Shown in pieces: positions 1 through 64,000 of a DNA stretch of 64,000 bases. The stretch spans positions 4,667 through 68,666 of the forward strand of contig JAHJTF010000020.1 of assembly GCA_018830045.1 (NCBI GenBank), written 5' to 3'. How positions within the stretch are numbered: the stretch's first letter is position 1; each line of letters opens with the position of its first letter. The DNA is from Patescibacteria group bacterium. GTDB lineage: Bacteria; Patescibacteriota; Microgenomatia; UBA1400; PJMF01. A program made the translations under genes and the position numbers. The notes below the pieces were generated by a model. It was not told where the DNA came from. It searched no databases and worked only from the letters and a program-made list of their open reading frames with translations.

Positions 1-44
1 TTATTGCTAATCTATCTGAAATTGCCAAGCCCTTAACTCAGGCA

Positions 45-1316
45 ATGAGCCAAAGTAAAAGAGAGACAGAGATTTTTGAAGACCACGCCTACTGTGATCG
101 TTTTGTTTGGGCAGATGATGATCGACGTGTTTTGGTGACTCCGTTTCCGCTTGATCCTCAATTTTTCCAAGATGCTAATACCTTGCTTGATTTTAGACAT
201 GTCATCAATCTTTATCCACAGAAAATTAACGGCTCGATTTGTCATACAATTCTTAATGAAGATCGCCAGCTCCTGCAACAAATAATAAGTATTATTAAAG
301 ACAATCCTGGAATTAAAATTACTTCATATGCTGCTACCACAGAATTTTTAGAACTAGTGACTTACTTACAAAAACAAGGTCTATTAATTGTTACTCCGGA
401 AACTCCAACCAATGCTGATCAATGGGTGAGTAGTTTTGTGGATAGCAAAACAGGTTTTCGTCAAACCTGGGCACAGCTTAATGGTCAACTCCCACCTATG
501 CCAGAAGGAGCTATCTGCCGCCAACAAGAAGAACTGCTAGGTTGGTCTAAACATCTCTACCACCAACATCAGGGCATAGTTTTAAAAATTAATCGTGGCT
601 TAGCGGGTGAAGGAATAATTATTATTAATCAACCAAATTTGAATGATGATCAATTAGAAAAAATTATTAAAGAAAATAGTACTCAACTATATTGGTCTCA
701 AGACATGGTGGTGGTAGAAGAATATATTGCTCCTAATATTAGTGTTGCTGGTGGATTTCCTAGTATTGAGTTTCAAATTACTCAAGGGCAAACTAGCTAT
801 TTATATGTGTGTGGCATGAGAATCAATCCCCAAGGTGTTTTTATGGGTATGGAAATTGGTAAAGGCGCGATCGATGGTAGAATCGAAAAAACTTTGGTTA
901 AATACGGTCGAAAATTTGCCCGACATCTAGCCGAACTTGGATATCAGGGTTTCTTTGATATTGATTGGGTTTACAGCCAAGATCATGACTACTATCCTCT
1001 AGAGGCTAATTTACGCCGCACTGGGGGTACTCATGCTTACGAGCTTGCTACAAGGATTTTAGGAGATGACTTTGATGAAAAGTTTTATTTAATTTCCCAA
1101 AATAAAATCCAGGCACCTAAATTAAGTGGTTTAAGCTATCAGCAAGTAAAAAGTACGTTAAAGACGTTGTTATTTCCAATCAACAACAAGCAAGAAGGTG
1201 CCATTATCACCATGATGAACTATCTCACCAAAGGATGGTTTGGATATGTAATAATCGCCAACAAGAAACAGAGGGCTGAGGCAATAGAAAAAAACCTACT
1301 GGCAAACTTGCAGTAG
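45..1316 (+). CDS. Hypothetical protein with a possible ATP-grasp-like C-terminal half (GIVLKINRGLAGEG..., ...EANLRRTGGT)
   Basis: Long ORF in the six-frame track. Weak motif resemblance to the ATP-grasp fold only. Confidence 0.35.
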   Translation: MSQSKRETEIFEDHAYCDRFVWADDDRRVLVTPFPLDPQFFQDANTLLDFRHVINLYPQKINGSICHTILNEDRQLLQQIISIIKDNPGIKITSYAATTEFLELVTYLQKQGLLIVTPETPTNADQWVSSFVDSKTGFRQTWAQLNGQLPPMPEGAICRQQEELLGWSKHLYHQHQGIVLKINRGLAGEGIIIINQPNLNDDQLEKIIKENSTQLYWSQDMVVVEEYIAPNISVAGGFPSIEFQITQGQTSYLYVCGMRINPQGVFMGMEIGKGAIDGRIEKTLVKYGRKFARHLAELGYQGFFDIDWVYSQDHDYYPLEANLRRTGGTHAYELATRILGDDFDEKFYLISQNKIQAPKLSGLSYQQVKSTLKTLLFPINNKQEGAIITMMNYLTKGWFGYVIIANKKQRAEAIEKNLLANLQ

Positions 1317-1374
1317 ATTCTTTGAGTTACTCTATTGTGCCAGCAAATTTAGCTTTTCAACGAGATAACTTTAG

Positions 1375-1448
1375 TAGCAGGGGTGGGATTCGAACCCACG
1401 ACCTTCGGTTTATGAATCCGGTGCTCTAGCCAGCTGAGCTACCCTGCC
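1375..1448 (-). tRNA. tRNA with anticodon CAT (Met or Ile2/lysidine type); no encoded CCA
   Basis: The reverse complement reads GGCAGGGTAGCTCAGCTGGCTAGAGCA-CCGGA-TTCATAA-ACCGA-AGGTC-GTGGGTTCGAATCCCAC-CCCTGCT-A. The D-arm and T-arm (GTTCGAATC) are canonical, the acceptor stem is 7 bp with a G1-U72 wobble, and the anticodon loop is T-T-CAT-A-A. Confidence 0.6.
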
Positions 1449-1482
1449 GGGAGGCAGATATGCCTGCCTTGAAAGGCTATTA

Positions 1483-1516
1483 TAAACCAAAAGCGACCCC
1501 GATTGGAGTCGCTTTC
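1483..1516 (-). terminator. Rho-independent terminator downstream of groEL
   Basis: Inverted repeat aaagcgacccc/ggagtcgcttt. On the minus-strand transcript it is followed by a T-rich run (plus-strand aaaccaaaa). Confidence 0.5.
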
Positions 1517-1549
1517 TTAATTTACTTTCTAAAGCCCTTTTTCTTATCC

Positions 1550-3500
<1,951 letters not shown>

Positions 3501-3634
3501 AGAACTCCTTTGATTGTTAATAATATTTTTATTACTAATTGACCATTGGTCAACTGTGCTAGCAATCGTAACCATAGATTGCTAATTTGTCAATTGCGAA
3601 AATTGCGAAAATTGGGTTGCGAAAATTGTGGTAA

Positions 3635-4276
3635 TTATTGCGTTTTTTCTGATATGGGCTCAACGACTTCTTCTGGTTTGTCTTCTTGTTTAAACACTGT
3701 CTCGGCTTTACCACTTTTATCCAAAACCCGAACTTGCGAGAGTAAAAACCCCTCGCAATTGAGTCCTTTGTCTTGAAAATATTTATTCAGGTCTTCTTTA
3801 GCCAACCCTTCAATTTGATTACGGTCCTTTTTAATTTGATCTAAACTTAAGCTGCTAAAAACACTTGAAATCCGGCTACGAGAATAGGGTCGTACCACCT
3901 TAGAAACTAGATTTTCTCCCAGGTTTTCCCAAAGTTCGGGGGCATTATCGCGGTCAATCCTAAATAACACTGAGCCTTCAATTTGAATATCTTTGCCATC
4001 GCTGGTAGAAGTTCTAATTGGCTCATCGCCCAAAGCTTCTTTATTAACCGAAATATCAAAGCCCTTACTGATCGAGTACTCCAAAATTTGCGAATTAAAT
4101 AACTTAGCTACCTGCCAAAAAGGAATCTTGAGATGTAAGCCCGGACCCCACACCCGAGGTAAAACACCCCGGCCACGATCATATACGCAAGCCACATGTC
4201 CAGGCGGCACTGAAATAAAGAAGCCACCCACGACTTCATCAACCAAAAATGAAACAACAAGTTTATCAAAGTCCAT
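3635..4276 (-). CDS. SPFH/band-7 (prohibitin/HflC-like) domain protein
   Basis: 213 aa. The composition and motifs resemble the SPFH family. The call is by family resemblance only. Confidence 0.5.
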   Translation of the reverse strand: MDFDKLVVSFLVDEVVGGFFISVPPGHVACVYDRGRGVLPRVWGPGLHLKIPFWQVAKLFNSQILEYSISKGFDISVNKEALGDEPIRTSTSDGKDIQIEGSVLFRIDRDNAPELWENLGENLVSKVVRPYSRSRISSVFSSLSLDQIKKDRNQIEGLAKEDLNKYFQDKGLNCEGFLLSQVRVLDKSGKAETVFKQEDKPEEVVEPISEKTQ

Positions 4277-4361
4277 ATTTAAGTATTGTACAAGTATTTA
4301 TTAGTTTCTGCCAACTTAGAGAATTGAAAGCAGAGAGTTGAGAGTTGGGAGTTGAGAGTAT

Positions 4362-4721
4362 TTAACCCGCAAGACGCTGGCCTCCAGTCATCAATCCATT
4401 CAGAGTATTTACTAACTCTCTTAACTCGGTCACGCAAGTAATGGTTTCTTGGAGTGCATCCTGATCTAATGACACTTCATCTAAGACATTAAACATATCG
4501 TGAGTTAGGCTATCCATAAACCTATGAAGAAATTTTTGGTTATCTTTTACCCACGCTCGTTGTTGATTTTTTGGCAATAAAGTCACATTCTGGAGTGAAT
4601 CTGTGATTTGTTTAATTTCTCGAGTCATTAAAAACAAATCAAACTTAAAGACCTCGTTATCATCTTCATAGCTATCAGAGAAAGAAAGATTAAAATTAAA
4701 ATCAGGAATTGTATCTGTCAT
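4362..4721 (-). CDS. Hypothetical protein
   Basis: 119-aa ORF, divergent from the tsaC-tsaE gene. No recognisable motifs. Confidence 0.3.
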   Translation of the reverse strand: MTDTIPDFNFNLSFSDSYEDDNEVFKFDLFLMTREIKQITDSLQNVTLLPKNQQRAWVKDNQKFLHRFMDSLTHDMFNVLDEVSLDQDALQETITCVTELRELVNTLNGLMTGGQRLAG

Positions 4722-4786
4722 ATCGTGAGTGGACTAATTATACAGCCCTGAGCAATTTTGCACAGCCAGGATATAATACTCTCCAA

Positions 4787-5878
4787 ATGAAAACTCTAGA
4801 TAAAATGAAAATTTTAGATATTGTCAAAACTCCAGAGAAAGAAGTAATTAATACTACAGTTAAGGTATTGGGTGCTGGTGGTCTAGTGATCTTTCCTACA
4901 GAAACTGTTTATGGCGCCGGGGTAGATGCGACTAATCAAACAGCGGTGGATAAGCTTCTAGCTTATAAATCCCGGCGTGAGGGCAAACCACTCTCAATCG
5001 CCGTACCAGATCAACAAACCGCGGCTAAATTTGTACAAATTAATGACCAGGCCAACAAACTCTTTCAACGCTTTCTTCCTGGCCCAGTCACTGTGGTTTC
5101 AAAAGGCTTAAATAAAGTCGCCAAAGGCGTAGAGTCTGAATTTGGTACTTTAGGGGTGAGAATTCCCGATCACGCCCTGGTGATCAAAATTTTAATCGCT
5201 TTTGGAAAACCAATTACTGCCACTTCTGCTAATGCCTCTGGCAAGAAACGCCCTTACTGCGTGGCCGACATTTTTGGCAGTCTTTCACACAAACAGCAAC
5301 GCCTGATTGATCTGGTACTGGATGCAGGCCAGTTGCCTCCCAACGAGCCCTCCGCAGTCATTGATACGACTTTCTCTACACCTACGACTCTGCGGGCGGG
5401 GAAAATTAAGACAGCTGGTAAAAAACCTCTCATTTCTCACTCTGAAGATGAAACTAAAAAAATTGCCGGTACCTTAATGCTTAAACACTGGGATCAGATC
5501 AAAGAATCAGGTTTAATCATCGGACTAAATGGTCCACTAGGAGCCGGAAAAACTATTTTTACTAAGGGCGTGGGTGATTTTTTGCGCATTGCAGACACCA
5601 TCACTTCTCCGACTTACTCTTATATTGCAGAGTATGATTATCAGCGCCATGGAGTGAAGGGTAAGCTCTATCACCTTGACCTATGGAAAATTGACACCAA
5701 AGAAGAACTGGAGAGATTAGAAATAGAAAAGTTAATTGCACCTCACAATGTTGTTGCGATCGAATGGTGGGAACAAAATCAGGAGTATTTTAAAAAAATA
5801 ATCAAGAAAAAAGCGGCTACTTTACTCACAATTTTACTTGAAGAAAAAAGCGATCAATCAAGAAAAATTATGATTTAA
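4787..5878 (+). CDS. Fused L-threonylcarbamoyladenylate synthase (TsaC/Sua5, YrdC domain) and TsaE (YjeE P-loop ATPase)
   Basis: The N-terminal half carries YrdC motifs (GGLVIFPTETVYGAGVDATN). The C-terminal half carries TsaE motifs (GLNGPLGAGKTIFTKGV, SPTYSYIAEY, LYHLDLWKI). The start was chosen at MKTLDKM and could lie up to 26 codons upstream. Confidence 0.6.
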   Translation: MKTLDKMKILDIVKTPEKEVINTTVKVLGAGGLVIFPTETVYGAGVDATNQTAVDKLLAYKSRREGKPLSIAVPDQQTAAKFVQINDQANKLFQRFLPGPVTVVSKGLNKVAKGVESEFGTLGVRIPDHALVIKILIAFGKPITATSANASGKKRPYCVADIFGSLSHKQQRLIDLVLDAGQLPPNEPSAVIDTTFSTPTTLRAGKIKTAGKKPLISHSEDETKKIAGTLMLKHWDQIKESGLIIGLNGPLGAGKTIFTKGVGDFLRIADTITSPTYSYIAEYDYQRHGVKGKLYHLDLWKIDTKEELERLEIEKLIAPHNVVAIEWWEQNQEYFKKIIKKKAATLLTILLEEKSDQSRKIMI

Positions 5879-6468
5879 AAATAATTCTTAACTAAAATAT
5901 GGGTGTTTTGGACAAAGTATGCTTTTACCTTCTTCCACTGGTTATCTATAATCTCCACTCTCTCTGATAACTCTTCTGCATCAGTAAAATATACTAAGGA
6001 CTTAAATATATGAGGCAAATAACTTTCATCCCGCCCATATTTTTTTTGATTTAACTTCAATAACTTTTCCAAATCATAGTCATCTAACTGACAGATGGTG
6101 TAAAGATCAAAAAAATCTCTCTTAAAACCCCTACTTAAAATAGCCTCTAGCTTCATAGCTCCAATATCTGCCACTGAGGCAATTGGTAAACCCTGAAACT
6201 TAATTGGTTTTTCTAGCAACGGATATTGATAATAAAACAAACTTAACTCAGTATTTTGAGAAATACCATAAATTGTCTGCCAAGAAGTAGAAGTAAGTTG
6301 AAAATCAGGAATTTTTTGCTCCAAGAGCTGAAGGTAGAGCTGAGCCTCAAACTCCTGAGGTGAATAAAGATCAAGATCAAAAGACCGCCGATGATTAAGA
6401 TGCAAAGCCAATGCCGTACCGCCAGCCAAATAAGTATTTGGAGGCAAAAGTGGCACTAATAAGCCCAT
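5875..6468 (-). CDS. AbiEii/AbiGii-family nucleotidyltransferase toxin (type IV TA)
   Basis: Contains GGTALALHLNHRRSFDLDLY, characteristic of the DUF1814/AbiEii family. The start was placed at the internal Met (MGLL...) to limit overlap with the upstream ORF. The six-frame ORF extends to 6546. Confidence 0.55.
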   Translation of the reverse strand: MGLLVPLLPPNTYLAGGTALALHLNHRRSFDLDLYSPQEFEAQLYLQLLEQKIPDFQLTSTSWQTIYGISQNTELSLFYYQYPLLEKPIKFQGLPIASVADIGAMKLEAILSRGFKRDFFDLYTICQLDDYDLEKLLKLNQKKYGRDESYLPHIFKSLVYFTDAEELSERVEIIDNQWKKVKAYFVQNTHILVKNYF

Positions 6469-6764
6469 GAGCTCTTGGGTGTGCGCTGAGATTTGAGCTG
6501 TAAACATCTCACTTCCTTTCTGGAAATATGAAAATATCCAGTCCAAAAATTGACATCTTTTTCCTTTAGTTGTGCGGAAGTTTTAACTACTTCAATAATA
6601 TCTTGCTGTTGATACACTTCTAGCATCCACCGCCAAGCATCTAAAGTAGCATTCTTTAAAAAACTACTAATAATATATTTTTTATCCCGCCCCGCATCTA
6701 GATTTTTAACTTCAGAACTTGGGAGAAGAGGTTGAAATTTTTGAGGCACTGATAGCACCAGCAT
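6456..6764 (-). CDS. Putative cognate antitoxin (AbiEi-like?) or hypothetical protein
   Basis: 102-aa ORF immediately upstream of, and overlapping, the AbiEii gene. It is shorter than typical AbiEi proteins. The call is by position only. Confidence 0.3.
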   Translation of the reverse strand: MLVLSVPQKFQPLLPSSEVKNLDAGRDKKYIISSFLKNATLDAWRWMLEVYQQQDIIEVVKTSAQLKEKDVNFWTGYFHISRKEVRCLQLKSQRTPKSSWAY

Positions 6765-6873
6765 ATTATACTAAAAACACCATACATTGGTTGGTACAGA
6801 TTAAAAATGGCCAAACCCTAACCCTAATAGTTATTGAATGGGCGAGGGTGAAAGGCGGAGAAATTTTCCATAA

Positions 6874-7749
6874 TTATTTAAGATTAGCTTGATAAATGTC
6901 GAATGTTTCTTGATTAATTCTACCGTTGTCTAGCATTTTTTGGATAGTAGTTTGAATGTTTGGATATTCATGAGGTAGTTGCTGAATGATTCTAAATAGA
7001 TTGGTTCTTTTTTGGTGAAAATCCACATGGACTTTTGGCTGATCATTGGCTGCAATAGGGATAAAACCAGTCAAACTAAACCCCGGAATTTGAGTAGACT
7101 CAGCAACTAGATAAGCATTCCCCTGGAGAACATGAAAAGTATCTGACTGCAAAACGGTATAGGAAGTAAATTCTTCCATAGTACCAAAGGAGATTTTAGC
7201 GCCAGTTAAACGATGGTGTTGACTGATTAAGCTAGCCATGTCTCTAGGAGAGAGATGCTGGTCTTCTCGGTGAAGATCAGGGTTTAGGTAAAGAATTAAA
7301 GGGATGTTTCCAGTGGCATCTAGGACAGCTTGGATTTTTTTCTGAGGTGGTTGTGATCCACCAAAACAAGGAACCAATACTAAAGCTTGAGCACCTGATT
7401 CCTCAGCAAACTTAGCTAACTCAATAGTATTTTTGAGAGTATCAGAGGAAATTCCGACTAAGAGGTTAAGTTCTGCTGGGGCTGTTTCAGTTGCAGTTTG
7501 AATGACTTGTTTTTTTTGGTCTTGTGACAAGAATAAAAAACCACCGGCGTTACCAAGAAGAAAGACTGATCTGATACCGTTTTGAAATTGAAAGCCAAGA
7601 TTAATAGTTAATTGTTGGGTGTCGATTCCAAAAGACTCTGGTTCACCAATGAGAGGAGTAACCATTGGAGTGATTGGACCGTTGGGAATGTAACCAATGG
7701 TTTCTTTTTTTCTTCCTACTTCTACTACGGGCTGTTCTTTGAATGTCAT
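6874..7749 (-). CDS. Dihydrodipicolinate synthase / N-acetylneuraminate lyase family (class I aldolase) protein, divergent
   Basis: The N-terminal GPITPMVTPL, LLGNAGGF and LVLVPCF resemble the DapA-family fold. The start was chosen at MTFKEQ because the upstream extension of the ORF overlaps an IS fragment. Confidence 0.45.
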   Translation of the reverse strand: MTFKEQPVVEVGRKKETIGYIPNGPITPMVTPLIGEPESFGIDTQQLTINLGFQFQNGIRSVFLLGNAGGFLFLSQDQKKQVIQTATETAPAELNLLVGISSDTLKNTIELAKFAEESGAQALVLVPCFGGSQPPQKKIQAVLDATGNIPLILYLNPDLHREDQHLSPRDMASLISQHHRLTGAKISFGTMEEFTSYTVLQSDTFHVLQGNAYLVAESTQIPGFSLTGFIPIAANDQPKVHVDFHQKRTNLFRIIQQLPHEYPNIQTTIQKMLDNGRINQETFDIYQANLK

Positions 7750-7782
7750 ATCTTTCGGAGTGGGAATGAATTTGATTGCATA

Positions 7783-8507
7783 CCTAAAATGTACATTGGT
7801 AAACAATCTAGATCAAGAAGCGGTCAGTGTCATCGAAGAATAGCAATCGAGCTTAGTCTTGGCAAAAAGCGAGTTAGAAGATGCATGCAGTTGTTTGGCA
7901 TTAAGCCATACAAAAGAAAATCTAGATGGAGAAAAAGACGAGACGAAAGAAAAGCTCCAGCACCGTTTGCAAATCAGATTAAGAACCAATGTCCAATACA
8001 GCCAAATATAACTTGGATTGGCGATTTCACGTACTTGCCATTCAAGGGTAAATCCTCTACTTAGCCACCTTCATGGATTTATTTACCAGAGAGATTGTTG
8101 GTTGGCAGATTTCCAGCAAACACGACAAAAACTTAGTGATAAAAGCCTTTTTAGATGGTGTAATGAACAGAGATTTACAGAAACCAACTTACATTCACAC
8201 CGATCAAGGCTCTGAATACACCAGCCAAGATTACACCAAACTAGTACAGGATTTTGGTGTGACTATTTTGATGAGCACCAAATCTTCGCCTTGGGAAAAT
8301 GGATTTCAAGAATCGTTTTACAACAACTTCAAAACTGACTTGGGATTAGAATTTGACCGCTTCGAAAACGAGGATCATTTCCTAGGAGAAATTCACTACA
8401 CACTTCACAATTATAATCACAACAGAATCCACTCAGCACTCAAAATGCCGCCTGCAAAATTCCACGCCAACTATTTAGAAACTGTGTGCAAAAAAAGGGG
8501 TGCTTGA
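7783..8507 (+). pseudogene. Decayed IS3-family transposase (orfB fragments, frameshifted and N-terminally truncated; no orfA)
   Basis: Two ORFs in different frames (7612..8064 C-terminal part and 8073..8507) together align to the intact orfB at 10021..10818 (…NITWIGDFTYLPFKGK… / …HTDQGSEYTS…SPWENGFQESF…RIHSALKMPP…). The rve integrase core signature is present. Confidence 0.6.
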
Positions 8508-8520
8508 CATATTTTATTGA

Positions 8521-9123
8521 TTATCCGACTGTAAACATCATATCTATCACATTCATGCCACCCTTATCCTTGAAGTTGCCTAATTGCTTGAAGCCATTTT
8601 TCTCATAATATTTTATCGCTCTCTGATTATCAGCAAAAACTCCACCCCACAGTATTATTCGTCGTCGTCCAAATTGACGAGCAACGCTAACTACGTGAGG
8701 AAAAAGCGTACTTCCCACACCATGATTCTGGTAGTGGTCTGAGAGGCAAGGGCCAATTCTACAATCAGTTGATGAGGCTGATTTGATACCGTAGCTAGAA
8801 AAACGATCGATATCGTTCTGCGGAATATCGAAATCGAACTCGAAGAGAGCGATGATATTGTTTATTGTTCCAGAATGAACAACAAAACGCAACTTATCAT
8901 AACGATTGATTGAGCCACACATCTCTTTTGCTGACGAAACATCGTAGCCACCAAGGCTGTAAAACTCTCTTGTTGCAAAAGATAAGTTACCTAGAAAAAT
9001 GGCGAGACTAGAACAATCGCTAGCAGTAAGCGGACGGAACACAACCTTCTCTCCTGAAGATAGAAGTGATTCAAAAGTTAGAAGTTTGGGATCGGCAAAT
9101 ACCTGAGAAAGAGTAAGAGGCAT
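8521..9123 (-). CDS. GNAT-family N-acetyltransferase
   Basis: 200 aa with the acetyl-CoA-binding motif region (QNHGVGSTLF…NQRAIKYYEKNGF). Confidence 0.7.
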   Translation of the reverse strand: MPLTLSQVFADPKLLTFESLLSSGEKVVFRPLTASDCSSLAIFLGNLSFATREFYSLGGYDVSSAKEMCGSINRYDKLRFVVHSGTINNIIALFEFDFDIPQNDIDRFSSYGIKSASSTDCRIGPCLSDHYQNHGVGSTLFPHVVSVARQFGRRRIILWGGVFADNQRAIKYYEKNGFKQLGNFKDKGGMNVIDMMFTVG

Positions 9124-9150
9124 AATTTAATAATAACTCAATATATCATT

Positions 9151-9175
9151 TAACGTTGCGTGTATCTGATGTTGC
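9151..9175. repeat. Solo left arm of the structured IR-element family (TTAACGTTGCGTGTATCTGATGTTG)
   Basis: Matches the left terminus of the elements at 9226 and 12346. No matching right arm follows. Confidence 0.5.
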
Positions 9176-9225
9176 CGCGAGATATAATGATTGTACATCC
9201 TTAAAGAGTGAAGGATAATTTCGCC

Positions 9226-9340
9226 TAACGTTGCCTGTATATCTGATGTTGGGTACGGGGATAATTTTAGCATGGACGTGCTAGTCTCCGTACCCAATAT
9301 GGGTCGAGCGACAGCCGGAGCGAGCCAGATATACAGTAGT
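9226..9340. repeat. Structured inverted-repeat element (copy B), MITE-like or attC-like
   Basis: The outer IR ctgtatatctg (9235-9245) is the exact reverse complement of cagatatacag (9327-9337). An inner stem gggtacgggg/ccgtaccc is also present. The left terminus GCCTAAC fits the attC inverse-core consensus RYYYAAC. Confidence 0.55.
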
Positions 9341-9372
9341 TGTACGAGGGTGAGCGAGAAAAATAAAATGGA

Positions 9373-9660
9373 TTACTCGGATTTTTCGAGCGAAAGCGTA
9401 GCGTCCCCTTGAGTTGATTCATCCATTACAGGGATTGGTTCAGCAAGCCGTTCTACTAATATGCCAAGAAGTTGTTTTTGCAAATCGGGAGATTGCGCGG
9501 TACCGTGGATAAGCCACGAGACAAAATCATGGGCTTCGAGAGGATCCTGCCTAAGATAGGCAACACCAGAGTCGTAATCTCCATCAAAAAGAACCTTCTT
9601 GGCGGCCTCAATTGTGGCTGGGTTGGGTTGTGCTGTTTCAGTCGGTTTCGGTATGTCCAT
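9373..9660 (-). CDS. Hypothetical protein
   Basis: 95-aa ORF between the IR elements and the intact IS3 copy. No recognisable motifs. Confidence 0.3.
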   Translation of the reverse strand: MDIPKPTETAQPNPATIEAAKKVLFDGDYDSGVAYLRQDPLEAHDFVSWLIHGTAQSPDLQKQLLGILVERLAEPIPVMDESTQGDATLSLEKSE

Positions 9661-9725
9661 AGAGTTATTGTAATTGACCCGCCCCCTTTAAACTAAGACA
9701 AGTTTCTAAGTTAAAATAACGACAC

Positions 9726-9992
9726 TTGAAAAGGGGTGGGATTATGTTTTCAAAAATCCCGAAAGAGAAAAAGGAAGAGATCTTAGCCAAAGTTAAGGCT
9801 GGAGAAAAAGTGGCGACTCTGGCCTCCCAGTATGGGATCAGTGACAGAACTATCTACTTTTGGCTTCGCTTAGATACCAAGGAAGAGGTAATATCTATCC
9901 TCAAGTACAACAAACTCAAGAGGGAGTGCGAAGAGCTAAAACGCTTAGTCGGAGAACTCACTCTTAACATGAGTTTGGGGAAAAAAAGTTGA
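9726..9992 (+). CDS. IS3-family transposase OrfA (HTH)
   Basis: 88 aa (…ATLASQYGISDRTIYFWLR…) with a coiled-coil tail. It lies immediately upstream of orfB. Confidence 0.65.
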   Translation: MKRGGIMFSKIPKEKKEEILAKVKAGEKVATLASQYGISDRTIYFWLRLDTKEEVISILKYNKLKRECEELKRLVGELTLNMSLGKKS

Positions 9993-10020
9993 GCTAGTCA
10001 AACATGCTAAGATCAAAACT

Positions 10021-10818
10021 GTGGTGGCTACTGCTGTTGGAATCTCTCGCAAGGACATCTATCGCCAGCCTAAGCTGCCAGAGAAAGATAGAGTCTTAGT
10101 TGAGGCTATCAAGGAGGCCTTTACTCTCCACCCTGCATATGGCCAATACAAGATAGCACTCCATCTGAAGGTGAACCATAAACGAGCTGAACGAGTGATG
10201 AAAGAGAATGGTCTCAAAGCTCCCAGGAGGAAAACCAAGTACTTCTGTACCGTCTCAACCTATCACCACACCTATACCAACCTCATCAAAGAGATCCTAG
10301 AAAGTGAGTTTGTTCCACACCTGATTTGGGTTTGCGATGTCTCGTATTTCAAATTCAAAGGAGAGATGTGGTACCTAGCAAGCATTGAGGACTTGGCCAC
10401 CAGGCAGATCCTCTCCTCCCAAATCGGCAAACACCATGATGCTAATCTAATCATCTCAACCATCAAACAAGCTATCCAATTGACTGATTATCTTCCCAAA
10501 TACTTCCATACCGATCAAGGCAAGGAGTTTATGGCCAAAGTGGTGACTGATTATCTGGAGTTGCAGGGAGTGAAAGTCTCCGTCTCGGCCAAAGCCTCTC
10601 CTTGGCAGAACGGCTACAAGGAAAGTTTCTTTGGACACTTCAAAGATGAGTTTGGCGAGATTAACCGATTTGATTCTGTGGGACTACTAATAGAGGAGAT
10701 CTATTCCCAAATCCACTACTACAATTTTGATCGTATCCACCGCTCGCTCAAAATGTCACCGGTACAATTTGCCACCCTTCATTTCCCAGAATATTGTCTT
10801 CACAAACGGGGGGCTTGA
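10021..10818 (+). CDS. IS3-family transposase OrfB (integrase core domain)
   Basis: 265 aa (…HLIWVCDVSYFKFKG…HTDQGKEF…SPWQNGYKESF…RIHRSLKMSP…), the rve DDE signature. The frame may extend upstream to allow a programmed frameshift fusion with orfA. Confidence 0.8.
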   Translation: MVATAVGISRKDIYRQPKLPEKDRVLVEAIKEAFTLHPAYGQYKIALHLKVNHKRAERVMKENGLKAPRRKTKYFCTVSTYHHTYTNLIKEILESEFVPHLIWVCDVSYFKFKGEMWYLASIEDLATRQILSSQIGKHHDANLIISTIKQAIQLTDYLPKYFHTDQGKEFMAKVVTDYLELQGVKVSVSAKASPWQNGYKESFFGHFKDEFGEINRFDSVGLLIEEIYSQIHYYNFDRIHRSLKMSPVQFATLHFPEYCLHKRGA

Positions 10819-10929
10819 CAGTTCATTGCCAAATATGTGACTTAGCCATACAGAATTAGCCATACATCTTGATATTTCTTCTTTGCCAGATATACTACGG
10901 ATATTAAAATATTTTAGAAAATATTATCA

Positions 10930-12180
10930 ATGGCTGTTTCTGTAGAGCTCAAACGAGCATGGCGTGAATTTAGGAAAGAACACACAGCTCCTATTTACTC
11001 AAGAGAGGCGCAGTTAGCTATGGGAGATTGGGCCGGAGGATTGGCTCAAGGATTATTAAGTACTGAAGTCTTAGGATTTATTGGGAATAAAATAACTCAA
11101 TCGAATAAAAAATTATATAAGCGAATAGTCGAAAAACAAGGACAAGTGCGAATTGATGTTCAACGAGATGGTAACTTTCGAGTGAATCCACAAGCAATCA
11201 CAGATACAAGTCTTCCCAGATATCTTTTAAGAAAACCAGATGTAATCCCGTCGGTGATAAATGATCTAATCGTTTCACCTGAAGTCATAAAAGACACATT
11301 GGTTAAACAAGCAACAAGGATAACTTTTGGAGAAAAAACAGCACCTTCTGAAGTTACTTCAGATCAAATTGGAATGCTTGCGCAAGCCGTCTTGGGATTA
11401 GCTATTGAAGCCAAAATTAATCTAAGAGATTTGCAAACAGCAACGAGTAGTAACCCAGGAAAAAAACAAAGTTTAACAGAAAGCGTATTTAAAATTCCAT
11501 TTGATGAATTTTTTATTCCAGAAAAAGTAGTGAGCGGATGTCTTTTTGATGAAGAGAAAGGTGTTTATACCGACACTCGAGGAAGAGAACATCATTTAAC
11601 TATCAACAGCCAAGGAGAAACTTTTGTTTTAGTGAAAGGTGTAGGCGGGAGATATTATTTTAAAACAATTAATGGTCAAGATACCACCGTATTAAGAGAA
11701 ACAGCTTTAGGATTAGAACAAAAACTAATATCGAAAAGAGAATTTATTCATTTATCAAATATTAGAGAAAGAAGAGCACCAGAATCAAGATTAAATTCTT
11801 TAATGACAAATATGGGTGATTTTGTGTTTAACGTTTTTCAAACTGTAGCTAATGGAAGAAATAGAATAAATGTCATCAGAAGATTGACTCAGTTCCTTAC
11901 AGGTTCTAGAGAAATACGGATAACGCCTGATCATCGAGGACTATTTATGCATAAAGGACGAATAATAAAAACATTTACATATCCCCATATTGGACAATTA
12001 AATTGGTTGGAAGGTAATCAATATACTAATGAAAGTGAGACCCCCGTTGATGTATCAGGCATTGAATTAACAGTCACAGAAAATATTCTTACTCGTTTAA
12101 GAGATTTAATCTGGGAAATGCTTAACAAAAATGCTTCATCTGTAAAAGTGGGTGAAACATCACTATCCGCCGCAGATTAA
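10930..12180 (+). CDS. Hypothetical protein (orphan cargo gene in the island)
   Basis: 416-aa ORF with no recognisable motifs. It is followed 170 bp downstream by IR-element copy C and a terminator. Confidence 0.4.
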   Translation: MAVSVELKRAWREFRKEHTAPIYSREAQLAMGDWAGGLAQGLLSTEVLGFIGNKITQSNKKLYKRIVEKQGQVRIDVQRDGNFRVNPQAITDTSLPRYLLRKPDVIPSVINDLIVSPEVIKDTLVKQATRITFGEKTAPSEVTSDQIGMLAQAVLGLAIEAKINLRDLQTATSSNPGKKQSLTESVFKIPFDEFFIPEKVVSGCLFDEEKGVYTDTRGREHHLTINSQGETFVLVKGVGGRYYFKTINGQDTTVLRETALGLEQKLISKREFIHLSNIRERRAPESRLNSLMTNMGDFVFNVFQTVANGRNRINVIRRLTQFLTGSREIRITPDHRGLFMHKGRIIKTFTYPHIGQLNWLEGNQYTNESETPVDVSGIELTVTENILTRLRDLIWEMLNKNASSVKVGETSLSAAD

Positions 12181-12345
12181 TTCAATTTATACAAAGTAAT
12201 TTTCCGGAAAGTATCGTGCCTTATTCAGCCGATTATGTACCTCCATGATTTGTAAAACATCTCGAATTGTGTGATACACAGAAAAGAAGATTAAAGAGAA
12301 AAAGACAAACCGTATAGTTTTTGACATAATAGTTTTTTATTATTT

Positions 12346-12446
12346 CATCTAACGTTTGCGTATATCTGATGTTTTGCGAAGCGTAGCGGAGCAAAATATG
12401 GGTGGAGGCTCTGCAAGAGCCGTAACCAGATATACGCTGTTAGCTT
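12346..12446. repeat. Structured inverted-repeat element (copy C), MITE-like or attC-like
   Basis: The outer IR gcgtatatctg (12358-12368) pairs with cagatatacgc (12427-12437). Extended imperfect arms ctaacgtttgcg…/…cgctgttagc carry unpaired bases. Internal hairpins are ttttgc…gcaaaa and ggctct-gca-agagcc. The termini ATCTAAC…GTTAGCT fit the attC R''/R' consensus RYYYAAC…GTTRRRY. Confidence 0.55.
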
Positions 12447-12466
12447 GATGTAATTCTTTTCTTTTT

Positions 12467-12490
12467 CCCGACAGCAGTCGGGGTTGTTTT
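12467..12490 (+). terminator. Rho-independent terminator
   Basis: cccgac-agca-gtcggg stem followed by gttgtttt, downstream of the 10930..12180 gene and IR copy C. Confidence 0.45.
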
Positions 12491-12579
12491 AAAAATTTTC
12501 AAATTTCTTTTTCCGTTTTGGGCGAAGGGCAGAGGGGAATTAAAGGGGTGAATGCCCGAGCCCAAAACACCTTTGTCGT

Positions 12580-12834
12580 CTATTTTTTGATTTTGTTGAA
12601 CAATGCGGCAAACAACCAAACGGCAAGAATAGTCACGATGTTCCAGATAACTAAACCTGAAATAAAGTAACCGAAGTTAAGAAAATCTGACTTAAAAGAT
12701 ACATCGGTATGCAGGGAAAATCTCATAAATAGTTCTCTGCTTGGCGGGTAGATTGCTACGCCAGCAAAACAGATTGTATAAACAATGCTTACCCAAGCTG
12801 AAGCGACTTTTATCAAATGTTTTAAATTTATCAT
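12580..12834 (-). CDS. Small membrane protein (2 TM), hypothetical
   Basis: 84-aa hydrophobic ORF immediately downstream of the P-type ATPase on the same strand. Confidence 0.35.
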   Translation of the reverse strand: MINLKHLIKVASAWVSIVYTICFAGVAIYPPSRELFMRFSLHTDVSFKSDFLNFGYFISGLVIWNIVTILAVWLFAALFNKIKK

Positions 12835-12873
12835 ATTTTTTAAATTAATTAATTTAATTAAATTCGACCTTTA

Positions 12874-15054
12874 TTATTTTAGTGCTTTGTTTTTTAAAAG
12901 TACAGCATTGACGGCCACAATAATAGTACTTAAAGACATAAACACTGCCGCCAGTGCCGGTTGAAGCAGTATGCCTTTAAAAGCAAGCGCGCCGGCCGCG
13001 AGAGGCAAGGCGAAAATATTATATCCGGTTGCCCAAAAAAGATTTTGGATCATTTTTGAATAGGTCAGCTGGGACAACTTAATAATTTTAACAATATCCC
13101 GGGGATCATTTCTGACGAGAATGATCCCCGCTGACTCAATGGCAACATTGGTACCTGCGCCAATCGCGATGCCAAGGTCAGCCTGCGCCAAGGCCGGAGC
13201 GTCGTTAATGCCGTCACCGACCATCGCGACCCTTAAGCCCCGACCCTGCAATACCTTCACCTTTTCAGATTTTTCGTGAGGAAGTACCCTGGCAAAATAT
13301 TCATCGATGCCAAGCTCTTGGCTGACCCATTTTGCTACATCTTCGGAATCACCAGTAATCATCGTAGTTCGAATTCCGATATCCTTAAGTGCTTGTATTG
13401 CTTCACGGGACTCCTCCCTAATAATGTCGGCGAGAGCCAATGCTCCCAAAAGCACTTGATCTTTGACAATAAAAACGATTGTCTGTCCTTTTTTGCCGGC
13501 ACCCTGAACCTGTTTAGTAAGTTCAACGGGAATATTGATTCCTATACTTTCAAGAAGCGATGGGCCGCCCACCATAACCTCTTTTTCTTCAATAAACGCT
13601 TTTACTCCTTTGCCTTTCAATGCTTCAAACTTTTTTGGCTCCTTTAGAGAAAGTCCTTGTTCCTTAGCTTTCGCAACAATCGCTTTTGCAATTGGATGCT
13701 CCGACAGGGCATCGAGAGAAGCGGCTAATTCCAAAATTTCATCTTCAGTATGATTGCCGACACTCCACACCTCCACGACTCCGAATTCTCCCTTTGTAAG
13801 CGTTCCTGTTTTATCAAACAGCACCGTATCAATAGTACGAGCAGCTTCCAAAGCGATTCTCTGTTTTACAAGAAAACCATTCTGTGCCGCTTTTGTTGTA
13901 GAGATTGAAGCAACAAGAGGCACCGCAAGCCCCAACGCATGCGGGCAGGCGATTACAAGCACCGCTACAAGCCTTGCCACAGCAAAACTAATTTCCGCGC
14001 CAGTCGCAAGCCAAGCGATCAGAGTGATAATGCCACTTGTAACGGCGACGATAGTTAAATATAGGGCGGCTTTGTCTGAAAGAATTTGTAATCGTGATTT
14101 TGATGCTTGCGCTTCGGCAACTAATCGCATAACTCCAGCGAGAAAGGTTTTTTCGCCAATATTTGCAATGTTAATTTTAAGCGCTCCATCACCGTTTATG
14201 GTACCTGCAATGACAGAATCCCCGTCTTTTTTAGAAACCGGCTTTGATTCTCCGGTAACCATAGACTCGTTCACATTTGATTCGCCGTCTATTATTTTGC
14301 CGTCCGCCGGGATTTTGGCTCCGGGTCGTACGAGCACCACATCATTCTCACGAAGTTCAGAAAGAGGAATAGTTTCCGTTTTCCCATTGCGAATAATTTC
14401 GGCAGTATCGGGGAGCAATTTAGATAATTCTTTTAGCGCGCCTTGCGCGCCACTTACCGCGCGCATTTCAAGCCAGTGGCCGAGAAGCATAATGGTTATA
14501 AGTGTCGTAAGTTCCCAAAATAAGACTTCTTCACCGGCAAAAAACGCATAGATGCTCCAGAAATAAGCCGCTGAAATGGCAATACTTATAAGCGTCATCA
14601 TCCCGGGCAAGCGTGCTTGAATTTCTCGCCAAGCGCCAACGAGAAAAACCCAGCCGCCATAAAAAAATACAATTGAACCAAATATCAAGGGCATGTATGT
14701 TGATCCAGAAAATTCCGGCGGCGACCATTTAAAAATCTTTTCAATAACATCAGCGTACAATACCACGGGAATCGTGAGCATCAGACTTATCCAAAATTTT
14801 CTAAAAAACATTGCGGTGCTGTGGCCCGCGTGCCTGCCCGCCGTAGCTTTAGCGAAGGCTGGCCTACTTGCGGAATGATCATCATGAGGTGATTTTTTTG
14901 GGTCGCGCATAGAATGATCCATTTTCATTTCCATCCCCATCTCTTTTTTTATGAGAATGAGATTCATACCACATTCCGGACATATTCCAGGTTTATCCCA
15001 CTGTACCTCCGGATGCATAGGACAGGTGTAAAAATTTTTAATATTATTTGTCAT
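12874..15054 (-). CDS. Heavy-metal (copper) translocating P1B-type ATPase, CopB-like (CPH motif) with His-rich N-terminus
   Basis: Carries DKTGTLT, GDGINDAPAL and the transmembrane CPH motif (ACPHALGLAVP). The N-terminus has a Cys motif (CPMHPEV…CPECGM) and a His-rich stretch (DHSMRDPKKSPHDDHSASRP…HAGHS). Confidence 0.85.
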   Translation of the reverse strand: MTNNIKNFYTCPMHPEVQWDKPGICPECGMNLILIKKEMGMEMKMDHSMRDPKKSPHDDHSASRPAFAKATAGRHAGHSTAMFFRKFWISLMLTIPVVLYADVIEKIFKWSPPEFSGSTYMPLIFGSIVFFYGGWVFLVGAWREIQARLPGMMTLISIAISAAYFWSIYAFFAGEEVLFWELTTLITIMLLGHWLEMRAVSGAQGALKELSKLLPDTAEIIRNGKTETIPLSELRENDVVLVRPGAKIPADGKIIDGESNVNESMVTGESKPVSKKDGDSVIAGTINGDGALKINIANIGEKTFLAGVMRLVAEAQASKSRLQILSDKAALYLTIVAVTSGIITLIAWLATGAEISFAVARLVAVLVIACPHALGLAVPLVASISTTKAAQNGFLVKQRIALEAARTIDTVLFDKTGTLTKGEFGVVEVWSVGNHTEDEILELAASLDALSEHPIAKAIVAKAKEQGLSLKEPKKFEALKGKGVKAFIEEKEVMVGGPSLLESIGINIPVELTKQVQGAGKKGQTIVFIVKDQVLLGALALADIIREESREAIQALKDIGIRTTMITGDSEDVAKWVSQELGIDEYFARVLPHEKSEKVKVLQGRGLRVAMVGDGINDAPALAQADLGIAIGAGTNVAIESAGIILVRNDPRDIVKIIKLSQLTYSKMIQNLFWATGYNIFALPLAAGALAFKGILLQPALAAVFMSLSTIIVAVNAVLLKNKALK

Positions 15055-15400
15055 AATTTTATAGTTTAATTGTTGTTATTGCGTCTGTTTTTCCCTTATA
15101 AATAAATCGTTTTCGTAGCCCCGCATCGGGTGCGGGGTAAACTTCGCGGAGAAAACTCCTTATATTCCCCTTTATAAAAAAGAAAAACAAAATCGTATTC
15201 TTTTTAAGAGCTGGGGCGATAGCCCCAAAAGGAAAACATGTATTTCAGCTAACTCCTTTTTATACGAATATTCTTCGTTATAAAAACCAATTATTGTATT
15301 TTTTACGAAGTCTTGTTAAACTTGCACCCAAGTTATTGATCTCAAATTACAAATTATAGATATTATATTTTTACTCTTCACATTTTACCACAAACTCATC

Positions 15401-16219
15401 ATGAACATTCACAGCCAACTCACTTTAACCGAACAAGAATTACTGTTAAGAAATTATAGTTCTAAAACTATCTCCAGCTATTTATCTGCACTCAAAAAAT
15501 ACTTAGTCTTTAAACAAGCGCGACTTTATAAATTAGATCTGCAAAATATCAAAAAATTTCTTCTTCAAGCTCAAAAAAACCACCTTTCACCTCAAACTCG
15601 TAATTTGTATCTCAGTGTAATTAAATTTTATTATTATCAAGTCATCAAAAATACGCAAAAAATTGAGCTTAGATTTGCTAAAAAAGCCAGTAGTTTACCG
15701 GTGGTTCTTTCTAGAAATGAAGTTAAACAACTCCTGCAAAATACCCTTAACGTCAAGCATCGCTTAATGCTGGCGCTTAGTTATGGAGCTGGGTTGCGGG
15801 TGAGTGAAGCAATGAGCCTGCGGGTGAGAGATCTTGATCTTGATCAACTCACCATTCATCTCAAACAAGCCAAGGGCAGCAAAGATAGAATTACAGTTTT
15901 CCCTCAAAAATTATCTACTAAAATTCAAAACCTCATTGCTGGCAAAAATCATCATAATTTTGTTTTTGAGAGTGAACGCGGAGGTAAGCTCACCACGCGC
16001 ACCGCCCAACAAGTTTTTCAGCGCGCACGTCAAAAAGCCGGTATTAAAAAAAATGCCACCTTTCATAGCCTGCGTCACAGTTTTGCTACTCACTTATTAG
16101 AAAATGGTGTTGATGTGCGCTATGTCCAAGAACTGCTTGGCCATCAAAATATTCGCACCACCCAACGCTATACCCAAGTGACTAATCCGCAATTAAAAAA
16201 CATTATTAGTCCTCTATGA
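15401..16219 (+). CDS. Tyrosine site-specific recombinase (XerC/XerD-like)
   Basis: The C-terminus HSLRHSFATHLLENGVDVRYVQELLGHQNIRTTQRYTQV carries the R-H-R-Y catalytic signature. At 272 aa it is too short for an integron integrase. Confidence 0.8.
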   Translation: MNIHSQLTLTEQELLLRNYSSKTISSYLSALKKYLVFKQARLYKLDLQNIKKFLLQAQKNHLSPQTRNLYLSVIKFYYYQVIKNTQKIELRFAKKASSLPVVLSRNEVKQLLQNTLNVKHRLMLALSYGAGLRVSEAMSLRVRDLDLDQLTIHLKQAKGSKDRITVFPQKLSTKIQNLIAGKNHHNFVFESERGGKLTTRTAQQVFQRARQKAGIKKNATFHSLRHSFATHLLENGVDVRYVQELLGHQNIRTTQRYTQVTNPQLKNIISPL

Positions 16220-17412
16220 AACCTCAAGCCACCATCGCTCGCTCTCATTTATCCCCCCTTATTCTCGCTATCGACACCTCTTGCGACGACACCTCGGCGG
16301 CAGTAACTAGTGGCATCACTGTATTGTCAAATATTATTGCCTCCCAATCCCAACTCCATACTCCTTATGGCGGGGTTTTCCCCACCGTAGCCAAGCAAGC
16401 TCATCAAGAAAACATTGATCAAACTATCAAATTAGCCCTTAAACGCGCTGGGGCAGCATCATTTGGCGCTGGGACAGCATCATCTGGTGCTAGGATTGCA
16501 TCATTTGGCGCTGAGGTGGGGTGGGAGCAGATCCAAGCTATCGCAGTCACCCAAGGCCCAGGATTAGCACCAGCTCTAGAAGTAGGAATTGCCAAAGCCA
16601 AACAACTCGCTCTTAAACATAACTTACCACTCATCGCTGTCAACCATATTGAAGCCCATGCGCTTTCTCCACTCGCAAAGGCCAAACAACGAACATCCAA
16701 ACCCATCACTCCCAGCCACCACTTCCCAGCCCTTGCCATCGTCGTTTCTGGCGGTCATACCGAGTTTATAAAAGTTTCTCAGATTGGTGAATATCAACGC
16801 CTCGGCGCTACTATTGATGATGCTGCCGGTGAGGTTTTAGATAAGGTTGGCCGTATGTTAAATTTAGGTTATCCTGCTGGTCCAATCATAGAAAAATTTG
16901 CCCAAAATGGGGACAGGAAAAAACACTTAATTCCGTTACCCATGACAGACCGAGAAGATTTTAATATGAGCTTTAGTGGACTCAAGACTTGGGCCCGAAA
17001 TAAACTAGAAGAACTTGAGACCCAAAACTCACTTGATAGGCAAGGTGTTTATGACTTTACTGCATCATTTCAATACGGGGTGTTTAGGCATATTTGCTAT
17101 AAATTGAACAAACTGCTAAAAAAGCATCAAGTTGTCGAAGTCTGGCTGGGTGGCGGAGTCGCAGCTAACATCCAACTTAGACGAATGATACGCGAAACAC
17201 TCACGACCCATAGTCATAACTTTCTTTTGCCCAAAATTCAACTCTTAACCCCCTACACTAAACGCCTCTGCATGGACAACGCGGCTATGATTGGAATTAC
17301 TGCTAGTTTTCAATTTCAACAGCAAAAATTTGTCAAAAACATCAATGACTTAGAACGCAAACCCCATTGGGAAGTATCCAGTTGGAAAATTGGCAAATGC
17401 CTTGAAAACTAG
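16216..17412 (+). CDS. tsaD: tRNA N6-adenosine threonylcarbamoyltransferase TsaD (Kae1/Gcp family) with a low-complexity insertion
   Basis: Motifs ILAIDTSCDDTSAAV, HIEAHALS and VVSGGHTEF. The start overlaps the recombinase stop by 4 bp. Confidence 0.85.
   Translation: MKPQATIARSHLSPLILAIDTSCDDTSAAVTSGITVLSNIIASQSQLHTPYGGVFPTVAKQAHQENIDQTIKLALKRAGAASFGAGTASSGARIASFGAEVGWEQIQAIAVTQGPGLAPALEVGIAKAKQLALKHNLPLIAVNHIEAHALSPLAKAKQRTSKPITPSHHFPALAIVVSGGHTEFIKVSQIGEYQRLGATIDDAAGEVLDKVGRMLNLGYPAGPIIEKFAQNGDRKKHLIPLPMTDREDFNMSFSGLKTWARNKLEELETQNSLDRQGVYDFTASFQYGVFRHICYKLNKLLKKHQVVEVWLGGGVAANIQLRRMIRETLTTHSHNFLLPKIQLLTPYTKRLCMDNAAMIGITASFQFQQQKFVKNINDLERKPHWEVSSWKIGKCLEN
16451..16522 (+). repeat. In-frame 3x ~24-bp tandem repeat inside tsaD
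   Basis: gggcagcatcatttggcgctg / ggacagcatcatctggtgctag / gattgcatcatttggcgctgag, encoding AGAASFGAGTASSGARIASFGAE. Confidence 0.6.
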
Positions 17413-17416
17413 GCAC

Positions 17417-17911
17417 CTAGTCTTCTTTAATTTTCCCCGCCACCCACCAATACAAGGCCCCTAAAACTAATATAGATAATGCAACTAGCCACACAATTAT
17501 TCTGGAAACTAACAGCATTCGACTCCCTAGTCCCGATACTAAAGCCCAGGTTAAAATTACCGCTAGCAACCAGGCTAAAACTGCTGAAAATCTTAAGGCT
17601 GGTACAGTTAACTGTCTCTTTTTGAGTAGATGATCGGTCTGCCAAGAAGCAAACCAAACCAAACCAAACCCCATGACAATATAAATCCAGTGAGATAATA
17701 CCTCATGGCCAAAAAAAACGCGATTAAAAAAATCTGGCACCAGAATTAAGGTCACGCCTAAGACCCAATGAAGCACATTGTCAATTTTTATAACTTCCCA
17801 TGTCCGTTCCTGAACTTGGGAGAAAGTTATCCTCTCGAGAATTTTTTCATTACTAAATCGGGCAGGCTTGTCAAATCGGGCAGGCTCCGCTTTCACACCT
17901 GAGGTGTTCAT
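17417..17911 (-). CDS. Hypothetical membrane protein
   Basis: Hydrophobic ORF. The start is uncertain because the 5' end overlaps the RNR 3' end. Confidence 0.3.
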   Translation of the reverse strand: MNTSGVKAEPARFDKPARFSNEKILERITFSQVQERTWEVIKIDNVLHWVLGVTLILVPDFFNRVFFGHEVLSHWIYIVMGFGLVWFASWQTDHLLKKRQLTVPALRFSAVLAWLLAVILTWALVSGLGSRMLLVSRIIVWLVALSILVLGALYWWVAGKIKED

Positions 17912-20072
17912 AGTCAATATCCTCCATAATGGTCTCATCCTTTTCAATCTCATCTAAAACCCTCATAAACTCACTGATAGTGACTGGCTCCTCTGGTTGG
18001 TACTCATAAGCAGTCACACTTTGTTGAGGCATCACACTGCAAACTTTAACTTGACTTTGATACTTTTTAACCATCTCTGAATATTTTTTAAAACTGACTT
18101 TATCAGGATCATACTTGAGGGTATATGAAACTTGATTGCCTGTATCTGGCTCTAGGGGCAGGCCTGCCTGATCAACTCCTTGTAGCCAATATTTTTCTAA
18201 CAACATCAGCCATCTATATTGTTCCTCTGGAGTAGCTTCGCTAGCAGTAATGAGCTTATCTCCCATGCCGATTCGGCAAATGAGAGGTTGAGTAGGAAAG
18301 CCGACTGCTGTCGAGCCTTGATAGCTCCTGAGTTCTTTGACTGGATAGCCCTTTTTTTTGTATTTTTTGACTTGAGGATCATCACTACGATACTGCACCC
18401 ACCGGATGTACTCACGCATACTAGGCAGATGAGCTCCTTCGCTTAAAGCAAAAAGTTTAGATACTGTACCAGAGGGTTTAATGGTGGTGTTGGTATGAGG
18501 TACATTAACTTTTAATTTTTTGGCGTAACTCACTGCTTCCTCTACGACTGCCCGCTTAAACCGAGCAATGGTCTGCCAAAAATCTTGAGATTTTTCTTCA
18601 TCAACTAGATCTCTAAAACTATAACCAAATTGATTCCAGGCAAACTCATGAATACCGGTCATGCCCACCCCAATTCGATTGGTTCGCTTGACTTCTCTGG
18701 CGTACAAAGCATCCATGGTATTAACCCGAATTAAAGCGCGAGTGGCGGCTCTGAAAGCCTCTTCTGCATCATCGACCGTCGGAGCAAAATAAGGCACTAC
18801 ATCGCCAATCACACAATAGCCACCCAACAAATTTAAAGAGATTTCTCCACAGGGATTGGGAATCTGTGTATAAACTTTAGCACTTGCGTTTCTAGCCGCA
18901 TGAGCCAAAAACTTTTTAGTCCGATCCATAGGCTGATATTTATCACTCCCCGCATATTCACCATCTGCATAATCTTCCAAACCATCGTCGTTTTGAACTA
19001 GCTTGTGTTGATTAATAAATCCCGGTTCACCAGTACCATCTTCATAATGAGCTTTAATCATTGCCTCCAGTACTTTTTGGGCATGTTTAGTCCGCTGACG
19101 CCAGAATTTTTCATCAACTGTCACCGAGTTATTAGCACTCCACAGAAAACCACCCTTTTTGATAGTGATAAACTCAAATATTTCTGGGTCTGTCCAACGC
19201 TTGGTGGCAATCCGCGCACTACGTCTCGCCCCACCCACCAAAACACACTCAGCTAAGTAGTGATCAGCAAATAGGGCTTGCTTCCAGGGAGACATCCCCG
19301 CACCCTTGATTGAAGCTACTTTACCAATAGCTTGCATAAGTGGTTTTGGGCCAGACGAAGGACGATTCTGCATCCCTCTAATTGGCTGTCCTTTTTCTCT
19401 CACTTTAGAAAAGTCTAAAATTAACAAATCATCGCGATATTTTTTCTCATAAGCCATGATCTCGATCGTCTCCACCGCCTGAGCCCAGCCCTCTCGACTG
19501 TCTGGGACTTCGAACCAATGAACATGGCCATTGCTTTCACCATACTTGTGTTTAGCATCACGTACGTTCTCGTCGTCGCCCCAGACAAAATCTGGATGTT
19601 GGTCGCTAATCACACAGCGGACGTTGGGCATATGATCCCAATCCACTACGCACATGTCGTCATCGTAGGCCCGGCCGACTCCTGAACCATTCATTAATAA
19701 ATAAAATAATATGAAAGAAGAAGCGGCGGTACTGCAGTTAGTAAACACCTCCAAATTCCGACCAGCTTGAGTATCATCGCCATGTTGAAGATGTCGTCCT
19801 GACATCAAAAGCGAACCATTGCTGATGTGTTTGCGTAAAATTTGATATTCTGCTTTTTGATGTTTCAGATCATCCTTAATTAAAGAGGTGTTGCCGACAG
19901 ATACTCGTTCTGCCACCTCACTCCATTTTTCCCACCGCTCCCGACCAGTTTTGGGATTGGCCAGTTTCCGGAGGTAAGTTCTTCTAGCAACGGCTTTACC
20001 TAATCCCTGATCTAAGCGTCGATCCTCGAACTTCATTTGTTTTTTTGGTAGTATTTGGTTTTTTTGTAACAT
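17871..20072 (-). CDS. Ribonucleotide reductase, probable class II (adenosylcobalamin-dependent, NrdJ-like)
   Basis: 733 aa with the active-site motif IPNPCGEISL. The start ATG directly abuts the nrdR stop (TAA-ATG). Confidence 0.65.
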   Translation of the reverse strand: MLQKNQILPKKQMKFEDRRLDQGLGKAVARRTYLRKLANPKTGRERWEKWSEVAERVSVGNTSLIKDDLKHQKAEYQILRKHISNGSLLMSGRHLQHGDDTQAGRNLEVFTNCSTAASSFILFYLLMNGSGVGRAYDDDMCVVDWDHMPNVRCVISDQHPDFVWGDDENVRDAKHKYGESNGHVHWFEVPDSREGWAQAVETIEIMAYEKKYRDDLLILDFSKVREKGQPIRGMQNRPSSGPKPLMQAIGKVASIKGAGMSPWKQALFADHYLAECVLVGGARRSARIATKRWTDPEIFEFITIKKGGFLWSANNSVTVDEKFWRQRTKHAQKVLEAMIKAHYEDGTGEPGFINQHKLVQNDDGLEDYADGEYAGSDKYQPMDRTKKFLAHAARNASAKVYTQIPNPCGEISLNLLGGYCVIGDVVPYFAPTVDDAEEAFRAATRALIRVNTMDALYAREVKRTNRIGVGMTGIHEFAWNQFGYSFRDLVDEEKSQDFWQTIARFKRAVVEEAVSYAKKLKVNVPHTNTTIKPSGTVSKLFALSEGAHLPSMREYIRWVQYRSDDPQVKKYKKKGYPVKELRSYQGSTAVGFPTQPLICRIGMGDKLITASEATPEEQYRWLMLLEKYWLQGVDQAGLPLEPDTGNQVSYTLKYDPDKVSFKKYSEMVKKYQSQVKVCSVMPQQSVTAYEYQPEEPVTISEFMRVLDEIEKDETIMEDIDYEHLRCESGACPI

Positions 20073-20519
20073 TTAATTTAGTTTTTCTATTTCGGAAGCG
20101 AAGTCCTCCAAACTCTCAAAATCTCGATAAACACTCGCAAATAATAAATACGACAATGGATCTAGCTTTTTCAACCGGTTGATCACCAAGTTGCCAATCT
20201 CCCAGCTTTTGACTTCATTGGTCCTTTTACGACGCAATGCGGCCTCAATTTCATCAATTAAAGCTTCAATGTCAGCCATTGAAACCGGACGTTTCCAGGT
20301 AGCTTTAACAATACCCCTTTTAAGCTTTTCTCGACTAAAATCTTCTTTAGATCCATCTTTTTTCATTACCTTAAGATCAATCCCCTCAACTCGTTCATAA
20401 GTAGTGAACCGCTTATCACATTGTTCACATTCTCTGCGCCTGCGAATCGAAGTCTGATCTTCTGCTTCGCGGGAGTCAACCACGCTGGTATCGGCGTAGT
20501 GACAGTATGGACACCTCAT
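20073..20519 (-). CDS. nrdR: Transcriptional repressor NrdR
   Basis: Start at MRCPYCH; zinc ribbon CPYC…CEQC followed by an ATP-cone region. The six-frame ORF has a 12-codon upstream extension. Confidence 0.85.
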   Translation of the reverse strand: MRCPYCHYADTSVVDSREAEDQTSIRRRRECEQCDKRFTTYERVEGIDLKVMKKDGSKEDFSREKLKRGIVKATWKRPVSMADIEALIDEIEAALRRKRTNEVKSWEIGNLVINRLKKLDPLSYLLFASVYRDFESLEDFASEIEKLN

Positions 20520-20703
20520 GTACAACTCCTTGTGGTTTTTAAATGCCCAAAGCACAAGATCTTGTGCTTTGTCGCAAGCAGGATTATCAGAGTCTCACAC
20601 TTCAAACCCCCCTGTCAATATCTCAAAATATCTCAAAGGTGACTAATTACGTTTGCAATAAAAATGCCAAAATAATCCAAAGCTGAACACATAAATGAAG
20701 CAA

Positions 20704-21246
20704 TTAATGAGAAAGTGATTGGCCCAAACGAAGTTTAATAGATTCACATTCACTAATTAGACGATCTACAACCGCTTTTTGGGCTGTGTCAAAATTATCC
20801 GCGATGATTTTAGCTTCCCACAAATAAGCAGTTAAGTGCTTTAACATCTTTAATCTGATTTCATTAGTAGTTTGAGCATCTAATGTTTCCTGAGTGGCAT
20901 TAAGTAAATATTTCTGAGATTTAGTAAAAGCAGTTAGAGCCAAGTCAATCTTATTTTTATCTATCAGTTGACGAGCATAATCTAGGCGTCGCCAGCCGTA
21001 TTCAGCTTGAAGCCAGAGTCTTTCTGGGAAAGGGGTAGTCTCCAGTTGAAGTTTATCAACCGTCATTAAAACCGGATAAAGGATATGGTCTGGCAAAATG
21101 GTGTTGTTTAAGTAAAACTGCCGATGACTAGCCTGAAATCCCGAGGAAGGATATGCCGCCGGCATTGAGGTATTAATTGAGATCATTACCATCAATACTC
21201 CTACAATAAGAGCGAAAATAGATAACCAAATTTGTGGTTTTTTCAT
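20704..21246 (-). CDS. Hypothetical secreted/membrane-anchored protein
   Basis: 180 aa with an N-terminal signal/TM segment (MKKPQIWLSIFALIVGVLMVMI). Confidence 0.3.
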   Translation of the reverse strand: MKKPQIWLSIFALIVGVLMVMISINTSMPAAYPSSGFQASHRQFYLNNTILPDHILYPVLMTVDKLQLETTPFPERLWLQAEYGWRRLDYARQLIDKNKIDLALTAFTKSQKYLLNATQETLDAQTTNEIRLKMLKHLTAYLWEAKIIADNFDTAQKAVVDRLISECESIKLRLGQSLSH

Positions 21247-21309
21247 AGAGCAATGATGAGGGGTGTAGTATAGCTACTTAGTTTCTGGCTGTCACTGTTA
21301 AAAATACTG

Positions 21310-22014
21310 CTAAAAATAGAGCAAAAGTGCCATGCCCCAGATAACATGAGACGTCACTAATAAATATGCATTTTGTTTTTGTGCGAATAGCAGACTTTGT
21401 CCAATGGCAAATAAAGTCAATAAACTCAGTATGGGAAATACACTCACGAGATCAAATCTTATAAACACGTTGGGAATATGAAATAACATGAAAATTAAAG
21501 TCACTAAAATCACCTGTTTAATGAGTGACCAATAAATAAATCTGTCTTGCACCACCGTCATCACAAAACTAAAGAAGAAGACAGTTTCAAAGAAGGCAGT
21601 AAATAAACCCCAGAGCATTTCCCACCAAAACTGATCAGCAAAAAAAATTAAAACTGGCTCAACTGTTCCACCGGTTTGCAGTAACCTAATAAAAACTGTT
21701 AAAAAACCAAACATACCGCCTATGACTAGCCCCTTCAGCATTCCTGACTGAAGATTTTTAAGCATAAAGCTATCAATAATGGGTCTAAAACCTGTCACAT
21801 TGATATAAACCCAGACTGGCAAGCCAAAAAAAATGGCTTTACCAATAATCTCATCAAACCAAACTGGGAAATTAAATAGACTCCGGTAAAGGAACCACAA
21901 AATCAATGTAAAAATAATTACTGGAAAAAATACTTGATGAGTTAAATAACGACCGCGACTAGCTTGAGTAGTTGTTGAACTTTTAAATTTAGTGCTTGGC
22001 TTTTTTAAGGGCAT
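21310..22014 (-). CDS. Integral membrane protein, possibly CPBP (CAAX protease)-family
   Basis: Polytopic hydrophobic ORF with a weak FxxxH/HxxxN-like motif (MLFHIPNV). Confidence 0.3.
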   Translation of the reverse strand: MPLKKPSTKFKSSTTTQASRGRYLTHQVFFPVIIFTLILWFLYRSLFNFPVWFDEIIGKAIFFGLPVWVYINVTGFRPIIDSFMLKNLQSGMLKGLVIGGMFGFLTVFIRLLQTGGTVEPVLIFFADQFWWEMLWGLFTAFFETVFFFSFVMTVVQDRFIYWSLIKQVILVTLIFMLFHIPNVFIRFDLVSVFPILSLLTLFAIGQSLLFAQKQNAYLLVTSHVIWGMALLLYF

Positions 22015-22627
22015 CTAAAACCAGCTTTGAGGTTTCTTTTTTAGTACTAGAATAAGTATCTATGACTAGATCGTATAAGTCTGGATGCCAAAAATCAATT
22101 GGCTCCTTGGCTGATAGAATGCCGGGTTCAATAACCCATTGCTGCCATTCTTTTTCATAAAGCCGGCTCCATGTTTTTAAGTTGGTCAAATATCTTTCAT
22201 GTAGGTGAACCTTAGCTTCTTTGACTGAAATTTGATCGCGGTTAACAATGCGGTCGATCCTTATCGCATCTTCACTACAAATCATCAAAATCTTTAAAAC
22301 ACCCTTAAGTTGCTGTGCCATAAATCCAGACAGCCAGGATTCTAAAATCCAAAATTGCTCGTTTTCGAGTTTTTCTCTCATCCCATAGTCAACTTGACGA
22401 TCAAAATCATTTTCATAATGTGAGGCGTCGTGATGAGTGTTTTTAGAACCATCAAATAAGCCCTTTTGGGCTGCATAGGCTCGCATGAACTCGCCCCCAG
22501 AAAAACCATGCCAACCGTCAAGTTTCAACTCTTCCTTGAGCATATTTAATAAAGTGGTGGAGCCACTGCCTGGCAAACCAGAAATAGTGACGTTGGTGTA
22601 GTTATATTTAAAAATTTGTGGGGTCAT
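21989..22627 (-). CDS. P-loop nucleoside/nucleotide kinase-like protein (cytidylate-kinase-like family)
   Basis: Walker A motif ISGLPGSGSTT near the N-terminus; 212 aa. Confidence 0.4.
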   Translation of the reverse strand: MTPQIFKYNYTNVTISGLPGSGSTTLLNMLKEELKLDGWHGFSGGEFMRAYAAQKGLFDGSKNTHHDASHYENDFDRQVDYGMREKLENEQFWILESWLSGFMAQQLKGVLKILMICSEDAIRIDRIVNRDQISVKEAKVHLHERYLTNLKTWSRLYEKEWQQWVIEPGILSAKEPIDFWHPDLYDLVIDTYSSTKKETSKLVLDALKKAKH

Positions 22628-22730
22628 ATAACTCCTCTTATGTATTTAAATGTAGCCACTCAGGCGCAATAATATAGTATACCCTAAGTTGCAGATAATG
22701 GGTCTGATGAGAGATAATGGGGGTTCAACT

Positions 22731-25106
22731 ATGTTAAATTTAAACTGGCAGAAAGCTTTTTTGCATAAGTTGTCTAAAAAACAGCTATCCAAAAAAAAAC
22801 AACACTCGCAAAAATCTCCAGCGAAAAAATCTACTGCTCAGATTACCCGCATTGTTAAAACTTTGTTGTACCCAGTTACTCACCCTATTTTGCGCTATGT
22901 AACTGCAGTGGTATTTTCTCTGCTAATTATTGGGACTGGACTGCTTCTCCAACAACTTCCCTCTCCGCGGCGTCTGACTGCTAAAGATAATTTTGCTGTT
23001 AGTACCTTAATTTATGACCGTTACGGTAAATTATTATATGAAATTTATGCAGATGAGAATCGTGTTCCAATTAAACTAGAAGAACTTCCGCCCCATGTCT
23101 TACAAGCCACGGTTTCCATAGAAGATAAAAATTTTTATAAACATTGGGGGTTTGATGTAAGCGGAATTATCCGAGCCATACGCAATAATCTCCTGAGTAC
23201 GGACGTTGAGGGCGGATCAACCATTACTCAGCAATTAGTTAAAAATGCTTTTTTAACCAAAGAAAAAACTCTGCAACGAAAATTTAAAGAACTAGTTTTG
23301 GCCGTCCTAACAGAGATCATGTACTCCAAAAAAGAAATTCTAGAAATGTATTTAAACTACATTTCTTATGGCGGTACGGCAGTCGGGGTGGAAGCAGCAG
23401 CACATAAATACTTTGATAAAAATGCCAAAGATTTAAATCTTGCTGAAGCATCTTTATTGGCTGGATTACCCCAAGCCCCTAGTCGCTATTCACCTTTTGC
23501 TTCTGATCCTCAAATCTCACGAGATCGACAGGCAGAAGTGCTACGCAGAATGATTGAAGATGGCTACATTTCACAGCTGCAAGCACAAGAAGCTCAAGGA
23601 ACAATTCTAACCTTCGCACTGTCTGAAACTAATATTCAAGCACCTCACTTTGTATTTTATGTCCGAGATTTATTGTATGAAAAATACGGAGAAGAAATGG
23701 TCGAAAAAGGCGGACTAAGAGTTCATACCACCCTAGATTTAGACCTACAAAAGGCAGTCCAGGCATCAGTATCTGCAGAAGTTAAACAGCTAGCTCGCCA
23801 TCGAGTCAGCAATGGTGCCGCTCTAGTGACTAAACCTAATACTGGTGAAATTCTCGCCATGGTTGGAAGCACCGACTACTTTAATAGTGAAATTGATGGC
23901 CAGGTTAACATTGCATTGCGATCTCGCCAGCCAGGCTCTTCAATCAAACCTCTCATGTATGCCACTGCTTTTGAAGAGAAAAAACTAAATCCCGGGAGCA
24001 TTTTAATAGACATCCCCACGTGCTTTGATGTACCCGGTCAACCGCAATACTGTCCTAAAAATTATGATGGCACTTTCAAGGGTCCAGTTACTATCCGTCG
24101 CTCACTAGGCAACTCACTTAACATTCCAGCGGTAAAGGCAATTAGTACCATTGGCGTTGAAACTTTTATGGATCAAGCTACAAAGATGGGGATCACAACT
24201 TGGAAAGATCCGGCTAATTACGGCCTATCTCTAACTTTAGGGGGTGGTGAAGTGAGGATGATTGACATGGCCCAGGCATTTGGAGTTCTAGCCAATCAAG
24301 GAGTTAAAGTCCCACTCACTCCAATCCTAAAAATCGAAGATTATACTGGTGAAGTCTTAGCAGAAATCAATATTGAGGATCGCTTGGGAGACCTTAGCAC
24401 CCTGATGGAGTTTGACCAAGAATCAGCTGGTGATCTTAGGCGCGTCATGAACCGCGCCCCAGCCTATCTAGTTAGCCACATCATGCAAGATAACAATGCT
24501 CGCGTAGAAGCTTTTGGCCCTAGCTCAAAACTAGTTATTCCCGGAAAAATTGTCAGTGCCAAAACCGGCACCACTAATGACCTAAAAGACAACTGGACAA
24601 TTGGTTTTACACCACAGTACTTGGTTGTGAGTTGGGTAGGTAATAATGACAATACCCCCATGAACCCATACTTAGTTTCTGGAGTAACAGGAGCAGCCCC
24701 AATTTGGAATGACATCATGAATTTTATCTTACAAGGTCAAGAATCAGTTTGGCCACAAAAACCTAGTGACGTAGCTCAGGCCATGGTCTGCGCCAATGGA
24801 ATGCCGGCGCAATATGCAAATGAGGAATGTCGATTATTAAATCAAGAAATGTACTGGGAAGCTAGTTATCCCTCTAACTCTAGAGTAATTGAAAAAGAGG
24901 TTTGGATTAAACCAGAAACAGGCCTACCACCTGTTTACGGCGAACAAGCCGAGGGCTTAGTTCTAGAAAGACGCACTCTTTATCAAGACCCAGTGACCGA
25001 ACTTTACTGCGCCGACTGCCGCCGCAACTTAGATGAAACGGGTAAAATCCAATACGAACGACACGTAGTAAATGAACAAACCACTGCCCGCATCCATAAT
25101 GACTAA
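22731..25106 (+). CDS. Penicillin-binding protein 1A (bifunctional transglycosylase/transpeptidase), paralog 1
   Basis: GT51 motifs (EDKNFYKHWGFD, GGSTITQQL) and transpeptidase motifs (SSIKP, SLN, KTGTT). Start chosen at MLNLNW after a GGGGG RBS; the ORF extends to 22689. Confidence 0.85.
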   Translation: MLNLNWQKAFLHKLSKKQLSKKKQHSQKSPAKKSTAQITRIVKTLLYPVTHPILRYVTAVVFSLLIIGTGLLLQQLPSPRRLTAKDNFAVSTLIYDRYGKLLYEIYADENRVPIKLEELPPHVLQATVSIEDKNFYKHWGFDVSGIIRAIRNNLLSTDVEGGSTITQQLVKNAFLTKEKTLQRKFKELVLAVLTEIMYSKKEILEMYLNYISYGGTAVGVEAAAHKYFDKNAKDLNLAEASLLAGLPQAPSRYSPFASDPQISRDRQAEVLRRMIEDGYISQLQAQEAQGTILTFALSETNIQAPHFVFYVRDLLYEKYGEEMVEKGGLRVHTTLDLDLQKAVQASVSAEVKQLARHRVSNGAALVTKPNTGEILAMVGSTDYFNSEIDGQVNIALRSRQPGSSIKPLMYATAFEEKKLNPGSILIDIPTCFDVPGQPQYCPKNYDGTFKGPVTIRRSLGNSLNIPAVKAISTIGVETFMDQATKMGITTWKDPANYGLSLTLGGGEVRMIDMAQAFGVLANQGVKVPLTPILKIEDYTGEVLAEINIEDRLGDLSTLMEFDQESAGDLRRVMNRAPAYLVSHIMQDNNARVEAFGPSSKLVIPGKIVSAKTGTTNDLKDNWTIGFTPQYLVVSWVGNNDNTPMNPYLVSGVTGAAPIWNDIMNFILQGQESVWPQKPSDVAQAMVCANGMPAQYANEECRLLNQEMYWEASYPSNSRVIEKEVWIKPETGLPPVYGEQAEGLVLERRTLYQDPVTELYCADCRRNLDETGKIQYERHVVNEQTTARIHND

Positions 25107-26283
25107 GCGGATATTTTTAATCGCTGTAGGTTTATTAAGCTTTTTTCTGGCCTTAATTTTCTCTCTGTGGTATTTTGCCGAAGTTCCATTAACTTCCCCC
25201 CTTAGTTCACTAACTGCATTTAATTTTATTAATCAAATTACTTCTAAGAACAATAATAAGATTGTTTATGGATTCATCCCGTACTGGAATTTAGACGAGG
25301 TTAGGATTCAACCAGAATTAACCCACTTGGCTTACTTTGGGCTAACGATTGGCGCTGATGGACAAATCGTAACTAAAGAAAATAGCGGCCCAGAACCAGG
25401 CTATAAACATCTGCAAAGCGATAAGTTTTTGGAAATTTCAAGTCTGATGGAACAACAAAATAAAAAAGTAGAAATCGTGCTAACTCAGTTTAATAACGAC
25501 ACCATCGTCTCTTTATTAAACCAAGAAAAAAGCATTCAAAACCTGCTTACTTCACTTGATTCTATTTTATTGGCCTATCCAGTGAGTGGAATCAATTTAG
25601 ATATTGAATATACCGGTCTAGTGACTGACCAATTGCGCCAAAAATTTGTGCAGTTGGTGGTGGCAATTAGTCAACACTTAACCCAAAAATACGATCAAGT
25701 GACATTTTCAGTTGATATGTATGCTTCAGCCGCCACCAAACCTCAAATCTGGGATGTGGCTAAGATTGAGCCATATGTTGATCACATTATTGTCATGGCC
25801 TATGATTTTCATCAACGCTCTTCACCCCAAGCTGGACCAGTCGCACCTCTTTTTGGTGGACGAGAGTATTGGGACAGTGATGTTAATCAACATTTAGCAG
25901 ATTTTGTTAAACTAGTCCCAAAAGAGAAAATCCTCTTGGGAGTGCCATTTTATGGCTACGAGTGGCAGACTACCTCGCGTGATCCTCAGGCTCATACTTT
26001 TCCCCAAACGGGTAGTACAGCCAGCATAAAAAGAGTTAAAGAAATCATCGCCGTCACACAAGAACTTAAGGTAGAGCAATCCTGGAATGACCAAGCCCTC
26101 TCTCCCTATTTATCTTATCTTGAAGATGACAAAATTTTTGTGATTTACTATGAAAACTCTCGCTCTTTATCTTACAAACTAGACTATGTTAATCAATTAA
26201 ATTTGAGAGGAATTTCTATTTGGGCATTGGGTTATGAAGATAGCTCTCGCGAGTTGTGGGATGTGATCAGTAATAAATTATAG
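25099..26283 (+). CDS. Glycoside hydrolase family 18 (chitinase/YaaH-like) protein, membrane-anchored
   Basis: Motifs GINLDIEY (catalytic DxE), VMAYDFH and GVPFYGYEW, with an N-terminal TM. The start overlaps the PBP1A stop (ATGACTAA). Confidence 0.7.
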   Translation: MTKRIFLIAVGLLSFFLALIFSLWYFAEVPLTSPLSSLTAFNFINQITSKNNNKIVYGFIPYWNLDEVRIQPELTHLAYFGLTIGADGQIVTKENSGPEPGYKHLQSDKFLEISSLMEQQNKKVEIVLTQFNNDTIVSLLNQEKSIQNLLTSLDSILLAYPVSGINLDIEYTGLVTDQLRQKFVQLVVAISQHLTQKYDQVTFSVDMYASAATKPQIWDVAKIEPYVDHIIVMAYDFHQRSSPQAGPVAPLFGGREYWDSDVNQHLADFVKLVPKEKILLGVPFYGYEWQTTSRDPQAHTFPQTGSTASIKRVKEIIAVTQELKVEQSWNDQALSPYLSYLEDDKIFVIYYENSRSLSYKLDYVNQLNLRGISIWALGYEDSSRELWDVISNKL

Positions 26284-26350
26284 GCTTTTTTTCATCAACT
26301 TTTTACTGAGATAGGTTGTCTGATTAAAGAGCTGATGATATGATCGCCCC

Positions 26351-28642
26351 ATGAGTAAGATAAATCCTATAGCTTACGGAAATAGATTAAAGCTTATTCT
26401 AAAAAAACTAGGACCAATATATCTATTATTCCAATTTAGCCCCTTCGTAAGACCTAAAATAACATCTCCGCAGAAAAAAACATTGGGTAGTTCAGCTCTC
26501 CAGGGTTGGTCCATGATTGACCTCATGGAATTATTAAAATTGCCTCCAGTTAAATTTAAGAAAATTCAATTAACTCCCACACGAAAGACTGCTTTAATTG
26601 GTACGCTAATCATATTTCTGCTTGGTGGTGGATATAGTTTTTATTTATTAATTATTAAAGATTTGCCTAACATTAGTCAGCTTAATGGACGTAACCAAAT
26701 TGTTTCGACTAAAATCTTGTCGCGAGACGGACAAGTATTGTTTAGGATTTACGAAAATGAAAATCGCACTTTAGTCAAACTCAGTGATATTCCGCAACAC
26801 ATGATTAATGCCACCATCGCCATAGAAGATAAAGATTTTTATTATCATCATGGTTTTTCTATTAAAGGCATTATGCGCGCTCTAGTTGCCAACAGCCAAG
26901 ACCTGACTATTCAACAAGGCGGTTCAACTATCACTCAGCAATTGGTAAAAAATCGCTTACTTAGTCCAGAGCGAACAATTCAACGAAAAATCCGCGAGTT
27001 AGTCTTGTCTGTATTGATAGAACTTAAGTTTAGTAAAGAAGAAATTTTAGAGATGTACTTCAATCAAGTTCCCTATGGTGGTTCCACTTATGGCGTAGAA
27101 GAGGCAGCTCAGCGTTACTTTGGTAAAACTATTAGCCAATTAAATTTAGCAGAAAGCTCTATGCTAGCTGGTTTACCCGTGGCGCCATCTATTTATTCTC
27201 CTTTTGGCGCAGCGCCAGAACTGGCTAAGCACCGCCAGTTAGAGGTATTGCGCCACATGGTAGAAGATGACTATATTGATCAAGCTCAAGCTGATGATGC
27301 TTTCAAGTTGTCACTCAATTTTAAACACGATGTGATTGACATTAAAGCACCTCATTTTGTGTTTTATGTTAAAAAACTTCTCTCGGAACAATATGGCGAA
27401 GCTGTAGTTAATCAAGGTGGGTTGGAGGTCACTACTACCCTAGATTTAGAGTTGCAAAAAGTAGCCCAAAAAATTGTGACGGATGAGGTCACTAAACTCA
27501 CTAGACTGCAGGTGAATAATGGTGCGGCGTTAGTTACCAAACCACAAAGTGGCGAAATTTTGGCTATGATCGGCAGTAAAGATTACTTTGATTTTGAGCA
27601 TGATGGGCAGGTTAATGTCACTCTGCGACCGCGCCAACCTGGCTCCTCTATTAAGCCCTTAACTTACTCAATTGCCTTAGAGCAAGGTAAAAATCCCAGC
27701 ACTATTATTGACGATAGCCCCATTACCTACCATAGCTTAGGGAGTCCTCCTTACAGCCCACAAAACTATGATGGAAAATTTCATGGCAAAATCACGCTAC
27801 GAGAAGCTCTGGCTTCTTCTTATAACGTCCCAGCAGTGAAAACGTTAGCTGAAATTGGAGTTAGCAATATGCTAGATAAAGCCGAAACTATGGGCATAGA
27901 TACTTGGCAAGATCGACAAAGATTTGGCTTATCGCTCACTCTAGGAGGCGGAGAGGTCACCATGACAGATATGGCTGAGCTCTATAGTACTTTTGCCAAT
28001 GCTGGCACCACGGTAGAACTTAATCCCATTTTAGAAATTAAAAACTCTCAAGGCGAAATTTTATATCGCAATACCTGTGTGTTGGAAAATAGAGGGTGTC
28101 AACAAAACAAAACACTTAGTTCTAAGGTAGCATATCAAATTTCCGACATCCTCTCAGACAATCGCGCTCGCTTGGCTGCTTTTGGTCCGCACAGCGTTTT
28201 GTATATTCCTAATCAACAAGTGGCAGTTAAAACCGGTACTACCAATAGTCTCAGAGATAACTGGACTGTTGGTTATACGACTGATCGTTTAGTTGCTGTC
28301 TGGGTCGGCAATAATAATAATCAACCCATGAGCTATGTGGCCTCAGGCATTACTGGAGCCTCTCCAATTTGGAATCAAATCATGCGATTGCTTTTAGATG
28401 AAAAAACCCCCCATGTCTTTCCTCTCCCAGAAGGATTTATTAAAGTTAAAATTTGTGCCATCACTGGTACTCTTCCCTGCACGAGCTGTCCCAATATTAC
28501 TGAAGAGTTATTTATTCCGGGCAGTGAACCTCAAACACATTGTTCGCCTGAGTGGTTTGAGAAAAAAGAAGAACAACTGCAAAAAATGGAACAACTTCAG
28601 AAAAATCGCGATCAAATTTTAAACGGAGCTAGTGCTAATTGA
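26351..28642 (+). CDS. Penicillin-binding protein 1A, paralog 2
   Basis: Same motif set as paralog 1 (EDKDFYYHHGFS, GGSTITQQL, SSIKP, SYN, KTGTT). Confidence 0.85.
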   Translation: MSKINPIAYGNRLKLILKKLGPIYLLFQFSPFVRPKITSPQKKTLGSSALQGWSMIDLMELLKLPPVKFKKIQLTPTRKTALIGTLIIFLLGGGYSFYLLIIKDLPNISQLNGRNQIVSTKILSRDGQVLFRIYENENRTLVKLSDIPQHMINATIAIEDKDFYYHHGFSIKGIMRALVANSQDLTIQQGGSTITQQLVKNRLLSPERTIQRKIRELVLSVLIELKFSKEEILEMYFNQVPYGGSTYGVEEAAQRYFGKTISQLNLAESSMLAGLPVAPSIYSPFGAAPELAKHRQLEVLRHMVEDDYIDQAQADDAFKLSLNFKHDVIDIKAPHFVFYVKKLLSEQYGEAVVNQGGLEVTTTLDLELQKVAQKIVTDEVTKLTRLQVNNGAALVTKPQSGEILAMIGSKDYFDFEHDGQVNVTLRPRQPGSSIKPLTYSIALEQGKNPSTIIDDSPITYHSLGSPPYSPQNYDGKFHGKITLREALASSYNVPAVKTLAEIGVSNMLDKAETMGIDTWQDRQRFGLSLTLGGGEVTMTDMAELYSTFANAGTTVELNPILEIKNSQGEILYRNTCVLENRGCQQNKTLSSKVAYQISDILSDNRARLAAFGPHSVLYIPNQQVAVKTGTTNSLRDNWTVGYTTDRLVAVWVGNNNNQPMSYVASGITGASPIWNQIMRLLLDEKTPHVFPLPEGFIKVKICAITGTLPCTSCPNITEELFIPGSEPQTHCSPEWFEKKEEQLQKMEQLQKNRDQILNGASAN

Positions 28643-28660
28643 ACTTCACAAAACCCTAAA

Positions 28661-29365
28661 TTATTTATTTTTTATAGCCACTGCCTTAGCTTCAATTATG
28701 TCGACCACTTGCTTAATATGAAGATCGCTGGTATCAATTACAGTTGCATCTGGCACAATCTGCAGAGGATCAATGGCTCTTTCCATATCGCGCTTATCCC
28801 GCACCAGCATCTCGTCATAAACCTGTTGATAACTGGCATCATGACCCTTAGACTGCTCCTGAAGATGACGCCGTTTAGCTCTGACAGTCTCTGAGGCAGT
28901 CAAAAATATCTTGAGATCAGCGTCTGGCAAGACTTTAAAGGTGATATCCCTACCCTCCATCACTACATCATGACTAGCTGCTATTGCCTGCTGTTTGCTA
29001 ACTAATACTTTTCTTAACTGAGGATATTGAGCCACAATGGCTGAATTTTTACTCACCTCATCAGTCCTAATCTGCCAGGAGATGTCTTCGCTATCTAGTA
29101 AAACAGTGATTAAACGCCCATCTTGTTGCGACTCTGAGGGATTAAGTAACTCAATTTTTGCTTTTTCTACAATAGCTGCCACTTTGTCCTCATCATTTAG
29201 ATCAATGTTATTGCGTAGGGTCAATAAGGCAGCGGTGCGGTACATAGCTCCAGTATCGATATATAAAAAGCCCAGTCTCAGAGCGACCAATCTAGCGACC
29301 GTACTGCAACCAGCAGCAACGGGACCATCAATAGCGATTTGAAAAAATTTGGGCATTTTTATCAA
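28661..29365 (-). CDS. cmk: Cytidylate kinase
   Basis: IAIDGPVAAGCSTVARLVALRLGFLYIDTGAMYR. Confidence 0.8.
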   Translation of the reverse strand: MIKMPKFFQIAIDGPVAAGCSTVARLVALRLGFLYIDTGAMYRTAALLTLRNNIDLNDEDKVAAIVEKAKIELLNPSESQQDGRLITVLLDSEDISWQIRTDEVSKNSAIVAQYPQLRKVLVSKQQAIAASHDVVMEGRDITFKVLPDADLKIFLTASETVRAKRRHLQEQSKGHDASYQQVYDEMLVRDKRDMERAIDPLQIVPDATVIDTSDLHIKQVVDIIEAKAVAIKNK

Positions 29366-30081
29366 GCCTTTCTTTGAGTTGCTTCTAACATCTTAACTCG
29401 TTTTGAAATTTCATCCATCACTTGCTCAATACTTAAGTGAGTTGTATCTAACTGCCAAGCATCTAGAGTGGGGCGCAGGGGGTCAATCTCACGAGTCATT
29501 TCACGAGTATCTCTAGACACTATGTCTGCTTGAACTTGCTTTTTAGTGACTTTTTCACCTACCTGCTTGAGTTGTTTTTGTTTACGCTTAACTCGTTCTG
29601 CTTGATCGGCAATCATGAAAATTTTTAAATCAGCGTCCGGCAAAACCTTACTTCCAATATCTCTGCCTTCCATAACAATTCTTTTACCATCACACATATC
29701 TTGTTGGAGTTTAACTAAAATTTTTCTTACTTCTTTGTGAATGCCGATAATAGAAGCGCCTTCGCCGATCTCTAGCTCACGGATTTTCCAGGAAACATCT
29801 TCATTATTGAGATACACAGACACAGGGCGACCATCTTTTTTTTTGCCAGCTGGACGAGCTAGACGAATATCTATTTTAGCCGCCAATGTAGCCACAGCTG
29901 GACCATTATGCCAATCAATCTTATTTCTTTGAGCTGCCAAAGCCATGGCTCGGTACATGGCCCCAGTGTCGATGTAAGTCATCTTAAGCTGATCTGCCAA
30001 CTGTTTGGCGATGGTGCTTTTGCCCGAAGCAACCGGCCCATCAATAGCAATCTGAAAAGATAAATTAGGTCTTTTTGGCAT
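29362..30081 (-). CDS. cmk: Cytidylate kinase, second tandem paralog
   Basis: IAIDGPVASGKSTIAKQLADQLKMTYIDTGAMYRAMALAA. The stop overlaps the downstream cmk start. Confidence 0.8.
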   Translation of the reverse strand: MPKRPNLSFQIAIDGPVASGKSTIAKQLADQLKMTYIDTGAMYRAMALAAQRNKIDWHNGPAVATLAAKIDIRLARPAGKKKDGRPVSVYLNNEDVSWKIRELEIGEGASIIGIHKEVRKILVKLQQDMCDGKRIVMEGRDIGSKVLPDADLKIFMIADQAERVKRKQKQLKQVGEKVTKKQVQADIVSRDTREMTREIDPLRPTLDAWQLDTTHLSIEQVMDEISKRVKMLEATQRKA

Positions 30082-30128
30082 ACATCGAACCAGGGCAGGC
30101 TTTCCTGTACTTTGAAAACAGGAGAAAA

Positions 30129-30368
30129 TTACTTCTTTTTTTTGCGAGTAGCACTTTTTTTGTGCTTGGGTTTAGACTTAGCTTGAGACTTCTTTGTCTC
30201 TACTATCCATTCTTCTCTATCTGAAGTTAACAACCCACCCAGTCCGACAACGATTAAAATTAACGGCCAAAAATTCCAGAATTCTCGGGGAAGCATGCCT
30301 ATATTAGAGGCTAAAAAAATAAACCCCATGATGACTAATGTGGCTGGCCAAAAAACGTTTTTGGGCAT
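30129..30368 (-). CDS. Small membrane protein with Lys-rich tail
   Basis: 79 aa with two hydrophobic segments and a C-terminal KPKHKKSATRKKKK tail. Confidence 0.35.
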   Translation of the reverse strand: MPKNVFWPATLVIMGFIFLASNIGMLPREFWNFWPLILIVVGLGGLLTSDREEWIVETKKSQAKSKPKHKKSATRKKKK

Positions 30369-30622
30369 AAAAACTCCTTTTATTAACTAAATTAGCATGT
30401 AAATTAAACCTTTACACGCACACTTATATTAAAGAGGAAAAGGAGCCAGGGTGCAAGGACCCGTTTAGCAGGACCCTTAGCTCCATTACATTTTTAGATG
30501 AGTCAAAACGCCCTGTTGCAGTTTATGATGCATATATTACCCGAAGATATTTGCTATATGTGTGTATATATGATTATCTATTTATAGTGCAAACAACAAT
30601 AAGTTGATAGTTAGGAAAATTT

Positions 30623-33280
30623 ATGACAGAGAATAATGACACCATGAGTTTAAAAGACATGGGATTTACTGCAAGCGGAAAACTATCAGAAGGCCAAGGT
30701 CTTATTGGAGTAAGACAATTAGCAAAATCAATAGAAAAAGGAGATTTGGGTAGACTTGATGAAAGCGAGTATCGGGGTGGAGCTGGATTTGTCGATAATA
30801 TGTTGCGCATGACAAAGGCATTAATTGGTCGAGATACAGTTAGCCAGGAGGTGCGCGAATTCATTGGCTGGATCAGAAAAGATGGCGCTGAAGATTATAA
30901 GGCAAGGACCGAGGCCTTTTTGGAGTTGAATGGTCAGGAGCAAATTGAACGTATGGCTGGTGGAGATGAAAACATTAAAGGAGCTCTAGAAACTCTTTTT
31001 GCAACTCATCAGCGTGGACAAAGTGGAGATTTGGCTAATTTTAAAGATCTATTAGGAGATGTATGGCAAAAAGTTGAAGAGTGGAGACAAGGTCAATACG
31101 AAACAGATAGAGAGATGATTGATGAATATATGAAAGGTGCAGAAACTGCCAAAACTGAAACATTTCATTCTCTATGGGAAATGTGGGATCTGCAGGAGAA
31201 GAAAGATTTGGCTAATCGAACAGGCAATTATATTAGGAGCAGCGATCACAATAGAGTAATCAGCCCTGCTGGAGAGCATGGATCAAGGAGAAAGGCGTTA
31301 GAGGGCGGGAAAATACGCAGGGCTTGGGCATTAGTGAAAGGATTGCCTAGAGAATTAGGTGAACGAGGTAATGCCTTGGCAAGGGTTGAGGGTGTATCCG
31401 AAGCACGTAATTTAGCAATCCAAGGTGGGTTAAGTGAACTAAAACACGATGCGCTGAATCGAACACAAGATGGGAGTCTTGAGAGAGCTGAGATGTATGT
31501 ACGCGGAGTTATTACTAGAGATGAGCTCGGAACAGAGCCTCGTCACTGGAGCAGAACTTTAGATGATTTGACTACCAGGGAAGAAGAGCGTGTTAGTAGT
31601 GGTGGTAAAAAAAATACGCGTTATCTCAGGCGTATTGCAAAAATGCGAGCAGGCGGCGAAGTTAGGGGAGCAAACAATGGTGGAAAAATAGCATATTACG
31701 AAACGTTGTATACAAATATGGAGGCTAGCGCACATGCCACATACGATAGTAAAAAAGCAGAGTGGAGTAAGTACGCACTAAAGCCAGAAGGCGGATTTGC
31801 CGCTGGTTTAATGCCCGCACCACTCACTGAAGCGGCGATGAAACTATCCGCCTTGGGAATAGATGGGACATTAAAAATAGTAAAAGGTGTAGATGGCACT
31901 ATTGGATTGGCAATCGAATCGATGGATGGAGTAATGGCTGATTGGTCTCTTGGACGAATTGCTGAAGCTTGCGTGGGAAGAGAACTTGCTGGAGAAACAC
32001 ACCAAAACTCTAGAACCAGAGAAACAGCTCGAGCCTTGCGAGGTGCCGAAGCAGTTTGGCAAAGATCAGCCATGCTCGCTGGACGCACTGCAGACACTCT
32101 CGAATTTTCTCGTACCTCACCCGCCATATTGCACGTTCCTGGTGCTTTGATGATAGAAGGCGCAGACCTAGTATTAGGCGGAGTAAGTGTGGGAGAGAAA
32201 TCTGGACAAATCATGGAGTCACTAACCGCTAGAAATGAAAGATTATTAAGCGCACAAGCCTTAATGGTCCAAGAACGAAGCAACGTGAGGGGCAACGAGT
32301 ATCAAGACGCAAGAGACATGGTGGATCAAGAGATAAATGAAATTTTTGCAGACTTACCCGAACAGTTTGAAAATTGGGAAGCAATGAATGAGTGGAAAAA
32401 TAAAAAAGCTTTGGCTTTTGCTAAATTTGGCGGTTTAGCCATTCGACAGCGAATGTTGGATGCTATTGGGAAAATTACTGATCCAGACCAAATGCAGAGT
32501 GAGTGGGGGAAAATCTTGAATGCAGGGAGTGCGAGACGTACAAAATTAGAAGTGCTTGGTTTAGAAAGCCATGATGGCAGAAGAATCAACCGCACTGAAA
32601 GACAAGTCCCACTCTTAGATCAAATTATCATTGCGAAGAAGCGCATGGCTGAAGGAGATGAGGGGTTAGCATCACAAGAAATAGGTACTTCCACAGGCTA
32701 TGATAGCGTTCTCGAACATGCTACTTTAACGGAATTAACCCAAGCCCAAAAGAGGTGGTTGGAAATCCAAAAAAAGCGTATGGACAGAAGAAGTAAGTTA
32801 GATTCCATGTGGGAAAGCTTGCCGAAGGCGGCAGGCGCTACTGCTGGAGCATTTGCAGGCATGTTTGCCTTCCAGTTTTTAGGGAACCATTTTCATGAAG
32901 TTGTAGCTAAGCTGGGTATAGATTTGGGAGATGCCAACGAACAATTGCGGTATGCTCAAGAAGCCTTAAAAGCTGCTGGCGATCCTGCTAATTTTATTAG
33001 CCCAGAATTTGCGCCAACTCATCAGAGTTGGGCAGAAGCTGCAGGACAAGGTCAGGTTGGAGCTATACAAAACCAAGCAGTGGAGCTAGGCAAACAAATA
33101 TTGAAAGGCAAAGTGAGTGAAGTTATTTCACATGGGATGTCTATATTTTCTGGTTTAATTACACTGGCATCAACTGGTTTTGCAGGCATGAGACTAATGG
33201 GCGGGGCGGCTACACCATTTATTGGCGGCGGGGTTGCCAGAATGACTGGATTTGTCGAAGAACAACCAAAGATACAATAA
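30623..33280 (+). CDS. Large charged helical protein with C-terminal glycine-zipper hydrophobic segments (candidate membrane-active toxin/effector); no known family recognised
   Basis: 885 aa. It has no N-terminal signal peptide and is rich in E/R/K/A/G. The extreme C-terminus carries GxxxGxxxG-type segments (AAGATAGAFAGMFAFQFLG; GMSIFSGLITLASTGFAGMRLMGGAATPFIGGGVARMTGF). Its GC content is visibly higher than that of neighbouring genes. Confidence 0.5.
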   Translation: MTENNDTMSLKDMGFTASGKLSEGQGLIGVRQLAKSIEKGDLGRLDESEYRGGAGFVDNMLRMTKALIGRDTVSQEVREFIGWIRKDGAEDYKARTEAFLELNGQEQIERMAGGDENIKGALETLFATHQRGQSGDLANFKDLLGDVWQKVEEWRQGQYETDREMIDEYMKGAETAKTETFHSLWEMWDLQEKKDLANRTGNYIRSSDHNRVISPAGEHGSRRKALEGGKIRRAWALVKGLPRELGERGNALARVEGVSEARNLAIQGGLSELKHDALNRTQDGSLERAEMYVRGVITRDELGTEPRHWSRTLDDLTTREEERVSSGGKKNTRYLRRIAKMRAGGEVRGANNGGKIAYYETLYTNMEASAHATYDSKKAEWSKYALKPEGGFAAGLMPAPLTEAAMKLSALGIDGTLKIVKGVDGTIGLAIESMDGVMADWSLGRIAEACVGRELAGETHQNSRTRETARALRGAEAVWQRSAMLAGRTADTLEFSRTSPAILHVPGALMIEGADLVLGGVSVGEKSGQIMESLTARNERLLSAQALMVQERSNVRGNEYQDARDMVDQEINEIFADLPEQFENWEAMNEWKNKKALAFAKFGGLAIRQRMLDAIGKITDPDQMQSEWGKILNAGSARRTKLEVLGLESHDGRRINRTERQVPLLDQIIIAKKRMAEGDEGLASQEIGTSTGYDSVLEHATLTELTQAQKRWLEIQKKRMDRRSKLDSMWESLPKAAGATAGAFAGMFAFQFLGNHFHEVVAKLGIDLGDANEQLRYAQEALKAAGDPANFISPEFAPTHQSWAEAAGQGQVGAIQNQAVELGKQILKGKVSEVISHGMSIFSGLITLASTGFAGMRLMGGAATPFIGGGVARMTGFVEEQPKIQ

Positions 33281-33290
33281 AAGGAGAACT

Positions 33291-33659
33291 ATGACCAATA
33301 AATCAGATTTTTTAGATGCCTTACGATTACTCGTAGGACGCGCTGAGCTAGAAGATAGTGAAAGGGAACGAATGTTAGCTTTATTAACAGAAGGCCAGTT
33401 TGGTACGATAGAGCTTGATGAGTTAAACAAAATTGCAAGCATTGTTGAATCAGAAAAAGCCAATCTTGAAAGAGAGATTCTAGAGTCAAGTGACCCAGAT
33501 TTGATTAACGAAATGAGCGATACTGTAGAGGCACTTGAGCAAATAGAATATGACTCCGCCACCAAAACTTTTGAAGAATTAAGCGCTAGCGATAATTTAA
33601 ATAGTGCAAAAAATATATCTGGTCAATCACTGCTTGATAAATTTGCTGGCATCCAGTAA
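33291..33659 (+). CDS. Small highly acidic protein (candidate immunity/chaperone partner)
   Basis: Start at MTNKSDFLDAL, preceded by an AAGGAG RBS 10 bp after the large ORF's stop. 123 aa with a very high D/E content. Confidence 0.45.
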   Translation: MTNKSDFLDALRLLVGRAELEDSERERMLALLTEGQFGTIELDELNKIASIVESEKANLEREILESSDPDLINEMSDTVEALEQIEYDSATKTFEELSASDNLNSAKNISGQSLLDKFAGIQ

Positions 33660-33670
33660 AACGCATCTTA

Positions 33671-34123
33671 CTACCACCGCCCCTTCATTTCCCGCGCCGT
33701 GTCCCGCGCCTGAGCTTTTTTCTTTAAATCTTGTCTTTTATCGTGCTGTTTCTTGCCACGCGCCACAGCAAATTCCAACTTAATATTTCTATCTTTTAGC
33801 ACAAACGCCAACGGAATCAACGCCCGACCTTTTTGCGTGCTCAGTTCTTCTATTTCTGCCAATTCTTTTTTATGCAGTAATAATTTGCGCGTTCTTTTAG
33901 GATCATAATCGTGGTTATCGGCAAATTTATAGGGAGTAATTTGAGCATTTAATAAATAGGCTTCACCACTTAATAACTTGACATAACTCCCAAAAAAACT
34001 CCCACTGCCAGCTCGCAAGCTCTTCACTTCTGCTCCAATCAAGACAATCCCAGCTTCAAACTTTTTGAAGATTTCATACTCATAAGTAGCGCGGCGGTTT
34101 TTTAACAATAATTTACCCGACAT
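33671..34123 (-). CDS. smpB: SsrA-binding protein SmpB
   Basis: 150 aa (…KSLRAGSGSF…LLLHKKELAEIE…IPLAFVLKDRNIKLEFAVARGKKQHDKR…). Confidence 0.85.
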   Translation of the reverse strand: MSGKLLLKNRRATYEYEIFKKFEAGIVLIGAEVKSLRAGSGSFFGSYVKLLSGEAYLLNAQITPYKFADNHDYDPKRTRKLLLHKKELAEIEELSTQKGRALIPLAFVLKDRNIKLEFAVARGKKQHDKRQDLKKKAQARDTAREMKGRW

Positions 34124-34177
34124 GTTCTTATTGTATCAGGCCCTCCCAGTATAAGTGGCAAGACAAATATAGAAAAA

Positions 34178-36322
34178 CTAGATACTCATGGCATACACAA
34201 TCGAACCACTCACCGCAAAAACTTTTTTCAGTTCCTCACTCACAAACAGGGTGGTTGTTGAAGCTAACGAATCACTTTTAATCTCTTTTAAAAATTCACC
34301 TTTTTTTGTCAGTATCACTAGTCTTTTTCCAGCTGGCTCCAAAAGATATAAATTCTCTAGATCTTCGCTGGTTGTAATTTGCAGATTTTGTGAAAAAGGC
34401 TCAGCCAACCCAACAATCTTGAACTCTTGCTCCCGGCCAGAAGCTAGTTTATGCAGTCCGCCTTCACGAGTGGTCACCCAAACATCACCATCAATAGCCC
34501 AGGAAGAAGCTTGATGATAATCAAAACTAACCGCCCCACTCATCCAGCCAATAGGATCAGAATAACCTTTTTCTTGTTTAGCATAACGATAGATATTTCT
34601 CTTTTCAGGATTAAGCACATAGATATAAGTAGCAAAACTTTCTAGCAAAATCGCAGTCTTATTAGAATCTCCCTCGGCAATAATTGCAGACAGAACACTA
34701 TTCTCATTCCCTAAATCCTTTTGAAAAATTCCTTGACCCAAAACAGTGAGAGTTTGATCAGTTATTTTTAAATCTATTAAGCGTTTCGCTATAGACAGAT
34801 CAATTGCACTAACCTGCTTTTTCTCTAGATCTAAAACAATGGCTTGTTTTCTATCAGCATCTAATAACACCACCTGTTTGCTAGTTGCATCGACACTACT
34901 TGCCACAAACTCGCCGTCAACTAATCTTAAATCATAAAAAATTTCCAGTTGGCCAAACTCTTCTTGCCCTGAAATCTGATCAAACAACTCGCGGGCGGTT
35001 GTAAGCTGATCACTCACGAGTGTCTTGGCTTGTTTTTGATCTTTAAAATCTTGTTCTAGCTGTATAAGTTGGATAATTGCTTGACTCACAGTTTCTCTAG
35101 CTAAAATTGGATCTGTAGTAACCTGATTTTTGGCTAAGACTATTTGCGCAGTAATCGGAGTTAAAACGGCATTGGCGGCTTTGACTTGTTTCCTGATTTT
35201 CAAAGTCATAAAGCCAATCAAACTCACCATAACAATAATTCCTGCCACAATTGGTAAAACTACTCTGATGAGATGACGTGGGGATTGAGGTTTGAGATAA
35301 ATATCTTTAGCAATTAGTCTTCGCACTAACACTACCGTTGCTTGGGCAGTCTTAATCATTAAATTTTTAAGTCTAGATAATATTTGCACCAATTTAATTA
35401 AAAACTGCTGCCAGTGGATACTTTTCACCAAAAAAGCTATTTTCCCAGACAAACTATTGATTTTTTGCCATACTTTACAAAATACAATCAGCGCCGGATA
35501 AGGGGGCTTTATTTGACCAAGTTTAGATAAATCTTGCTCTGATAGCGATAGGGGTGCAGTATTTTGAGTGTGAAGAATAGATCCATCGGCATTACGATTC
35601 TTACCCGCCCCTCTTAAACGTAGGGCTGGAGGAATATCTAGGAGTTGTTCCTCTTTAACGCCTACCTCTACCTCCTTTATTTCCTCTACCTCCTTTATTT
35701 TCTCTACCTCCTCCACCACCCCTATCTCATCGGGTACTATCTCAATATCTTCTTTAAACTCTCGCCCGCCTGTGACAAAAGCAATACTAGATAAAGAAGA
35801 GTCGTCTAAACCATGCAAGCCCGGAATAATTGAGGTCACCACGCTGTCAGTATCAAAACCACTGATAAATTTTTGCTCGATTTCATTTAAAAAATCGCTC
35901 GCTTGAGCTGTAGCTAAAACTACTATGTCCCCGGCTTTGCGCTTCCCTTCAATAATTTTTAGATCGTCAAGAGAGCTTAATAATATACCTGTTCTATTAC
36001 TACGTTTTAAAAATACACTCCCACCCGACACACCCAAAATAATTCGGTTTGCTTTGAAAACCCCGCAGACTAACGTGAGGGTGACATCAAACTGCTCTAT
36101 CTCTTTAATCAACCCAGCCATGAATTTGTGGAGCTCCTGTGAAGACCTGGCTTGAGCTTGTGAAATTTGTTCAGTTAAATCTCGGCCGACGTTGCCAGCA
36201 TGATCACCAGAAATAGAAAAAGCGCACACTAACTGACCAGAAGAATGATAGCTTGAAGCCACCTGAGACCAACCACTAAATTGTGGTAAGCCTACGACGG
36301 GAGTAACGTCGACTTTATACAT
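34178..36322 (-). CDS. Large hypothetical membrane protein (N-terminal globular domain, EV/KE repeat linker, single TM, C-terminal beta-rich domain)
   Basis: 714 aa with a VEEVEKIKEVEEIKEVEV repeat and a TM segment (VVLPIVAGIIVMVSLIGFMTL). Confidence 0.4.
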   Translation of the reverse strand: MYKVDVTPVVGLPQFSGWSQVASSYHSSGQLVCAFSISGDHAGNVGRDLTEQISQAQARSSQELHKFMAGLIKEIEQFDVTLTLVCGVFKANRIILGVSGGSVFLKRSNRTGILLSSLDDLKIIEGKRKAGDIVVLATAQASDFLNEIEQKFISGFDTDSVVTSIIPGLHGLDDSSLSSIAFVTGGREFKEDIEIVPDEIGVVEEVEKIKEVEEIKEVEVGVKEEQLLDIPPALRLRGAGKNRNADGSILHTQNTAPLSLSEQDLSKLGQIKPPYPALIVFCKVWQKINSLSGKIAFLVKSIHWQQFLIKLVQILSRLKNLMIKTAQATVVLVRRLIAKDIYLKPQSPRHLIRVVLPIVAGIIVMVSLIGFMTLKIRKQVKAANAVLTPITAQIVLAKNQVTTDPILARETVSQAIIQLIQLEQDFKDQKQAKTLVSDQLTTARELFDQISGQEEFGQLEIFYDLRLVDGEFVASSVDATSKQVVLLDADRKQAIVLDLEKKQVSAIDLSIAKRLIDLKITDQTLTVLGQGIFQKDLGNENSVLSAIIAEGDSNKTAILLESFATYIYVLNPEKRNIYRYAKQEKGYSDPIGWMSGAVSFDYHQASSWAIDGDVWVTTREGGLHKLASGREQEFKIVGLAEPFSQNLQITTSEDLENLYLLEPAGKRLVILTKKGEFLKEIKSDSLASTTTLFVSEELKKVFAVSGSIVYAMSI

Positions 36323-36345
36323 TGACCTTATTTTATCATACTAGA

Positions 36346-36564
36346 TCAAAGACTAACGACAAAAAATAACAAGACTAAAATAGCCAAACCAAAGTGAACA
36401 AAACCAATTATTCTCAGATGTTTAGAAAATGAAGTCACTAGAGATTTTTGCATAGAATAGATTTGTTTAATCACCACCGCTGAAAACACTAGATATAGTA
36501 CTCCGGCTACGACAAAGAGCAGTTTGAGAAAGCTAAAAAATAGTTCAGTTAAATCTGCTGGCAT
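36346..36564 (-). CDS. Small membrane protein
   Basis: 72-aa ORF with two hydrophobic helices. Confidence 0.3.
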   Translation of the reverse strand: MPADLTELFFSFLKLLFVVAGVLYLVFSAVVIKQIYSMQKSLVTSFSKHLRIIGFVHFGLAILVLLFFVVSL

Positions 36565-37256
36565 TATTTAACTCTTCCTTCTAGTTTTTCACGTTCTTCT
36601 TCTACTAACATTTCATTCAAAAATTGAGTGACTTTAGTTGGGTATGGGACATCTTCAAACTCAAACTCTGTCCGTTCAGCCGCAGTTTGAATTTGGACTG
36701 TGCCAAAATCAAATAAAGATTGGATCACTCCACTATTCACAGCCGTAATATCTTCGATTTTATCTAGTTTGGCCGCAGAAAAATTGCGATAAATCAAAGA
36801 CAAAAAATCAATATCAATAATCCGCTCGTCTGTGACGATGTAAACGTTGTAAAACCAAGTCAAAAATGACTCAAGAGCATAGCCTGCGGTAATTAAATAC
36901 CAAAAGAGTTTAATAGCGGTTTGAAAATTCCATGCCAGTGCTCCATAAAAATCAACATATGAAAAAAACATGGGCATGATCAGCAGTGCAATGGAGATTA
37001 AAACTTTTCCTACCTGCGTGATGGGGTGCTTTCTTAGCAGTAGCAATACGCACTCATCATCAAGTTGTGAGTCAAAAGAATACACCATTAAGGGCTTGGG
37101 AGCATAAGAATCAAAAGGATTTCTAGAGGATTCCTCACGCCGCATGACTTCTGAGTAGTGATCAACTGCCTCTAGTGGTGAAAGTCTTTTTTTAACAAAA
37201 TCTCTAACTTTATCTTTGTAGACTTTATCTTTGGAAGCGTCAAATATATCAGGCAT
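36564..37256 (-). CDS. Bacterial PH-domain (bPH_2, YdbS/YdbT-like) membrane protein
   Basis: TM hairpin followed by IVTDERIIDIDF…AAKLDKIEDI…, which resembles bPH_2. Confidence 0.4.
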   Translation of the reverse strand: MPDIFDASKDKVYKDKVRDFVKKRLSPLEAVDHYSEVMRREESSRNPFDSYAPKPLMVYSFDSQLDDECVLLLLRKHPITQVGKVLISIALLIMPMFFSYVDFYGALAWNFQTAIKLFWYLITAGYALESFLTWFYNVYIVTDERIIDIDFLSLIYRNFSAAKLDKIEDITAVNSGVIQSLFDFGTVQIQTAAERTEFEFEDVPYPTKVTQFLNEMLVEEEREKLEGRVK

Positions 37257-37276
37257 GTATTAACTATTATACCAAA

Positions 37277-39052
37277 CTAATCCTGCTCTAAAACGGCCAG
37301 AAAGGCTTCTTGGTTTAGCTCCACACTTCCCACCTGTTTCATGCGTTTTTTACCCTTAGCTTGTTTTTTAAGTAACTTCATCCTGCGAGTTCTGTCCCCA
37401 CCATAAAGTTTAGCTGTCACATCTTTACGATAGGCTTTAATAGTTTCTCTGGCGATAACTTTCCCACCGATCGCAGCTTGAATTGGAATTTCAAATAATT
37501 GACGCGGGATAACTTCTTTCAGCTTGGCAACTAGTTTCCGACCACGTTGCTCTGCTTGAGCACGGACTGTCACAAACCCCAACGCTTCCACTGATTCACG
37601 ACTAATTAAGACATCAACCTTGACCGCATCGATTGTTTGATAACTTGTCACCTCATACTCCAATGAAGCATAACCCGACGTTAATGATTTGAGTTTATCG
37701 TGAAGATCAATAATCACTTCAGCTAAAGGAATTTCAAACTCCAATCTAGTTCTGACTCCCATGGGATGACTATTGGTGAGCCGACCGCGTTTATCTTTCA
37801 CAAATTGAATAATGGCACTTAGATATTGATCTGGAGCGTAAATTATCGCTGTTGTCACTGGCTCGGCAATTTTTTTGATTAAACTCTGGTCAGGCATCTC
37901 AGAAGGCGAATGAATTTTCATCACCCGGCCATTGGTTTGAGTAATTTCATAAATTACTGAAGGAGCAGTGGCGATTAAATCTAGATCAAACTCTCGCTCT
38001 AAGCGTTCTCTAATAATCTCACCGTGCAAAATACCCAAAAAACCCACACGCAGACCATTGCCCAAAGCCTGTGAGTGAGTTCCCTGATACTGCAAGGATG
38101 AGTCATGTAGTGCCAACTTATCCATACTGTCTTTCAAAGCAGTAAAATCATCAGCATCAACCGGATATAGCTCCATGTATACCATTGGGGTTGGTTCTTG
38201 ATATCCAGGCAAAGGTTGAACATCTTTCTTATGATCAGCTTCAACGACCGTATCGCCAACTCTGACTTTTTTGATATCTTTTAAGCCTGTAGCTAAGTAA
38301 CCGACTTCTCCGGCCATGAGTTGCTGGCGAGGTCGCATCTGGGGTGAAAAAATTCCGATTTCAATCGGGGTGAAGTTGGCTGTAGTAGATAATAACTGCA
38401 ATTTTTGTTTGGCTAAAACTCCATCAACCACTCGCACATAAGCCACTACCCCCTTGTGAAAATCATACTTAGAGGTCATTACCAAAGCCCGCAAAGAATC
38501 ACTTGGATTACCTGTGGGGGGAGGAATTCTATCAATAATAGCCTGGAGCAGTTGATCTACGTTTTGACTAGTTTTAGCAGAAACAGTTAAAATTTCCTCT
38601 TCTGTAAAACCCAAGCTTTCCATCACCTCTAGTTTGACTGTTTCTAAATCAATATTGGGGAGATCAATCTTATTTAAAACTGGAATGATGGTCAGACCCA
38701 GACGTTTAGCTTTTTCAAAGTTGGATAAAGTTTGGGCTTGAACACCCTGAGAGGCATCAATGAGTAGTACCGCTCCTTCACCAGCCGCCAGAGACCGACT
38801 GACTTCGTAACCAAAATCGACATGCCCAGGAGTATCAATTAAATTAAGCGTATAGCCATGATAATCCATGCGCACTAGGGCTAATTTAATAGTAATTCCA
38901 CGCTCTTGCTCGATTGGGTTACTATCTAGCATACGTTCTGTGAGATCCCGCGCAGATACAGTATTAGTTATGAGTAAAAGCGCATCGGTTAAAGTAGTTT
39001 TACCGTGATCAATATGAGCAATGATAGAAAAGTTGCGGATTTTTACTGCCAC
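37277..39052 (-). CDS. lepA: Elongation factor 4 (LepA)
   Basis: NFSIIAHIDHGKTTLTD, DTPGHVDF and the LepA-specific C-terminal domain. Confidence 0.95.
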   Translation of the reverse strand: MAVKIRNFSIIAHIDHGKTTLTDALLLITNTVSARDLTERMLDSNPIEQERGITIKLALVRMDYHGYTLNLIDTPGHVDFGYEVSRSLAAGEGAVLLIDASQGVQAQTLSNFEKAKRLGLTIIPVLNKIDLPNIDLETVKLEVMESLGFTEEEILTVSAKTSQNVDQLLQAIIDRIPPPTGNPSDSLRALVMTSKYDFHKGVVAYVRVVDGVLAKQKLQLLSTTANFTPIEIGIFSPQMRPRQQLMAGEVGYLATGLKDIKKVRVGDTVVEADHKKDVQPLPGYQEPTPMVYMELYPVDADDFTALKDSMDKLALHDSSLQYQGTHSQALGNGLRVGFLGILHGEIIRERLEREFDLDLIATAPSVIYEITQTNGRVMKIHSPSEMPDQSLIKKIAEPVTTAIIYAPDQYLSAIIQFVKDKRGRLTNSHPMGVRTRLEFEIPLAEVIIDLHDKLKSLTSGYASLEYEVTSYQTIDAVKVDVLISRESVEALGFVTVRAQAEQRGRKLVAKLKEVIPRQLFEIPIQAAIGGKVIARETIKAYRKDVTAKLYGGDRTRRMKLLKKQAKGKKRMKQVGSVELNQEAFLAVLEQD

Positions 39053-39057
39053 AGAGC

Positions 39058-39291
39058 TTATTTTAACAGCTTAGTCAGCTGTGATTTCAACCGAGCCGCT
39101 TTATTGGCATGAAAAATATTTCTTTTGACTGCGCGGTCAATAGCTGTTTGGGCTGTATTTAAATTGTCTTGAGTTGATTCAAGACGCATTTTTTTCATCG
39201 CCGTCACCGCCGTCGATTTAACTTGCCGATTGTAATTGGCTTTACGCAAACTTGCTCGAAGAGCCTTTTTCGCATGTGGTAATAATGGCAT
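39058..39291 (-). CDS. rpsT: 30S ribosomal protein S20
   Basis: 77-aa basic protein (HAKKALRASLRKANYNRQVKS…). Confidence 0.85.
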   Translation of the reverse strand: MPLLPHAKKALRASLRKANYNRQVKSTAVTAMKKMRLESTQDNLNTAQTAIDRAVKRNIFHANKAARLKSQLTKLLK

Positions 39292-39374
39292 AGGGTGTGA
39301 TTGTATCTCAAGAAAGGCTGGTTTTCAACATTTAGTCCTGCAGCTATAGCCAACCCCCTCTATAATAATAGCCA

Positions 39375-41060
39375 ATGATTGCTCAAATAAAAGATTTTTT
39401 TTCTAACTTTACTGGCAATGGTAATTGGCTAGAAAAACAGCAAAATTCGATTTTATCTGCTGCAGCTGTGATTACAGTAGCCAATGTACTCTCATCTCTT
39501 TCTGGTCTAGTTAGAGAAAGATTATTAATCTCTGAATTTTTCTCTACCCCTAGCTCCCAGCAGGCTTATGAAGCTTTTCAAATAGCTTTCCAAATCCCCG
39601 ATATGATGTTCCAACTCATTATTTTAGGTGCGGTCTCAGCGGCATTTATTCCTGTCTTTACTCAATTAAAGCGCGACCACAATGAAGCCACAGCTCTACA
39701 AATGAGCTCTACCACCATGACAATTTTGTTATTGGTTTTCATGCTTGCTTCGGTGGTGGTGGCTTATTTCGCTCATCCTCTAACTGCCTGGAGAACGGGC
39801 CATGAGTTTACCGACACCCAAATCACTATTGCCGCTACTTTGACTCAAATTATGCTCATCGCTCAATTGTTTTTTGCTGTTTCTAATTTTCTGACCGGTA
39901 TGCTCCAGGCTTATCAAAGATTTATTATTCCCGCCATCGCCCCAGTTTTATACAACTTGGGTATCTTAATTGGAGTGTTTCTCTTTTCATCTCAACTGGG
40001 TATCTACTCTGCCGGAGTCGGAGTAATTATTGGGGCCTTTATTCACATGGCAATACAGTTGCCTTTCGCGCTCAAGCTCGGATTTAGGTTTAAACCCTCC
40101 TTATCATTGTCTTTCCCCGGAGTAAAACAATTTTTCTCATTAATGCCAGCACGACTATTAACTATCAGCATGACTGAGCTGCAAAATTTAAGCTTGGGCT
40201 TTTTTGCTACTTCATTAGGCAATCTTAGTTTTGTGGTGATCCGCTTGGCGTTGCGACTGATGACTATTCCAATTCGCTTGTTTGGTGTCCCCATTAGCCA
40301 AGCTTCCTTGCCATTTCTCTCAGCCCAATCCGGGAGTAAAACCTTGGTCAGCTTTACTACTCTAGTGACTAAATCGCTCCACCAAATTGCTTTCTTTGCC
40401 TATCCAGCCTCGGTTTTACTTCTAATTCTCCGCATCCCCTTTGTGAGGTTGATCTTTGGTACTCGCAATTTCCCTTGGGAAACCACTATTATCACCGGAA
40501 AAGTAGTCGCTATCATCTCTATCTCCATTGGCGCTCAAGCCATGGCACAGTTATTGATCAGAGCTTTTCATGCACTTAAAGATACTCGCACCCCATTTTT
40601 TATTACCCTGGCCACCACTACTTTTTATCTACTCTGCAGTTGGTACTTTGTCTTTCACACCCTCTGGGGGGTTATGGGGATTGCAGTTAGCATTGCTTCC
40701 ACGGCTTTTCTTGAGTTAATTTTATGCGTACTACTGCTAAACCATAAATTGCCTGAATTTGCTAAATCAGCCTTATGGATACCGCAAATCAAGATGTTAA
40801 CCGCTAGTTTTTTCATGGCAGTCTTCCTCTATTTACCGTTTAAAATTCTTGATGAGCTAGTTTTTAATACCACCAAAACCGTAGAGTTAATTGGCCTGAC
40901 GGTGACTACGGGCACGATTGGTCTTTTAGTTTATATGTACTTTTCTGCTCTCTTTGAAATAAAAGAGTTGAAGCTTTTTGCTCATTTGATCACTAAATTT
41001 GGTCCCTGGAAAAAATCGCTTGAGAAAACAAAAGAAGTCATTGTGGAAACCAGCGTTTAA
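39375..41060 (+). CDS. murJ: Lipid II flippase MurJ (MviN family)
   Basis: 561-aa polytopic membrane protein with an overall MurJ-like topology and N-terminal region. Called by family resemblance. Confidence 0.55.
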   Translation: MIAQIKDFFSNFTGNGNWLEKQQNSILSAAAVITVANVLSSLSGLVRERLLISEFFSTPSSQQAYEAFQIAFQIPDMMFQLIILGAVSAAFIPVFTQLKRDHNEATALQMSSTTMTILLLVFMLASVVVAYFAHPLTAWRTGHEFTDTQITIAATLTQIMLIAQLFFAVSNFLTGMLQAYQRFIIPAIAPVLYNLGILIGVFLFSSQLGIYSAGVGVIIGAFIHMAIQLPFALKLGFRFKPSLSLSFPGVKQFFSLMPARLLTISMTELQNLSLGFFATSLGNLSFVVIRLALRLMTIPIRLFGVPISQASLPFLSAQSGSKTLVSFTTLVTKSLHQIAFFAYPASVLLLILRIPFVRLIFGTRNFPWETTIITGKVVAIISISIGAQAMAQLLIRAFHALKDTRTPFFITLATTTFYLLCSWYFVFHTLWGVMGIAVSIASTAFLELILCVLLLNHKLPEFAKSALWIPQIKMLTASFFMAVFLYLPFKILDELVFNTTKTVELIGLTVTTGTIGLLVYMYFSALFEIKELKLFAHLITKFGPWKKSLEKTKEVIVETSV

Positions 41061-41146
41061 GGCGACGAAATCTAAGTGGGAACCAGCGTTTAAGGCGACA
41101 AAATCTAAGTGGGAACCAGCGTTTAAGGCGACAAAATCTAACACAA
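41045..41146 (+). repeat. 3x ~34-bp direct tandem repeat spanning the murJ stop codon
   Basis: ggaaaccagcgtttaaggcgacgaaatctaagtg / ggaaccagcgtttaaggcgacaaaatctaagtg / ggaaccagcgtttaaggcgacaaaatctaacac. Confidence 0.7.
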
Positions 41147-41179
41147 TGAAAGCTAGCCAGTTCTGCTAAAATAGATCTG

Positions 41180-41758
41180 ATGTCATTCCTGCCCTTTTTT
41201 AAAAATCAGCATCACGCTGAGATTAATATCAATCTTATTCCTAAAGACCCGTTTTTTGAGACTATCATAGGCAAGACCTTGCGTTGGGCGCTATCTGTGG
41301 GTCGTTACATTGTAATTTTCACAGAGTTAATGGTTATTTTAAGCTTTGTATCCAGATTTACCCTGGACAGACAATTAACTAATCTCAATGATGGGATTCA
41401 CCAAAAAGAGATGGTGATTAAATCTTACGGTGATTTAGAAGAAAAAGTCCGTTTAGTTCAAACCAAAACAGATCAATACCAACAAATAGAACAGCAGGCT
41501 AACATCAGTGATATTTTCCCTGCTCTAACTAAAATTACTCCCAAGAGTATCGAGCTCAGTGAACTCACCATTAAACCCACTAAAATTGCCATGTCAGGGA
41601 GAGCCTTATCGCAACAATCATTAAATATTTTGATTAATAATTTTCAACTCTCTAGTAATTTTTTTAATGTCTCTATTGATCGCATCGAGGCTGGTGATGC
41701 TCAAAAACCAGGCTTTAGTTTTTTAATTAGTGCGCAGACCAAAGAACTAAAACAATAA
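41180..41758 (+). CDS. pilN: Type IV pilus assembly protein PilN-like
   Basis: N-terminal ININLIP motif followed by a single TM and a periplasmic domain; 192 aa. Confidence 0.5.
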   Translation: MSFLPFFKNQHHAEININLIPKDPFFETIIGKTLRWALSVGRYIVIFTELMVILSFVSRFTLDRQLTNLNDGIHQKEMVIKSYGDLEEKVRLVQTKTDQYQQIEQQANISDIFPALTKITPKSIELSELTIKPTKIAMSGRALSQQSLNILINNFQLSSNFFNVSIDRIEAGDAQKPGFSFLISAQTKELKQ

Positions 41759-41788
41759 CTAGATACATGAAATAATTAAACTTAACTT

Positions 41789-42496
41789 ATGCAAACAAAA
41801 AAACAGCGTGATTTAATCGAAGCCTTGCAGAAATTCTATCAACGCCCGGTGGCTAAGGTTTCACTGGAATTATTTTTTTCAATCGCTGCCGTTTTATTTT
41901 TTGCTATCTTTGCTATTAAACCCACCCTATTAACTATGTCTGATTTATTAAAAGAAATCGAAGACAAGAAAAAACTCGACCAACAATTTTCACAAAAAAT
42001 TGCTGCCCTGTCTAGCATACAACCCACTTACCTCCAGTTGCAAAACCGGCTAGTTATCATAGACGAGGCTATTCCTGGTACGCCTCAGTTGGTTTATTCA
42101 TTAAAAATTATTGAAAAAATTGCCAGTGAGATTGGTTTAGTCATCAATAGTATTAATGTAGCTGAAATTCCGGACGAGATTAAAACAAGTTCTGACACAA
42201 TTCCGGACGAGATTAAAACAAATTCTGCTGAAATTCCGGGCGAAGTTAAAACCAATGTTGGCAAAACTCCACTCACTACTTTGGAAAGAATCGATGTGCC
42301 AGTCGCCCTAAGCGTACAGGGAGATTACCCAATTATTCGACAGTTTATTGAAAATCTGAAAAATTATCGACGTAGCTTTGTGATCGATACCGTCGTGTTT
42401 ACCTCTAAAGAAATACGGGGAAACAGAAAACTCGAAGCCAGGATTACTATTAGTATGCCTTATTTTGGATTTAATAACTCAAACAAAAAACTATGA
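41789..42496 (+). CDS. pilO: Type IV pilus assembly protein PilO-like (with internal repeat)
   Basis: Single N-terminal TM and a coiled-coil region, with position after pilN. Contains an EIPDEIKT(S/N)S repeat. Confidence 0.45.
   Translation: MQTKKQRDLIEALQKFYQRPVAKVSLELFFSIAAVLFFAIFAIKPTLLTMSDLLKEIEDKKKLDQQFSQKIAALSSIQPTYLQLQNRLVIIDEAIPGTPQLVYSLKIIEKIASEIGLVINSINVAEIPDEIKTSSDTIPDEIKTNSAEIPGEVKTNVGKTPLTTLERIDVPVALSVQGDYPIIRQFIENLKNYRRSFVIDTVVFTSKEIRGNRKLEARITISMPYFGFNNSNKKL
42164..42256 (+). repeat. 3x 30-bp in-frame tandem repeat in pilO-like gene
   Basis: gaaattccggacgagattaaaacaagttct… repeated, encoding EIPDEIKTSSDTIPDEIKTNSAEIPGEVKTN. Confidence 0.6.
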
Positions 42497-42948
42497 ATAT
42501 CTTCAAACAAAAACTAGAAGGTTTTAGGCATCATCAGCAAATAATGACCATTTTAGTCTTTACTTTAGTAGCGGTGATTCTCTGGGTGGCAGCCAGTCTG
42601 TTTAGCTCTCAACGGCGCCTGGGGATAAGCCCAGAACAACTCAAGCTATCAAAACCCCTGACTCCAGTAATAAATACAGATGTTTTGCTTAATTTAGAGC
42701 AAAAACAATCTTTTTCAAATGAAGAATTACGTAAATTCCCCATCTATATGCTTATCAAAGACCAACAGCAAATTGAGCACATTGTGGAAATAGGAACCAA
42801 GCTTGAACCTCTACCTTCCCCTAATCAAAATTCAAAATCTTTACCTAGCCCATCGCCCGCAGTTACCCCTGATCCATCGCCCGCAGCTACCCCTGATCCA
42901 TCACCCGTGGCTACCCCGAGTGCTGAAACTAATGTTCCTATAGAATAA
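42493..42948 (+). CDS. Hypothetical membrane-anchored protein with Pro/Thr-rich C-terminal repeats (PilP-like position)
   Basis: 151 aa with an N-terminal TM and a PSPSPAVTPDPSPAATPDPSPVATPS tail. Confidence 0.35.
   Translation: MNIFKQKLEGFRHHQQIMTILVFTLVAVILWVAASLFSSQRRLGISPEQLKLSKPLTPVINTDVLLNLEQKQSFSNEELRKFPIYMLIKDQQQIEHIVEIGTKLEPLPSPNQNSKSLPSPSPAVTPDPSPAATPDPSPVATPSAETNVPIE
42846..42925 (+). repeat. ~27-bp in-frame tandem repeat (about 2.5 copies)
   Basis: ccatcgcccgcagttacccctgat / ccatcgcccgcagctacccctgat / ccatcacccgtggctaccccg. Confidence 0.55.
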
Positions 42949-43027
42949 AATTGATATTCGGTTCTTCTTCGCATTGCCAACTTTCTTAGATTTCTCTAGA
43001 GTAGAGATATAGTGCAAAACTAGCTGT

Positions 43028-44641
43028 GTGTTTTTTATGCCTGAAAAAAATCCCAATAAAAAATCCTTCATGCAGAAGCGGATTCCTACTCTAGTGGGTC
43101 TAGTTGTTCTAATCATTGCCTTAATAGCAGGGACTGTTTTATTTGGCCAAGGGACAGGTGTTTTCGCTCCTAGAGCCACACCCCAAACTACACCTAAAAA
43201 AATTCGCATCTCTAATGTAACTGACTCAGGTTTTACAGTTTCATTTTTAACTGATGAAAAAACAGTCGGTCATATTAAATATGGGACTGATCCTAAAAAA
43301 ATCGACTCGCAAGCTAGTGATGATCGAGACCAACTCTCCGGAGCAGTCAACAAATATAATACTCATCATATTTCTGTGAGAGGCCTAGAGCCAAATACAG
43401 CCTTTTACTACACCTTAGGAACTGGGTCGGGCGGATTTGATAATAATGGCCAACCATTTTCTACTAAAACAACTCAACGAACGGGTGTGCCTTCTGCGGC
43501 TAAAACGATTTATGGGAGTGTGGTCAGTCCAGAAGGTAGTCCAGCTGATGGCGCCATTGTTTATGTCAAAGCTCAAAGCGTGGGTGAAATGTCTTCTTTA
43601 GTCAAAAGCTCAGGGAGTTGGGCAATTCCGCTTTCTAATGCTCGCTTGGCTGATGGTTCAGCCTATGCTCAAATTCAAGATTCAGATATTTTGACCATCT
43701 TTATCCAAGGTTTAACTATCTCCTTAGCATCAGAAGTAAATGTTGCCGTAACCGATGCTCAGCCTGTAGCTAATATTACTTTAGGTCAATCGCAAAACCT
43801 AGCCTCAACACCTGCTCAATTAGCTCAAGCGCCTGCTCAAGAGGAAAATCCTCCTGATACCATGCCAACAACAAATGAGATTACCACCATAGCACCAGAA
43901 AACGCCCCGGCCTCAACCACAAGTGGTGGATTATCAGACTTGGTCAAAAATGATGCTTCAGCATCGGCAACCAGTTCGGCAACAGCAACCAGCTCGGCAA
44001 CAGCAACCAGCTCGGCAACAGCAACCAGTTCGGCAACAGCAACCAGTTCGGCAACAATCTCAACAATACTTGACTTAACTCAAAGTACAACTGCCACAAT
44101 GTCAGTGACTGTTAATACTGCTCAACCTAAAATTATCGGTAAAGCCGCCCCCAATGTCACCATTAGCATCCAAGTTCATTCTGACACCAACATTGATCAA
44201 TATATTGTGGCTGATAGTGAGGGTAATTTTGAATTAGACATCTCTAAACTGGAACAAAAATTAGAGCCAGGCGAACACACTGTGACCTATAGCTGGCAAG
44301 ACCCAAGCACTGGTAAAACCGTCACTAAAACTCAAACTTTCTATGTCTTGGATACCAGCAATCAATTAGCTCTAGCTGACACTAATGTGAGTAAAAACCA
44401 ATACCCATACAGCTCTTCCAACCCCTACCCTCTAGATGCTTCTAAGTCAGCAGAAGCTACCAAATCTGGAACCGCCACTGATTCAGGACAAGTTGCTATG
44501 CCCTCCACTAAAAGTGCAGTACCGCTATCTGGTTCTGTGGGTACTACCTATGCTCTCATTTTGGGTGGACTATTCTTTATTTTAGCCGGTGCATGGAGTT
44601 GGTGGATTGCGAGTAACCTAGAAGAAGAGATGACTGTATAA
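43028..44641 (+). CDS. Surface-anchored protein with FN3-like N-terminal domain, Ser/Ala/Thr repeat linker and C-terminal TM anchor
   Basis: N-terminal TM; RISNVTDSGFTVSF…YGTDP…RGLEPNTAFYY (FN3-like); (SSATAT)x5 repeat; C-terminal hydrophobic anchor. Confidence 0.45.
   Translation: MFFMPEKNPNKKSFMQKRIPTLVGLVVLIIALIAGTVLFGQGTGVFAPRATPQTTPKKIRISNVTDSGFTVSFLTDEKTVGHIKYGTDPKKIDSQASDDRDQLSGAVNKYNTHHISVRGLEPNTAFYYTLGTGSGGFDNNGQPFSTKTTQRTGVPSAAKTIYGSVVSPEGSPADGAIVYVKAQSVGEMSSLVKSSGSWAIPLSNARLADGSAYAQIQDSDILTIFIQGLTISLASEVNVAVTDAQPVANITLGQSQNLASTPAQLAQAPAQEENPPDTMPTTNEITTIAPENAPASTTSGGLSDLVKNDASASATSSATATSSATATSSATATSSATATSSATISTILDLTQSTTATMSVTVNTAQPKIIGKAAPNVTISIQVHSDTNIDQYIVADSEGNFELDISKLEQKLEPGEHTVTYSWQDPSTGKTVTKTQTFYVLDTSNQLALADTNVSKNQYPYSSSNPYPLDASKSAEATKSGTATDSGQVAMPSTKSAVPLSGSVGTTYALILGGLFFILAGAWSWWIASNLEEEMTV
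43966..44056 (+). repeat. 5x 18-bp in-frame tandem repeat (gcaaccagYtcggcaaca)
   Basis: Direct tandem copies encoding SSATAT. Confidence 0.7.
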
Positions 44642-44653
44642 TAGGCTCCTTGT

Positions 44654-45262
44654 ATGGAGATTCATCCTTATTATTATTCGTTGGAAAAACGTCTTTTTGA
44701 TGTAGTTCTAGCTATTTTTGTATTAATAATTTTATTCCCTATTCTATTAATGATTACCCTTTTAATCATGATCGGGATGGGATGGCCAGTGTTTTACCTG
44801 CAAAAAAGAGTAGGGAAAGATAAAAAAATTTTTGAGATGATTAAATTTCGCACCATGTATGTTGGTGCGCAAAAAAATCAATGGCGGTATCGCCAACACA
44901 ATCAGGCCCCAGAGCCAATGTATAAAAATTGGGACGACCCACGTTTTGTGAGCATAGGTAGATGGTTAGCAAAAACTGGCTTGGATGAACTTCCTCAACT
45001 CATTAACATTTTAAAAGGAGAGATGAGTTTTATAGGGCCAAGACCCCTACCAATACAAGAAGTTGGAAAACTAGATAAAACCTGGAATTTCAGGTATCTA
45101 GTCAGACAAGGAGTGTTTTCAGAATGGAGTACGTCTTTAAAAAAATACCTAACTCTCGAAGATTGGAAAAAACTAGAAGAAAAAACCCTCAGAAGAGGTG
45201 GGTTGGGGTATGAGGTTAAAACAATTGTCGCTACCTTTAAAACTTTATTACTAAAAATATAA
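44654..45262 (+). CDS. Polyprenyl-phosphate sugar phosphotransferase (bacterial sugar transferase, WbaP/EpsL C-terminal domain type)
   Basis: MIKFRTMY…DELPQLINILKGEMSFIGPRP, the signature of the bacterial sugar transferase family. Confidence 0.7.
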   Translation: MEIHPYYYSLEKRLFDVVLAIFVLIILFPILLMITLLIMIGMGWPVFYLQKRVGKDKKIFEMIKFRTMYVGAQKNQWRYRQHNQAPEPMYKNWDDPRFVSIGRWLAKTGLDELPQLINILKGEMSFIGPRPLPIQEVGKLDKTWNFRYLVRQGVFSEWSTSLKKYLTLEDWKKLEEKTLRRGGLGYEVKTIVATFKTLLLKI

Positions 45263-45265
45263 TCC

Positions 45266-47998
45266 TCATTGGAACAAATGCTCCCAGTCCTCTCTTGGAA
45301 GAATTTGTTCCATTATTCGAGTAACTACTTCGGCTTTTTCCAAAAGATCATTTTCTAATAAGTTCTGAACTACTGATTGCAAATAAACAATCAATTCCAT
45401 CCTGGGTTCATAGGCAATAGCTGGTATTTGATTAGTAAGCAGGGAGTATTTAAAAGCCCGATCGTAATTCTGTTCACTTATTAGTTTTTTAATTAAAGTC
45501 ACAAAAACTTGAGTGCGCTCCTCTGTTTTCCAACCAATTTTTTCCCATGACCAATCAAAAGTAGCATCAATATAAACAGTTAAATTAACTGTAGATATCT
45601 TATTTTGATCAATTACCTCAAACCACTGCGGTTCTTCATTTAAAATCCAGGGAACTAGTTCTTGCGCCAGCTGATAACTCTGGATGGTCTTTGGCATCTC
45701 AGTTATCGCCAAATGGTTGCCTACCTCAACTAAGTACTGAGCTGTTTTCAGCTGGGGGTTGAAGTGAAGCGAAAACTCACTCTTATCAGACAAAAACTGC
45801 CAGACTTTGAAAATAGCTTCCAGATTCTCAAAAGCTTGACTATACTCATTTCGTTCTAAATTAATTTGAACTTGAGCTAAGGCCGTTTGGGAGAGAGTTT
45901 CCCAAATATCTCTACTCCGCCAATCGGTTAACTCAGCCAACCACTTTGCGTAGTGGGGAAATTTTAATAATTCGTCCTTTGATTTTACTGCGACCAAGGC
46001 ATTTAGGAAAGCTTGTGAATACACTTCGCGATATTGACCAAAGTATTCGCCGGGAATCTCCGCAAGAGAAACAAAAAAAACTATTTCCTGATCGGGAGAT
46101 AGATGATGCTGTAAAAATATGGGTGGATGCTTGTGTAAAATCCACTCATCTTCAAATCGAGCCCGGGCATACCACTTGGCTGTTTCTGCCGGTTGATTAG
46201 CCTGATAAAACAAATCGGCTAGCTTTAGCATTTGCTGTGTTAATTCAATTTTCTTGTTATAGCTAATCTTATAAAATCCTGATTTTTCTATCTGTCGCCA
46301 AACTGCCAAGGTTTTATTAATTTGCACAACAGCCTGCTCTAACTCTGCTTTCTCTAGGTAATAGCTAACTACATCTTGAGTCGCTCTATTCCCCGGTTGT
46401 AACTCTAACCAGTTTTCTCTTAAACGCTGCTGAATATTTTGGTCACTAATGGAACTAATATATGATTGGTAGATATCTGGATGATATTGATAGATTTGAA
46501 AAAATTTTTCTTTTTGCTGGTCTAATATAGTAGGTGACATTTCATATATTTTACGATGCCAATGAAAATAAGGAAAAATATTAAAAGCTTGGCCAACTTT
46601 ACCATTAGCTATGAATGACTCAATAATCAAATAAATTACTGCCAAACTGATTAGCAGCAGTAATGCTCCGTAATAAGTAGCTTTGAACAAAAGCTCTATA
46701 ATTTTATCATTTCTTTTTAAAATCAATGGAAAAAAATTTTCTGACCTAATAACAAGAGCAGCTAAAATCATAGTTAATGCCAATAAACCAGTAAAACTCC
46801 AATCAAAGTCAAAAATAACATTTAAATAAATGCCTATTAAACTAAGGGCGATTGCTTTTTGCCAAGTCAGCTTTTTTTTATCTGATTTGAAAGCTAAATG
46901 AATGACTTTAATTAATAAAACTCCCATTAATAAAAGAAATCCACTTCCACCGACCACTCCTAACTCAGCAAACATTTGTAAATAAGCATTATGTGCATAG
47001 CTAGTTGCTTCTAGTGGCATAATTTGATATTTTTTAGATGTTATTCCAAACGTTCCAGGGCCTGCTCCCAGCAACGGAAACTCTTTCGCAACCATGAAAG
47101 CCTGATGCCAGTACCAGAGCCGCACTTCTGTCCCCAAAGATTTACATAGTTGTTTCTTAAACAGTGGCGTCGGACAAAAAAAGTTATCTTTAATAATCGG
47201 GGTAATTGAAAAAAATATTTGGGTAGCGAAAGTCAACAAAAAAAGACTTACTAAAATTAGTAAAACTTTTTTAATTAAAGAATCTAACGGTTTTTTGTGT
47301 TGGAAAAAAATTAATATTAAAAAAATTAATTGCAGAAATCCAATTGAAACTGCTGTCCGACCAAAACTTAATAATAACGATAAACTGAAGATAACTGTCA
47401 AGGCCAATCGTCCATAATTATGCGAAGAATTAGAATTTTTATCTAAAGCCCACCACCAACTCAAAGGAATTACTAGTAATAAAAGTGCTGCTAGGTGATT
47501 ATGACCATAGGTAGCATGCAATAAATTCATTCCCGGTAACATCTCGGCCCAACTAGGAATTAAGAAAAAGCCAACACTAATAATTGTTGCCACTATGCCC
47601 AACAGTAGCAAGGTGCTAATTATCAGTTGAGGGAAAATTAATTTTTCATGCAAAACCACAAACCAAAACACCACAAATACCATCAGCCAACTGCTAGTGG
47701 CATCAAAAGTTAGGGGCCAGCTAATAGTTGAAATAGCTGCTAAGCCAAAAAACACCAAAAAACAAAACCAACTGACTGCAACTAGACGATAATGATGTAA
47801 TTTGGACCACTGTATTCTTCGACTGTAAAGCAATAAGAACAAACTCATCACACCCGATACCAAGTAACTCAAGTATGATTGACTCAATAATAATAAAAAT
47901 AATAAAGAACACAACCAACCAAGTATAAAAATTAAATATCGATTATCTTGTCTCACATATATATGATAACATTTATCAAGATGCTGATTTTCCAACAA
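45266..47998 (-). CDS. O-antigen ligase/polymerase-family (Wzy_C-like) polytopic membrane protein with a long C-terminal soluble helical domain
   Basis: 910 aa; the N-terminal ~450 aa are multi-TM with a Wzy_C-like loop. Called by family resemblance. Confidence 0.4.
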   Translation of the reverse strand: MLENQHLDKCYHIYVRQDNRYLIFILGWLCSLLFLLLLSQSYLSYLVSGVMSLFLLLYSRRIQWSKLHHYRLVAVSWFCFLVFFGLAAISTISWPLTFDATSSWLMVFVVFWFVVLHEKLIFPQLIISTLLLLGIVATIISVGFFLIPSWAEMLPGMNLLHATYGHNHLAALLLLVIPLSWWWALDKNSNSSHNYGRLALTVIFSLSLLLSFGRTAVSIGFLQLIFLILIFFQHKKPLDSLIKKVLLILVSLFLLTFATQIFFSITPIIKDNFFCPTPLFKKQLCKSLGTEVRLWYWHQAFMVAKEFPLLGAGPGTFGITSKKYQIMPLEATSYAHNAYLQMFAELGVVGGSGFLLLMGVLLIKVIHLAFKSDKKKLTWQKAIALSLIGIYLNVIFDFDWSFTGLLALTMILAALVIRSENFFPLILKRNDKIIELLFKATYYGALLLLISLAVIYLIIESFIANGKVGQAFNIFPYFHWHRKIYEMSPTILDQQKEKFFQIYQYHPDIYQSYISSISDQNIQQRLRENWLELQPGNRATQDVVSYYLEKAELEQAVVQINKTLAVWRQIEKSGFYKISYNKKIELTQQMLKLADLFYQANQPAETAKWYARARFEDEWILHKHPPIFLQHHLSPDQEIVFFVSLAEIPGEYFGQYREVYSQAFLNALVAVKSKDELLKFPHYAKWLAELTDWRSRDIWETLSQTALAQVQINLERNEYSQAFENLEAIFKVWQFLSDKSEFSLHFNPQLKTAQYLVEVGNHLAITEMPKTIQSYQLAQELVPWILNEEPQWFEVIDQNKISTVNLTVYIDATFDWSWEKIGWKTEERTQVFVTLIKKLISEQNYDRAFKYSLLTNQIPAIAYEPRMELIVYLQSVVQNLLENDLLEKAEVVTRIMEQILPREDWEHLFQ

Positions 47999-48212
47999 TT
48001 TAATAAATTTAAAGATAAAATTCAGGATACGTTTCTACAAATTTTATCAGTGTTTAGTTTAGCCGTGACTTATTTGTTGGGAGTGGGATTGACTCGCTTA
48101 ATATCAGTATTTGTTGATAAAAAATTTTTGCCCCCTGCTTCCACGAGCTCTCAGTGGCAGACAACAAAGTACTCAGATAAAGTTAATAATAGTTTATACT
48201 AAAACAATTTCT

Positions 48213-49970
48213 ATGATGAAAGTTCTGGGTATTTCTTGTTTTTATCATGACTCAGCCGCTTGTTTAACGTTGGATGGAAACATTATTGCTGCCGCTGCTG
48301 AAGAAAGGTTCAGTAGAAAAAAGCATGATAATGGTTTTCCAAAGTTAGCGATAGAATACTGTTTACAAACAGCTGGATTGGCAATTAATGAACTAGACGC
48401 CATTGCTTTTTATGAAAAGCCCATCTGGAAATTTGAAAGAATTTTGCACCAACACCTGGAACACTTTCCTAAAAGCTATCGGGCTTTTTTTGATACCACT
48501 GGCTCTTGGATCAACCAAAAATTAAACATTAAAAAAATTCTTCAAGAAACACTAAATTACTCTGGAGAAATTATTTTTTTACCCCATCATCTATCTCATG
48601 CGGCTAGTGCCTATTATTTATCGCCTTTTGATAAATCAGTCTTAGTCACTATTGACGGAGTAGGTGAATGGGCCACCACTACTATTGGTACAGCTAGTAA
48701 AGAGCAGCTCAAAATTGATCAAGAGATTCGTTTTCCTCACTCGCTAGGATTACTTTACAGCACCCTAACAGCTTACCTTGGATTTAAAGTCAATAACGAC
48801 GAATACAAAGTCATGGGATTAGCAGCTTATGGAAACCCAGATGAATACCAACCTGCTTTTGACAAATTAATCACTGTACATAAAGACGGTAGCTATGCTC
48901 TCGATATGTCTTACTTTGATTATGCTTGGGCTCAACGCATGCCGGCAAAAAAAATGGTGGCTTTGTTTGGTCACCCCATCAGAAAACCTGAAAGCAGAAT
49001 CTATCAGTACCATCAAAACATCGCAGCCACACTTCAAAACAAATTAGAAAAAGTGATTTTTAATTTACTCCAGGCAGCTCATAACAAATACCGCACTGAT
49101 AATCTCTGTCTATCGGGAGGTGTAGCTCTTAACTCTGTTATGAATGGTCGAATCCTGTCTCAAACATCATTTAAAAAAATCTTTATTCCTCCAGACCCGG
49201 GAGATGCCGGCGGAGCTATGGGGTCTGCTTTATATGTGACTTTAAACCCAGAGGTAATTCGAGGCTATGCAAACCGACATACAAAACACCTAAAAATCAA
49301 ACATAAAAAAATAGCTAAAAACTTCACTCCTTATTTAGGACCGGGTTATGCGTGGCATCAAATTGAATCAACTTTACAAAAAAATAAAAACCGTCTCAAA
49401 TACAAATATTTCTCTGATCAAGACAAATTATTAGATTTAATCTCTGACTTAATTATTAAGAAACATGTTATTGGTTGGTTCCAGGGTAGAATGGAGTGGG
49501 GTCCTAGAGCACTGGGAAATCGTAGTATCTTGGCTACTGCTACTGATCCTAAGATGAAAGATATTTTAAATGCTAAGGTTAAACATCGAGAAATGTTCCG
49601 TCCATTTGCTCCAGTGATATTAGAAGAATACGTTCCAAATTTTTTCAAGGCAGACCAGCCTTTGCCATCAATAAGTAAATATATGTTGATGGTTTATCCA
49701 TTTACAGAAAAAGGTAAAAAGGATATCTCGTCTGTAGTACATGTTGATAATACGGGCAGGTTGCAAAGCGTGAGTAGAAAAGATAACCCTCTTTATTATT
49801 CTCTAATTGAACGTTATTACCAAAAAACCGGCGTTCCAGTAATCATCAACACTTCTTTTAATATCCGCGGCGAACCAATTGTTTGCAGCCCTCAAGATGC
49901 GATCAATTGCTTTTTAGGAACTGACATTGATTATCTAGTAATCGACCAGTTTTTTGTCAGTAAAAAGTAA
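48213..49970 (+). CDS. Carbamoyltransferase (NodU/CmcH family)
   Basis: Start at MMKVLGISCFYHDSAACL…AAEERFSRKKHD…, the N-terminal signature of the NodU/CmcH family. The ORF extends to 48111. Confidence 0.65.
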   Translation: MMKVLGISCFYHDSAACLTLDGNIIAAAAEERFSRKKHDNGFPKLAIEYCLQTAGLAINELDAIAFYEKPIWKFERILHQHLEHFPKSYRAFFDTTGSWINQKLNIKKILQETLNYSGEIIFLPHHLSHAASAYYLSPFDKSVLVTIDGVGEWATTTIGTASKEQLKIDQEIRFPHSLGLLYSTLTAYLGFKVNNDEYKVMGLAAYGNPDEYQPAFDKLITVHKDGSYALDMSYFDYAWAQRMPAKKMVALFGHPIRKPESRIYQYHQNIAATLQNKLEKVIFNLLQAAHNKYRTDNLCLSGGVALNSVMNGRILSQTSFKKIFIPPDPGDAGGAMGSALYVTLNPEVIRGYANRHTKHLKIKHKKIAKNFTPYLGPGYAWHQIESTLQKNKNRLKYKYFSDQDKLLDLISDLIIKKHVIGWFQGRMEWGPRALGNRSILATATDPKMKDILNAKVKHREMFRPFAPVILEEYVPNFFKADQPLPSISKYMLMVYPFTEKGKKDISSVVHVDNTGRLQSVSRKDNPLYYSLIERYYQKTGVPVIINTSFNIRGEPIVCSPQDAINCFLGTDIDYLVIDQFFVSKK

Positions 49971-50131
49971 ATTAGAAAGTAAATATGCTAAAAGAACTTT
50001 TGGAGTACTTATGGAAAAATAAGGCTTGGTGGATCGCTCCACCAATTATCATTTTCACTATTTTTGGGGCTTTAATCATTTTTTCTAGTACCTCGCCAGT
50101 AAGTTCGTTTGTGTATATGATGTTTTAGTTA

Positions 50132-51115
50132 ATGAAACTAATTAAAAAAATTTTATTACCCGCTCTTATTTGTTTTTGTTCAATTATTTTAACGTACCGG
50201 GCGGCGTTTGCGATTGCAGAAAATTTCTTCTTTGACAAATTATTTTACAAAAAATCTGCAGTGTATGGTTATCAATCACATGATTCAAATCTGTTAAAGT
50301 ATCCAAATAACCAATTAATAGAAAAACGTATTACAGATTTACGACTTTTAACTAAAGCAGACTTAAATAAAGATCCACATGTGCTGGGAGTATCATCGGA
50401 AGATGATTATCGGATAGCAATTATCGGAGACTCATTTGTTTACGGCACTGGAGTGAAACAGGCTGAAAGGTTTCCTGAATTACTAGAAAAAAAACTCAAT
50501 AGCTATCGGAAAACTCAAGTTTTTGTTCTAGCTCAACCTGGCGATGGAATGCTGGAAAATTACGCGAAGTTTCTACTCGCCAAAGAAAATATTGATCCAG
50601 ATTTATTTATTATTGGTCTACTTCACAATGATTTATTAATTGATAATTCCAACAAATACCCTCGGCAACAAACCATCTATGAAAATTTAAAACAAGTTTG
50701 TCTTCAGCCAGAATTTAAATACTCATGGCCTAATTATCAGGCTTCTATCCAAGAGCTAATCGTCGACGGGTTTTATCCTTCATCTAAATCTGAGTACGCC
50801 AATATTTGCTATTTTGATAAAATTATAGTCGACATGACAAAGAATCCCGTACTTTTCTTTAGCTTCCACTCTAATCCCAGTAGCTATTTACCTGCTACTA
50901 ACGATGAGACTGAACAAAAATCAGACGCCATTGTGAAGCAATACAGCCAAATCATAAAAAATCACCAAGGAAAAATTGCTTACTTTGATGACCGCCTTCA
51001 ATATCAGCCAGTTTCTCACCTAGAAAATCATCCTTCAGTTAAAACCCACCAAGGTTACAGTGATTTACTAATGAAAGAAATTATTGAAAATCCACAATAT
51101 CATTTTTTACCATGA
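50132..51115 (+). CDS. Membrane-anchored SGNH/GDSL hydrolase-family protein, paralog 1
   Basis: N-terminal TM, shared FFDKLFYKKS box and a GDS block (IAIIGDSFVYGTGVKQA). Confidence 0.5.
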   Translation: MKLIKKILLPALICFCSIILTYRAAFAIAENFFFDKLFYKKSAVYGYQSHDSNLLKYPNNQLIEKRITDLRLLTKADLNKDPHVLGVSSEDDYRIAIIGDSFVYGTGVKQAERFPELLEKKLNSYRKTQVFVLAQPGDGMLENYAKFLLAKENIDPDLFIIGLLHNDLLIDNSNKYPRQQTIYENLKQVCLQPEFKYSWPNYQASIQELIVDGFYPSSKSEYANICYFDKIIVDMTKNPVLFFSFHSNPSSYLPATNDETEQKSDAIVKQYSQIIKNHQGKIAYFDDRLQYQPVSHLENHPSVKTHQGYSDLLMKEIIENPQYHFLP

Positions 51116-52107
51116 AAAAATTTCTGAAGTTTTTTTTGATTCTCACTACATTTTTGTTAAGCACCACAGCAACATACAAAATTGCTCACTTATTAAGCGA
51201 AAGGTGCTTTTTTGACAAACTGTATTACAAAAAATCACCAGAATATGGCTATTTTCTTCATAACACTAATCCTCTACTTAGTAAAAACAGTAAAATAATT
51301 GAGTCTAGAATTGCTGATCTTAAATTACTGACAGCAATAAACGAAAATAGTCACAATAATAGGATAAAAGGCATAACTAATAACGAGTCTTTTCAAATAG
51401 CAATCATCGGTGACTCATTTGTTTACGGCACTGGAGTGAAACAGGCTGATCGCTATGCTAATCGGCTAGAAAAATTACTTAATCAAATTAAACCAACAAA
51501 AATATATGTTCTTGCTCTTCCAGGAGATAACATTTTGGAACATTATACAAAATTTAAACTTGCCCAAGAAAATATCAAGCCTGATTTATATATTATCGGA
51601 ATTGCTAATAATGATTTATTAATTAATGATTTTATTTATCCTAATCAAGAATTTCTTTACCAAAAATCAAGAGAGGAATGCTTTCTGCCTGAATTTAAAT
51701 ATAATTGGCCAGATTATGCTATTACTATAGATCAGTTAATTTTAACTGCCTATTATCCAAGTTTTGATGATCAATATGCCAATATTTGCTATCTAAAAAA
51801 AATAATAAAAGAAATAGCAACAACAAACACCCTCTTTTTTAATTTTTATAAAATAGAAAATACTAATTCAACTCAAGACCTCAGTGAGGCTGAACAGAAA
51901 GATATTCAAATCATGAAAAAATACACCGAGATAATCCAACTGGCAGGAGGTCAAATTTTTCACCTCCATAACTCTCGGGTTTCAGGTGAGTATCAACCAG
52001 TCTCATTTTTGGAAGGACACCCATCAAAAGAAACGCATGAGTGGTTTGCAAAAGCCTTGTTTAATAGAATAATTATAAATAATAATTTAGGCTTTACCCA
52101 TGACTAA
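51112..52107 (+). CDS. Membrane-anchored SGNH/GDSL hydrolase-family protein, paralog 2
   Basis: Same architecture (FFDKLYYKKS; IAIIGDSFVYGTGVKQA). Its start overlaps the stop of paralog 1. Confidence 0.5.
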   Translation: MKKFLKFFLILTTFLLSTTATYKIAHLLSERCFFDKLYYKKSPEYGYFLHNTNPLLSKNSKIIESRIADLKLLTAINENSHNNRIKGITNNESFQIAIIGDSFVYGTGVKQADRYANRLEKLLNQIKPTKIYVLALPGDNILEHYTKFKLAQENIKPDLYIIGIANNDLLINDFIYPNQEFLYQKSREECFLPEFKYNWPDYAITIDQLILTAYYPSFDDQYANICYLKKIIKEIATTNTLFFNFYKIENTNSTQDLSEAEQKDIQIMKKYTEIIQLAGGQIFHLHNSRVSGEYQPVSFLEGHPSKETHEWFAKALFNRIIINNNLGFTHD

Positions 52108-53107
52108 ACTTTGGAAAATTGTCCTATTAATAAGTTTGGGGCTATTATCTGGATTACTGACCATAAAAATCAGTTATTTTTTAGCAGAAACTTATTTCTT
52201 TGACAAATTTTATTATTATAAAAGTATCGAGCATGGTTACTGGATTCCAGGACAAAAACTAACTTTAGAAAATTTTGGTGAAAGAGCTCTTGATCTGATT
52301 CAATTAGACAAAAACTTTCAAGCTACTAAAAACGGAGAGCGAATTTTAGAAATTAATGAGGATGAAGCATACACCATAGCTCTTATTGGAGATTCCTACG
52401 CTTGGGGGCAAGGAGTTAGATTTGAAGATACTATTTCTCAATTATTGGAAAAAAAGCTAAATCAATATAAAAAAACCACTGTGCTGTCATTGGGGTATTC
52501 TGGAGACTCAATTCTTGATTATTTTATAAGATATGATCAGCTGAGACAAACCTATCCGATAGATCTTTATATTTTTATGTTAGTTGAAAATGATTTATTA
52601 TTAGTTAAAGATTATGAAAAAAGGTATGAGCAGACATCGATATTCCATGATTGTCAAAGCCTCTTCCCTGAACAAAAACCTATCTACGACTTATCTAATA
52701 ATGATTATGAGCTAAGAATATTTAACGGTTCTGACATATTAGAAAAAGAATGGGCGGAAAGATTTGAGCAATCATGGTATTCAGAATTAAATTTATGCAT
52801 TTTAGACCAAAGTTTACAAGCCTTACCAACAGACAATGCCATTTTTTTTATCAGCTTATACCGTGATGAGGAAAATTCACAACCACAATGGAAAACTTAT
52901 AGAGAATACTTAAATAAAAACCAAAAAACAGTATTGCGCTCCGCCGATGCCAAAACGCTAGATGACTATAAACGTTTCTGGAAAAAACCCTCGAAATATT
53001 TTTCAGTTTCTCCAAAAGACTCCGGGCACCCTTCAAAAACTGCCCACCGCATGTTTGCTGATTTATTAGGTAGAGAAATTTTAACTAATCTTAAGTGGGG
53101 ATTTTGA
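52100..53107 (+). CDS. Membrane-anchored SGNH/GDSL hydrolase-family protein, paralog 3 (more divergent)
   Basis: FFDKFYYYKS; IALIGDSYAWGQGVRFE. Confidence 0.45.
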   Translation: MTKLWKIVLLISLGLLSGLLTIKISYFLAETYFFDKFYYYKSIEHGYWIPGQKLTLENFGERALDLIQLDKNFQATKNGERILEINEDEAYTIALIGDSYAWGQGVRFEDTISQLLEKKLNQYKKTTVLSLGYSGDSILDYFIRYDQLRQTYPIDLYIFMLVENDLLLVKDYEKRYEQTSIFHDCQSLFPEQKPIYDLSNNDYELRIFNGSDILEKEWAERFEQSWYSELNLCILDQSLQALPTDNAIFFISLYRDEENSQPQWKTYREYLNKNQKTVLRSADAKTLDDYKRFWKKPSKYFSVSPKDSGHPSKTAHRMFADLLGREILTNLKWGF

Positions 53108-54539
53108 CTTTTAATACTAAAAAGGAAGAATTATTGAGTAGCGTTTCTGCATTATCAAAGTAAAAATTTTTATATTCAGCTGAATCTTCTTTTTCTATAA
53201 TCATTAATCCGTTAGCTGGTAAAGTCTCAGCAGAGAGAAAGTCAACTGATTGTTCCTCAATATAGGTCAAGATACCAGTATAAAACCTTAGGGTAAAAAA
53301 CTGGTGTAGTGGTTCTGTTTTTCTAGCATAGTAATTGATTTCCAGTTCATCACCACATTTTTGATCAGTGCACAAATCAACCAGCTCATTAAAATTTCTA
53401 ATCCTCTCAGTTGGGAAAAAACTACCATATCTAAGTCTATTTGCTGTTTCAAGCAGATAATAAGTGTGTGTAATAGTTATCATAACTACGCCAATCACAA
53501 AAAGAATTAAAAACCAGTTATCTTTTTTTAAAAAGCGATTATGGATTAAAACTATTATTTTCTTTAAACCGACTATTAAATAGGCAACAACAAAAGGTAG
53601 AATAATTAATAAGTAGCGACGAGCAAACCATTCTAAAATAGCAGCAAAAGATTGATAAACCAAAGCAAAAAATATGATGATTGAAATAATAAATCCAACT
53701 GAAGACTTATCTTTCTTATTAGTTAAAGTAACTAAAAAACCAACTAAAGAAAATAATAAAACAGGAATCGAAAATAATTCTACTAATGCTCGCCACCAAT
53801 TAAGAATTGAATAATTAAAATTTAAGTAGGCATGAGAGAAATTTTCTAAGGAGCTATTTCTCATATTGGTTAAAAACAACAGAAAGTCATTTGATGAATA
53901 GTAATTTATTGCCAACCACAAAAAAGGCACGATAATTAAAACTAAAATCAATACTCGCTTTATTCTAGAAGATTGAGCTGACTTATATACATACCACATG
54001 ATTAGGGGAGTTAAATACCAAGCCTCATACCTAATTCCTTGAGCTACCATAAAACTACCCACACCCCAAATGTAACGAGGTGAATCTTTTAAAATTAAAA
54101 TCAATGCTAATAAGAGAAAAAATACAAATACCTGCTCTGTAAAAGGAAAAGTACTAATTAAAAACCGATAAGGGAAAAACAGATAAATTAAGCCTGCTAA
54201 AACAGCTTCCCGAGAGTTTAAATCAAGTAATTCGCGGCAGTAGAAATAAACCAATACTACTGTGCCAGAACTAAAAAGAAGATTAACCACTCTGGGAGTT
54301 AGAGTAAAATCATCTAGAACGTGCAAAGCACCCCCCAGTAACAACGGATAAAGCGGCAGCCACAGGCCAGTGTATAGCGTATTGAGCGAGCCACTGTCTT
54401 TAAATGCTTTGGCAGTCAAAGAATGTATATAAGGATCTGTTTCGGTATACATTGGAGTCTTAAGCTGGGGTATAGCGACAATGGCTGAAAAAAGAAAAAG
54501 TAATAACGGGGTAACTAAATGGATTCGTTTTAAAATCAT
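53091..54539 (-). CDS. Polytopic membrane glycosyltransferase, GT39/GT83 (ArnT/PMT)-like
   Basis: 482 aa with more than 10 TM segments and an N-terminal loop containing an acidic motif (TETDPY). Called by family resemblance. Confidence 0.35.
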   Translation of the reverse strand: MILKRIHLVTPLLLFLFSAIVAIPQLKTPMYTETDPYIHSLTAKAFKDSGSLNTLYTGLWLPLYPLLLGGALHVLDDFTLTPRVVNLLFSSGTVVLVYFYCRELLDLNSREAVLAGLIYLFFPYRFLISTFPFTEQVFVFFLLLALILILKDSPRYIWGVGSFMVAQGIRYEAWYLTPLIMWYVYKSAQSSRIKRVLILVLIIVPFLWLAINYYSSNDFLLFLTNMRNSSLENFSHAYLNFNYSILNWWRALVELFSIPVLLFSLVGFLVTLTNKKDKSSVGFIISIIIFFALVYQSFAAILEWFARRYLLIILPFVVAYLIVGLKKIIVLIHNRFLKKDNWFLILFVIGVVMITITHTYYLLETANRLRYGSFFPTERIRNFNELVDLCTDQKCGDELEINYYARKTEPLHQFFTLRFYTGILTYIEEQSVDFLSAETLPANGLMIIEKEDSAEYKNFYFDNAETLLNNSSFLVLKVKIPT

Positions 54540-54544
54540 AATAA

Positions 54545-55024
54545 TTATTTTAGGTCATCTAAAAAACTTTTTAATTTCTTGACAATGCTTTGAGACTGCC
54601 CCCAAGTTATTTTCCCTGATTGATAAGACTGAACCTGATAAAATAGTTCTTTTTTATCTAAACACAGATATATTTTATTTTTTTTGGCTAATTCTTGAGC
54701 AAAATATAGTTGATGATCGCTAACATGTTCACCATATTTTTTAAGCCTAGGAATAACAATTGGTTTTTTTCCTGCCAAGAAGATGCTTTGATAAATCGTA
54801 GCTGGCCCGGCATGAGAAATCACTATTCTTGCTTTTCTTAATAAAGAAACGAACTCATTAAAATTATAGTTGGATTTTTGTACAGCGCCTGCGACTAAAA
54901 TAGTAGCAGTGCCAGATTGAATAATTACTTTTTCTTTAATTTTTTTTTGTTTAATAAGAGCATTTATTAAAAGTAACAATCTATCAAACGGCAAATGATG
55001 AGTCCCAACTGTCACAAAAATCAT
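54545..55024 (-). CDS. Alg13-like glycosyltransferase subunit (GT28 C-terminal domain, PssE-like)
   Basis: MIFVTVGTHHLPFDRL… N-terminus typical of Alg13/PssE. It is paired with the Alg14-like gene upstream. Confidence 0.6.
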   Translation of the reverse strand: MIFVTVGTHHLPFDRLLLLINALIKQKKIKEKVIIQSGTATILVAGAVQKSNYNFNEFVSLLRKARIVISHAGPATIYQSIFLAGKKPIVIPRLKKYGEHVSDHQLYFAQELAKKNKIYLCLDKKELFYQVQSYQSGKITWGQSQSIVKKLKSFLDDLK

Positions 55025-55470
55025 AGCGTACTCCCCCAGTATTTCGCTTTAGGGAAAAATCTTTGTTGTTGAACATTTTGAATCAAGAACAAATCGGCCA
55101 GAAGATAAACTAATCGACCGCTAAGCGATGGTTTATCAATAAAGTCTAAAGGCTCAATAAAAACCAAAGTCATACCGAAAAGTTTCCCAACTATAAAAAA
55201 AGGAGGAGCAATTCCTGCTCCCGCACTGATTAACACTTGCGGTTTTTCTTTCAGCAGGATCTTAAACGCCAACCATAAGTTATAAAAAAAATTAAGAATA
55301 TTCCGACTTTCAGGATAGTAGGCTAAGTATAGATTTTCACCTTCAAGAAGACTAATTGTGTCAGATTTATCAAAGCTAACCCAAAAATGGACTCTGTTTT
55401 CCCAACAAGACTTCAGTTGTAAAAGTTGAAATAAGTGACCCCCCGCTGACGTTACTAGCCCAATCTTCAT
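55021..55470 (-). CDS. Alg14-like glycosyltransferase membrane subunit (PssD-like)
   Basis: MKIGLVTSAGGHLFQLLQL… and the pairing with the Alg13-like gene downstream. Confidence 0.6.
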   Translation of the reverse strand: MKIGLVTSAGGHLFQLLQLKSCWENRVHFWVSFDKSDTISLLEGENLYLAYYPESRNILNFFYNLWLAFKILLKEKPQVLISAGAGIAPPFFIVGKLFGMTLVFIEPLDFIDKPSLSGRLVYLLADLFLIQNVQQQRFFPKAKYWGSTL

Positions 55471-56636
55471 GATTTAGATTGTAGTTTAAAAATTTCCCTA
55501 AGCCCATACCAAGGTTTGCCTGTCAGACGAAACCAAAGATATTTTTTAAACTCCCTAGGAATAGATCTCTCTACATCGCAACCGCTGTTGCAACCCAAAC
55601 ATGAACTTCCAAGCATCTTTTGCTTAAATTTTATGTTTTTATGATCAAATAAAATTTCACTCACGGTTTGATCAGAGCGACAATTTCCTATTTTACGTTC
55701 TGAAAAACAATAATAAACATCACCAAAACTATCCAAAGCAAACTGATCATATTGGAAAGGACAAGCGGTTGTTCTGGGTCGACCATCGCGATACATATGG
55801 AGTAAATCCTTCCAATAATAAGCTCGGAAATCTTTCCATGATTTAGGCTGACTCATCTCTTCCATAAATGATTCCAACTGTTTTTGTTCTTTTTTTCTAA
55901 AACTAACTTCCTTCTTTGTATCCAGATTATTAATATAAGTATCATGGAAGCCCACAATTTGAAATGTGCCATTTATTTGATTATCTTCATACCACTTTTT
56001 CATTTTGTTAATCTCAGGTAAATTCTGCCTCAGCACCAACGAGCCACTTCCTACCCAAAACCCATATTGTTTTGATAGTTTTTTTAATTGAAACAGAGTG
56101 GCGGTGGTTTTTTCAAAGGCATTGGGAATACGTCTAATTTTTTCATGCATCTTACCCACACCATCCAGAGAGATACTCACGCTTAGCTCAACATCATGCT
56201 TATTACAGATTTTGGCAATTTCTATCACTCGTTTGACAATTAATTCAGTCATAAAACCATGAGAAACCATTGTTAGTTTGCGCAACTTTGGCATAGAGCG
56301 AATTATCAACTCAGCCATTTGAGGTAATTGTGGATGGAGAGATACTTCTCCGCCCGTCAAGCCACAGCGTTCAATGTTGACAAACACTGGATCTTTAAAA
56401 ATCTTTTTCCAGTCCTCATATTTGAGTTCATCCTTGGGCTTCATTTTCCAAATATTACACATCACGCATCGGGAATTACAGTGATAAGTCAGTCCTATTA
56501 AAACCGCTTTTGGTGACAGTGGCCTAAAATTATGAATTACATTATAGCGATACATTCCTTGAATAATTCTACCGATTTTATAAAGCTTGCGACGAACTTT
56601 TAGCTGCATAGATGAAAACTTCTGATTTGAAATCAT
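55467..56636 (-). CDS. Radical SAM enzyme with C-terminal SPASM-like Cys cluster
   Basis: CNSRCVMC (CxxxCxxC) near the N-terminus, plus C-terminal cysteines (…ACPF…YYCFS…GNCRS…CLGCNSGC). Confidence 0.65.
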   Translation of the reverse strand: MISNQKFSSMQLKVRRKLYKIGRIIQGMYRYNVIHNFRPLSPKAVLIGLTYHCNSRCVMCNIWKMKPKDELKYEDWKKIFKDPVFVNIERCGLTGGEVSLHPQLPQMAELIIRSMPKLRKLTMVSHGFMTELIVKRVIEIAKICNKHDVELSVSISLDGVGKMHEKIRRIPNAFEKTTATLFQLKKLSKQYGFWVGSGSLVLRQNLPEINKMKKWYEDNQINGTFQIVGFHDTYINNLDTKKEVSFRKKEQKQLESFMEEMSQPKSWKDFRAYYWKDLLHMYRDGRPRTTACPFQYDQFALDSFGDVYYCFSERKIGNCRSDQTVSEILFDHKNIKFKQKMLGSSCLGCNSGCDVERSIPREFKKYLWFRLTGKPWYGLREIFKLQSKS

Positions 56637-56642
56637 ATTATC

Positions 56643-57743
56643 CTAATCTAGCAATACGCGTAACGTTTTATCAATTAAAGATTGGTTATGATACTTTAAG
56701 ACAGTTCGTCTTGCTTGCTGACCAACAGCTTGTCTTTTTTTATGATCTTGTAATAACAAGATAATTCTTTTTCCCATCGCCATGGCAGTCTGCTCGATAT
56801 AACTGTTTTTTCCATGTTCCAAGTACTCTTCCGCTCCCGGATAAGAGAGGGTTATCGGGACGACTTGTTGCGTCATGGCCTCCAGCAGTACTAAGGGATG
56901 CCCCTCAAAATCAGAGGTAAGGGTAAAAAGTTTTGCCCTGGATAACTCAGTAATTATTTTTTTAGTGGGAGGCTTGATGATTATATTATCTTTTAGACTG
57001 TGCTTCTTAATATAGTGACGAAGTTTCTTTTCTTCAGGACCTTCTCCAATTAAACAGAGCTTTATTTTAGGCAAAGTTAATTTGATTTGTTTGACTATTT
57101 CGAGAAGTTTAATCAACCTTTTTTGAGGGGCAAAACGGCCACAATAAATAAGATCATACTTTTTAGACTGTCGATATAACCGAGTGTCTTTTATCCAATT
57201 TTGGATAACCACTACCTTATTAGGATCTGTCTTGTAGTTTTTAACTAAGTCTTGTTTAGCATATTCAGTCTGAACGATGATTGTATCAACTAGCCGATAG
57301 CACCAACTAATAATTATGTTGGAGTGAGTTCTGATAGAATAAGGCAATTGATTTTCAAATGAGAGCACGTTGTCTTGGCTAACAACAACTTTAATTTTTT
57401 TCCAAAAAAATAAGTACTTCATCAGCACACAGTAGGCGGTCGCATGATGCAAAAATGGCACTAAAATTTTGGGGTTATATTCCAGGATCAAATAAATTAA
57501 AAAAATAATATAGCGAATTTTACGTTCTTTACTTGGAAAAACATTTTCAATATGCAACTGCCTAAAACCAGCTGGAAGATCTGATTCAAAACTAAAAGCC
57601 TCTGTCCGACGAACTACAATATGAGGAATAATATCATAGTAATTTTGATCGGCTTCTAAATGGTAAACTAAATCAATTATTTTGCGCTGAATACCACCCA
57701 ACCCTAAATGAAAAAAAAGGAAAAAAACATGTCTATCCTGCAT
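56643..57743 (-). CDS. Glycosyltransferase family 4 (GT-B) protein
   Basis: CGRFAPQKRL…LIGEGPE…FEGHPLVLLEAM (the E-x7-E region). Confidence 0.7.
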   Translation of the reverse strand: MQDRHVFFLFFHLGLGGIQRKIIDLVYHLEADQNYYDIIPHIVVRRTEAFSFESDLPAGFRQLHIENVFPSKERKIRYIIFLIYLILEYNPKILVPFLHHATAYCVLMKYLFFWKKIKVVVSQDNVLSFENQLPYSIRTHSNIIISWCYRLVDTIIVQTEYAKQDLVKNYKTDPNKVVVIQNWIKDTRLYRQSKKYDLIYCGRFAPQKRLIKLLEIVKQIKLTLPKIKLCLIGEGPEEKKLRHYIKKHSLKDNIIIKPPTKKIITELSRAKLFTLTSDFEGHPLVLLEAMTQQVVPITLSYPGAEEYLEHGKNSYIEQTAMAMGKRIILLLQDHKKRQAVGQQARRTVLKYHNQSLIDKTLRVLLD

Positions 57744-57756
57744 ACTTAAATTTTTT

Positions 57757-58602
57757 TTACTCTGTGTAATTGATCGTCGATGACATCACCGAACCATCCC
57801 TGACATAGGTTTGACCAGAATCAGCCCAAAACGCTTCGCCAATCATAAAAGTCTGATAATGATTATAGTAACAAAGCTTGTCAACACAGAGTACATCGGG
57901 TAGTTCAAAAGTCGCTGTAATGTCTTTTTTAATTGGATCCCAGCGCAACAGCACATCTCCCCGATCATTGACCACTACTTTTTCAGCAGGAGTAATTTTA
58001 ACTTCTTTTGTTTTGAGGATAATTTCTCCCTTGCTGTTAGTGACTACAAAATTTTTGATTGCTTCCGCATGCCAAGGATCATAATCGCGATAGTGGACTT
58101 TGATCTCTGCATTAGCTCGCCGATAATCGGCGAAACGCTGTTCAGGATTTTTGTAAACATTAACCACTATACCAGTGAATGAGGTGTCATTAAATTTAAG
58201 GTTAAGTTCTTCACCTACTAAAAGAGGATTGCCGTCATACACGTAAGTTCTAGTAGTGGTATTATAAACTGCATCTAGTTTGACTACCATCTCGACGTAT
58301 AACCGTCTCCCTCCGTCCCAAACATTTTTTTCAATCTCTTGAATTTCAACTACTTTCTTGCCTACTGAATTGTAGCCCACATCGCCTACCCGAAGTTTAT
58401 TTACCTCCCAATATTCTGGAGGAAAAGAGTTTACGTTCCAATCCTGCCGTTGAAAAGTTAAGTCTATATAGATAAAGACTCTCTGCCTACGAAAGTAAAA
58501 AAGCAAAAATCCTACAATTAAAATACCGAATAAAATTAGAACCAAATCAATCAGAGTAATTTTTTTTAGGAGAGATTTTTTTAAATTTTTAAGATTGAGC
58601 AT
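57757..58602 (-). CDS. Hypothetical membrane-anchored protein
   Basis: 281 aa with an N-terminal TM. No recognisable motifs. Confidence 0.3.
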   Translation of the reverse strand: MLNLKNLKKSLLKKITLIDLVLILFGILIVGFLLFYFRRQRVFIYIDLTFQRQDWNVNSFPPEYWEVNKLRVGDVGYNSVGKKVVEIQEIEKNVWDGGRRLYVEMVVKLDAVYNTTTRTYVYDGNPLLVGEELNLKFNDTSFTGIVVNVYKNPEQRFADYRRANAEIKVHYRDYDPWHAEAIKNFVVTNSKGEIILKTKEVKITPAEKVVVNDRGDVLLRWDPIKKDITATFELPDVLCVDKLCYYNHYQTFMIGEAFWADSGQTYVRDGSVMSSTINYTE

Positions 58603-60049
58603 AAGCTATTCCTAAGAGCAACCACACAATACCACTAATTGGAATTGTTAACCACCAAGGATAAAACTGACTAACTAATAAATAACCCAAACACCCTAAA
58701 ATCAGTCCTTTTATAAGAATATTTTTTCCACTCACCAGCCAGCTGTATCCTTGGACTATTATTCTATATATAAATCTAATAAACAATAACAAACCCCCAA
58801 TTCCCAAAGCCGCTCCTACTTGAGCAAACAAATTATGAGCAGGAGTTGAATCATATAAATAAAATTCTGGTTTCCATTGATCTAAAATCTTATATTGATA
58901 CACATTAAGACCTAGACCCAAAGGCCTGGTAGCCATAAAGTGAGCAGCCATTTGTAAATGTCGCAAGCGATAAATTGCCCCGCCATCCTCTCTAAAAACT
59001 TGAGTCAGACTCATCAATCTATCTAGAATCATGGGTGCCAAGAAAATAATTAATAAACCTAAAATTATCCAGCCATATTTTTTTAACCAAACTGGCAACT
59101 GTACTTTGTTTTTCTTAATAATCAGTTGGTAGCTCACCAGAATCAACATCGCCCCGATCACCCAAGCTGCTCTACTGGCCGTTAAAATTAAGGCTAAACT
59201 ACCCACAACAAAACAGCTCATCATAAAACCCCGATGAAACCAAACTTTTTTGAAACTAAAAATAAACCACGATGGTAAGAACATGATCAAAATTGAAGAA
59301 GTCAAATTTGCATCCCAAAATATTCCTCCTGGTCTATATAAACTAGGAGATTCGTCGGCAAAACGACCAGCATATCCAGTATATTTTTCTTCAATTGCCA
59401 AACCAATGGGGCCACCATTGATTTTCTGTGCTACCACTAAACTAGCTAAAAACAAACCATAAATAAAAATTATTTCTAGTGTTTTTTTAGCCAAAGATTT
59501 GTCTTTAACTAAAGCCATAGCCAGAAATCCCATGGCAAACAACTTGGTTAATTGTAGTAACCAAAACCAAGATACTTCTGGTAATGGTGAGAGCAAAGAT
59601 GAAACTACCCCTAATGTTATAATTAGTAGCAGTGGCAAATAGGGAAAGGCATGAGGAATCTTAAAAGGCTTGCTGCCAGTCTTGAATCTACTTCTTACTA
59701 ATAAATAAAGTAATAAGATTAGTAACGCATCAGCAAAGGCTACAAAAAAAATAAGCTCGGGTTGCTTTAAGCCAAGTGCCGAATAATTGTCTGGAGCGAT
59801 GTAGGGTTTAATAAAGTATTTAGACTGTCTTAACAGATAAATACCAATAAAACCTAGCCACACTGAGTTTATTAATTCTTTATTTAAAAAATATATCACA
59901 ACAACTAATAACACCATCGCCAACAAGTAGGGTCGCAAAGTACCGATGTTCATTGATAATAAAATAAAAACAACATATACCCAAGACTCAGGTTCTAAAA
60001 TTCTTAAAAAAGATAAAAAAGAATTAGTAATTTTATGAAACATATGCAA
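58589..60049 (-). CDS. O-antigen ligase/polymerase-family membrane protein
   Basis: Polytopic membrane protein with a Wzy_C-like LTASRAAWVIGAMLIL loop. Confidence 0.5.
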   Translation of the reverse strand: MHMFHKITNSFLSFLRILEPESWVYVVFILLSMNIGTLRPYLLAMVLLVVVIYFLNKELINSVWLGFIGIYLLRQSKYFIKPYIAPDNYSALGLKQPELIFFVAFADALLILLLYLLVRSRFKTGSKPFKIPHAFPYLPLLLIITLGVVSSLLSPLPEVSWFWLLQLTKLFAMGFLAMALVKDKSLAKKTLEIIFIYGLFLASLVVAQKINGGPIGLAIEEKYTGYAGRFADESPSLYRPGGIFWDANLTSSILIMFLPSWFIFSFKKVWFHRGFMMSCFVVGSLALILTASRAAWVIGAMLILVSYQLIIKKNKVQLPVWLKKYGWIILGLLIIFLAPMILDRLMSLTQVFREDGGAIYRLRHLQMAAHFMATRPLGLGLNVYQYKILDQWKPEFYLYDSTPAHNLFAQVGAALGIGGLLLFIRFIYRIIVQGYSWLVSGKNILIKGLILGCLGYLLVSQFYPWWLTIPISGIVWLLLGIAYAQS

Positions 60050-60787
60050 AAGAAAAGCTTTTATTTTTATGAAAGATGGCTCAACTCCTTAGGTTTATTC
60101 GATATTCTTAAAAAAATAATTGATGCAAAATGGATCAAACATTCACATTATAAATCTGATTTGTATAAATACTCAACTAGTCAATTTTTGATCCGACATT
60201 TCTTTGGCTACAATGGACACCAAGTTAATCACAATACAGGTAACTTGGGTTTCGGTTTCCTTCATTATGCTTTTATTATTGCCTCAAGGCCAGAGAGAAT
60301 TTTGTGTATTGGTTCTGAGCAAGGATTTATTCCTGCTATTTGCGCCCTAGCTTGCAAAGACAACAATAAGGGACATGTTGATTTTGTTGATGCGGGCAAA
60401 ACTAGCAAAAATAAAAATCATTGGGGTGGAACTGGATTCTGGAAAAAAAATAATCCCCAACTACACTTTTCAGTTCTAGAACTAGAAAATTGGATTACTC
60501 CTTATATCATGACTTCAAAGCAATTTGCAAAAAAATATCAATATAAATATGAGTATATTTTTATTGATGGAGACCATAGTTACCCCGGAGTAAAATTCGA
60601 TTATGAAACTTTCTGGCCCCGGTTGGCAACTGACGGAATGATGGGATTTCATGATATTAGTCTTAAGGGTCTTAATGGTCAAGATGAGTATGGCGTCTGG
60701 AAAATGTGGAAAGAATTAAATAAAAAACACAAACTATCCTTTGAGTATCTGGATAACAGTGTTGGATTCATCCAAAAAAACGAGTAA
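60035..60787 (+). CDS. Class I SAM-dependent methyltransferase (Methyltransf_24/CmcI-like)
   Basis: IFIDGDHSYPGVKFDYETFW. Confidence 0.45.
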   Translation: MKHMQKKSFYFYERWLNSLGLFDILKKIIDAKWIKHSHYKSDLYKYSTSQFLIRHFFGYNGHQVNHNTGNLGFGFLHYAFIIASRPERILCIGSEQGFIPAICALACKDNNKGHVDFVDAGKTSKNKNHWGGTGFWKKNNPQLHFSVLELENWITPYIMTSKQFAKKYQYKYEYIFIDGDHSYPGVKFDYETFWPRLATDGMMGFHDISLKGLNGQDEYGVWKMWKELNKKHKLSFEYLDNSVGFIQKNE

Positions 60788-60791
60788 GTAA

Positions 60792-62174
60792 CTAAACCCG
60801 TCGATAGTATCGATCTAAAACAAAGCGCAATAACCCACTTCTAACACCAAGCTTACCGGGAAACACTCCTCTTAATTTAAGTAAAAAAAATAACCAGTTT
60901 TTTTCTACTTTAATGATAAACTGTTTTTTAATCTTTTTTCTCAGTTTTTCAATATCTTTCCAGGTTTTACTTTGCAATTGGTAATAAAAGTACATTGGAG
61001 GGATACCCATAACTGGAGCAGTAAACTTTTCTAAATCTACATACGAAAGTAATGTAAAACCAGGAATTTTAACCCTGCTAGTATCTTGAGCTTGAGTAAT
61101 TAACCCAACTTGATCGGTATAAACAGCCTCAATTAACATACAGCCCGAAGGATGAATCTGTTTTTTTATAAGTTTTTTCCCTAGCAATAAATCAATAAAT
61201 AAGCTAGCTAAGTCTACATGATAAATTTCTTGATAGGTATCCAAAATCTTACCACCCGGAAGTCGGGCCGCTGCCTCCAATAAGATTGGGCCATTGGTGG
61301 TAAGTTTCATCTCGATGTGAAAACCGCAGTTGTCAAAACCCAAGGCTTTCATCACTTCAAAAGCTGCTTGCTTACACTTTTTTTTAACTATGGGGGAAAA
61401 TCTGGCTGGAATAAAAGTGGCGTTTTGTAATAAGTAAGGTCCCGAAGTAGCTTCGTACTCCGCAATGGTAGAAAAAATTATTTTTCCATTCTGAATCAAT
61501 CCATCACAACTAAAAACAGTTCCCTCAATATACTCCTCAAGTAAAAAATGTGATTTGGACGATTGATAGTACTTCATCCACTCATCAAAATTAGCATTTA
61601 GTTGTTTTCTGGCTAGAGTGTATTTTTCAATAAAATCATCTTTTAGTTGTTGTCTCGTCTTCCCTTCCACTTTCATCACTCCATAACTATGACCAGAGCG
61701 AACGGCTTTAATCACTACCGGTGATTTAAATTTTTTTAATGTCCACAGACCTTCACTGAGATTGTCAAAAAGAGCAAACTGAGGAGTTGGGATTCCATGC
61801 TGTTTGCAACAAAGCCTCATCAAAAACTTATTAGCAGAACTTCTCCTGGCTGCATCTGCACTTAAAAATATTTTACCAAGCGCCTCTGCCAAATCTGCGG
61901 TTTGAACGATATTCATTTCAAAAAAAGTTAAAACTGCATCAAACTCAATCTGGTGATTTTTCATATACTTAGCAACGTCACTAATCAGAACATCAGAATC
62001 ATAAGTATTAGTCATAATTACATTTGATGCCGGCACATAAGACTTTATCCACTCTGGATAATTAGCAAAAGTCGCCAAATAAATTGATAAACCTTTCTTA
62101 GCAGCCGCCTTGAAGGTATACTCCTTGTCAGGAGTGCCCCAGTTCACATAAAGAATATTGTGTGTTTTTGACAT
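60792..62174 (-). CDS. ATP-grasp domain protein (carboxylate-amine ligase type)
   Basis: VVIKAVRSGHSYGV…LLEEYIEGTVFSCDG…, ATP-grasp fold motifs. Confidence 0.5.
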   Translation of the reverse strand: MSKTHNILYVNWGTPDKEYTFKAAAKKGLSIYLATFANYPEWIKSYVPASNVIMTNTYDSDVLISDVAKYMKNHQIEFDAVLTFFEMNIVQTADLAEALGKIFLSADAARRSSANKFLMRLCCKQHGIPTPQFALFDNLSEGLWTLKKFKSPVVIKAVRSGHSYGVMKVEGKTRQQLKDDFIEKYTLARKQLNANFDEWMKYYQSSKSHFLLEEYIEGTVFSCDGLIQNGKIIFSTIAEYEATSGPYLLQNATFIPARFSPIVKKKCKQAAFEVMKALGFDNCGFHIEMKLTTNGPILLEAAARLPGGKILDTYQEIYHVDLASLFIDLLLGKKLIKKQIHPSGCMLIEAVYTDQVGLITQAQDTSRVKIPGFTLLSYVDLEKFTAPVMGIPPMYFYYQLQSKTWKDIEKLRKKIKKQFIIKVEKNWLFFLLKLRGVFPGKLGVRSGLLRFVLDRYYRRV

Positions 62175-62180
62175 TTTATA

Positions 62181-63353
62181 ATGCTAAATAAACTCATTAC
62201 CACTTTAAAAATCGGATGTCGCTTGTGGCAAATAAAAAGCAAGTATCTTCCCAATGGTCATAAAAGTCTTCATGGTTCTTTTTATGTTAACAATAATCTT
62301 ACTGCCTATCTGAGTTATGTTTTATTTGTATATTTTAACCCATTACATTATGGGAAGTGGATAGAAAAGTTTCCACTAAAAACAAGCTCGCTAGCTGATT
62401 TAGAAATCGAAGTCTTCAAATCATTAATAACAACCTTCGGAGGCAACCTAGCTCATTGGACTGGTTTTATCAATAGTGGCGCTTCAGCGGGTAATTTTTA
62501 TGCTTTATTATTATGTCGAAATTGGTTTTTATCTCATGGATACAAAAAAATCACTCTTTATCACACACAATTAACTCATCACTCAATTACCAGCTCAGCC
62601 AAAATTTTAGGTTTCAAGATTGAGCAAATTGGACTTTCTGATCAATGGATAATGGAAGTAAGCGAGCTGAAAAAAAAGCTCTCAACTTTAAACAAAAATG
62701 AAGCTATTTGTATATTTTTAACCTGGGGATACAAACAAACTGGCACTACTGACAACCTAATTGCTGTTCAAAAAACCCTTAATGAGCTAAGGATTAATAA
62801 TCAGGTTAGTATTTGCCTAGATGCAGCCTTTGATGGCTTGGTTGCTCCTTTTTCACCAAAGTCAACAAAACCCCTAACCCTACCCTCATTATTCGCAATG
62901 ACTCTAGATTTTCATAAATATCTAGGGGTTCCGGCTCCAGCGGGCGGTATTTTACTACAGAAAAAATTTCTTCCTAAAGATAAGTTTATTGCCCAAGGTT
63001 TAACTGAAACCAAATCACTTTTGCCAGCTATTGCAGTTTGGTCGTCTTTGGTAGGAGATAGCCAAGTAGCTAGACTAAAAAAACAAGTAATAAAAGCACA
63101 GTCTCTGAGAAAATATTTTATTGATCAACTCAAAACTTCTTCTAATACTAAATTTATTTATCATCAAAACAATATTAATTTATTATTTTCTTGTAATCAA
63201 AAACAGTTTAATGAACTTCAAGCTGTTTCTAATCACTATCCCCTGCGTTGTTTTAAACAAAAAAATTCTTATTGGGTAAAAATTATCTTTTTACCGCAAC
63301 TAGATCAAACTAAAATAAATAACTTAATTAAGTTATTTAATGAGGCATCATGA
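62181..63353 (+). CDS. Group II PLP-dependent decarboxylase-like protein (MfnA/tyrosine decarboxylase-like)
   Basis: LDFHKYLGVPAPAGGILLQKKF matches the S/D-x-HK-x-G-x-P-x-x-x-G PLP-lysine region of group II decarboxylases. Confidence 0.5.
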   Translation: MLNKLITTLKIGCRLWQIKSKYLPNGHKSLHGSFYVNNNLTAYLSYVLFVYFNPLHYGKWIEKFPLKTSSLADLEIEVFKSLITTFGGNLAHWTGFINSGASAGNFYALLLCRNWFLSHGYKKITLYHTQLTHHSITSSAKILGFKIEQIGLSDQWIMEVSELKKKLSTLNKNEAICIFLTWGYKQTGTTDNLIAVQKTLNELRINNQVSICLDAAFDGLVAPFSPKSTKPLTLPSLFAMTLDFHKYLGVPAPAGGILLQKKFLPKDKFIAQGLTETKSLLPAIAVWSSLVGDSQVARLKKQVIKAQSLRKYFIDQLKTSSNTKFIYHQNNINLLFSCNQKQFNELQAVSNHYPLRCFKQKNSYWVKIIFLPQLDQTKINNLIKLFNEAS

Positions 63354-64000
63354 ACTGGCGGCTAAAAATTTGTGATTATCATCAGCTGTTATTTCCTCAA
63401 CATCACAGCTATATACTATTTGAGGGAGATTCAATTTACCAACACTTAAGTGTAAAATACCAACCTCAAATTAATTTTTTAGGCATGTTTTCCAACGATA
63501 AGTTTATGGCTGGCTGTAACACTAAAACCAAACTTCCTTGGAACTCACCGTTTTTTTTAGTGGACTTTTATCTTAAGCAACCCAAAAAGTTTTTATTTTT
63601 AGGAGGGGGACCTTGTTGTGCTCCAACAGCTCTGTGGAAAAGAGACAACGACCGCTCCATATCAATTGATATTGTGGAGCAAGATCCATTAGTTCTAGAA
63701 CTTGCTGCTAAATTTTTTAATCTTCCTAAAGATCGCCGGATTAACATTCATCATACTCAAGCTCAGCAATTTCTTATTCAAAATAAAAAAAAGTATGATG
63801 CTATTTTTTTCGATTTGGGCTTTACTTATGAGCGCAGAAATGACAAAAAATATAGTTTTTGTGCTCAAAAATTCACTCTCAAGCAACTCAAGAAAGCCCT
63901 TACTCCTCAAGGAATAATCATCTACGTAGTAATTGCTCGTCGGCAATGTCATCAAAAACAATTTTTATGTGAGTTGTATCAACAGTTTAAAAAATTTTTT
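63350..64000 (+). CDS. Partial CDS (runs off window end): spermidine-synthase-like / class I methyltransferase-fold protein
   Basis: ATG at 63350 overlaps the upstream stop (ATGA). YDAIFFDLG is an aminopropyltransferase-like motif. No stop occurs before 64000. Confidence 0.3.
   Translation, partial: MNWRLKICDYHQLLFPQHHSYILFEGDSIYQHLSVKYQPQINFLGMFSNDKFMAGCNTKTKLPWNSPFFLVDFYLKQPKKFLFLGGGPCCAPTALWKRDNDRSISIDIVEQDPLVLELAAKFFNLPKDRRINIHHTQAQQFLIQNKKKYDAIFFDLGFTYERRNDKKYSFCAQKFTLKQLKKALTPQGIIIYVVIARRQCHQKQFLCELYQQFKKFF

Follow-up and report, generated by a model that had tools for sequence, protein, structure and literature searches.

How does a copper-transporting ATPase come to lie, together with an acetyltransferase, orphan open reading frames (ORFs) and two IS3-family elements, upstream of a tyrosine recombinase gene in a member of the Patescibacteria? 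In the present analysis, which covers a window of 64 kb (the whole stretch of DNA analysed), the region at 9.1-16.2 kb, possibly beginning already at 5.9 kb, is best interpreted as an integron-like platform for gene capture, sedentary and chromosomal, of a kind typical of Patescibacteria, a reading to which a probability of about 0.7 can be assigned. Its components are a Xer-type recombinase gene, an attI-like site and an array of mostly single-ORF cassettes, each ending in an attC-like site of 85-195 nt (Table 1). The view of this genome is limited to the window, and a canonical IntI may be encoded outside it.

Table 1. Features of the locus, in window positions. A slash within a sequence or between two positions marks the crossover point; CM, covariance model.
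Feature	Position	Strand	Details
AbiEii-like toxin	5875-6546	-	Pfam/PADLOC
DUF6922 protein	6456-6764	-	Pfam/PADLOC
DHDPS-family (DapA-like) protein	6874-7749	-	ATG at 7749 most likely start; 291 aa in two other assemblies
Second IS3-family remnant, 5'-truncated orfB	7795-8507	+	rve domains; frameshift near 8060 (three-frame translation)
GNAT acetyltransferase cassette	8521-9123	-	Pfam Acetyltransf_1; leader starts G/TTAAAT (9154)
Degenerate miniature attC-like site	9143-9200	+	R''-L''...L'-R' kept, P2 and P3 deleted; motif match TAACGTTGCGTGTATCTGATGTT; CM only 8.4 bits; read by eye, weak
attC-like site 2, long P2 hairpin variant	9218-9345	+	crossover 9228/9229; CM R1 35.1 bits, E 1e-6; fold z-score -6.3
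95-aa cassette ORF	9373-9660	-	attC-like site 2 lies 28 nt downstream
Full-length IS3-family element	9675-10820	+	ends TG...CA; orfA 9726-9992, orfB 10021-10818
Orphan L'-like GCCAGATATAC	10885-10895		right of full IS3 element
Orphan 416-aa ORF	10930-12180	+	reverse orientation inside rearranged cassette interval 9229-12352
attC-like site 1, three-way junction	12342-12445	+	crossover 12352/12353; CM R1 91.1 bits, E 6e-22; fold z-score -5.3
Cassette 1	12353-15252	-	leader, Cu ATPase, DUF5676, hairpin/attC relic, own attC-like site
Hairpin or attC relic	12464-12581		in cassette 1
DUF5676 2-TM protein	12580-12834	-	in cassette 1
Predicted CopB-type P1B ATPase	12874-15054	-	CPH motif VIACPHALG, DKTGTLT, HMBD N-terminus, His-rich linker
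attI-like site	15242-15311	+	ATTTCAGCTAA/C, crossover 15252/15253; ~150 nt upstream of recombinase gene
attI-like box TTATACGAA	15260-15268	+	
Inverted copy TTCGTTATAA	15274-15283		in attI-like site
Direct repeat TTTTACGAAGT	15301-15311		in attI-like site
Xer-type ('Cand' subgroup) tyrosine recombinase, 272 aa	15401-16219	+	Pfam Phage_integrase and SAM-like N domains; presumed integrase

The recombinase had been placed by an earlier note on this DNA at the end of an island, abutting tsaD. It is indeed found there, its stop codon overlapping the tsaD start (16216) in a translational coupling arrangement, but it does not mark an island end: as judged from sequence comparison, it is a core gene of Patescibacteria and not island cargo. 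Homologs sharing 63-74% identity occur across CPR lineages, and the gene order to the right of the locus (xer-tsaD-hyp-RNR-NrdR) is kept in relatives. Strong conservation and an operon with tsaD are also as for a housekeeping Xer.

Among NCBIfam models, XerA_Arch is the best match to the recombinase (212.5 bits, just missing the cutoff of 220); XerC (183 bits) and XerD (178 bits) both fall far below their cutoffs, and the integron-integrase model TIGR02249 scores 209 bits, under its cutoff of 265, in a match split into two pieces. In a profile search of the PDB, the closest solved relative is VchIntIA (2A3V, 188.8 bits, in two pieces), with further matches to XerA (4A8E and 5HXY), and Foldseek likewise ranks 2A3V first and XerA next. 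The alignment with VchIntIA pairs residues 9-178 of the query with IntI 10-182 and residues 195-270 with IntI 242-317, so that 16 residues stand in place of the 59-residue I2 region. By this profile alignment, the additional domain specific to IntI (the I2 helix, around patch III) is absent; in the AF2 model no helix is seen from residue 178 to residue 198, where confidence is low, and the protein displays the simple CB+CAT architecture of the Xer clade. The I2 helix is the element to which the recombination of single-stranded attC by integron integrases is attributed, and the domain has been reported as necessary for cassette capture by IntI (PMC7790495); it is described as found in no other protein, and intermediates are lacking in work on integron origin (PMC7790495, PMC4792948).

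Upstream of the recombinase gene, the attI-like site is kept in 22 aligned relatives, 100-160 nt from xer, with the consensus ATTTCGnATAAC-TCGTTTTTATACGAA-(~28)-ATATTGTATATTATACGAA-TATAAT. Gene content changes exactly at the AA/C of this site: the sequence to the left of AAC is unlike in every genome, the first genes being the ATPase in the window, PhzF in L006, HAD in L011 and a peptidase S51 in L106, and many contigs end at this boundary. This comparative evidence suggests that the attI-like site is the preferred insertion point. The motif ATTTC-NNNYAAC occurs both at the attI-like site and in the arrays, on a single strand only. A possible Pc promoter is represented by one minus-strand consensus match (TTAACA-18-AATAAT, 15319 to 15290), promoter-like matches in this region being as numerous as shuffling predicts.

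The structured repeats that had been noticed in the array are present and correspond to attC-like recombination sites. A covariance model (R1) yields only two matches in the window, both in the array region, and 52 in the related loci, 47 of which are on the + strand; all 47 lie upstream of xer and none downstream (about 116 kb versus about 133 kb searched). In 184 kb of control and other ATPase loci there were 0 matches; six irrelevant loci, returned together with one CPR locus by a scan of genome contigs with the single protein, were used as negative controls. In locus L055, attC-like sites occur on the opposite strand.

In total, 21 full sites could be delimited, each an imperfect R''-L''...L'-R' palindrome with RYYYAAC and GTTRRRY ends. 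In the consensus fold, a basal stem (NNNYAAC paired with GTTRNNN) is followed by a TTT bulge and a covarying stem of 10-11 bp, with compensatory changes in 15 of the 28 pairs and an invariant G.T in addition. G.T outnumbers A.C in the paired columns by 129 to 12, and this asymmetry indicates that the favoured folding strand is antisense to the cassette mRNAs. It counts against the platform reading that alignments made with the covariance model are biased in favour of the strand that was modelled. The ATTTC 5' of the cleavage point is conserved and unpaired in the fold. Each attC-like site also has a 5' half similar to a core site of the double-stranded kind, so that a classical two-strand reaction is conceivable as well. 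The possibility that CUGAUG... belongs to a hammerhead or another ribozyme was rejected for core misfit. To the left of 9143, no convincing relic attC-like sites were detected even with filters off, and the GGGCGAGG stretch at 6840-6860 was discarded as too weak a candidate.

The crossover can be assigned to G/TT because the 5' hexamer of a cassette complements its own R''. In cassette 1, for instance, TTAGCT (15252 to 15247, - strand) is complementary to the R'' AGCTAAC (reverse complement of 12439-12445). Reverse-complementary ends are seen in 27 of 44 consecutive site pairs (28 of 44 with the corrected attI coordinate of the window), compared with a mean of 3.8 and a maximum of 12 in 10,000 shuffles; the interval 9229-12352 fails this comparison (GTTGTAC versus ATCTAAC). 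Most cassette ORFs (34/43) read away from xer, and the cargo in relatives is an accessory mix (deaminase, NUDIX, Fic, VanW, HNH, rSAM and MBL). In other samples, contigs of the same species are interrupted at the end of the IS, within attC-like site 2, beside site 1 and in the leader of cassette 1.

Cassette 1 provides a case of one cassette in two slots. The same unit is the second cassette in L106, with 78% nucleotide identity over 2.8 kb and homology that begins exactly at G/TTAGCTGAAAT, which suggests that this 2.9-kb cassette carries the ATPase unit from place to place by itself. The CPH-motif, His-rich P1B ATPase recognized in the earlier note is confirmed (591 bits with the Cu-ATPase model TIGR01511, cutoff 397), and its motifs place it in the predicted P1B-3 (CopB-type) class with probable copper specificity. 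At L099, L101 and L103, its homologues have ordinary Cu/redox surroundings that contain no attC-like sites, which shows that an ATPase of this kind can also occur outside a cassette.

The distal part of the array is less regular. The GNAT gene and the small ORF lie where they had been described, as does the orphan 416-aa ORF, which has no match in Pfam, NCBIfam, PHROG or PADLOC; the 95-aa product has none in PHROGs or PADLOC. What had been reported as an intact IS3 copy at 9700-10830 is full-length, with exact ends slightly different (Table 1). Its transposase scores 185 bits with NCBIfam transpos_IS3 (cutoff 160), its orfB, reached over an A7 run, lies in the +1 frame relative to orfA rather than the -1 frame, and no target-site duplication is present (flanks AAT versus GTT). 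The insertion point is 14 nt from the 95-aa ORF, on its upstream side, and a contig of the same species (L107) ends 30 nt into it. The supposed decayed copy at 7783-8507 is likewise an IS3-family fragment but not a copy of the full element, given that the two transposases share 40% amino acid identity and no DNA-level repeat exists between the elements; this fragment occupies the expected 3' attC position of the GNAT cassette. Disruption of the DapA-like gene by the fragment, as formerly suspected, is not borne out, since the likely start at ATG 7749 leaves no overlap. The segment 5875-7749 is identical in two other samples and may belong to the far end of the array or to the flank that originally bordered it. 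Farther left, the Sua5-TsaE ORF has an exact match elsewhere with an ATG start at 4787 and none for the TTG-started form.

Under the integron-like reading, the + strand, complementary to the cassette ORFs, would fold into the three-way junction, and a folded circular cassette would be joined to attI by a one-strand exchange at AA/C (equivalent to G/TT). The neighbouring Xer-type protein is presumably the catalyst, which would uphold the functional link between recombinase and region assumed in the earlier note; the substrate is probably single-stranded DNA, and the exchange may be resolved by replication. New cassettes would enter at 15252/15253 and push older ones distally, and circular cassette 1 would show the junction ...ATTTCAGCTAA/CGTTTGCG.... 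Cassette 1 would thereby have brought in a DUF5676 membrane protein along with a CopB-type (CPH) copper ATPase. At a later time, the two unlike IS3-family elements would have inserted at or beside attC-like sites, and the distal array would have become scrambled.

Alternatively, the locus might be a Xer/dif hot spot, in which the recombinase is a housekeeping dimer resolvase, the palindrome is its dif site, the cassettes resemble IMEX or 'dif-module' elements exchanged by double-strand recombination, and the folds are incidental or serve another role. Such an arrangement would agree with a very conserved enzyme of Xer/XerA type without I2 and with the treatment of the 'Cand' subgroup as Xer substitutes by Smyshlyaev (2021; PMC8138268). 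It would also suit the perfect 18-5-18 palindrome with dif-like inverted arms in some relatives (L007) and the arms ATTTCGCCTAA and TTATACGAAGT, which, read by eye, form 8/11 inverted repeats with a 7-nt spacing. A dif site has two inverted arms of about 11 bp around a spacer of 6-8 bp and lies at the replication terminus, where it is used during cell division. However, while the window and some relatives carry the inverted TTATACGAA and TTCGTTATAA boxes, others do not, many lineages having direct repeats instead of the inverted arm, and the boundary between variable and conserved sequence lies at the outer AA/C and not at the palindrome centre. Double-strand recombination leaves the three-way-junction covariation and the G.T asymmetry unexplained, and attI-like sites are unlike attC-like ones in their central regions. 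As a weak additional argument, the 64 kb show no GC-skew inflection at the locus. The window contains no second copy of the full dif-like palindrome. Overall, this explanation is considered unlikely.

Far less probable is the integrated or composite island of the earlier note, bounded by IS3 copies or served by its own right-end integrase, with which metal resistance would have arrived in a single block. The region does contain IS3-family elements, a recombinase and an accessory ATPase, and its accessory, mobile-element-rich character and the mobility of the ATPase cargo hold up, but the proposed layout does not. A composite transposon calls for the same IS on both sides, whereas the two elements here are different, one being 5'-truncated and frameshifted; direct repeats flanking 7.8 kb and 16.2 kb are absent beyond chance; relatives have the recombinase as a syntenic core gene; and the ATPase unit appears to move singly. 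Nor is the ATPase of elevated GC, as had been claimed: its value of 0.45 (z=1.7) is like that of the core genes tsaD (0.453) and RNR (0.438), and the compositional outliers are the full IS3 element (GC3 0.52-0.53, z about 4) and the 416-aa ORF (GC3 0.20, z -2.8), whose deviance would itself be in keeping with an island. Marginally more improbable still is the view that the repeats are dispersed REP/MITE-like or RNA elements (terminators or sRNAs) and that the variability upstream of xer reflects an unrelated recombination hot spot. Stable folds at gene 3' ends are compatible with it, yet it is the strand antisense to the cassette mRNAs that folds, the 64 kb contain only two copies, both of them within the array, and the end complementarity and exact cassette boundaries indicate DNA crossover at AA/C. 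Moreover, Rfam at gathering score returns only a tRNA-Met in the whole window, and permissive scans of both repeat regions return nothing.

Beyond this locus, it is proposed, tentatively and at slightly under even odds, that Patescibacteria possess a natural integron whose integrase is the I2-less, Xer-type 'Cand' recombinase, capturing folded single-stranded cassettes at the adjoining attI and possibly acting as a dimer resolvase too. It would represent either an intermediate or ancestral integron state or an independent invention, and could be a main gene-exchange route in these ultra-small bacteria. The searchable literature yielded no account of integrons or attC arrays from CPR, which is not proof of absence. 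A widespread natural system in which an I2-less Xer-type enzyme is associated with integron-type arrays, an attI and folded attC-like sites would offer material for testing what the site and the protein must each possess to allow one-strand exchange, and would make the origin of integrons testable. The locus also marks a general hot spot where accessory genes, here those for copper export, are gained and lost in CPR genomes, and it explains the frequent breaks of CPR assemblies just upstream of xer. Surveys that demand the IntI C-terminal signature would miss such platforms or score them as integrase-less arrays.

Among known systems, the IS3 family is matched by the rve DDE domains of both elements and, in the full copy, by orfA/orfB, the TG...CA ends and the A-run at the junction; the full copy differs in its +1 rather than -1 orfB and the missing 3-bp duplication, and the second element is a truncated, frameshifted remnant of another IS. 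The pdif modules of Acinetobacter plasmids are similarly small, Xer-site-bounded units with resistance or accessory genes, but they rely on inverted double-stranded XerC/D sites and are not known to have folded attC-like structures, an attI or a single growth point. Xer/dif systems and IMEX (XerA, XerH, XerS and CTX-phi) share a CB+CAT enzyme without I2, XerS and XerH have the recombination site beside the recombinase gene, and CTX-phi sets a precedent for one-strand exchange by XerCD on a folded single-stranded hairpin (PMC7790495). They differ in lacking multi-cassette arrays, structured sites on each cassette, crossover outside the palindrome centre and serial insertion at one site. Integrons (IntI/attI/attC, including the Vibrio superintegron and archaeal integrons; PMC9668308) differ from the platform in that its recombinase lacks I2, the domain defining IntI, belongs to a highly conserved CPR Xer-like clade and is operonic with tsaD. 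The platform's attC-like sites form a three-way junction with near-invariant GAAGTT, AATTTGGG and AACC motifs, a TTT bulge where classic sites have an extrahelical G and T, and, on the 5' side of the cleavage point, a conserved ATTTC, and its attI carries repeated TTATACGAA boxes. Common to both are a recombinase gene divergent from a co-oriented array of mostly single-ORF cassettes, an insertion site adjoining that gene, accessory cargo, IS invasion at attC, cassette-borne RYYYAAC...GTTRRRY palindromes with crossover at G/TT, a folding asymmetry in favour of the strand that complements the ORFs, greater similarity among sites of one array, and a recombinase whose best solved match is VchIntIA.

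The tyrosine recombinase, the sole one in the 64-kb window, is, from its conservation and neighbourhood, a core gene rather than cargo. Homologues with 63-74% identity occur across many CPR lineages, its stop codon overlaps the tsaD start by 4 bp in a coupling kept in relatives, and the right-hand order xer-tsaD-hypothetical-RNR-NrdR is retained in the nearest relatives. This identity and synteny contradict the proposal of an earlier note that the recombinase belongs to a mobile island. Left of xer there is no conservation: the window carries a copper ATPase, related loci carry PhzF (L006), a HAD hydrolase (L011) or peptidase S51 (L106), and numerous independent assemblies stop within about 100-300 nt upstream of xer. 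The array is bordered by genes for t6A tRNA modification, on its left a gene for a Sua5/TsaC-TsaE fusion and on its right tsaD.

In every relative, a conserved attI-like site lies directly upstream of xer, consisting of ATTTCGnATAAC-TCGTTTTTATACGAA, ~28 nt, ATATTGTATATTATACGAA and then TATAAT. Sequence conservation begins exactly at AAC, and the opening motif, ATTTC-NNNYAAC, is shared with the structured repeats of the window. The conserved box TATACGAAGT (15260-15270 and relatives) is identical to the core of the loxP arm (ATAACTTCGTATA / TATACGAAGTTAT), a match that could be due to chance or to a common theme in recognition.

These structured repeats are attC-like sites. Both copies in the window fold far above shuffled sequences (z -5.3 for 12342-12445 and -6.3 for 9218-9345) and match no Rfam family. 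In relatives, the opening motif forms arrays on one strand and only upstream of xer, with seven sites plus the xer-proximal one in one locus (L020). A common architecture, NNNYAAC-GTTT-[10-11-nt stem]-GAAGTT-[hairpin]-AATTTGGGYG-[hairpin]-AACC-[stem complement]-T-GTTRNNN, describes all 21 complete sites delimited (80-195 nt). RNAalifold analysis of ten short sites gives a three-way junction with 28 pairs, 15 of them with compensatory changes, and invariant G.T. A covariance model built from this alignment detects only two sites in the window and 52 in 699 kb of related loci; 47 of the 52 have the orientation that reads toward xer, and every one of these is upstream of it, the flanks searched being of similar length (about 133 kb downstream and about 116 kb upstream). 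The same model finds no site in 184 kb of other ATPase loci and non-CPR loci. Across all sites, in an alignment fitted to the folding strand, G.T pairs exceed A.C pairs by 129 to 12 (39 to 12 once the two invariant G.T positions are left out), and the strand that folds is therefore the complement of the cassette ORFs, called the 'bottom strand' for integrons. Sites, fold and bias are demonstrated, and an explanation of the repeats purely as RNA or REP elements is essentially excluded.

The P2 hairpin of many sites repeats GCGAAGCGTAGCGGAGC. Among 2.9 million IMG/VR 'viral' contigs, only two contain the site motif (L109, 4830-5611 (+); L110, 9575-10505 (-)), each with 3-4 attC-like sites merely 270-340 nt apart, that is, with near-empty cassettes, and no xer homologue in the stretches compared. 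A more distant locus (L055, 5506-13588) has a different geometry: it contains two xer paralogues (6035-6808 and 10016-10789), with 36-39% identity to the recombinase of the window, and the attC-like sites, about 450 nt upstream of each, occupy the opposite strand.

Judged by the sequences of the site ends, the exchange point is AA|C (= G|TT). In 27 of 44 consecutive site pairs (28 with the window attI coordinate corrected), the variable four bases of the 3' GTTRNNN are the exact reverse complement of the NNNY of the next site toward xer, compared with a mean of 3.8 and a maximum of 12 in 10,000 shuffled pairings; they seldom complement the 5' end of their own site. Such end complementarity is a classic integron signature. 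With exchange at AA|C, each cassette has its own R'' and a complementary hexamer at its other end, and cassette 1, with ends TTAGCT/AGCTAA, accordingly comprises a leader, the ATPase, DUF5676 and attC-like site 1. Independent confirmation of its boundary comes from L106, a locus of another organism from another sample, in which xer is followed by an attI-like site, a peptidase-S51 cassette, an attC-like site and an ATPase+DUF5676 unit. The two units share 78% nucleotide identity over 2.8 kb (84% between the ATPases), and homology starts exactly at G|TTAGCTGAAAT, beyond which lie attI in the window and an attC-like site in L106, demonstrating both the crossover position and cassette movement between slots. 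The longest ORF between consecutive sites typically occupies 70-93% of the interval and points away from xer in 34 of 43 cases.

Cassette 1 is the only intact cassette in the window. The interval 9229-12352 fails the complementarity test (GTTGTAC vs ATCTAAC) and holds the reverse-oriented orphan ORF416, an IS3 element and an orphan L'-like 11-mer, which points to site loss by IS-associated rearrangement. There is also a miniature degenerate site, and the GNAT cassette has a truncated second IS in place of its 3' site. No relic site is detectable to its left, in the DHDPS and DUF6922/AbiEii stretch, which is either old array or original flank. The AbiEii-like nucleotidyltransferase toxin, with its DUF6922 partner, sits at the far end of the variable region, its 3' end overlapping tsaE by 4 bp, with no attC-like site attached; a known role of toxin-antitoxin pairs in chromosomal integrons is to stabilise the array. 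Same-species contigs from other samples (99.9-100% identity to the window) break at four points, which fits repeated or polymorphic sequence at exactly those elements, and the distal part (1-9704) is fixed among them.

The gene inventory of the earlier note is borne out by ORF listing and Pfam/NCBIfam scans, whereas several of its readings are not. From the sources named for identical proteins, the organism belongs to Patescibacteria/CPR. The two IS transposases share only 40% amino-acid identity and therefore are not copies of one element; the ATPase, described as of higher GC, lies at core-gene level (0.45), the real composition outliers being IS3 and ORF416; and the DapA-like (DHDPS) gene, starting at ATG 7749 according to the calls in other assemblies, is not overlapped by the IS fragment. 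The full IS3 element lies 14 nt upstream of the 95-aa ORF without target duplication. A composite island is essentially excluded. In the full IS3 copy, orfB is shifted by +1 (not -1) against orfA over an A7 run, across GGGGAAAAAAAG (9975-9992); possible causes are slippage during transcription, an indel that inactivates the element and faulty assembly.

Features of the variable region and its flanks, with contig breaks and leader motifs (window positions unless a locus is named)
Feature	Position	Strand	Basis or remark
Sua5/TsaC-TsaE fusion	4787-5878	+	ORF listing, Pfam/NCBIfam scans
AbiEii-like protein + DUF6922	5875-6764	-	ORF listing, Pfam/NCBIfam scans
DHDPS-family protein	6874-7749	-	ORF listing, Pfam/NCBIfam scans
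IS3-family orfB remnant	about 7795-8507		ORF listing, Pfam/NCBIfam scans
GNAT	8521-9123	-	ORF listing, Pfam/NCBIfam scans
Miniature degenerate site	9143-9200
attC-like site 2	9218-9345
Contig break	9326		inside attC-2
95-aa ORF	9373-9660	-	ORF listing
Full IS3-family element	9675-10820		ORF listing, Pfam/NCBIfam scans
Contig break	9704		30 nt into IS
L'-like 11-mer	10885-10895
Orphan 416-aa ORF (ORF416)	10930-12180	+	ORF listing
Contig break	12313		beside attC-1
attC-like site 1	12342-12445
Cassette 1	12353-15252	-	end complementarity
DUF5676	12580-12834	-	ORF listing, Pfam/NCBIfam scans
P1B copper ATPase with CPH motif	12874-15054	-	ORF listing, Pfam/NCBIfam scans
Shared leader motifs	15100-15250; L106 3560-3700; upstream regions of L035, L039, L048
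Contig break	15218		in conserved cassette-1 leader
attI-like site	15242-15311		crossover 15252|15253
Tyrosine recombinase, 272 aa	15401-16219	+	stop overlaps tsaD start; Pfam/NCBIfam scans
tsaD	16216-17412

The cassette cargo of relatives is a typical accessory assortment, including cytidine deaminase, methyltransferase, VanW, HNH, isochorismatase, NUDIX, Fic, radical-SAM/SPASM and MBL-fold proteins. Other close homologues of the ATPase (about 80% identical) reside in ordinary copper/redox loci without attC-like sites; capture of the ATPase as a cassette therefore took place in only some lineages. Identity within the family is 76-90% across many CPR classes (Azam-, Pace-, Sung-, Doudna- and Kaiserbacteria), a higher conservation than that of the core Xer, which suggests frequent transfer within CPR. 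Cassette 5' leaders share conserved non-coding motifs across cassettes and hosts, a TTAGCTGAAATA...TTTTGGGGCTATCGCCCC hairpin and AAGGGGAATATAAGGAGTTTTCTCCGC; these could serve as promoters, RBSs or regulatory elements that travel with the cassettes. Immediately downstream of DUF5676 are two hairpins (12464-12581); the second, GTTTTGGGCGAAGGGC...GCCCGAGCCCAAAAC, resembles the attC-like P2/P3 part (CM 12.4 bits, E 0.3), is kept in L106, and could be either a terminator or what is left of a fused cassette.

The recombinase itself is IntI-like in sequence but lacks I2, the additional domain of integron integrases. Among NCBIfam models, archaeal XerA comes first with 212.5 bits (against a cutoff of 220), then the integron-integrase model, which matches in two pieces with 209 bits; XerC and XerD rank lower. 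A profile of 27 family members best matches VchIntIA (2A3V; 188.8 bits, two stretches), followed by XerA structures (179 and 171 bits) and XerD (109), and in its alignment to 2A3V the additional-domain region spans 16 residues in the recombinase vs 59 in IntI. The first structural match of the AlphaFold model (pLDDT 74.9, low over residues 143-186) is also 2A3V (31% identity, 320 alignment columns for 272 residues), then XerA. On the published description, this kind of enzyme would be covered by the 'Cand' subgroup of Smyshlyaev et al., which comprises Xer-related recombinases from candidate phyla that are regarded as substitutes for Xer (PMC8138268).

The best supported reading, with a probability of roughly 0.7, is an integron-like platform on which one-strand exchange at AA|C by the resident Xer-type enzyme would link a folded cassette site to the attI-like site. 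The catalyst is presumably this enzyme, the cassette substrate would be single-stranded, and resolution is probably replicative. Alternatively, a housekeeping Xer/dif locus could be used by IMEX or dif-module-like elements via double-strand recombination, as the enzyme type and the inverted TTATACGAA boxes of the xer-proximal site in some lineages would allow. However, these boxes are direct rather than inverted in many lineages, the variable boundary falls outside the palindrome centre, and the covariation and strand asymmetry of the fold also argue against this explanation, which is considered unlikely.

Escudero et al. describe I2 as a necessity for cassette capture that no other protein has, and note a lack of intermediates (PMC7790495). 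A natural system without I2 is directly relevant to that necessity and to the missing intermediates. No published description of integron/attC-type arrays in CPR was found in the searchable literature, an earlier description elsewhere being possible; the catalytic link in the present array is putative. Since the IntI additional domain, a defining criterion of integrons, is absent from the recombinase, the system is not filed as an integron sensu stricto; yet it has attC-like sites, G|TT boundaries, attI-proximal insertion and array organisation in common with integrons, and would appear to work like one.

What the first reader, a model, noticed from the sequence alone, without database searches (positions are those of the whole stretch)
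9140..12450. Family of ~100-nt structured inverted-repeat elements with attC-like termini in the IS-rich island
Three copies share the core tatatctgatgtt: a full copy at 9226-9340, a full copy at 12346-12446 and a solo left arm at 9151-9175. The full copies have exact 11-bp outer inverted repeats (ctgtatatctg/cagatatacag; gcgtatatctg/cagatatacgc). They enclose internal hairpins whose sequences differ while the structure is retained. The longer imperfect arms leave unpaired bases. The termini match integron attC core-site consensus: ATCTAAC…GTTAGCT at copy C and GCCTAAC at copy B, against RYYYAAC…GTTRRRY. Copy C sits in cassette position, downstream of an orphan ORF (10930..12180). Copy B lies next to a GNAT acetyltransferase, a classic cassette gene type. 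The elements could be attC sites of a CALIN-like cassette cluster, a MITE family mobilised by the local IS3, or a small structured RNA.
Basis: seen in the sequence. Interest (0 to 1): 0.7.

Follow-up and report, generated by a model that had tools for sequence, protein, structure and literature searches.

The report
Integron-like gene-cassette sites in Patescibacteria
The repeated ~100-base hairpin elements are the recombination sites of an integron-like gene-cassette array. The array sits next to a tyrosine recombinase that lacks the hallmark integron-integrase domain. The same arrangement recurs in hundreds of related sequences, mostly labelled as candidate-phyla (Patescibacteria) bacteria, and I found no published description of it.

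Summary
The window holds two full copies (12341-12451 and 9217-9350) and one internally deleted copy (9142-9200) of a structured element.

- **Structure.** An AAC/GTT outer box, an internal loop, an 11-bp stem and a branched tip. Covariation strongly supports it.
- **Distribution.** The element is not local. Sequence searches found several hundred copies, mostly in Patescibacteria MAGs.
- **Arrays.** Copies lie in same-strand arrays about 1.2 kb apart. Diverse genes sit between them, almost always on the opposite strand.
- **Recombinase.** Where the array's end is captured, it abuts a divergent ~270-aa tyrosine recombinase (window 15401-16219). The junction is conserved: cassette…TAAC|TCGTTTTTAKRCGAA.
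- **Cassette ends.** The variable bases beside GTT of one site pair with those beside AAC of the next site, not with their own site. This is the signature of excisable circular cassettes.
- **Direct evidence.** One related locus has a perfect 919-bp cassette duplication bounded exactly at AAC. One copy lies at the recombinase-proximal site.

It was wrong on orientation and on CALIN status, and the MITE and RNA options are disfavoured.

The system is not a canonical integron. The recombinase lacks the IntI-specific domain, the inner stem has no extrahelical bases, and the tip is a conserved junction. I found no description of it in the searchable literature.

The parts
15401..16219 (+). Tyrosine recombinase (272 aa), related to IntI and XerA, lacking the IntI-specific insertion. 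It is divergent from the cassette genes, and its stop overlaps the start of tsaD.
   Evidence: Pfam Phage_integrase plus SAM domains. NCBIfam: XerA_Arch 212.5 bits (cut-off 220); integron integrase TIGR02249 209 bits in two stretches (cut-off 265). Best PDB hit is VchIntIA 2a3v, with IntI4 residues 190-244 unmatched.
15242..15311 (.). attI-like site. A cassette-type flank ATTTCAGCTAAC (TAAC at 15250-15253) is joined to box 1 TTATACGAA (15260-15268), an inverted copy (15274-15283) and box 2 TTTTTACGAAG (15300-15310).
   Evidence: The same junction, YAAC|TCGTTTTTAKRCGAA plus a second direct-repeat box about 40 nt on, occurs roughly 115-180 nt upstream of the recombinase start in the 15 site-selected and 6 recombinase-selected loci printed.
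15290..15319 (-). Promoter-like site (TTAACA-18-AATAAT) pointing from the recombinase side across the attI-like site into the cassettes. A possible Pc analogue.
   Evidence: Consensus scan, 10 of 12 matches. The number of such sites in the region is no greater than chance, so this is weak.
12353..15252 (-). Cassette 1, running from the C of TAAC in site C to the TAA at the attI-like junction. It holds the site C core, the conserved tail, a DUF5676 gene (12580-12834), a heavy-metal P-type ATPase gene (12874-15054) and a leader.
   Evidence: Pfam. The 5' flank at the attI-like junction (AGCTAAC) is the exact complement of the 3' flank of site C (GTTAGCT). Boundaries are inferred from the cassette-end rule.
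12341..12451 (+). Site C, a full attC-like site. Outer box 12346-12353 / 12439-12446; internal loop GTTT vs T; stem P1 12358-12368 / 12427-12437; hairpin P2 12369-12399; unpaired GGGT 12400-12403; hairpin P3 stem 12407-12421.
   Evidence: CM 111 bits. Fold -41.8 kcal/mol, z -4.8. Covariation in relatives.
12452..12575 (+). Conserved tail linked to the site C type. It has a pyrimidine tract and two hairpins (12466-12483 and about 12524-12574), each followed by T-rich sequence on the + strand.
   Evidence: Shared at roughly 78-88% identity with more than 40 loci. Similarity stops at about 12573, just before the DUF5676 stop codon. Terminator-like call on the + strand.
9217..9350 (+). Site B, a full attC-like site of the second subtype. 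TAAC 9226-9229; P1 9235-9245 / 9326-9336; long P2; weak P3; GTTG 9339-9342. It is followed by a GAGGGTGA-type tail.
   Evidence: CM 81.7 bits. Fold -53 kcal/mol, z -5.05. This P3 type goes with GAGGG/GACCC-type tails in 58 of 74 copies.
9142..9200 (+). Site A, an internally deleted copy. Both flanks and both P1 arms are kept; the branched tip is lost.
   Evidence: CM 12.5 bits, E 0.81, aligned end to end with 59 model positions skipped. Sequence.
9373..9660 (-). 95-aa ORF of unknown function in cassette orientation, upstream of site B in gene direction.
   Evidence: ORF list. No Pfam hit.
8521..9123 (-). GNAT acetyltransferase gene in cassette orientation, beyond sites B and A. Its far end abuts a degraded IS3-like element.
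   Evidence: Pfam Acetyltransf_1. GNAT cassettes recur in related arrays.
9680..12180 (+). Disruption of the array: an IS3-family element (orfA 9726-9992, orfB 10021-10818) and an orphan 416-aa ORF (10930-12180), both on the strand opposite to the cassette genes.
   Evidence: ORFs; IS3 ends read; no Pfam hit for the 416-aa ORF (the two IS3 ORFs themselves were not scanned). The 3' flank of site B and the 5' flank of site C do not pair (2 of 4), unlike most adjacent sites elsewhere. This fits a rearranged interval.

Best explanation
The elements are attC-like recombination sites of an integron-like platform in a Patescibacteria chromosome.

**Layout.** The platform has three parts:
- a ~270-aa tyrosine recombinase gene (15401-16219, + strand);
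- a double-stranded primary site about 150 nt upstream of it (15242-15311);
- an array of gene cassettes on the opposite strand, each ending in one folded site.

**The site.** On the + strand, which is the bottom strand relative to the cassette genes, each site folds as single-stranded DNA. It has an outer box (NNNNTAAC / GTTANNNN), an asymmetric internal loop (about 5 nt against 2), an 11-bp inner stem and a branched tip with conserved unpaired GGG.

**Proposed mechanism.**
1. The recombinase cuts and exchanges strands at the AAC/GTT triplet.
2. This releases circular cassettes.
3. The circles re-insert at the primary site.

**Shown here by computation**
- the fold and its covariation;
- arrays on one strand;
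- gene orientation;
- the conserved recombinase-side junction;
- pairing of the two ends of the same cassette;
- one exact cassette duplication bounded at AAC, with one copy at the primary site.

**Inferred**
- that this recombinase is the catalyst;
- that the substrate is single-stranded;
- that the branched tip and the asymmetric loop replace the extrahelical bases of canonical attC in strand and register selection.

In this window the array is short and partly decayed: one intact cassette, then an interval interrupted by an IS3 element, then sites B and A and a GNAT gene.
For: **Structure**
- 96% of cells paired and 21 of 24 pairs with compensatory changes. Covariation score 0.538, against 0.131 in shuffles (0 of 500 reach it) and 0.06 or less in slid controls.
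- Inner-stem variants CTG/CAG, GCG/CGC, GAG/CTC and CCG/CGG.

**Spread**
About 225 of the stored matches were confirmed.
- nhmmer found 370 sites in 228 loci. The CM found 230 sites in 64 sources.

**Arrays**
- 83 of 84 multi-site loci have all sites on one strand. Median spacing is 1209 nt.

**Genes**
- The longest ORF is on the opposite strand in 126 of 135 intervals; 54,326 aa against 2,465 aa.
- 1879 protein clusters from 2517 ORFs.
- Cassette contents include DNA methylases, Fic, GmrSD, STAND ATPases and GNAT.

**Recombinase**
- 22 of the 26 ORFs in the recombinase cluster lie on the same side, on the same strand as the site, 0.65-3.3 kb away.
- Among 7 loci fetched from the recombinase side for five different recombinases, the model matched a site upstream on the same strand in four lineages at E up to 4.5e-06, none in L254 or L255.

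**attI-like junction**
-.

**Cassette-end rule**
- The 5' flank of site k+1 pairs 4/4 with the 3' flank of site k in 54 of 75 cases.
- Own-site flanks do so in 23 of 75, the reverse control in 17 of 75, random pairs in 19%. Wilcoxon p = 6e-7; binomial p = 3e-23.

**Core-tail linkage**
- The core type is linked to its 3' tail (105:0 for one type, 58:4 for the other). This places the crossover on the TAAC side.

**Cassette duplication (L267)**
- Two identical 919-bp copies, both bounded ...|ACAACGTTTCAG... and ...GTCAGCTAAC|. One is followed by the next site core, the other by the attI-like site and the recombinase gene.

**Strain comparison**
- L255 and L256 carry an identical recombinase and core flank. 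Their upstream content differs from 149 nt before the gene.

**Strand**
- The + (bottom) strand is more stable in 202 of 207 sites with DNA parameters. A G.T pair is nearly invariant, 146 of 148.
Against: - **No experiment.** No recombination assay and no excised circles were observed.
- **Recombinase.** It lacks the insertion reported as necessary for IntI activity (PMC9668308 citing Messier and Roy 2001). It scores equally well as an archaeal-type Xer. A published classification treats the candidate-phyla recombinases as Xer substitutes (PMC8138268).
- **Cassette sharing.** Apart from the L267 duplication, I found no identical cassette in two different arrays among 75 fully bounded cassettes.
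- **Ascertainment.** Sites were collected with a pattern that fixed 23 core bases, so conservation of those bases is partly by selection. The alignment used for pair counts was fitted to the model.
- **This window.** The B-to-C interval does not obey the cassette-end rule.
- **Transcription.** Terminator-like hairpins after the site on the + strand hint at transcription of that strand.
- **Host labels.** Non-Patescibacteria labels on MAGs (Altiarchaeum, Gammaproteobacteria) may be binning errors.
Confidence: 0.8

Rival explanations
1. The recombinase is the cell's chromosome-dimer resolvase (a single Xer). The site upstream of its gene is its dif site. The cassettes are IMEX-like hitchhikers that integrate there as folded single strands, as CTX phage does at the Vibrio dif site. 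The elements are still recombination sites, but the platform is not a dedicated integron.
For: - The NCBIfam XerA model scores 212.5 bits, just under its cut-off of 220, and the recombinase has no IntI insertion.
- The gene sits among housekeeping genes and overlaps tsaD.
- The family is very large and well conserved at ~270 aa.
- The 'Cand' subgroup of candidate-phyla recombinases is described as Xer-related (PMC8138268).
- Gene-linked dif sites are known for XerS (PMC2731167).
Against: - GC skew has the same negative sign on both sides of the locus (-0.09 at 1-4 kb; -0.07 to -0.16 at 12-24 kb). The site is therefore not at a skew switch within this 64-kb window.
- The two arms of the site are dissimilar. 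One arm is replaced with each cassette.
- The inserted units are 0.4-3 kb, mostly one-gene cassettes without replication or phage functions.
- Sequence similarity to VchIntIA (156 bits) exceeds that to XerA (138 and 122 bits) and XerD (79 bits).
Confidence: 0.2
2. The elements are ordinary integron attC sites, and the locus is a standard integron or CALIN that existing tools would already call.
For: - The outer boxes match RYYYAAC/GTTRRRY at 6 of 7 positions or better in 75-87% of 272 sites. AAC and GTT are 92-100% conserved.
- The layout is array-like, with an attI-like junction.
Against: - The recombinase lacks IntI4 residues 190-244, and the W157 position is K. It falls below the integron-integrase cut-off, 209 against 265 bits.
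- The inner stem is a continuous helix with no bulged bases; 97.7% of cells are paired.
- The tip is a conserved junction rather than a free variable loop.
- No paper in the searched library links attC or integrons with candidate-phyla lineages.
Confidence: 0.1
3. The element is a structured non-coding RNA transcribed from the + strand, for example an antisense or insulating RNA at cassette ends. The conserved fold serves the RNA.
For: - Strong covariation, with a near-invariant G.U pair that exists only on the + strand.
- The + strand folds better.
- The site C type is followed by terminator-like hairpins with T-runs on the + strand.
- A recurring GUAGCG..AGCGGAG loop motif is present.
Against: - No Rfam family matches, even at E up to 10.
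- An RNA role does not explain four findings: flanks pairing with the other end of the same cassette; the half-site fused to a recombinase-proximal sequence; the exact AAC-bounded duplication; or the constant antisense orientation to every neighbouring gene.
- No convincing promoter lies upstream of site C.
Confidence: 0.07
4. The elements are a MITE family mobilised by the local IS3 transposase.
For: The elements have inverted-repeat termini and are small and multicopy. IS3 elements lie within 400 nt of site B.
Against: - Orientation is uniform in 83 of 84 multi-site loci, and always antisense to the neighbouring genes.
- The sites are associated with a tyrosine recombinase, not with rve transposases, across loci.
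- The two IS3-like copies in the window share no sequence with the element or with each other.
- The terminal bases are not constant. They co-vary with the neighbouring cassette.
Confidence: 0.02

Closest known systems
Integron attC sites and sedentary chromosomal integrons (IntI1; VchIntIA of the Vibrio cholerae superintegron)
   Same: - A divergent tyrosine recombinase gene, with a primary site next to it.
- Same-orientation arrays of mostly single-gene cassettes with diverse content rich in defence genes.
- Each cassette ends in an imperfect palindrome whose outer boxes carry AAC...GTT.
- A unit boundary at that triplet, and outer half-boxes that pair with the other end of the same cassette.
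- The bottom strand is the better-folding strand.
- Repeated recombinase-type boxes in the primary site, like DR1/DR2 of attI1 (this comparison is from my own knowledge).
   Different: - The recombinase is ~270 aa and lacks the IntI-specific insertion and the W157-equivalent residue.
- The inner stem has no extrahelical bases.
- The spacer between boxes is asymmetric (about 5 nt against 2).
- The tip is a conserved branched junction (CTGATGTT...AATATGGGT...CCAG in the dominant type), not an unconstrained loop.
- Many sites carry a further conserved ~120-nt tail.
- The host range is centred on Patescibacteria.
Xer/dif systems and IMEX elements (XerCD with single-stranded CTX phage; XerS/difSL; XerH/difH; archaeal XerA)
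   Same: - The recombinase is short, Xer-like and chromosomal.
- Its site lies just upstream of its own gene, as with XerS.
- Mobile DNA integrates as a folded single strand at a fixed chromosomal site, and successive integrations build tandem arrays.
   Different: - The locus is not at a GC-skew switch in this window.
- The site arms are not a near-palindrome.
- The integrated units are small promoter-poor gene cassettes with a dedicated structured site, not phages or plasmids.
- Arrays reach at least 6-8 units within 8-14 kb.
'Cand' subgroup of simple tyrosine recombinases (Smyshlyaev et al. 2021, PMC8138268)
   Same: Xer-related recombinases of candidate phyla. This is probably the same protein clade.
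   Different: That work assigns no DNA site and no cassette array, and implies a Xer-substitute role. Whether the window protein belongs to that subgroup was not tested here.
MITEs and REP-type palindromic repeats
   Same: Short, multicopy, intergenic, hairpin-forming DNA.
   Different: Orientation is uniform relative to the genes. The sites are linked to a tyrosine recombinase and have cassette-specific termini. There is no sign of transposase-type insertion.

Membership tests
Integron attC site | Outer inverted core sites R''/R' matching RYYYAAC / GTTRRRY, with conserved AAC and GTT | tested here: met
   In 272 distinct sites: A11 0.99, A12 1.00, C13 0.92; G98 1.00, T99 0.99, T100 1.00. 236 of 272 and 205 of 272 match the 7-mers at 6 of 7 positions or better. 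Caveat: AAC and GTT were part of the detection profile.
Integron attC site | Inner inverted repeat (L box) separated from the R box by an unpaired spacer | tested here: met
   An 11-bp stem with compensatory changes at 10 of 11 pairs. The loop between the boxes is about 5 nt on the 5' side and 2 nt on the 3' side, so it is asymmetric, unlike the canonical spacer.
Integron attC site | Extrahelical bases in the L box that mark the recombined strand | tested here: not met
   The inner stem is a continuous helix, with 97.7% of cells paired and no bulged base in the consensus.
Integron attC site | Variable terminal structure without sequence constraint | tested here: not met
   The junction bases GA(T/A)GTT...AA(T/A)(A/T)TGGG...CC persist in most of the 116 full-length copies that fail the search pattern exactly. 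The hairpins themselves do vary: 100 and 87 distinct sequences.
Integron attC site | One site at the 3' end of each cassette, all in one orientation, genes co-oriented | tested here: met
   83 of 84 arrays lie on one strand. 126 of 135 intervals have the longest ORF on the opposite strand. 76 intervals hold one ORF of 80 aa or more.
Integron attC site | Crossover at G|TT, so that the R' half belongs to the next cassette and pairs with that cassette's own R'' | tested here: met
   Same-cassette flanks pair 4/4 in 54 of 75 cases, against 23 of 75 for own-site flanks and 17 of 75 for the reverse control. The 919-bp duplicate is bounded at AAC.
Integron attC site | The folded bottom strand is the substrate | tested here: inconclusive
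   The bottom strand (window + strand) is more stable in 202 of 207 sites. Which strand is recombined cannot be tested here.
Integron attC site | Score above threshold with the IntegronFinder attC covariance model | not testable with these tools
   That model is not available here and was not among the families matched. No Rfam family matched the sites.
Integron (platform) | Integrase with the IntI-specific additional domain | tested here: not met
   The alignment to VchIntIA skips IntI4 residues 190-244, and the W157 position is K. TIGR02249 scores 209 bits in two stretches against a cut-off of 265. All of the top 120 homologues are between 266 and 318 aa, most about 270.
Integron (platform) | attI site next to the integrase gene, receiving cassettes at GTT | tested here: met
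   Conserved junction and repeated boxes. One copy of the duplicated cassette lies at this junction. Function is inferred, not shown.
Integron (platform) | Cassette promoter (Pc) in or near the integrase gene | tested here: inconclusive
   One promoter-like match at 15319-15290 on the minus strand. The count of such matches in the region is no greater than chance.
Xer/dif | Recombinase passes a Xer family model | tested here: inconclusive
   XerA_Arch 212.5 bits against a cut-off of 220. XerC 183.5 against 335. XerD 178.3 against 330.
Xer/dif | Site located at the replication terminus (GC-skew switch) | tested here: not met
   GC skew is negative on both sides of the locus within the 64-kb window. 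This covers one genome fragment only.
MITE | Insertion in either orientation, with constant termini and target-site duplications | tested here: not met
   Orientation is uniform and the termini co-vary with the neighbouring cassette. Target-site duplications were not screened systematically.
Known RNA families (Rfam 15) | Match to a curated covariance model | tested here: not met
   The only hit in the window is a tRNA at 1375-1448. Nothing matched at the sites, even at E up to 10.

The most novel reading that the evidence does not exclude
Patescibacteria, and perhaps some of their neighbours, carry a previously unrecognised and very abundant lineage of integrons. Its recombinase is the Xer-like 'candidate-phyla' clade. 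It would perform attC x attI-type single-strand cassette recombination without the IntI-specific domain, using a conserved branched junction and an asymmetric loop in place of extrahelical bases. This lineage would be a sister or ancestor-like state on the path from Xer to IntI. It would be invisible to current integron finders.
Probability: 0.45. Interest if true: 0.9.

Novelty: new variant of a known kind. Interest (0 to 1): 0.8.

Why it matters
- **Gene exchange in Patescibacteria.** These bacteria are a large part of bacterial diversity, and how they exchange genes is poorly understood. A 2025 study of their gene exchange does not mention integrases or cassettes. A chromosomal cassette platform would give a concrete mechanism for their accessory-gene and defence-gene turnover.
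- **Integron definition.** Recombination without the IntI-specific domain would remove that domain from the list of requirements for folded-site cassette recombination.
- **Origin of integrons.** It would offer a testable intermediate between Xer recombinases and integron integrases.
- **Survey tools.** Integron surveys that require the IntI-specific profile would miss this class.
- **Experimental target.** The compact recombinase and its well-defined structured site can be tested directly and could become a recombination tool.

Tried and rejected
- **Rfam.** Searches at gathering thresholds and at E up to 10 found nothing at the sites.
- **Hammerhead ribozyme.** CUGAUG suggested one, but there is no GAAA core and no Rfam hit, so I dropped it.
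- **Viral contigs.** Seven pattern hits; only L004 is a true copy and the others look like chance matches.
- **Annotated plasmids and phages.** BLAST of site C plus its tail gave no match.
- **Extra copies in the window.** A weak model hit at 61933-62019 and a perfect 13-mer at 27843-27855 both lie inside long ORFs. I treat them as chance.
- **Long terminal inverted repeat for cassette 1.** By eye it seemed to extend beyond the outer box. A local alignment of the cassette head against the reverse-complemented tail scored 21, against 16.9 +/- 2.6 for shuffles. It is not supported in this window.
- **Same cassette in different arrays.** Among 75 fully bounded cassettes, the only match was a duplicate contig.
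- **Relation between the two IS3-like elements.** They share no repeat.
- **Contig ends.** Contigs often end just upstream of the recombinase gene. This is suggestive of population variation but not conclusive, so I did not use it as evidence.
- **Literature.** Nine searches and six papers read found no description of this system.

Full report
**1. Observation**

A 13-mer search gives the three copies against a chance expectation of about 2. Both full copies fold with z-scores near -5.

The fold has these parts:
- an outer box (…TAAC / GTTA…);
- a small internal loop;
- an 11-bp stem P1;
- two hairpins, P2 and P3, joined by conserved bases (CTGATGTT … AATATGGGT … CCAG).

No Rfam family matches, even at permissive thresholds.

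A covariance model built later scores copy C (12341-12451) at 111 bits and copy B (9217-9350) at 81.7 bits. Copy A (9142-9200) scores 12.5 bits as an internally deleted copy that keeps both flanks and both P1 arms.

**2. The element is a large family**

I scanned public collections with the pattern TCTGATGTT-N-AATATGGGT-N-CCAGA.
- Viral contigs gave 7 hits, one of them convincing.
- Of the 80 genome records whose titles were listed, about 45 are labelled with Patescibacteria-group names. The rest include unclassified bacteria, Gammaproteobacteria, Cloacimonadota and Altiarchaeum MAGs.
- About 225 matches are true copies, judged by extension of P1.

Two subtypes exist, each with its own downstream tail:
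- P3 'GGAGGC…GCCGTAA' with a 'GATGTA…' tail, as in copy C;
- P3 'CGAGCGA…GAGCGAG' with a 'GAGGG/GACCC…' tail, as in copy B.

The linkage between P3 type and tail is 105:0 and 58:4.

An HMM and the covariance model find many more, divergent copies: 370 sites in 228 loci and 230 sites in 64 sources.

Pair counts on 148 distinct sequences give:
- 96% of cells paired, against 72% in shuffles and 21-51% when partners are slid;
- 21 of 24 pairs with compensatory changes;
- a covariation score of 0.538, against 0.131 in shuffles, with 0 of 500 shuffles reaching it.

That alignment was fitted to the model, which favours the structure. However, the independent MAFFT/RNAalifold analysis already showed compensatory changes at 12 of 24 pairs. 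Divergent copies also show clean swaps in the inner stem: CTG/CAG, GCG/CGC, GAG/CTC and CCG/CGG.

P2 has 100 distinct sequences, and 99% of them form hairpins. P3 is weaker, especially in the copy B type.

**3. Context decides what it is**

I called ORFs around every copy and clustered them. The neighbours are extremely diverse, with 1879 clusters from 2517 ORFs. Almost all lie on the strand opposite to the element as I had oriented it.
- In 135 inter-site intervals the longest ORF is on that strand 126 times. That is 54,326 aa against 2,465 aa. Most intervals hold a single ORF.
- Sites in one locus share a strand in 83 of 84 cases. Median spacing is 1.2 kb.
- One protein cluster is the exception. 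It is a ~270-aa tyrosine recombinase found on one side of the sites, on the same strand as the site, in 22 of its 26 ORFs.
- The window has this gene at 15401-16219.

The layout is therefore: recombinase, then a divergent array of co-oriented cassettes, each ending in one site. This is integron architecture.

Cassette proteins include N6/N4 and C5 DNA methylases, Fic, GmrSD, AbiEii-type ATPases, STAND NTPases, GNAT and radical SAM enzymes.

**4. Primary site**

In the 15 recombinase-bearing loci printed, and in the window, a cassette-type flank (ATTTCNNNYAAC) lies roughly 115-180 nt upstream of the recombinase start. There it is fused not to a site core but to TCGTTTTTAKRCGAA. A second copy of the TTATRCGAA box follows about 40 nt further on.

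The boxes change together between lineages. They resemble the inner arm of the sites (ATATCTGATGT). In L165, box 1 is TTATCTGAAC.

I then sampled from the recombinase side, independently of the site pattern.
- The same junction appeared in the six additional loci fetched for four other recombinase lineages, as it does in the window's own contig L247.
- The site model matched upstream on the same strand in four of the five lineages (L247, L256, L253, L251/L252), the last two only weakly and L253 partially. It found nothing in L254 or L255.
- L255 and L256 carry an identical recombinase and identical core genes on one side. On the other side their content differs from 149 nt upstream of the gene.

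**5. Cassettes behave as discrete circular units**

If units are exchanged at the AAC/GTT triplet, the variable bases beside GTT of one site should pair with those beside AAC of the next site. In a circle, those two ends meet.

| Comparison | 4/4 pairs |
|---|---|
| 5' flank of site k+1 with 3' flank of site k (same cassette) | 54 of 75 |
| A site's own two flanks | 23 of 75 |
| Reverse control | 17 of 75 |
| Random pairs | 19% |

Wilcoxon p = 6e-7; binomial p = 3e-23.

The core type travels with its 3' tail, so the crossover lies on the TAAC side of my + strand. That corresponds to G|TT at the downstream end in gene orientation, as in integrons.

In the window, the flank at the attI-like junction (AGCTAAC, 15247-15253) is the exact complement of the flank after site C (GTTAGCT, 12439-12445). 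This defines cassette 1 as 12353-15252. It carries a P-type ATPase and a DUF5676 gene.

The clearest single case is L267.
- A 919-bp peptidase cassette is present twice and is 100% identical.
- Both copies start at ACAAC|GTTTCAG… and end at …GTCAGCTAAC.
- The first copy is followed by the core of the next site.
- The second copy is followed by TCTTTTTTATACGAA and the recombinase gene.

**6. Which strand**

With DNA parameters, the window + strand is the more stable in 202 of 207 sites, at -20.1 against -16.5 kcal/mol. This is the bottom strand relative to the cassette genes. One G.T pair at the base of P2 is nearly invariant and exists only on this strand. This agrees with bottom-strand use in integrons, which I recall from the established literature. 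It does not prove that the bottom strand is the substrate here.

**7. Membership**

The recombinase's best solved relative is VchIntIA, at 156 bits. It is ahead of two XerA structures (138 and 122 bits) and XerD (79 bits).

The alignment skips IntI4 residues 190-244, and the W157 position is K. From MacDonald et al. 2006, as I recall it, W157, W219, P232 and H240 contact the extrahelical bases. The last three fall in the missing segment.

NCBIfam places the protein just under the XerA cut-off (212.5 against 220) and under the integron-integrase cut-off (209 against 265, in two stretches).

The family is very large. It has 7364 clusters at E ≤ 1e-20, and the best 120 are mostly about 270 aa. 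The identical protein is named as coming from a Patescibacteria group bacterium.

The sites meet the AAC/GTT box consensus. They lack bulged bases in the inner stem, and their tip is conserved. Two defining features of canonical integrons were therefore tested and not met. I do not file this as a canonical integron, although it works like one.

**8. Rivals**

*Xer/dif with IMEX-type hitchhikers.* This is the serious rival.
- For: the recombinase is Xer-like and sits among housekeeping genes. The 'Cand' subgroup has been read as a Xer substitute. XerS has a gene-linked dif site.
- Against: GC skew does not change sign at the locus. The site arms are dissimilar. The inserted units are small cassettes.
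- This rival changes the name of the platform. It does not change the nature of the elements.

*RNA.* An RNA role on the + strand is possible as an extra, because terminator-like hairpins follow the site. It does not explain sections 4 and 5.

*MITE.* The MITE reading is contradicted by uniform orientation and by cassette-specific termini.

**9. State of the array in this window**

Beyond cassette 1, the array is interrupted by an IS3 element and an orphan ORF on the opposite strand (9680-12180). The flanks of sites B and C do not pair, which suggests rearrangement.

Sites B and A are 75 nt apart. A GNAT gene follows, and then a second, degraded IS3-like element.

**10. Novelty**

None of the nine full-text searches, nor the six papers I opened from them, yielded a description of this system. 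That includes the IntegronFinder 2.0 paper, the archaeal integron paper and a 2025 study of gene exchange in Patescibacteria.

The archaeal paper restates that the IntI-specific domain is a defining requirement.

The library lacks most subscription journals, so prior description cannot be excluded.

Noticed in passing
L267:520-1438 and L267:2197-3115: A perfect 919-bp tandemly arranged duplicate of a peptidase M23 cassette. One other cassette lies between the copies. The second copy sits directly at the recombinase-proximal site.
   Followed up: yes
window 12452-12575: A conserved ~120-nt tail after site C. It has two hairpins, each followed by T-rich sequence on the + strand, which is antisense to the cassette genes. 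More than 40 loci share it, and the similarity stops just before the stop codon of the cassette gene. Its purpose is unknown; it may terminate antisense transcription.
   Followed up: partly
window 12378-12391, 15108-15150, 9385-9400; many loci: A loop motif GTAGCG(N1-2)AGCGGAG caps hairpin P2 in many sites. It also recurs on TTTTC/GAAAA stems in cassette leaders and in the second type of tail. It gives a GUA/GGA internal loop reminiscent of a protein-binding kink.
   Followed up: no
L256:about 3430-3560 and L255:about 9700-9860: A second, simpler site type without the branched tip: ATTTCACATAAT-GTGC-GGCGGTATAAGCGAAGTCC…GGATTTTGCGTATACCGC-A-GTTAGGCGATGT. Its inner arm resembles the attI-like box. 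The model used here misses such sites, so arrays are longer than counted.
   Followed up: partly
L069:4198-4311: One site has its core (inner stem plus branched tip) inverted relative to its outer-box flanks. It looks as if the segment between the palindromic stem arms had flipped.
   Followed up: no
L184:9733-13839: The only multi-site locus with sites on both strands: 10568-10680 and 9733-9830 on the minus strand, 13733-13839 on the plus strand.
   Followed up: no
L255:9850-9886 and L256:3550-3587: Between the last cassette and the attI-like junction lies a 32-nt mini-palindrome shared by both strains (TTAGCCAAC…GTTGGCTAAC). It looks like two outer boxes with nothing between them.
   Followed up: no
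window 9680-10820 and 7612-8507: Two unrelated IS3-family elements flank the distal part of the array. The first has orfA and orfB (9726-9992 and 10021-10818). The second is degraded into two ORFs, the second of which hits the rve integrase core.
   Followed up: partly
window 10930-12180: A 416-aa ORF with no Pfam match lies inside the array on the strand opposite to the cassette genes, next to the IS3 element.
   Followed up: no
window 16216-16219; L253:2637-2639: The recombinase stop overlaps or abuts the start of tsaD, a housekeeping tRNA-modification gene, in two lineages. This suggests co-transcription with a core gene.
   Followed up: no
L248-L250 (start = window 15218); L262-L266 and L268: Contigs carrying identical recombinases often end 120-260 nt upstream of the gene. 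L264 begins exactly at the AAC of the junction. This fits population heterogeneity in the first cassette, but assembly artefacts are not excluded.
   Followed up: partly
L028, L073, L083, L067, L030, L034, L053 and others: True copies occur in MAGs labelled Altiarchaeum, Pacearchaeota, Gammaproteobacteria and Thiomargarita. Some are near-identical to Patescibacteria copies. This means either recent transfer or binning error.
   Followed up: no
window 44000-64000: G+C falls from about 0.40 to 0.32-0.36 in the last 20 kb of the window.
   Followed up: no
window 5875-6546: An AbiEii-type toxin gene (type IV toxin-antitoxin) lies on the minus strand beyond the array. Array-type accessory content may extend further than the detectable sites.
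   Followed up: no

Follow-up and report, generated by a model that had tools for sequence, protein, structure and literature searches.

A two-gene cassette beside smpB

Within the window, the 64,000-nucleotide stretch of DNA analyzed here, two ORFs form a closely coupled operon in a cassette of about 3.2 kb. The large gene (30623..33280, + strand) encodes an all-alpha protein of 885 aa that belongs to an orphan family, and the small gene (33291..33659, + strand) encodes an acidic protein with a net charge of -17, whose length is 122 aa and not the 123 aa first reported. The large gene ends in a TAA codon at 33278-33280 and the ATG of the small gene is at 33291. The 10-nt intercistronic spacer between them (33281..33290, + strand) carries the ribosome-binding site AAGGAG at 33281-33286, so the coordinates agree with the gap and the dedicated RBS described in the original prediction. 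The flanking genes are also those that had been described. Upstream is a tiny divergent membrane-protein gene on the minus strand, whose 79-aa product matches LiaI-LiaF-like_TM1 (E = 2.9e-10), and 3' of the cassette is the gene for SmpB. This gene converges on the cassette, and the 11 nt between its stop codon and that of the small gene (33660..33670, a junction without strand) form the right edge of the insert.

The left edge was placed by comparison with three relatives whose corresponding site is free of the cassette (L016, L017, and L019). Similarity to these stops at 30450-30458 (GGTGCAAGG), and because it ends there the sequence to the right is regarded as the insert. The upstream non-coding part of the cassette (30460..30622, + strand) includes its own promoter-like region. 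A conserved element within it (30527..30600, + strand), defined by alignment with L007 and L001, accompanies the cassette: it aligns with the regions 5' of the pair at these two loci, whose flanking genes differ, and it contains TTGCTA (30551-30556), an AT-rich stretch, and the palindrome CTATTTATAG (30578-30587). We infer that this element is a promoter or operator; scanning the + strand there for the consensus gave no canonical sigma-70 site. A repeat search and inspection gave no convincing inverted or direct repeats flanking the cassette and no convincing target-site duplication. No Rfam family was found in the cassette region, where a single match to RyhB, at 24 bits, fell short of the gathering threshold (55).

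The cassette had been singled out in part for its raised GC content. This holds, modestly, for the large gene (GC 0.444, as compared with 0.388 for the window), but the small gene is below the window average (0.371), and codon usage is host-like. Among 3-kb windows the cassette lies at the 98.5th percentile of GC. By codon position the GC of the large gene is 0.553 at the first, 0.440 at the second, and 0.337 at the third, and neither GC3 nor synonymous codon usage (RSCU distance 0.059) sets the gene apart from its neighbors. With the excess in codon positions 1 and 2, the raised GC is due to amino acid composition, and a count of the residues confirmed that the protein is rich in Gly (11.0%), Ala (11.0%), Glu (9.3%), and Arg (7.5%). 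A foreign origin on compositional grounds was rejected, since the host is matched in both GC3 and codon usage, and the outlying tetranucleotide usage is a consequence of amino acid composition.

An orphan protein family and its acidic partner

Homologs of the large protein are very rare, with 15 representatives among 1.84 billion proteins, ranging in length from 789 to 971 aa; a second word-indexed search, with a profile built from the 15 sequences, gave only the same five proteins as the first such search. The absence of a recognized domain, noted in the original prediction, extends across Pfam, NCBIfam, PHROG, PADLOC, PDB, and fold searches. No Pfam family matched any of the 15 members at E <= 0.1, no NCBIfam or PHROG profile matched when the proteins of the window and all family members were scanned, and neither single-sequence nor profile searches with the large protein found a match in the PDB. 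An AlphaFold model of moderate confidence (pLDDT 60.8, pTM 0.58) predicts an all-alpha protein, the longest helices reaching 50 residues, for which structure searches found no fold neighbor. Only 12 columns are invariant in the family, and these include no conserved catalytic constellation. The homology and structure searches proposed as a check revealed no tape-measure, SMC-like, or other routine protein. An SMC-like ATPase in particular was rejected: the conserved Walker A motif is absent, with 12 of the 15 members lacking it and the other 3 having chance matches that are not all aligned, and the Foldseek match to MukB has an E value of 0.57 and a TM-score of 0.06.

The N-terminus of the large protein, judged by eye, is hydrophilic and lacks a Sec-type hydrophobic core, in agreement with the predicted lack of a signal peptide. 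A prepilin-like sequence found there, KDMG/FT, was dismissed, as no hydrophobic helix follows it and it is not conserved in the wider family.

The C-terminus contains two hydrophobic segments, H1 (32828..32896, + strand; residues 736-758, AAGATAGAFAGMFAFQFLGNHFH) and H2 (33122..33199, + strand; residues 834-859). Both had been described as glycine zippers built from GxxxGxxxG motifs, but the strict motif occurs in just the first, and both are only marginally hydrophobic. H1, which comes after the invariant R723..L726-D727 motif, carries the sole strict GxxxGxxxG of the hydrophobic tail (GATAGAFAG, from residue 738), while H2 is rich in Gly, Ser, Thr, and Ala but is not a canonical zipper. In other members the hydrophobic segments have small-xxx-small patterns and not strict zippers. 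Each of the 15 members shows one and the same succession of elements, namely a basic stretch, H1, an acidic loop, H2, and a tail. An equivalent of H1 is found in every member (Kyte-Doolittle 1.07-1.93), and the loop between H1 and H2 is 52-91 aa long and net acidic throughout. In the window protein the tail after H2 has about 26 aa and ends ARMTGFVEEQPKIQ; tails are neutral in the subfamily of the window but net basic in the majority of the other members. For most of the family of 15, this charge pattern fits the positive-inside rule for a predicted hairpin with both its N- and C-terminal ends inside. The Kyte-Doolittle maxima of H1 and H2 in the window protein, 1.25-1.3 (1.0-1.9 in the family), are marginal for transmembrane helices, and the model has a pLDDT of 25-45 in this region, so it might be that H1 and H2 are not transmembrane.

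The small protein is strongly acidic, as predicted, with 28 Asp and Glu against 11 Lys and Arg, and its net charge is between -9 and -19 across the family. Its invariant motifs are D68-P69-D70-x-I72 and a C-terminal G111..L114-L115...A119-G120. Searches of Pfam and the PDB gave no matches for it, and inspection of the partner sequences showed no long hydrophobic stretch. It forms 21 clusters among 5.8 billion proteins.

Genomic distribution and divergence of the pair

The second gene is found 3' of the first, on the same strand and 7-21 nt away, at every locus where the contig extends far enough, and this order is kept even in members that are about 20-25% identical. The proposed two-gene unit, an acidic ORF beside homologs of the large gene, is therefore a property of the family. 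A third conserved gene beside the pair was ruled out by comparing neighborhoods. Motifs of the subfamily to which the window protein belongs gave no hits in the genomes of GTDB species representatives, and searches with the close subfamily found no relative in IMG/VR or in 50,697 GenBank phage records and no match among PLSDB plasmids. Together with the neighboring genes, these collections bear out the claim that there is no phage or conjugation context. The pair is a self-contained accessory operon that occurs in a small number of Patescibacteria lineages (Microgenomates/Collierbacteria-like), and it is an orphan both by sequence and by predicted fold.

The three relatives with an empty site have SmpB proteins 84-86% identical to that of the window. 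In each of them smpB directly adjoins the LiaF-TM gene, with about 70 nt in place of the 3.2 kb, and L017 and L019 retain the remaining gene order of the window (cmk, cmk, PBP, GH18, PBP). Counting that of the window, the pair is seen in at least 9 distinct contexts and in either orientation, with the site between rplA and rplJ occupied in three hosts. Insertions lie within 6-11 nt of neighboring stop codons between rplA and rplJ, yceG and rpoB, infB and rpsO, and the liaF-like gene and smpB. The cassette comes with neither an integrase nor a transposase, and it has no terminal repeats. Its neighbors are mostly housekeeping genes and do not make up a classical defense island; the only conflict-like ones are a Fic gene (L027) and a Ser/Thr kinase gene (L028).

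Alleles of the pair at shared loci differ far more than the genes around them. The hosts of L005 and L027 have SOD proteins that are 90% identical and Mur ligases that are 68% identical, while their large proteins share 23.5% identity and their small proteins 37%. For L025 and L028 the small proteins are only 39% identical in hosts whose L10 proteins are 91.5% identical. Divergence of the large protein is spread over its whole length, with no switch at the C-terminal module. Near-identical strains are separated mainly by non-synonymous changes: L011 and L007 differ by 14 non-synonymous and 0 synonymous changes and L006 and L007 have a dN/dS of 0.95, values that rest on small numbers and to which errors in metagenome consensus sequences may contribute. 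The window and L008 differ by 5 changes in the large gene; the flanking genes have 3 changes, all synonymous, in 5.6 kb. Among 13 near-identical variants there are 22 variable positions, several of them at intermediate frequency.

Variable presence at conserved loci, an accessory trait of known anti-phage defense systems, is found in the pair, and the divergence between alleles at SOD and at rplJ is part of the evidence for such a distribution, although the trait is generic and not sufficient for membership. Presence or absence in close relatives combined with deep allelic divergence fits a toxin/antidote-type or other conflict module. The divergence at shared loci could also stem from two old paralogous lineages swapping places, and not from selection.

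Candidate functions

The reading we favor, tentatively, is that the pair may be an exchangeable conflict module made up of a membrane-acting effector and its cognate acidic neutralizer. The large protein, having no export signal, would consist of a cytoplasmic all-alpha body of novel fold in its first ~730 residues and, in its last ~150, a hairpin of two Ala/Gly-rich helices placed in, or driven into, the producer's own membrane. The small protein, highly acidic, predicted to be helical, and presumably co-translated with its cognate partner, would bind the large protein and hold it inactive or soluble. In a module of the abortive-infection or toxin-antidote type, a trigger sensed by the large body, or the loss or displacement of the partner, would then let the hairpin perturb the membrane.

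Membrane-acting effectors of a comparable layout are known. The CBASS, Pycsar, and retron abortive-infection systems include effectors with a terminal pair of transmembrane helices (2TM), and the pair resembles them in its terminal two-helix hydrophobic module. Orphan defense genes confined to Patescibacteria also exist, namely LdgA and the Dallas system (PMC12366544). Compared by description only, these resemble the pair in being restricted to Patescibacteria and in having no known homologs, and both they and the 2TM systems share its patchy accessory distribution, presence or absence in close relatives, and strong allelic divergence. Unlike these known systems, the pair has no recognizable sensor or enzymatic domain and no PADLOC match: with 3 large proteins and the small protein searched against PADLOC-DB v2, the best E value was 0.031 and no stretch passed threshold. 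A narrower version of the conflict reading, which we consider rather unlikely, would make the pair a hitherto undescribed, Patescibacteria-restricted immune or addiction system, in which a membrane-anchored sensor-effector of novel fold and its neutralizer travel as a recombinase-free, promoter-bearing cassette among intergenic hot spots next to conserved genes, at rplA-rplJ, smpB, rpoB, and rpsO. A type II toxin-antitoxin system was rejected, given a large protein of 789-971 aa and a small protein that is acidic and has no DNA-binding Pfam domain (HTH, RHH, or AbrB).

The same architecture could belong to a lineage-specific structural or scaffold protein, tail-anchored and with an acidic subunit, that serves in envelope organization, division, or attachment of an epibiont to its host. 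An all-alpha protein with helices this long and no enzymatic motif, ending in an anchor-like hairpin, would suit such a role, as would fully host-like codon usage and a place amid housekeeping genes that recurs between rplA and rplJ; the fast evolution of the large protein would then reflect the weak constraint on its extended coiled or helical structure. Against this, the pair is missing from the orthologous site of three close relatives and is extremely rare overall, and the alleles at the SOD locus have diverged far beyond the flanking genes. The small partner moreover co-diverges with the large protein, and near-identical strains show an excess of non-synonymous changes. We regard a scaffold role as somewhat improbable.

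An exported or contact-delivered pore-forming toxin, directed against the host bacterium or competitors, would use the Gly/Ala helices as its pore and the acidic protein as immunity protein or export chaperone. The gene order, with the effector first and the small partner second, is compatible with this, as are the GxxxGxxxG inside a conserved hydrophobic helix pair and the polymorphic, co-varying alleles. Cysteine makes up 0.06% of residues across the family versus 0.70% in neighbors, a roughly 12-fold depletion like that of many exported proteins, which hints at export and speaks against action in the producer's membrane. The C-terminus of the T7SSb LXG protein TelE, a glycine-zipper effector, is reported to mediate membrane pore formation (doi 10.64898/2026.03.12.711312). 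TelE resembles the large protein in being a large alpha-helical protein with no Sec signal and a Gly-rich hydrophobic C-terminal region, and effectors of its type likewise are polymorphic and have adjacent genes for small helical partner proteins. The pair differs from LXG toxins in lacking an LXG domain, in having one downstream acidic partner where LXG toxins have upstream Lap-type partners and a separate immunity protein, and in a divergence that runs along the full length and is not confined to a C-terminal toxin module; precomputed Pfam hits in about 10 contexts show no T7SS or WXG100 genes.

The large protein lacks a signal peptide and shows none of the delivery domains (PAAR, Rhs, VENN, or others), and a secretion-system gene stands beside the pair in 0 of about 10 contexts. 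Pore-forming colicins share the order of large gene then small gene and likewise have two hydrophobic helices at the C-terminus, but no colicin domain was found by Pfam, and the two helices here are parted by the 52-91-aa loop where colicins have a tight hairpin. Immunity proteins against pore-forming toxins are usually integral membrane proteins and not acidic soluble ones, and this is true of colicin immunity proteins; the partner here is soluble, acidic, and devoid of a hydrophobic segment. The hydrophobic translocators of T3SS (IpaB/YopB class), which have small acidic class II chaperones, are similar: they too lack a Sec signal, combine a helical or coiled-coil body with a pair of hydrophobic segments, and are kept soluble by a small acidic partner. 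The cassette partner, however, has no TPR match in Pfam, its gene follows that of the large protein where the chaperone gene would come first, neither sequence nor fold searches gave a match, and Patescibacteria are not known to have a T3SS. We judge an exported toxin to be unlikely.

The tight placement of insertions at stop codons between conserved genes, the empty sites in relatives, and the lack of integrase, transposase, or terminal repeats would also suit a selfish homing-like cassette whose large protein, or the pair, drives its own copying into intergenic sites beside conserved genes, comparable to the free-standing homing-endonuclease genes of phages. This is very unlikely: motifs of nucleases or recombinases are absent, as is a conserved Asp/His/Glu constellation, a predicted membrane hairpin fits poorly with DNA cleavage, and the occurrence of divergent alleles at one locus points to ordinary recombination in the conserved flanks. 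Least credible is descent from the tail module of a prophage, with the large protein as a tape-measure- or ejection-like protein and the small one as its chaperone. Such proteins are similarly long and helical, are rich in Gly and Ala, and have hydrophobic segments, and the top BFVD matches of the large protein are minor tail and tape-measure proteins, none of them significant (best E = 0.009, TM-score < 0.1), but this reading is opposed by the lack of PHROG and Pfam matches in all 15 members and of relatives in the phage collections, by the absence of phage or tail-module genes from every context, and by an isolated pair that stays intact across deep divergence.

Patescibacteria represent a large share of bacterial diversity, and few defense or conflict systems have so far been identified in their genomes (PMC12366544). 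The pair carries marks of a conflict module in its presence or absence, recurrent sites, co-diverging partners, and non-synonymous excess, and the cassette is compact (3.2 kb) and has its own promoter-like region, making it directly testable in E. coli. If active, it would add an unfamiliar fold to those of membrane-acting effectors, along with a new type of partner, and would show by what route accessory genes can move within very small genomes without obvious mobile-element machinery.

Composition, distribution and predicted architecture of the two proteins

The large gene (30623..33280, + strand, 885 codons) is followed on the same strand by the small gene (33291..33659, + strand, 122 codons) after a 10-nt spacer containing AAGGAG. 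The original prediction had reported this arrangement, and both flanking genes it mentioned were also found: a LiaI/LiaF-type membrane protein of 79 aa encoded upstream on the opposite strand, and a convergent smpB downstream. Its observations were confirmed overall with minor corrections. The small protein is strongly acidic (net charge -17), with 122 rather than 123 residues. The large protein has a hydrophilic N-terminus and is rich in Gly (11%), Ala (11%), Glu (9.3%), and Arg (7.5%), but strict GxxxGxxxG, which had been assigned to both of its C-terminal hydrophobic segments (H1 and H2), occurs only in the first, H1. The claim of elevated GC stands for the large gene (0.444 versus a window value of 0.388), and among 3-kb windows the cassette lies at the 98.5th percentile, but the small gene (0.371) is under the window average. 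In the large gene the surplus sits in codon positions 1 (0.553) and 2 (0.440), whereas GC3 (0.337) is in line with neighbouring genes and the RSCU distance (0.059) is mid-range among 22 long genes, so that synonymous codon usage resembles that of the neighbours. The compositional anomaly is therefore real, and its source is amino-acid content and not foreign DNA. Two antisense ORFs inside the cassette genes, 31696-32295 (- strand, 199 aa) and 33194-33565 (- strand, 123 aa), look conserved at homologous loci and shadow the sense frame; as genes they are most likely artefacts of sense-frame composition.

As anticipated, no known domain was recognised. Neither protein matched Pfam, NCBIfam, PHROGs, PADLOC, or PDB sequences in searches that covered single sequences, every family member, and family profiles. 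When 5.8 billion proteins were searched by word index, the large-protein family yielded a total of five members, of which four are 48-66% and one is 99.7% identical to the window's protein. Exhaustive profile searching of 1.84 billion cluster representatives gave 15 matches, 10 of them full-length (789-926 aa) and only about 20-25% identical. The alignment has only 12 invariant columns (G69, L125, A176, Q191, P398, R473, G474, G635, S636, R723, L726, and D727), and the family alignment contains no conserved Walker A or catalytic-looking constellation. Cysteine makes up 0.06% of residues across the family versus 0.70% in neighbouring proteins. NCBI annotates the window's pair as hypothetical proteins of "Patescibacteria group bacterium" and assigns a fragment of a 66%-identical relative to Candidatus Collierbacteria. 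For one distant member (P0007, locus L013), the best match to the window's subfamily is in the C-terminal third (profile positions 642-916), but for the other distant members it falls in the N-terminal two-thirds, a pattern that suggests mosaic origin or uneven evolutionary rates along the protein.

Wherever the contig extends, distant subfamilies included, the large gene is followed at 7-21 nt by a same-strand gene of 122-136 codons, which bears out the expectation that the acidic ORF would accompany homologs of the large protein. The small proteins are mutually homologous, carry net charges of -9 to -19, and have two invariant elements, the motif D-P-D-x-I and, at the C-terminus, G..(W)LL..(F/Y)AG; a search of 5.8 billion proteins with their profile yielded only 21 clusters. 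No third conserved gene accompanies the pair across the compared loci.

An AlphaFold model of the large protein built on the 15-sequence alignment reached pLDDT 60.8 and pTM 0.58 (pLDDT 37 with five sequences). It is predicted to be nearly all helical apart from a small beta hairpin (416-432). Several blocks are modelled with confidence, but confidence is low in the hydrophobic tail (733-787 and 800-874). All 15 members share a C-terminal plan: a net-basic stretch with an invariant R..LD motif; H1, about 20 residues and rich in Ala/Gly/Ser; a net-acidic helical loop of 52-91 residues; H2, similar in length and composition; and a tail of 20-56 residues. The tail carries a net basic charge in most members but is neutral in the window's subfamily. 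The hydrophobicity of H1 and H2 is marginal (Kyte-Doolittle 1.07-1.93 and 1.0-1.8, respectively). By the positive-inside rule, this plan would fit an N-in, loop-out, C-in hairpin at the end of a roughly 730-residue cytoplasmic body.

Empty sites and genomic contexts

Scanning species-representative genomes with the window's SmpB identified three relatives (L016, L017, and L019; SmpB 84-86% identical) in which the smpB stop and the start of the LiaF-TM gene are only about 70 nt apart. L017 and L019 keep the window's remaining gene order (two cmk, PBP, GH18, PBP); the L016 contig stops just beyond the LiaF-TM gene start. The window's likeness to these empty sites ends at 30458, and at the opposite edge the end of the small gene lies 11 nt from the smpB stop, which places the insert at approximately 30460-33670. 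Neither a repeat search nor comparison with the empty sites revealed recognisable terminal repeats or target duplication. At the left junction (30441-30480), AGGACCC occurs twice as a short direct repeat (AGGACCC...AGGACCC), and GGGT..ACCC may form a small stem; these may have been left behind by the smpB terminator or by the insertion event.

Upstream of the large gene, a stretch of about 75 nt (30527-30600) is shared with the corresponding regions of two other loci, L001 and L007; it includes the motif TTGC.., a run rich in A and T, and the palindrome CTATnnATAG. Since this conservation persists despite different flanking genes, a promoter-like region travels with the cassette. The palindrome (CTATTTATAG, 30578-30587) precedes the large gene's start codon by about 35 nt and keeps its arms (CTAT..ATAG) in both loci around a variable centre; it could be a candidate operator for autoregulation.

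Elsewhere, the pair lies between yceG and rpoB (L001-3), between infB and rpsO (L012), between a methyltransferase and a glycosyltransferase gene (L015), between a GlsB-like gene and a gene for a 453-aa unknown protein (L006/7), after Mur ligase and SOD (L005), and after Mur ligase, SOD, and Fic (L027). Around rplJ it is found between rplJ-rplL and rplA-rplK and pointing against both (L004), directly ahead of rplJ and rplL (L025/26), or in the order rplA ... kinase ... pair, 162-aa gene, rplJ (L028/29). At this locus, three hosts have homologous rplJ promoter and leader sequences up to the exact edge of the cassette, where the homology is lost, and the cassette is inverted in L004 relative to L025. 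Because accessory-looking genes accompany the pair, namely a Fic-domain gene in L027 (3326-4411) and, in L028 (2045-6225), genes for a Ser/Thr kinase and three unknown proteins that lie between rplA and rplJ, these intergenic sites seem to act as small variable islands.

Several other features of the window were recorded. Tandem cmk (cytidylate kinase) paralogues at 28661-29365 and 29362-30081 (both - strand) have overlapping stop and start codons; as L017 and L019 carry the duplication too, it is old and not part of the cassette. At 22689-28642, a GH18 glycosyl hydrolase gene sits between two class A penicillin-binding protein genes (transglycosylase and transpeptidase), a block syntenic in relatives. 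Adjoining smpB, outside the insert, 34178-36322 (- strand) encodes a 714-aa protein without a Pfam match, in which EVEKIKEVEEIKEVE forms an acidic repeat and a hydrophobic segment lies centrally. The region 50132-53107 (with 45266-49970), which has the window's lowest GC (0.30-0.34) and is its strongest tetranucleotide outlier, holds three tandem GDSL-like lipase/acylhydrolase paralogues beside Wzy_C O-antigen-ligase-like and carbamoyltransferase genes and is probably a variable surface-polysaccharide cluster.

Allelic divergence

Two hosts that share the Mur ligase-SOD context (L005 and L027) are 90% identical in SOD and 68% in Mur ligase, versus 23.5% in the large and 37% in the small protein. 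For L025 and L028, L10 is 91.5% and L12 90% identical, the small proteins are 39% identical, and the large proteins belong to different subfamilies. The two partners diverge together. Between near-identical strains, cassette changes are mostly non-synonymous: 14 non-synonymous and 0 synonymous for L011 versus L007, and 10 and 3 for L006 versus L007 (dN/dS 0.95). Compared with L008, the window's large gene carries 5 changes and its small gene 1, versus only 3, all synonymous, in four flanking genes totalling 5.6 kb. Among 13 full-length variants of one 90% cluster, 22 positions differ, several at intermediate frequency or with three alleles. Since the numbers are small and derive from metagenome assemblies, this excess is suggestive evidence of diversifying selection and not proof.

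Possible function of the cassette

Conflict modules comprise toxin-antidote, effector-immunity, and abortive-infection systems. Traits typical of them are seen here: strict pairing, a promoter-like region of its own, and a very rare accessory distribution; intergenic sites occupied time and again by alleles that diverge deeply and co-vary, with a non-synonymous excess; and a predicted terminal hydrophobic hairpin with a small acidic partner. The cassette is an orphan, exchangeable two-gene element whose function is probably conflict-related. From these traits we tentatively favour a system acting inside the producer cell, in which the large protein would be a membrane-acting effector kept in check by its cognate acidic protein. 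A fast-evolving structural membrane scaffold, which would suit a helical, non-enzymatic protein in housekeeping neighbourhoods, is a doubtful alternative given the empty sites in relatives and the 23% allele identity in hosts with 90% identical SOD. The original prediction, partly supported in its interpretation, suggested a membrane-inserting or pore-forming toxin paired with an immunity protein. Read as an exported pore-forming toxin, this agrees with the depletion of cysteine and the gene order of effector then partner, but we consider it unlikely because the pair carries neither a recognisable export signal nor a delivery domain, no secretion genes adjoin it in about 10 contexts, and the partner is soluble. 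A homing-like selfish cassette is very improbable and a prophage tape-measure remnant scarcely credible, neither having positive evidence.

Since none of the membership tests run assigned the pair to a named family, we treat it as a cognate effector/partner cassette by kind and as a member of no such family. LdgA and the Dallas system are Patescibacteria-restricted orphan defence genes without detectable homology that were recovered experimentally (PMC12366544); the cassette resembles them in its orphan status and its restriction to Patescibacteria. Uncharacterised proteins are common in these genomes, and the comparative signatures make this pair a concrete and cheap experimental target.
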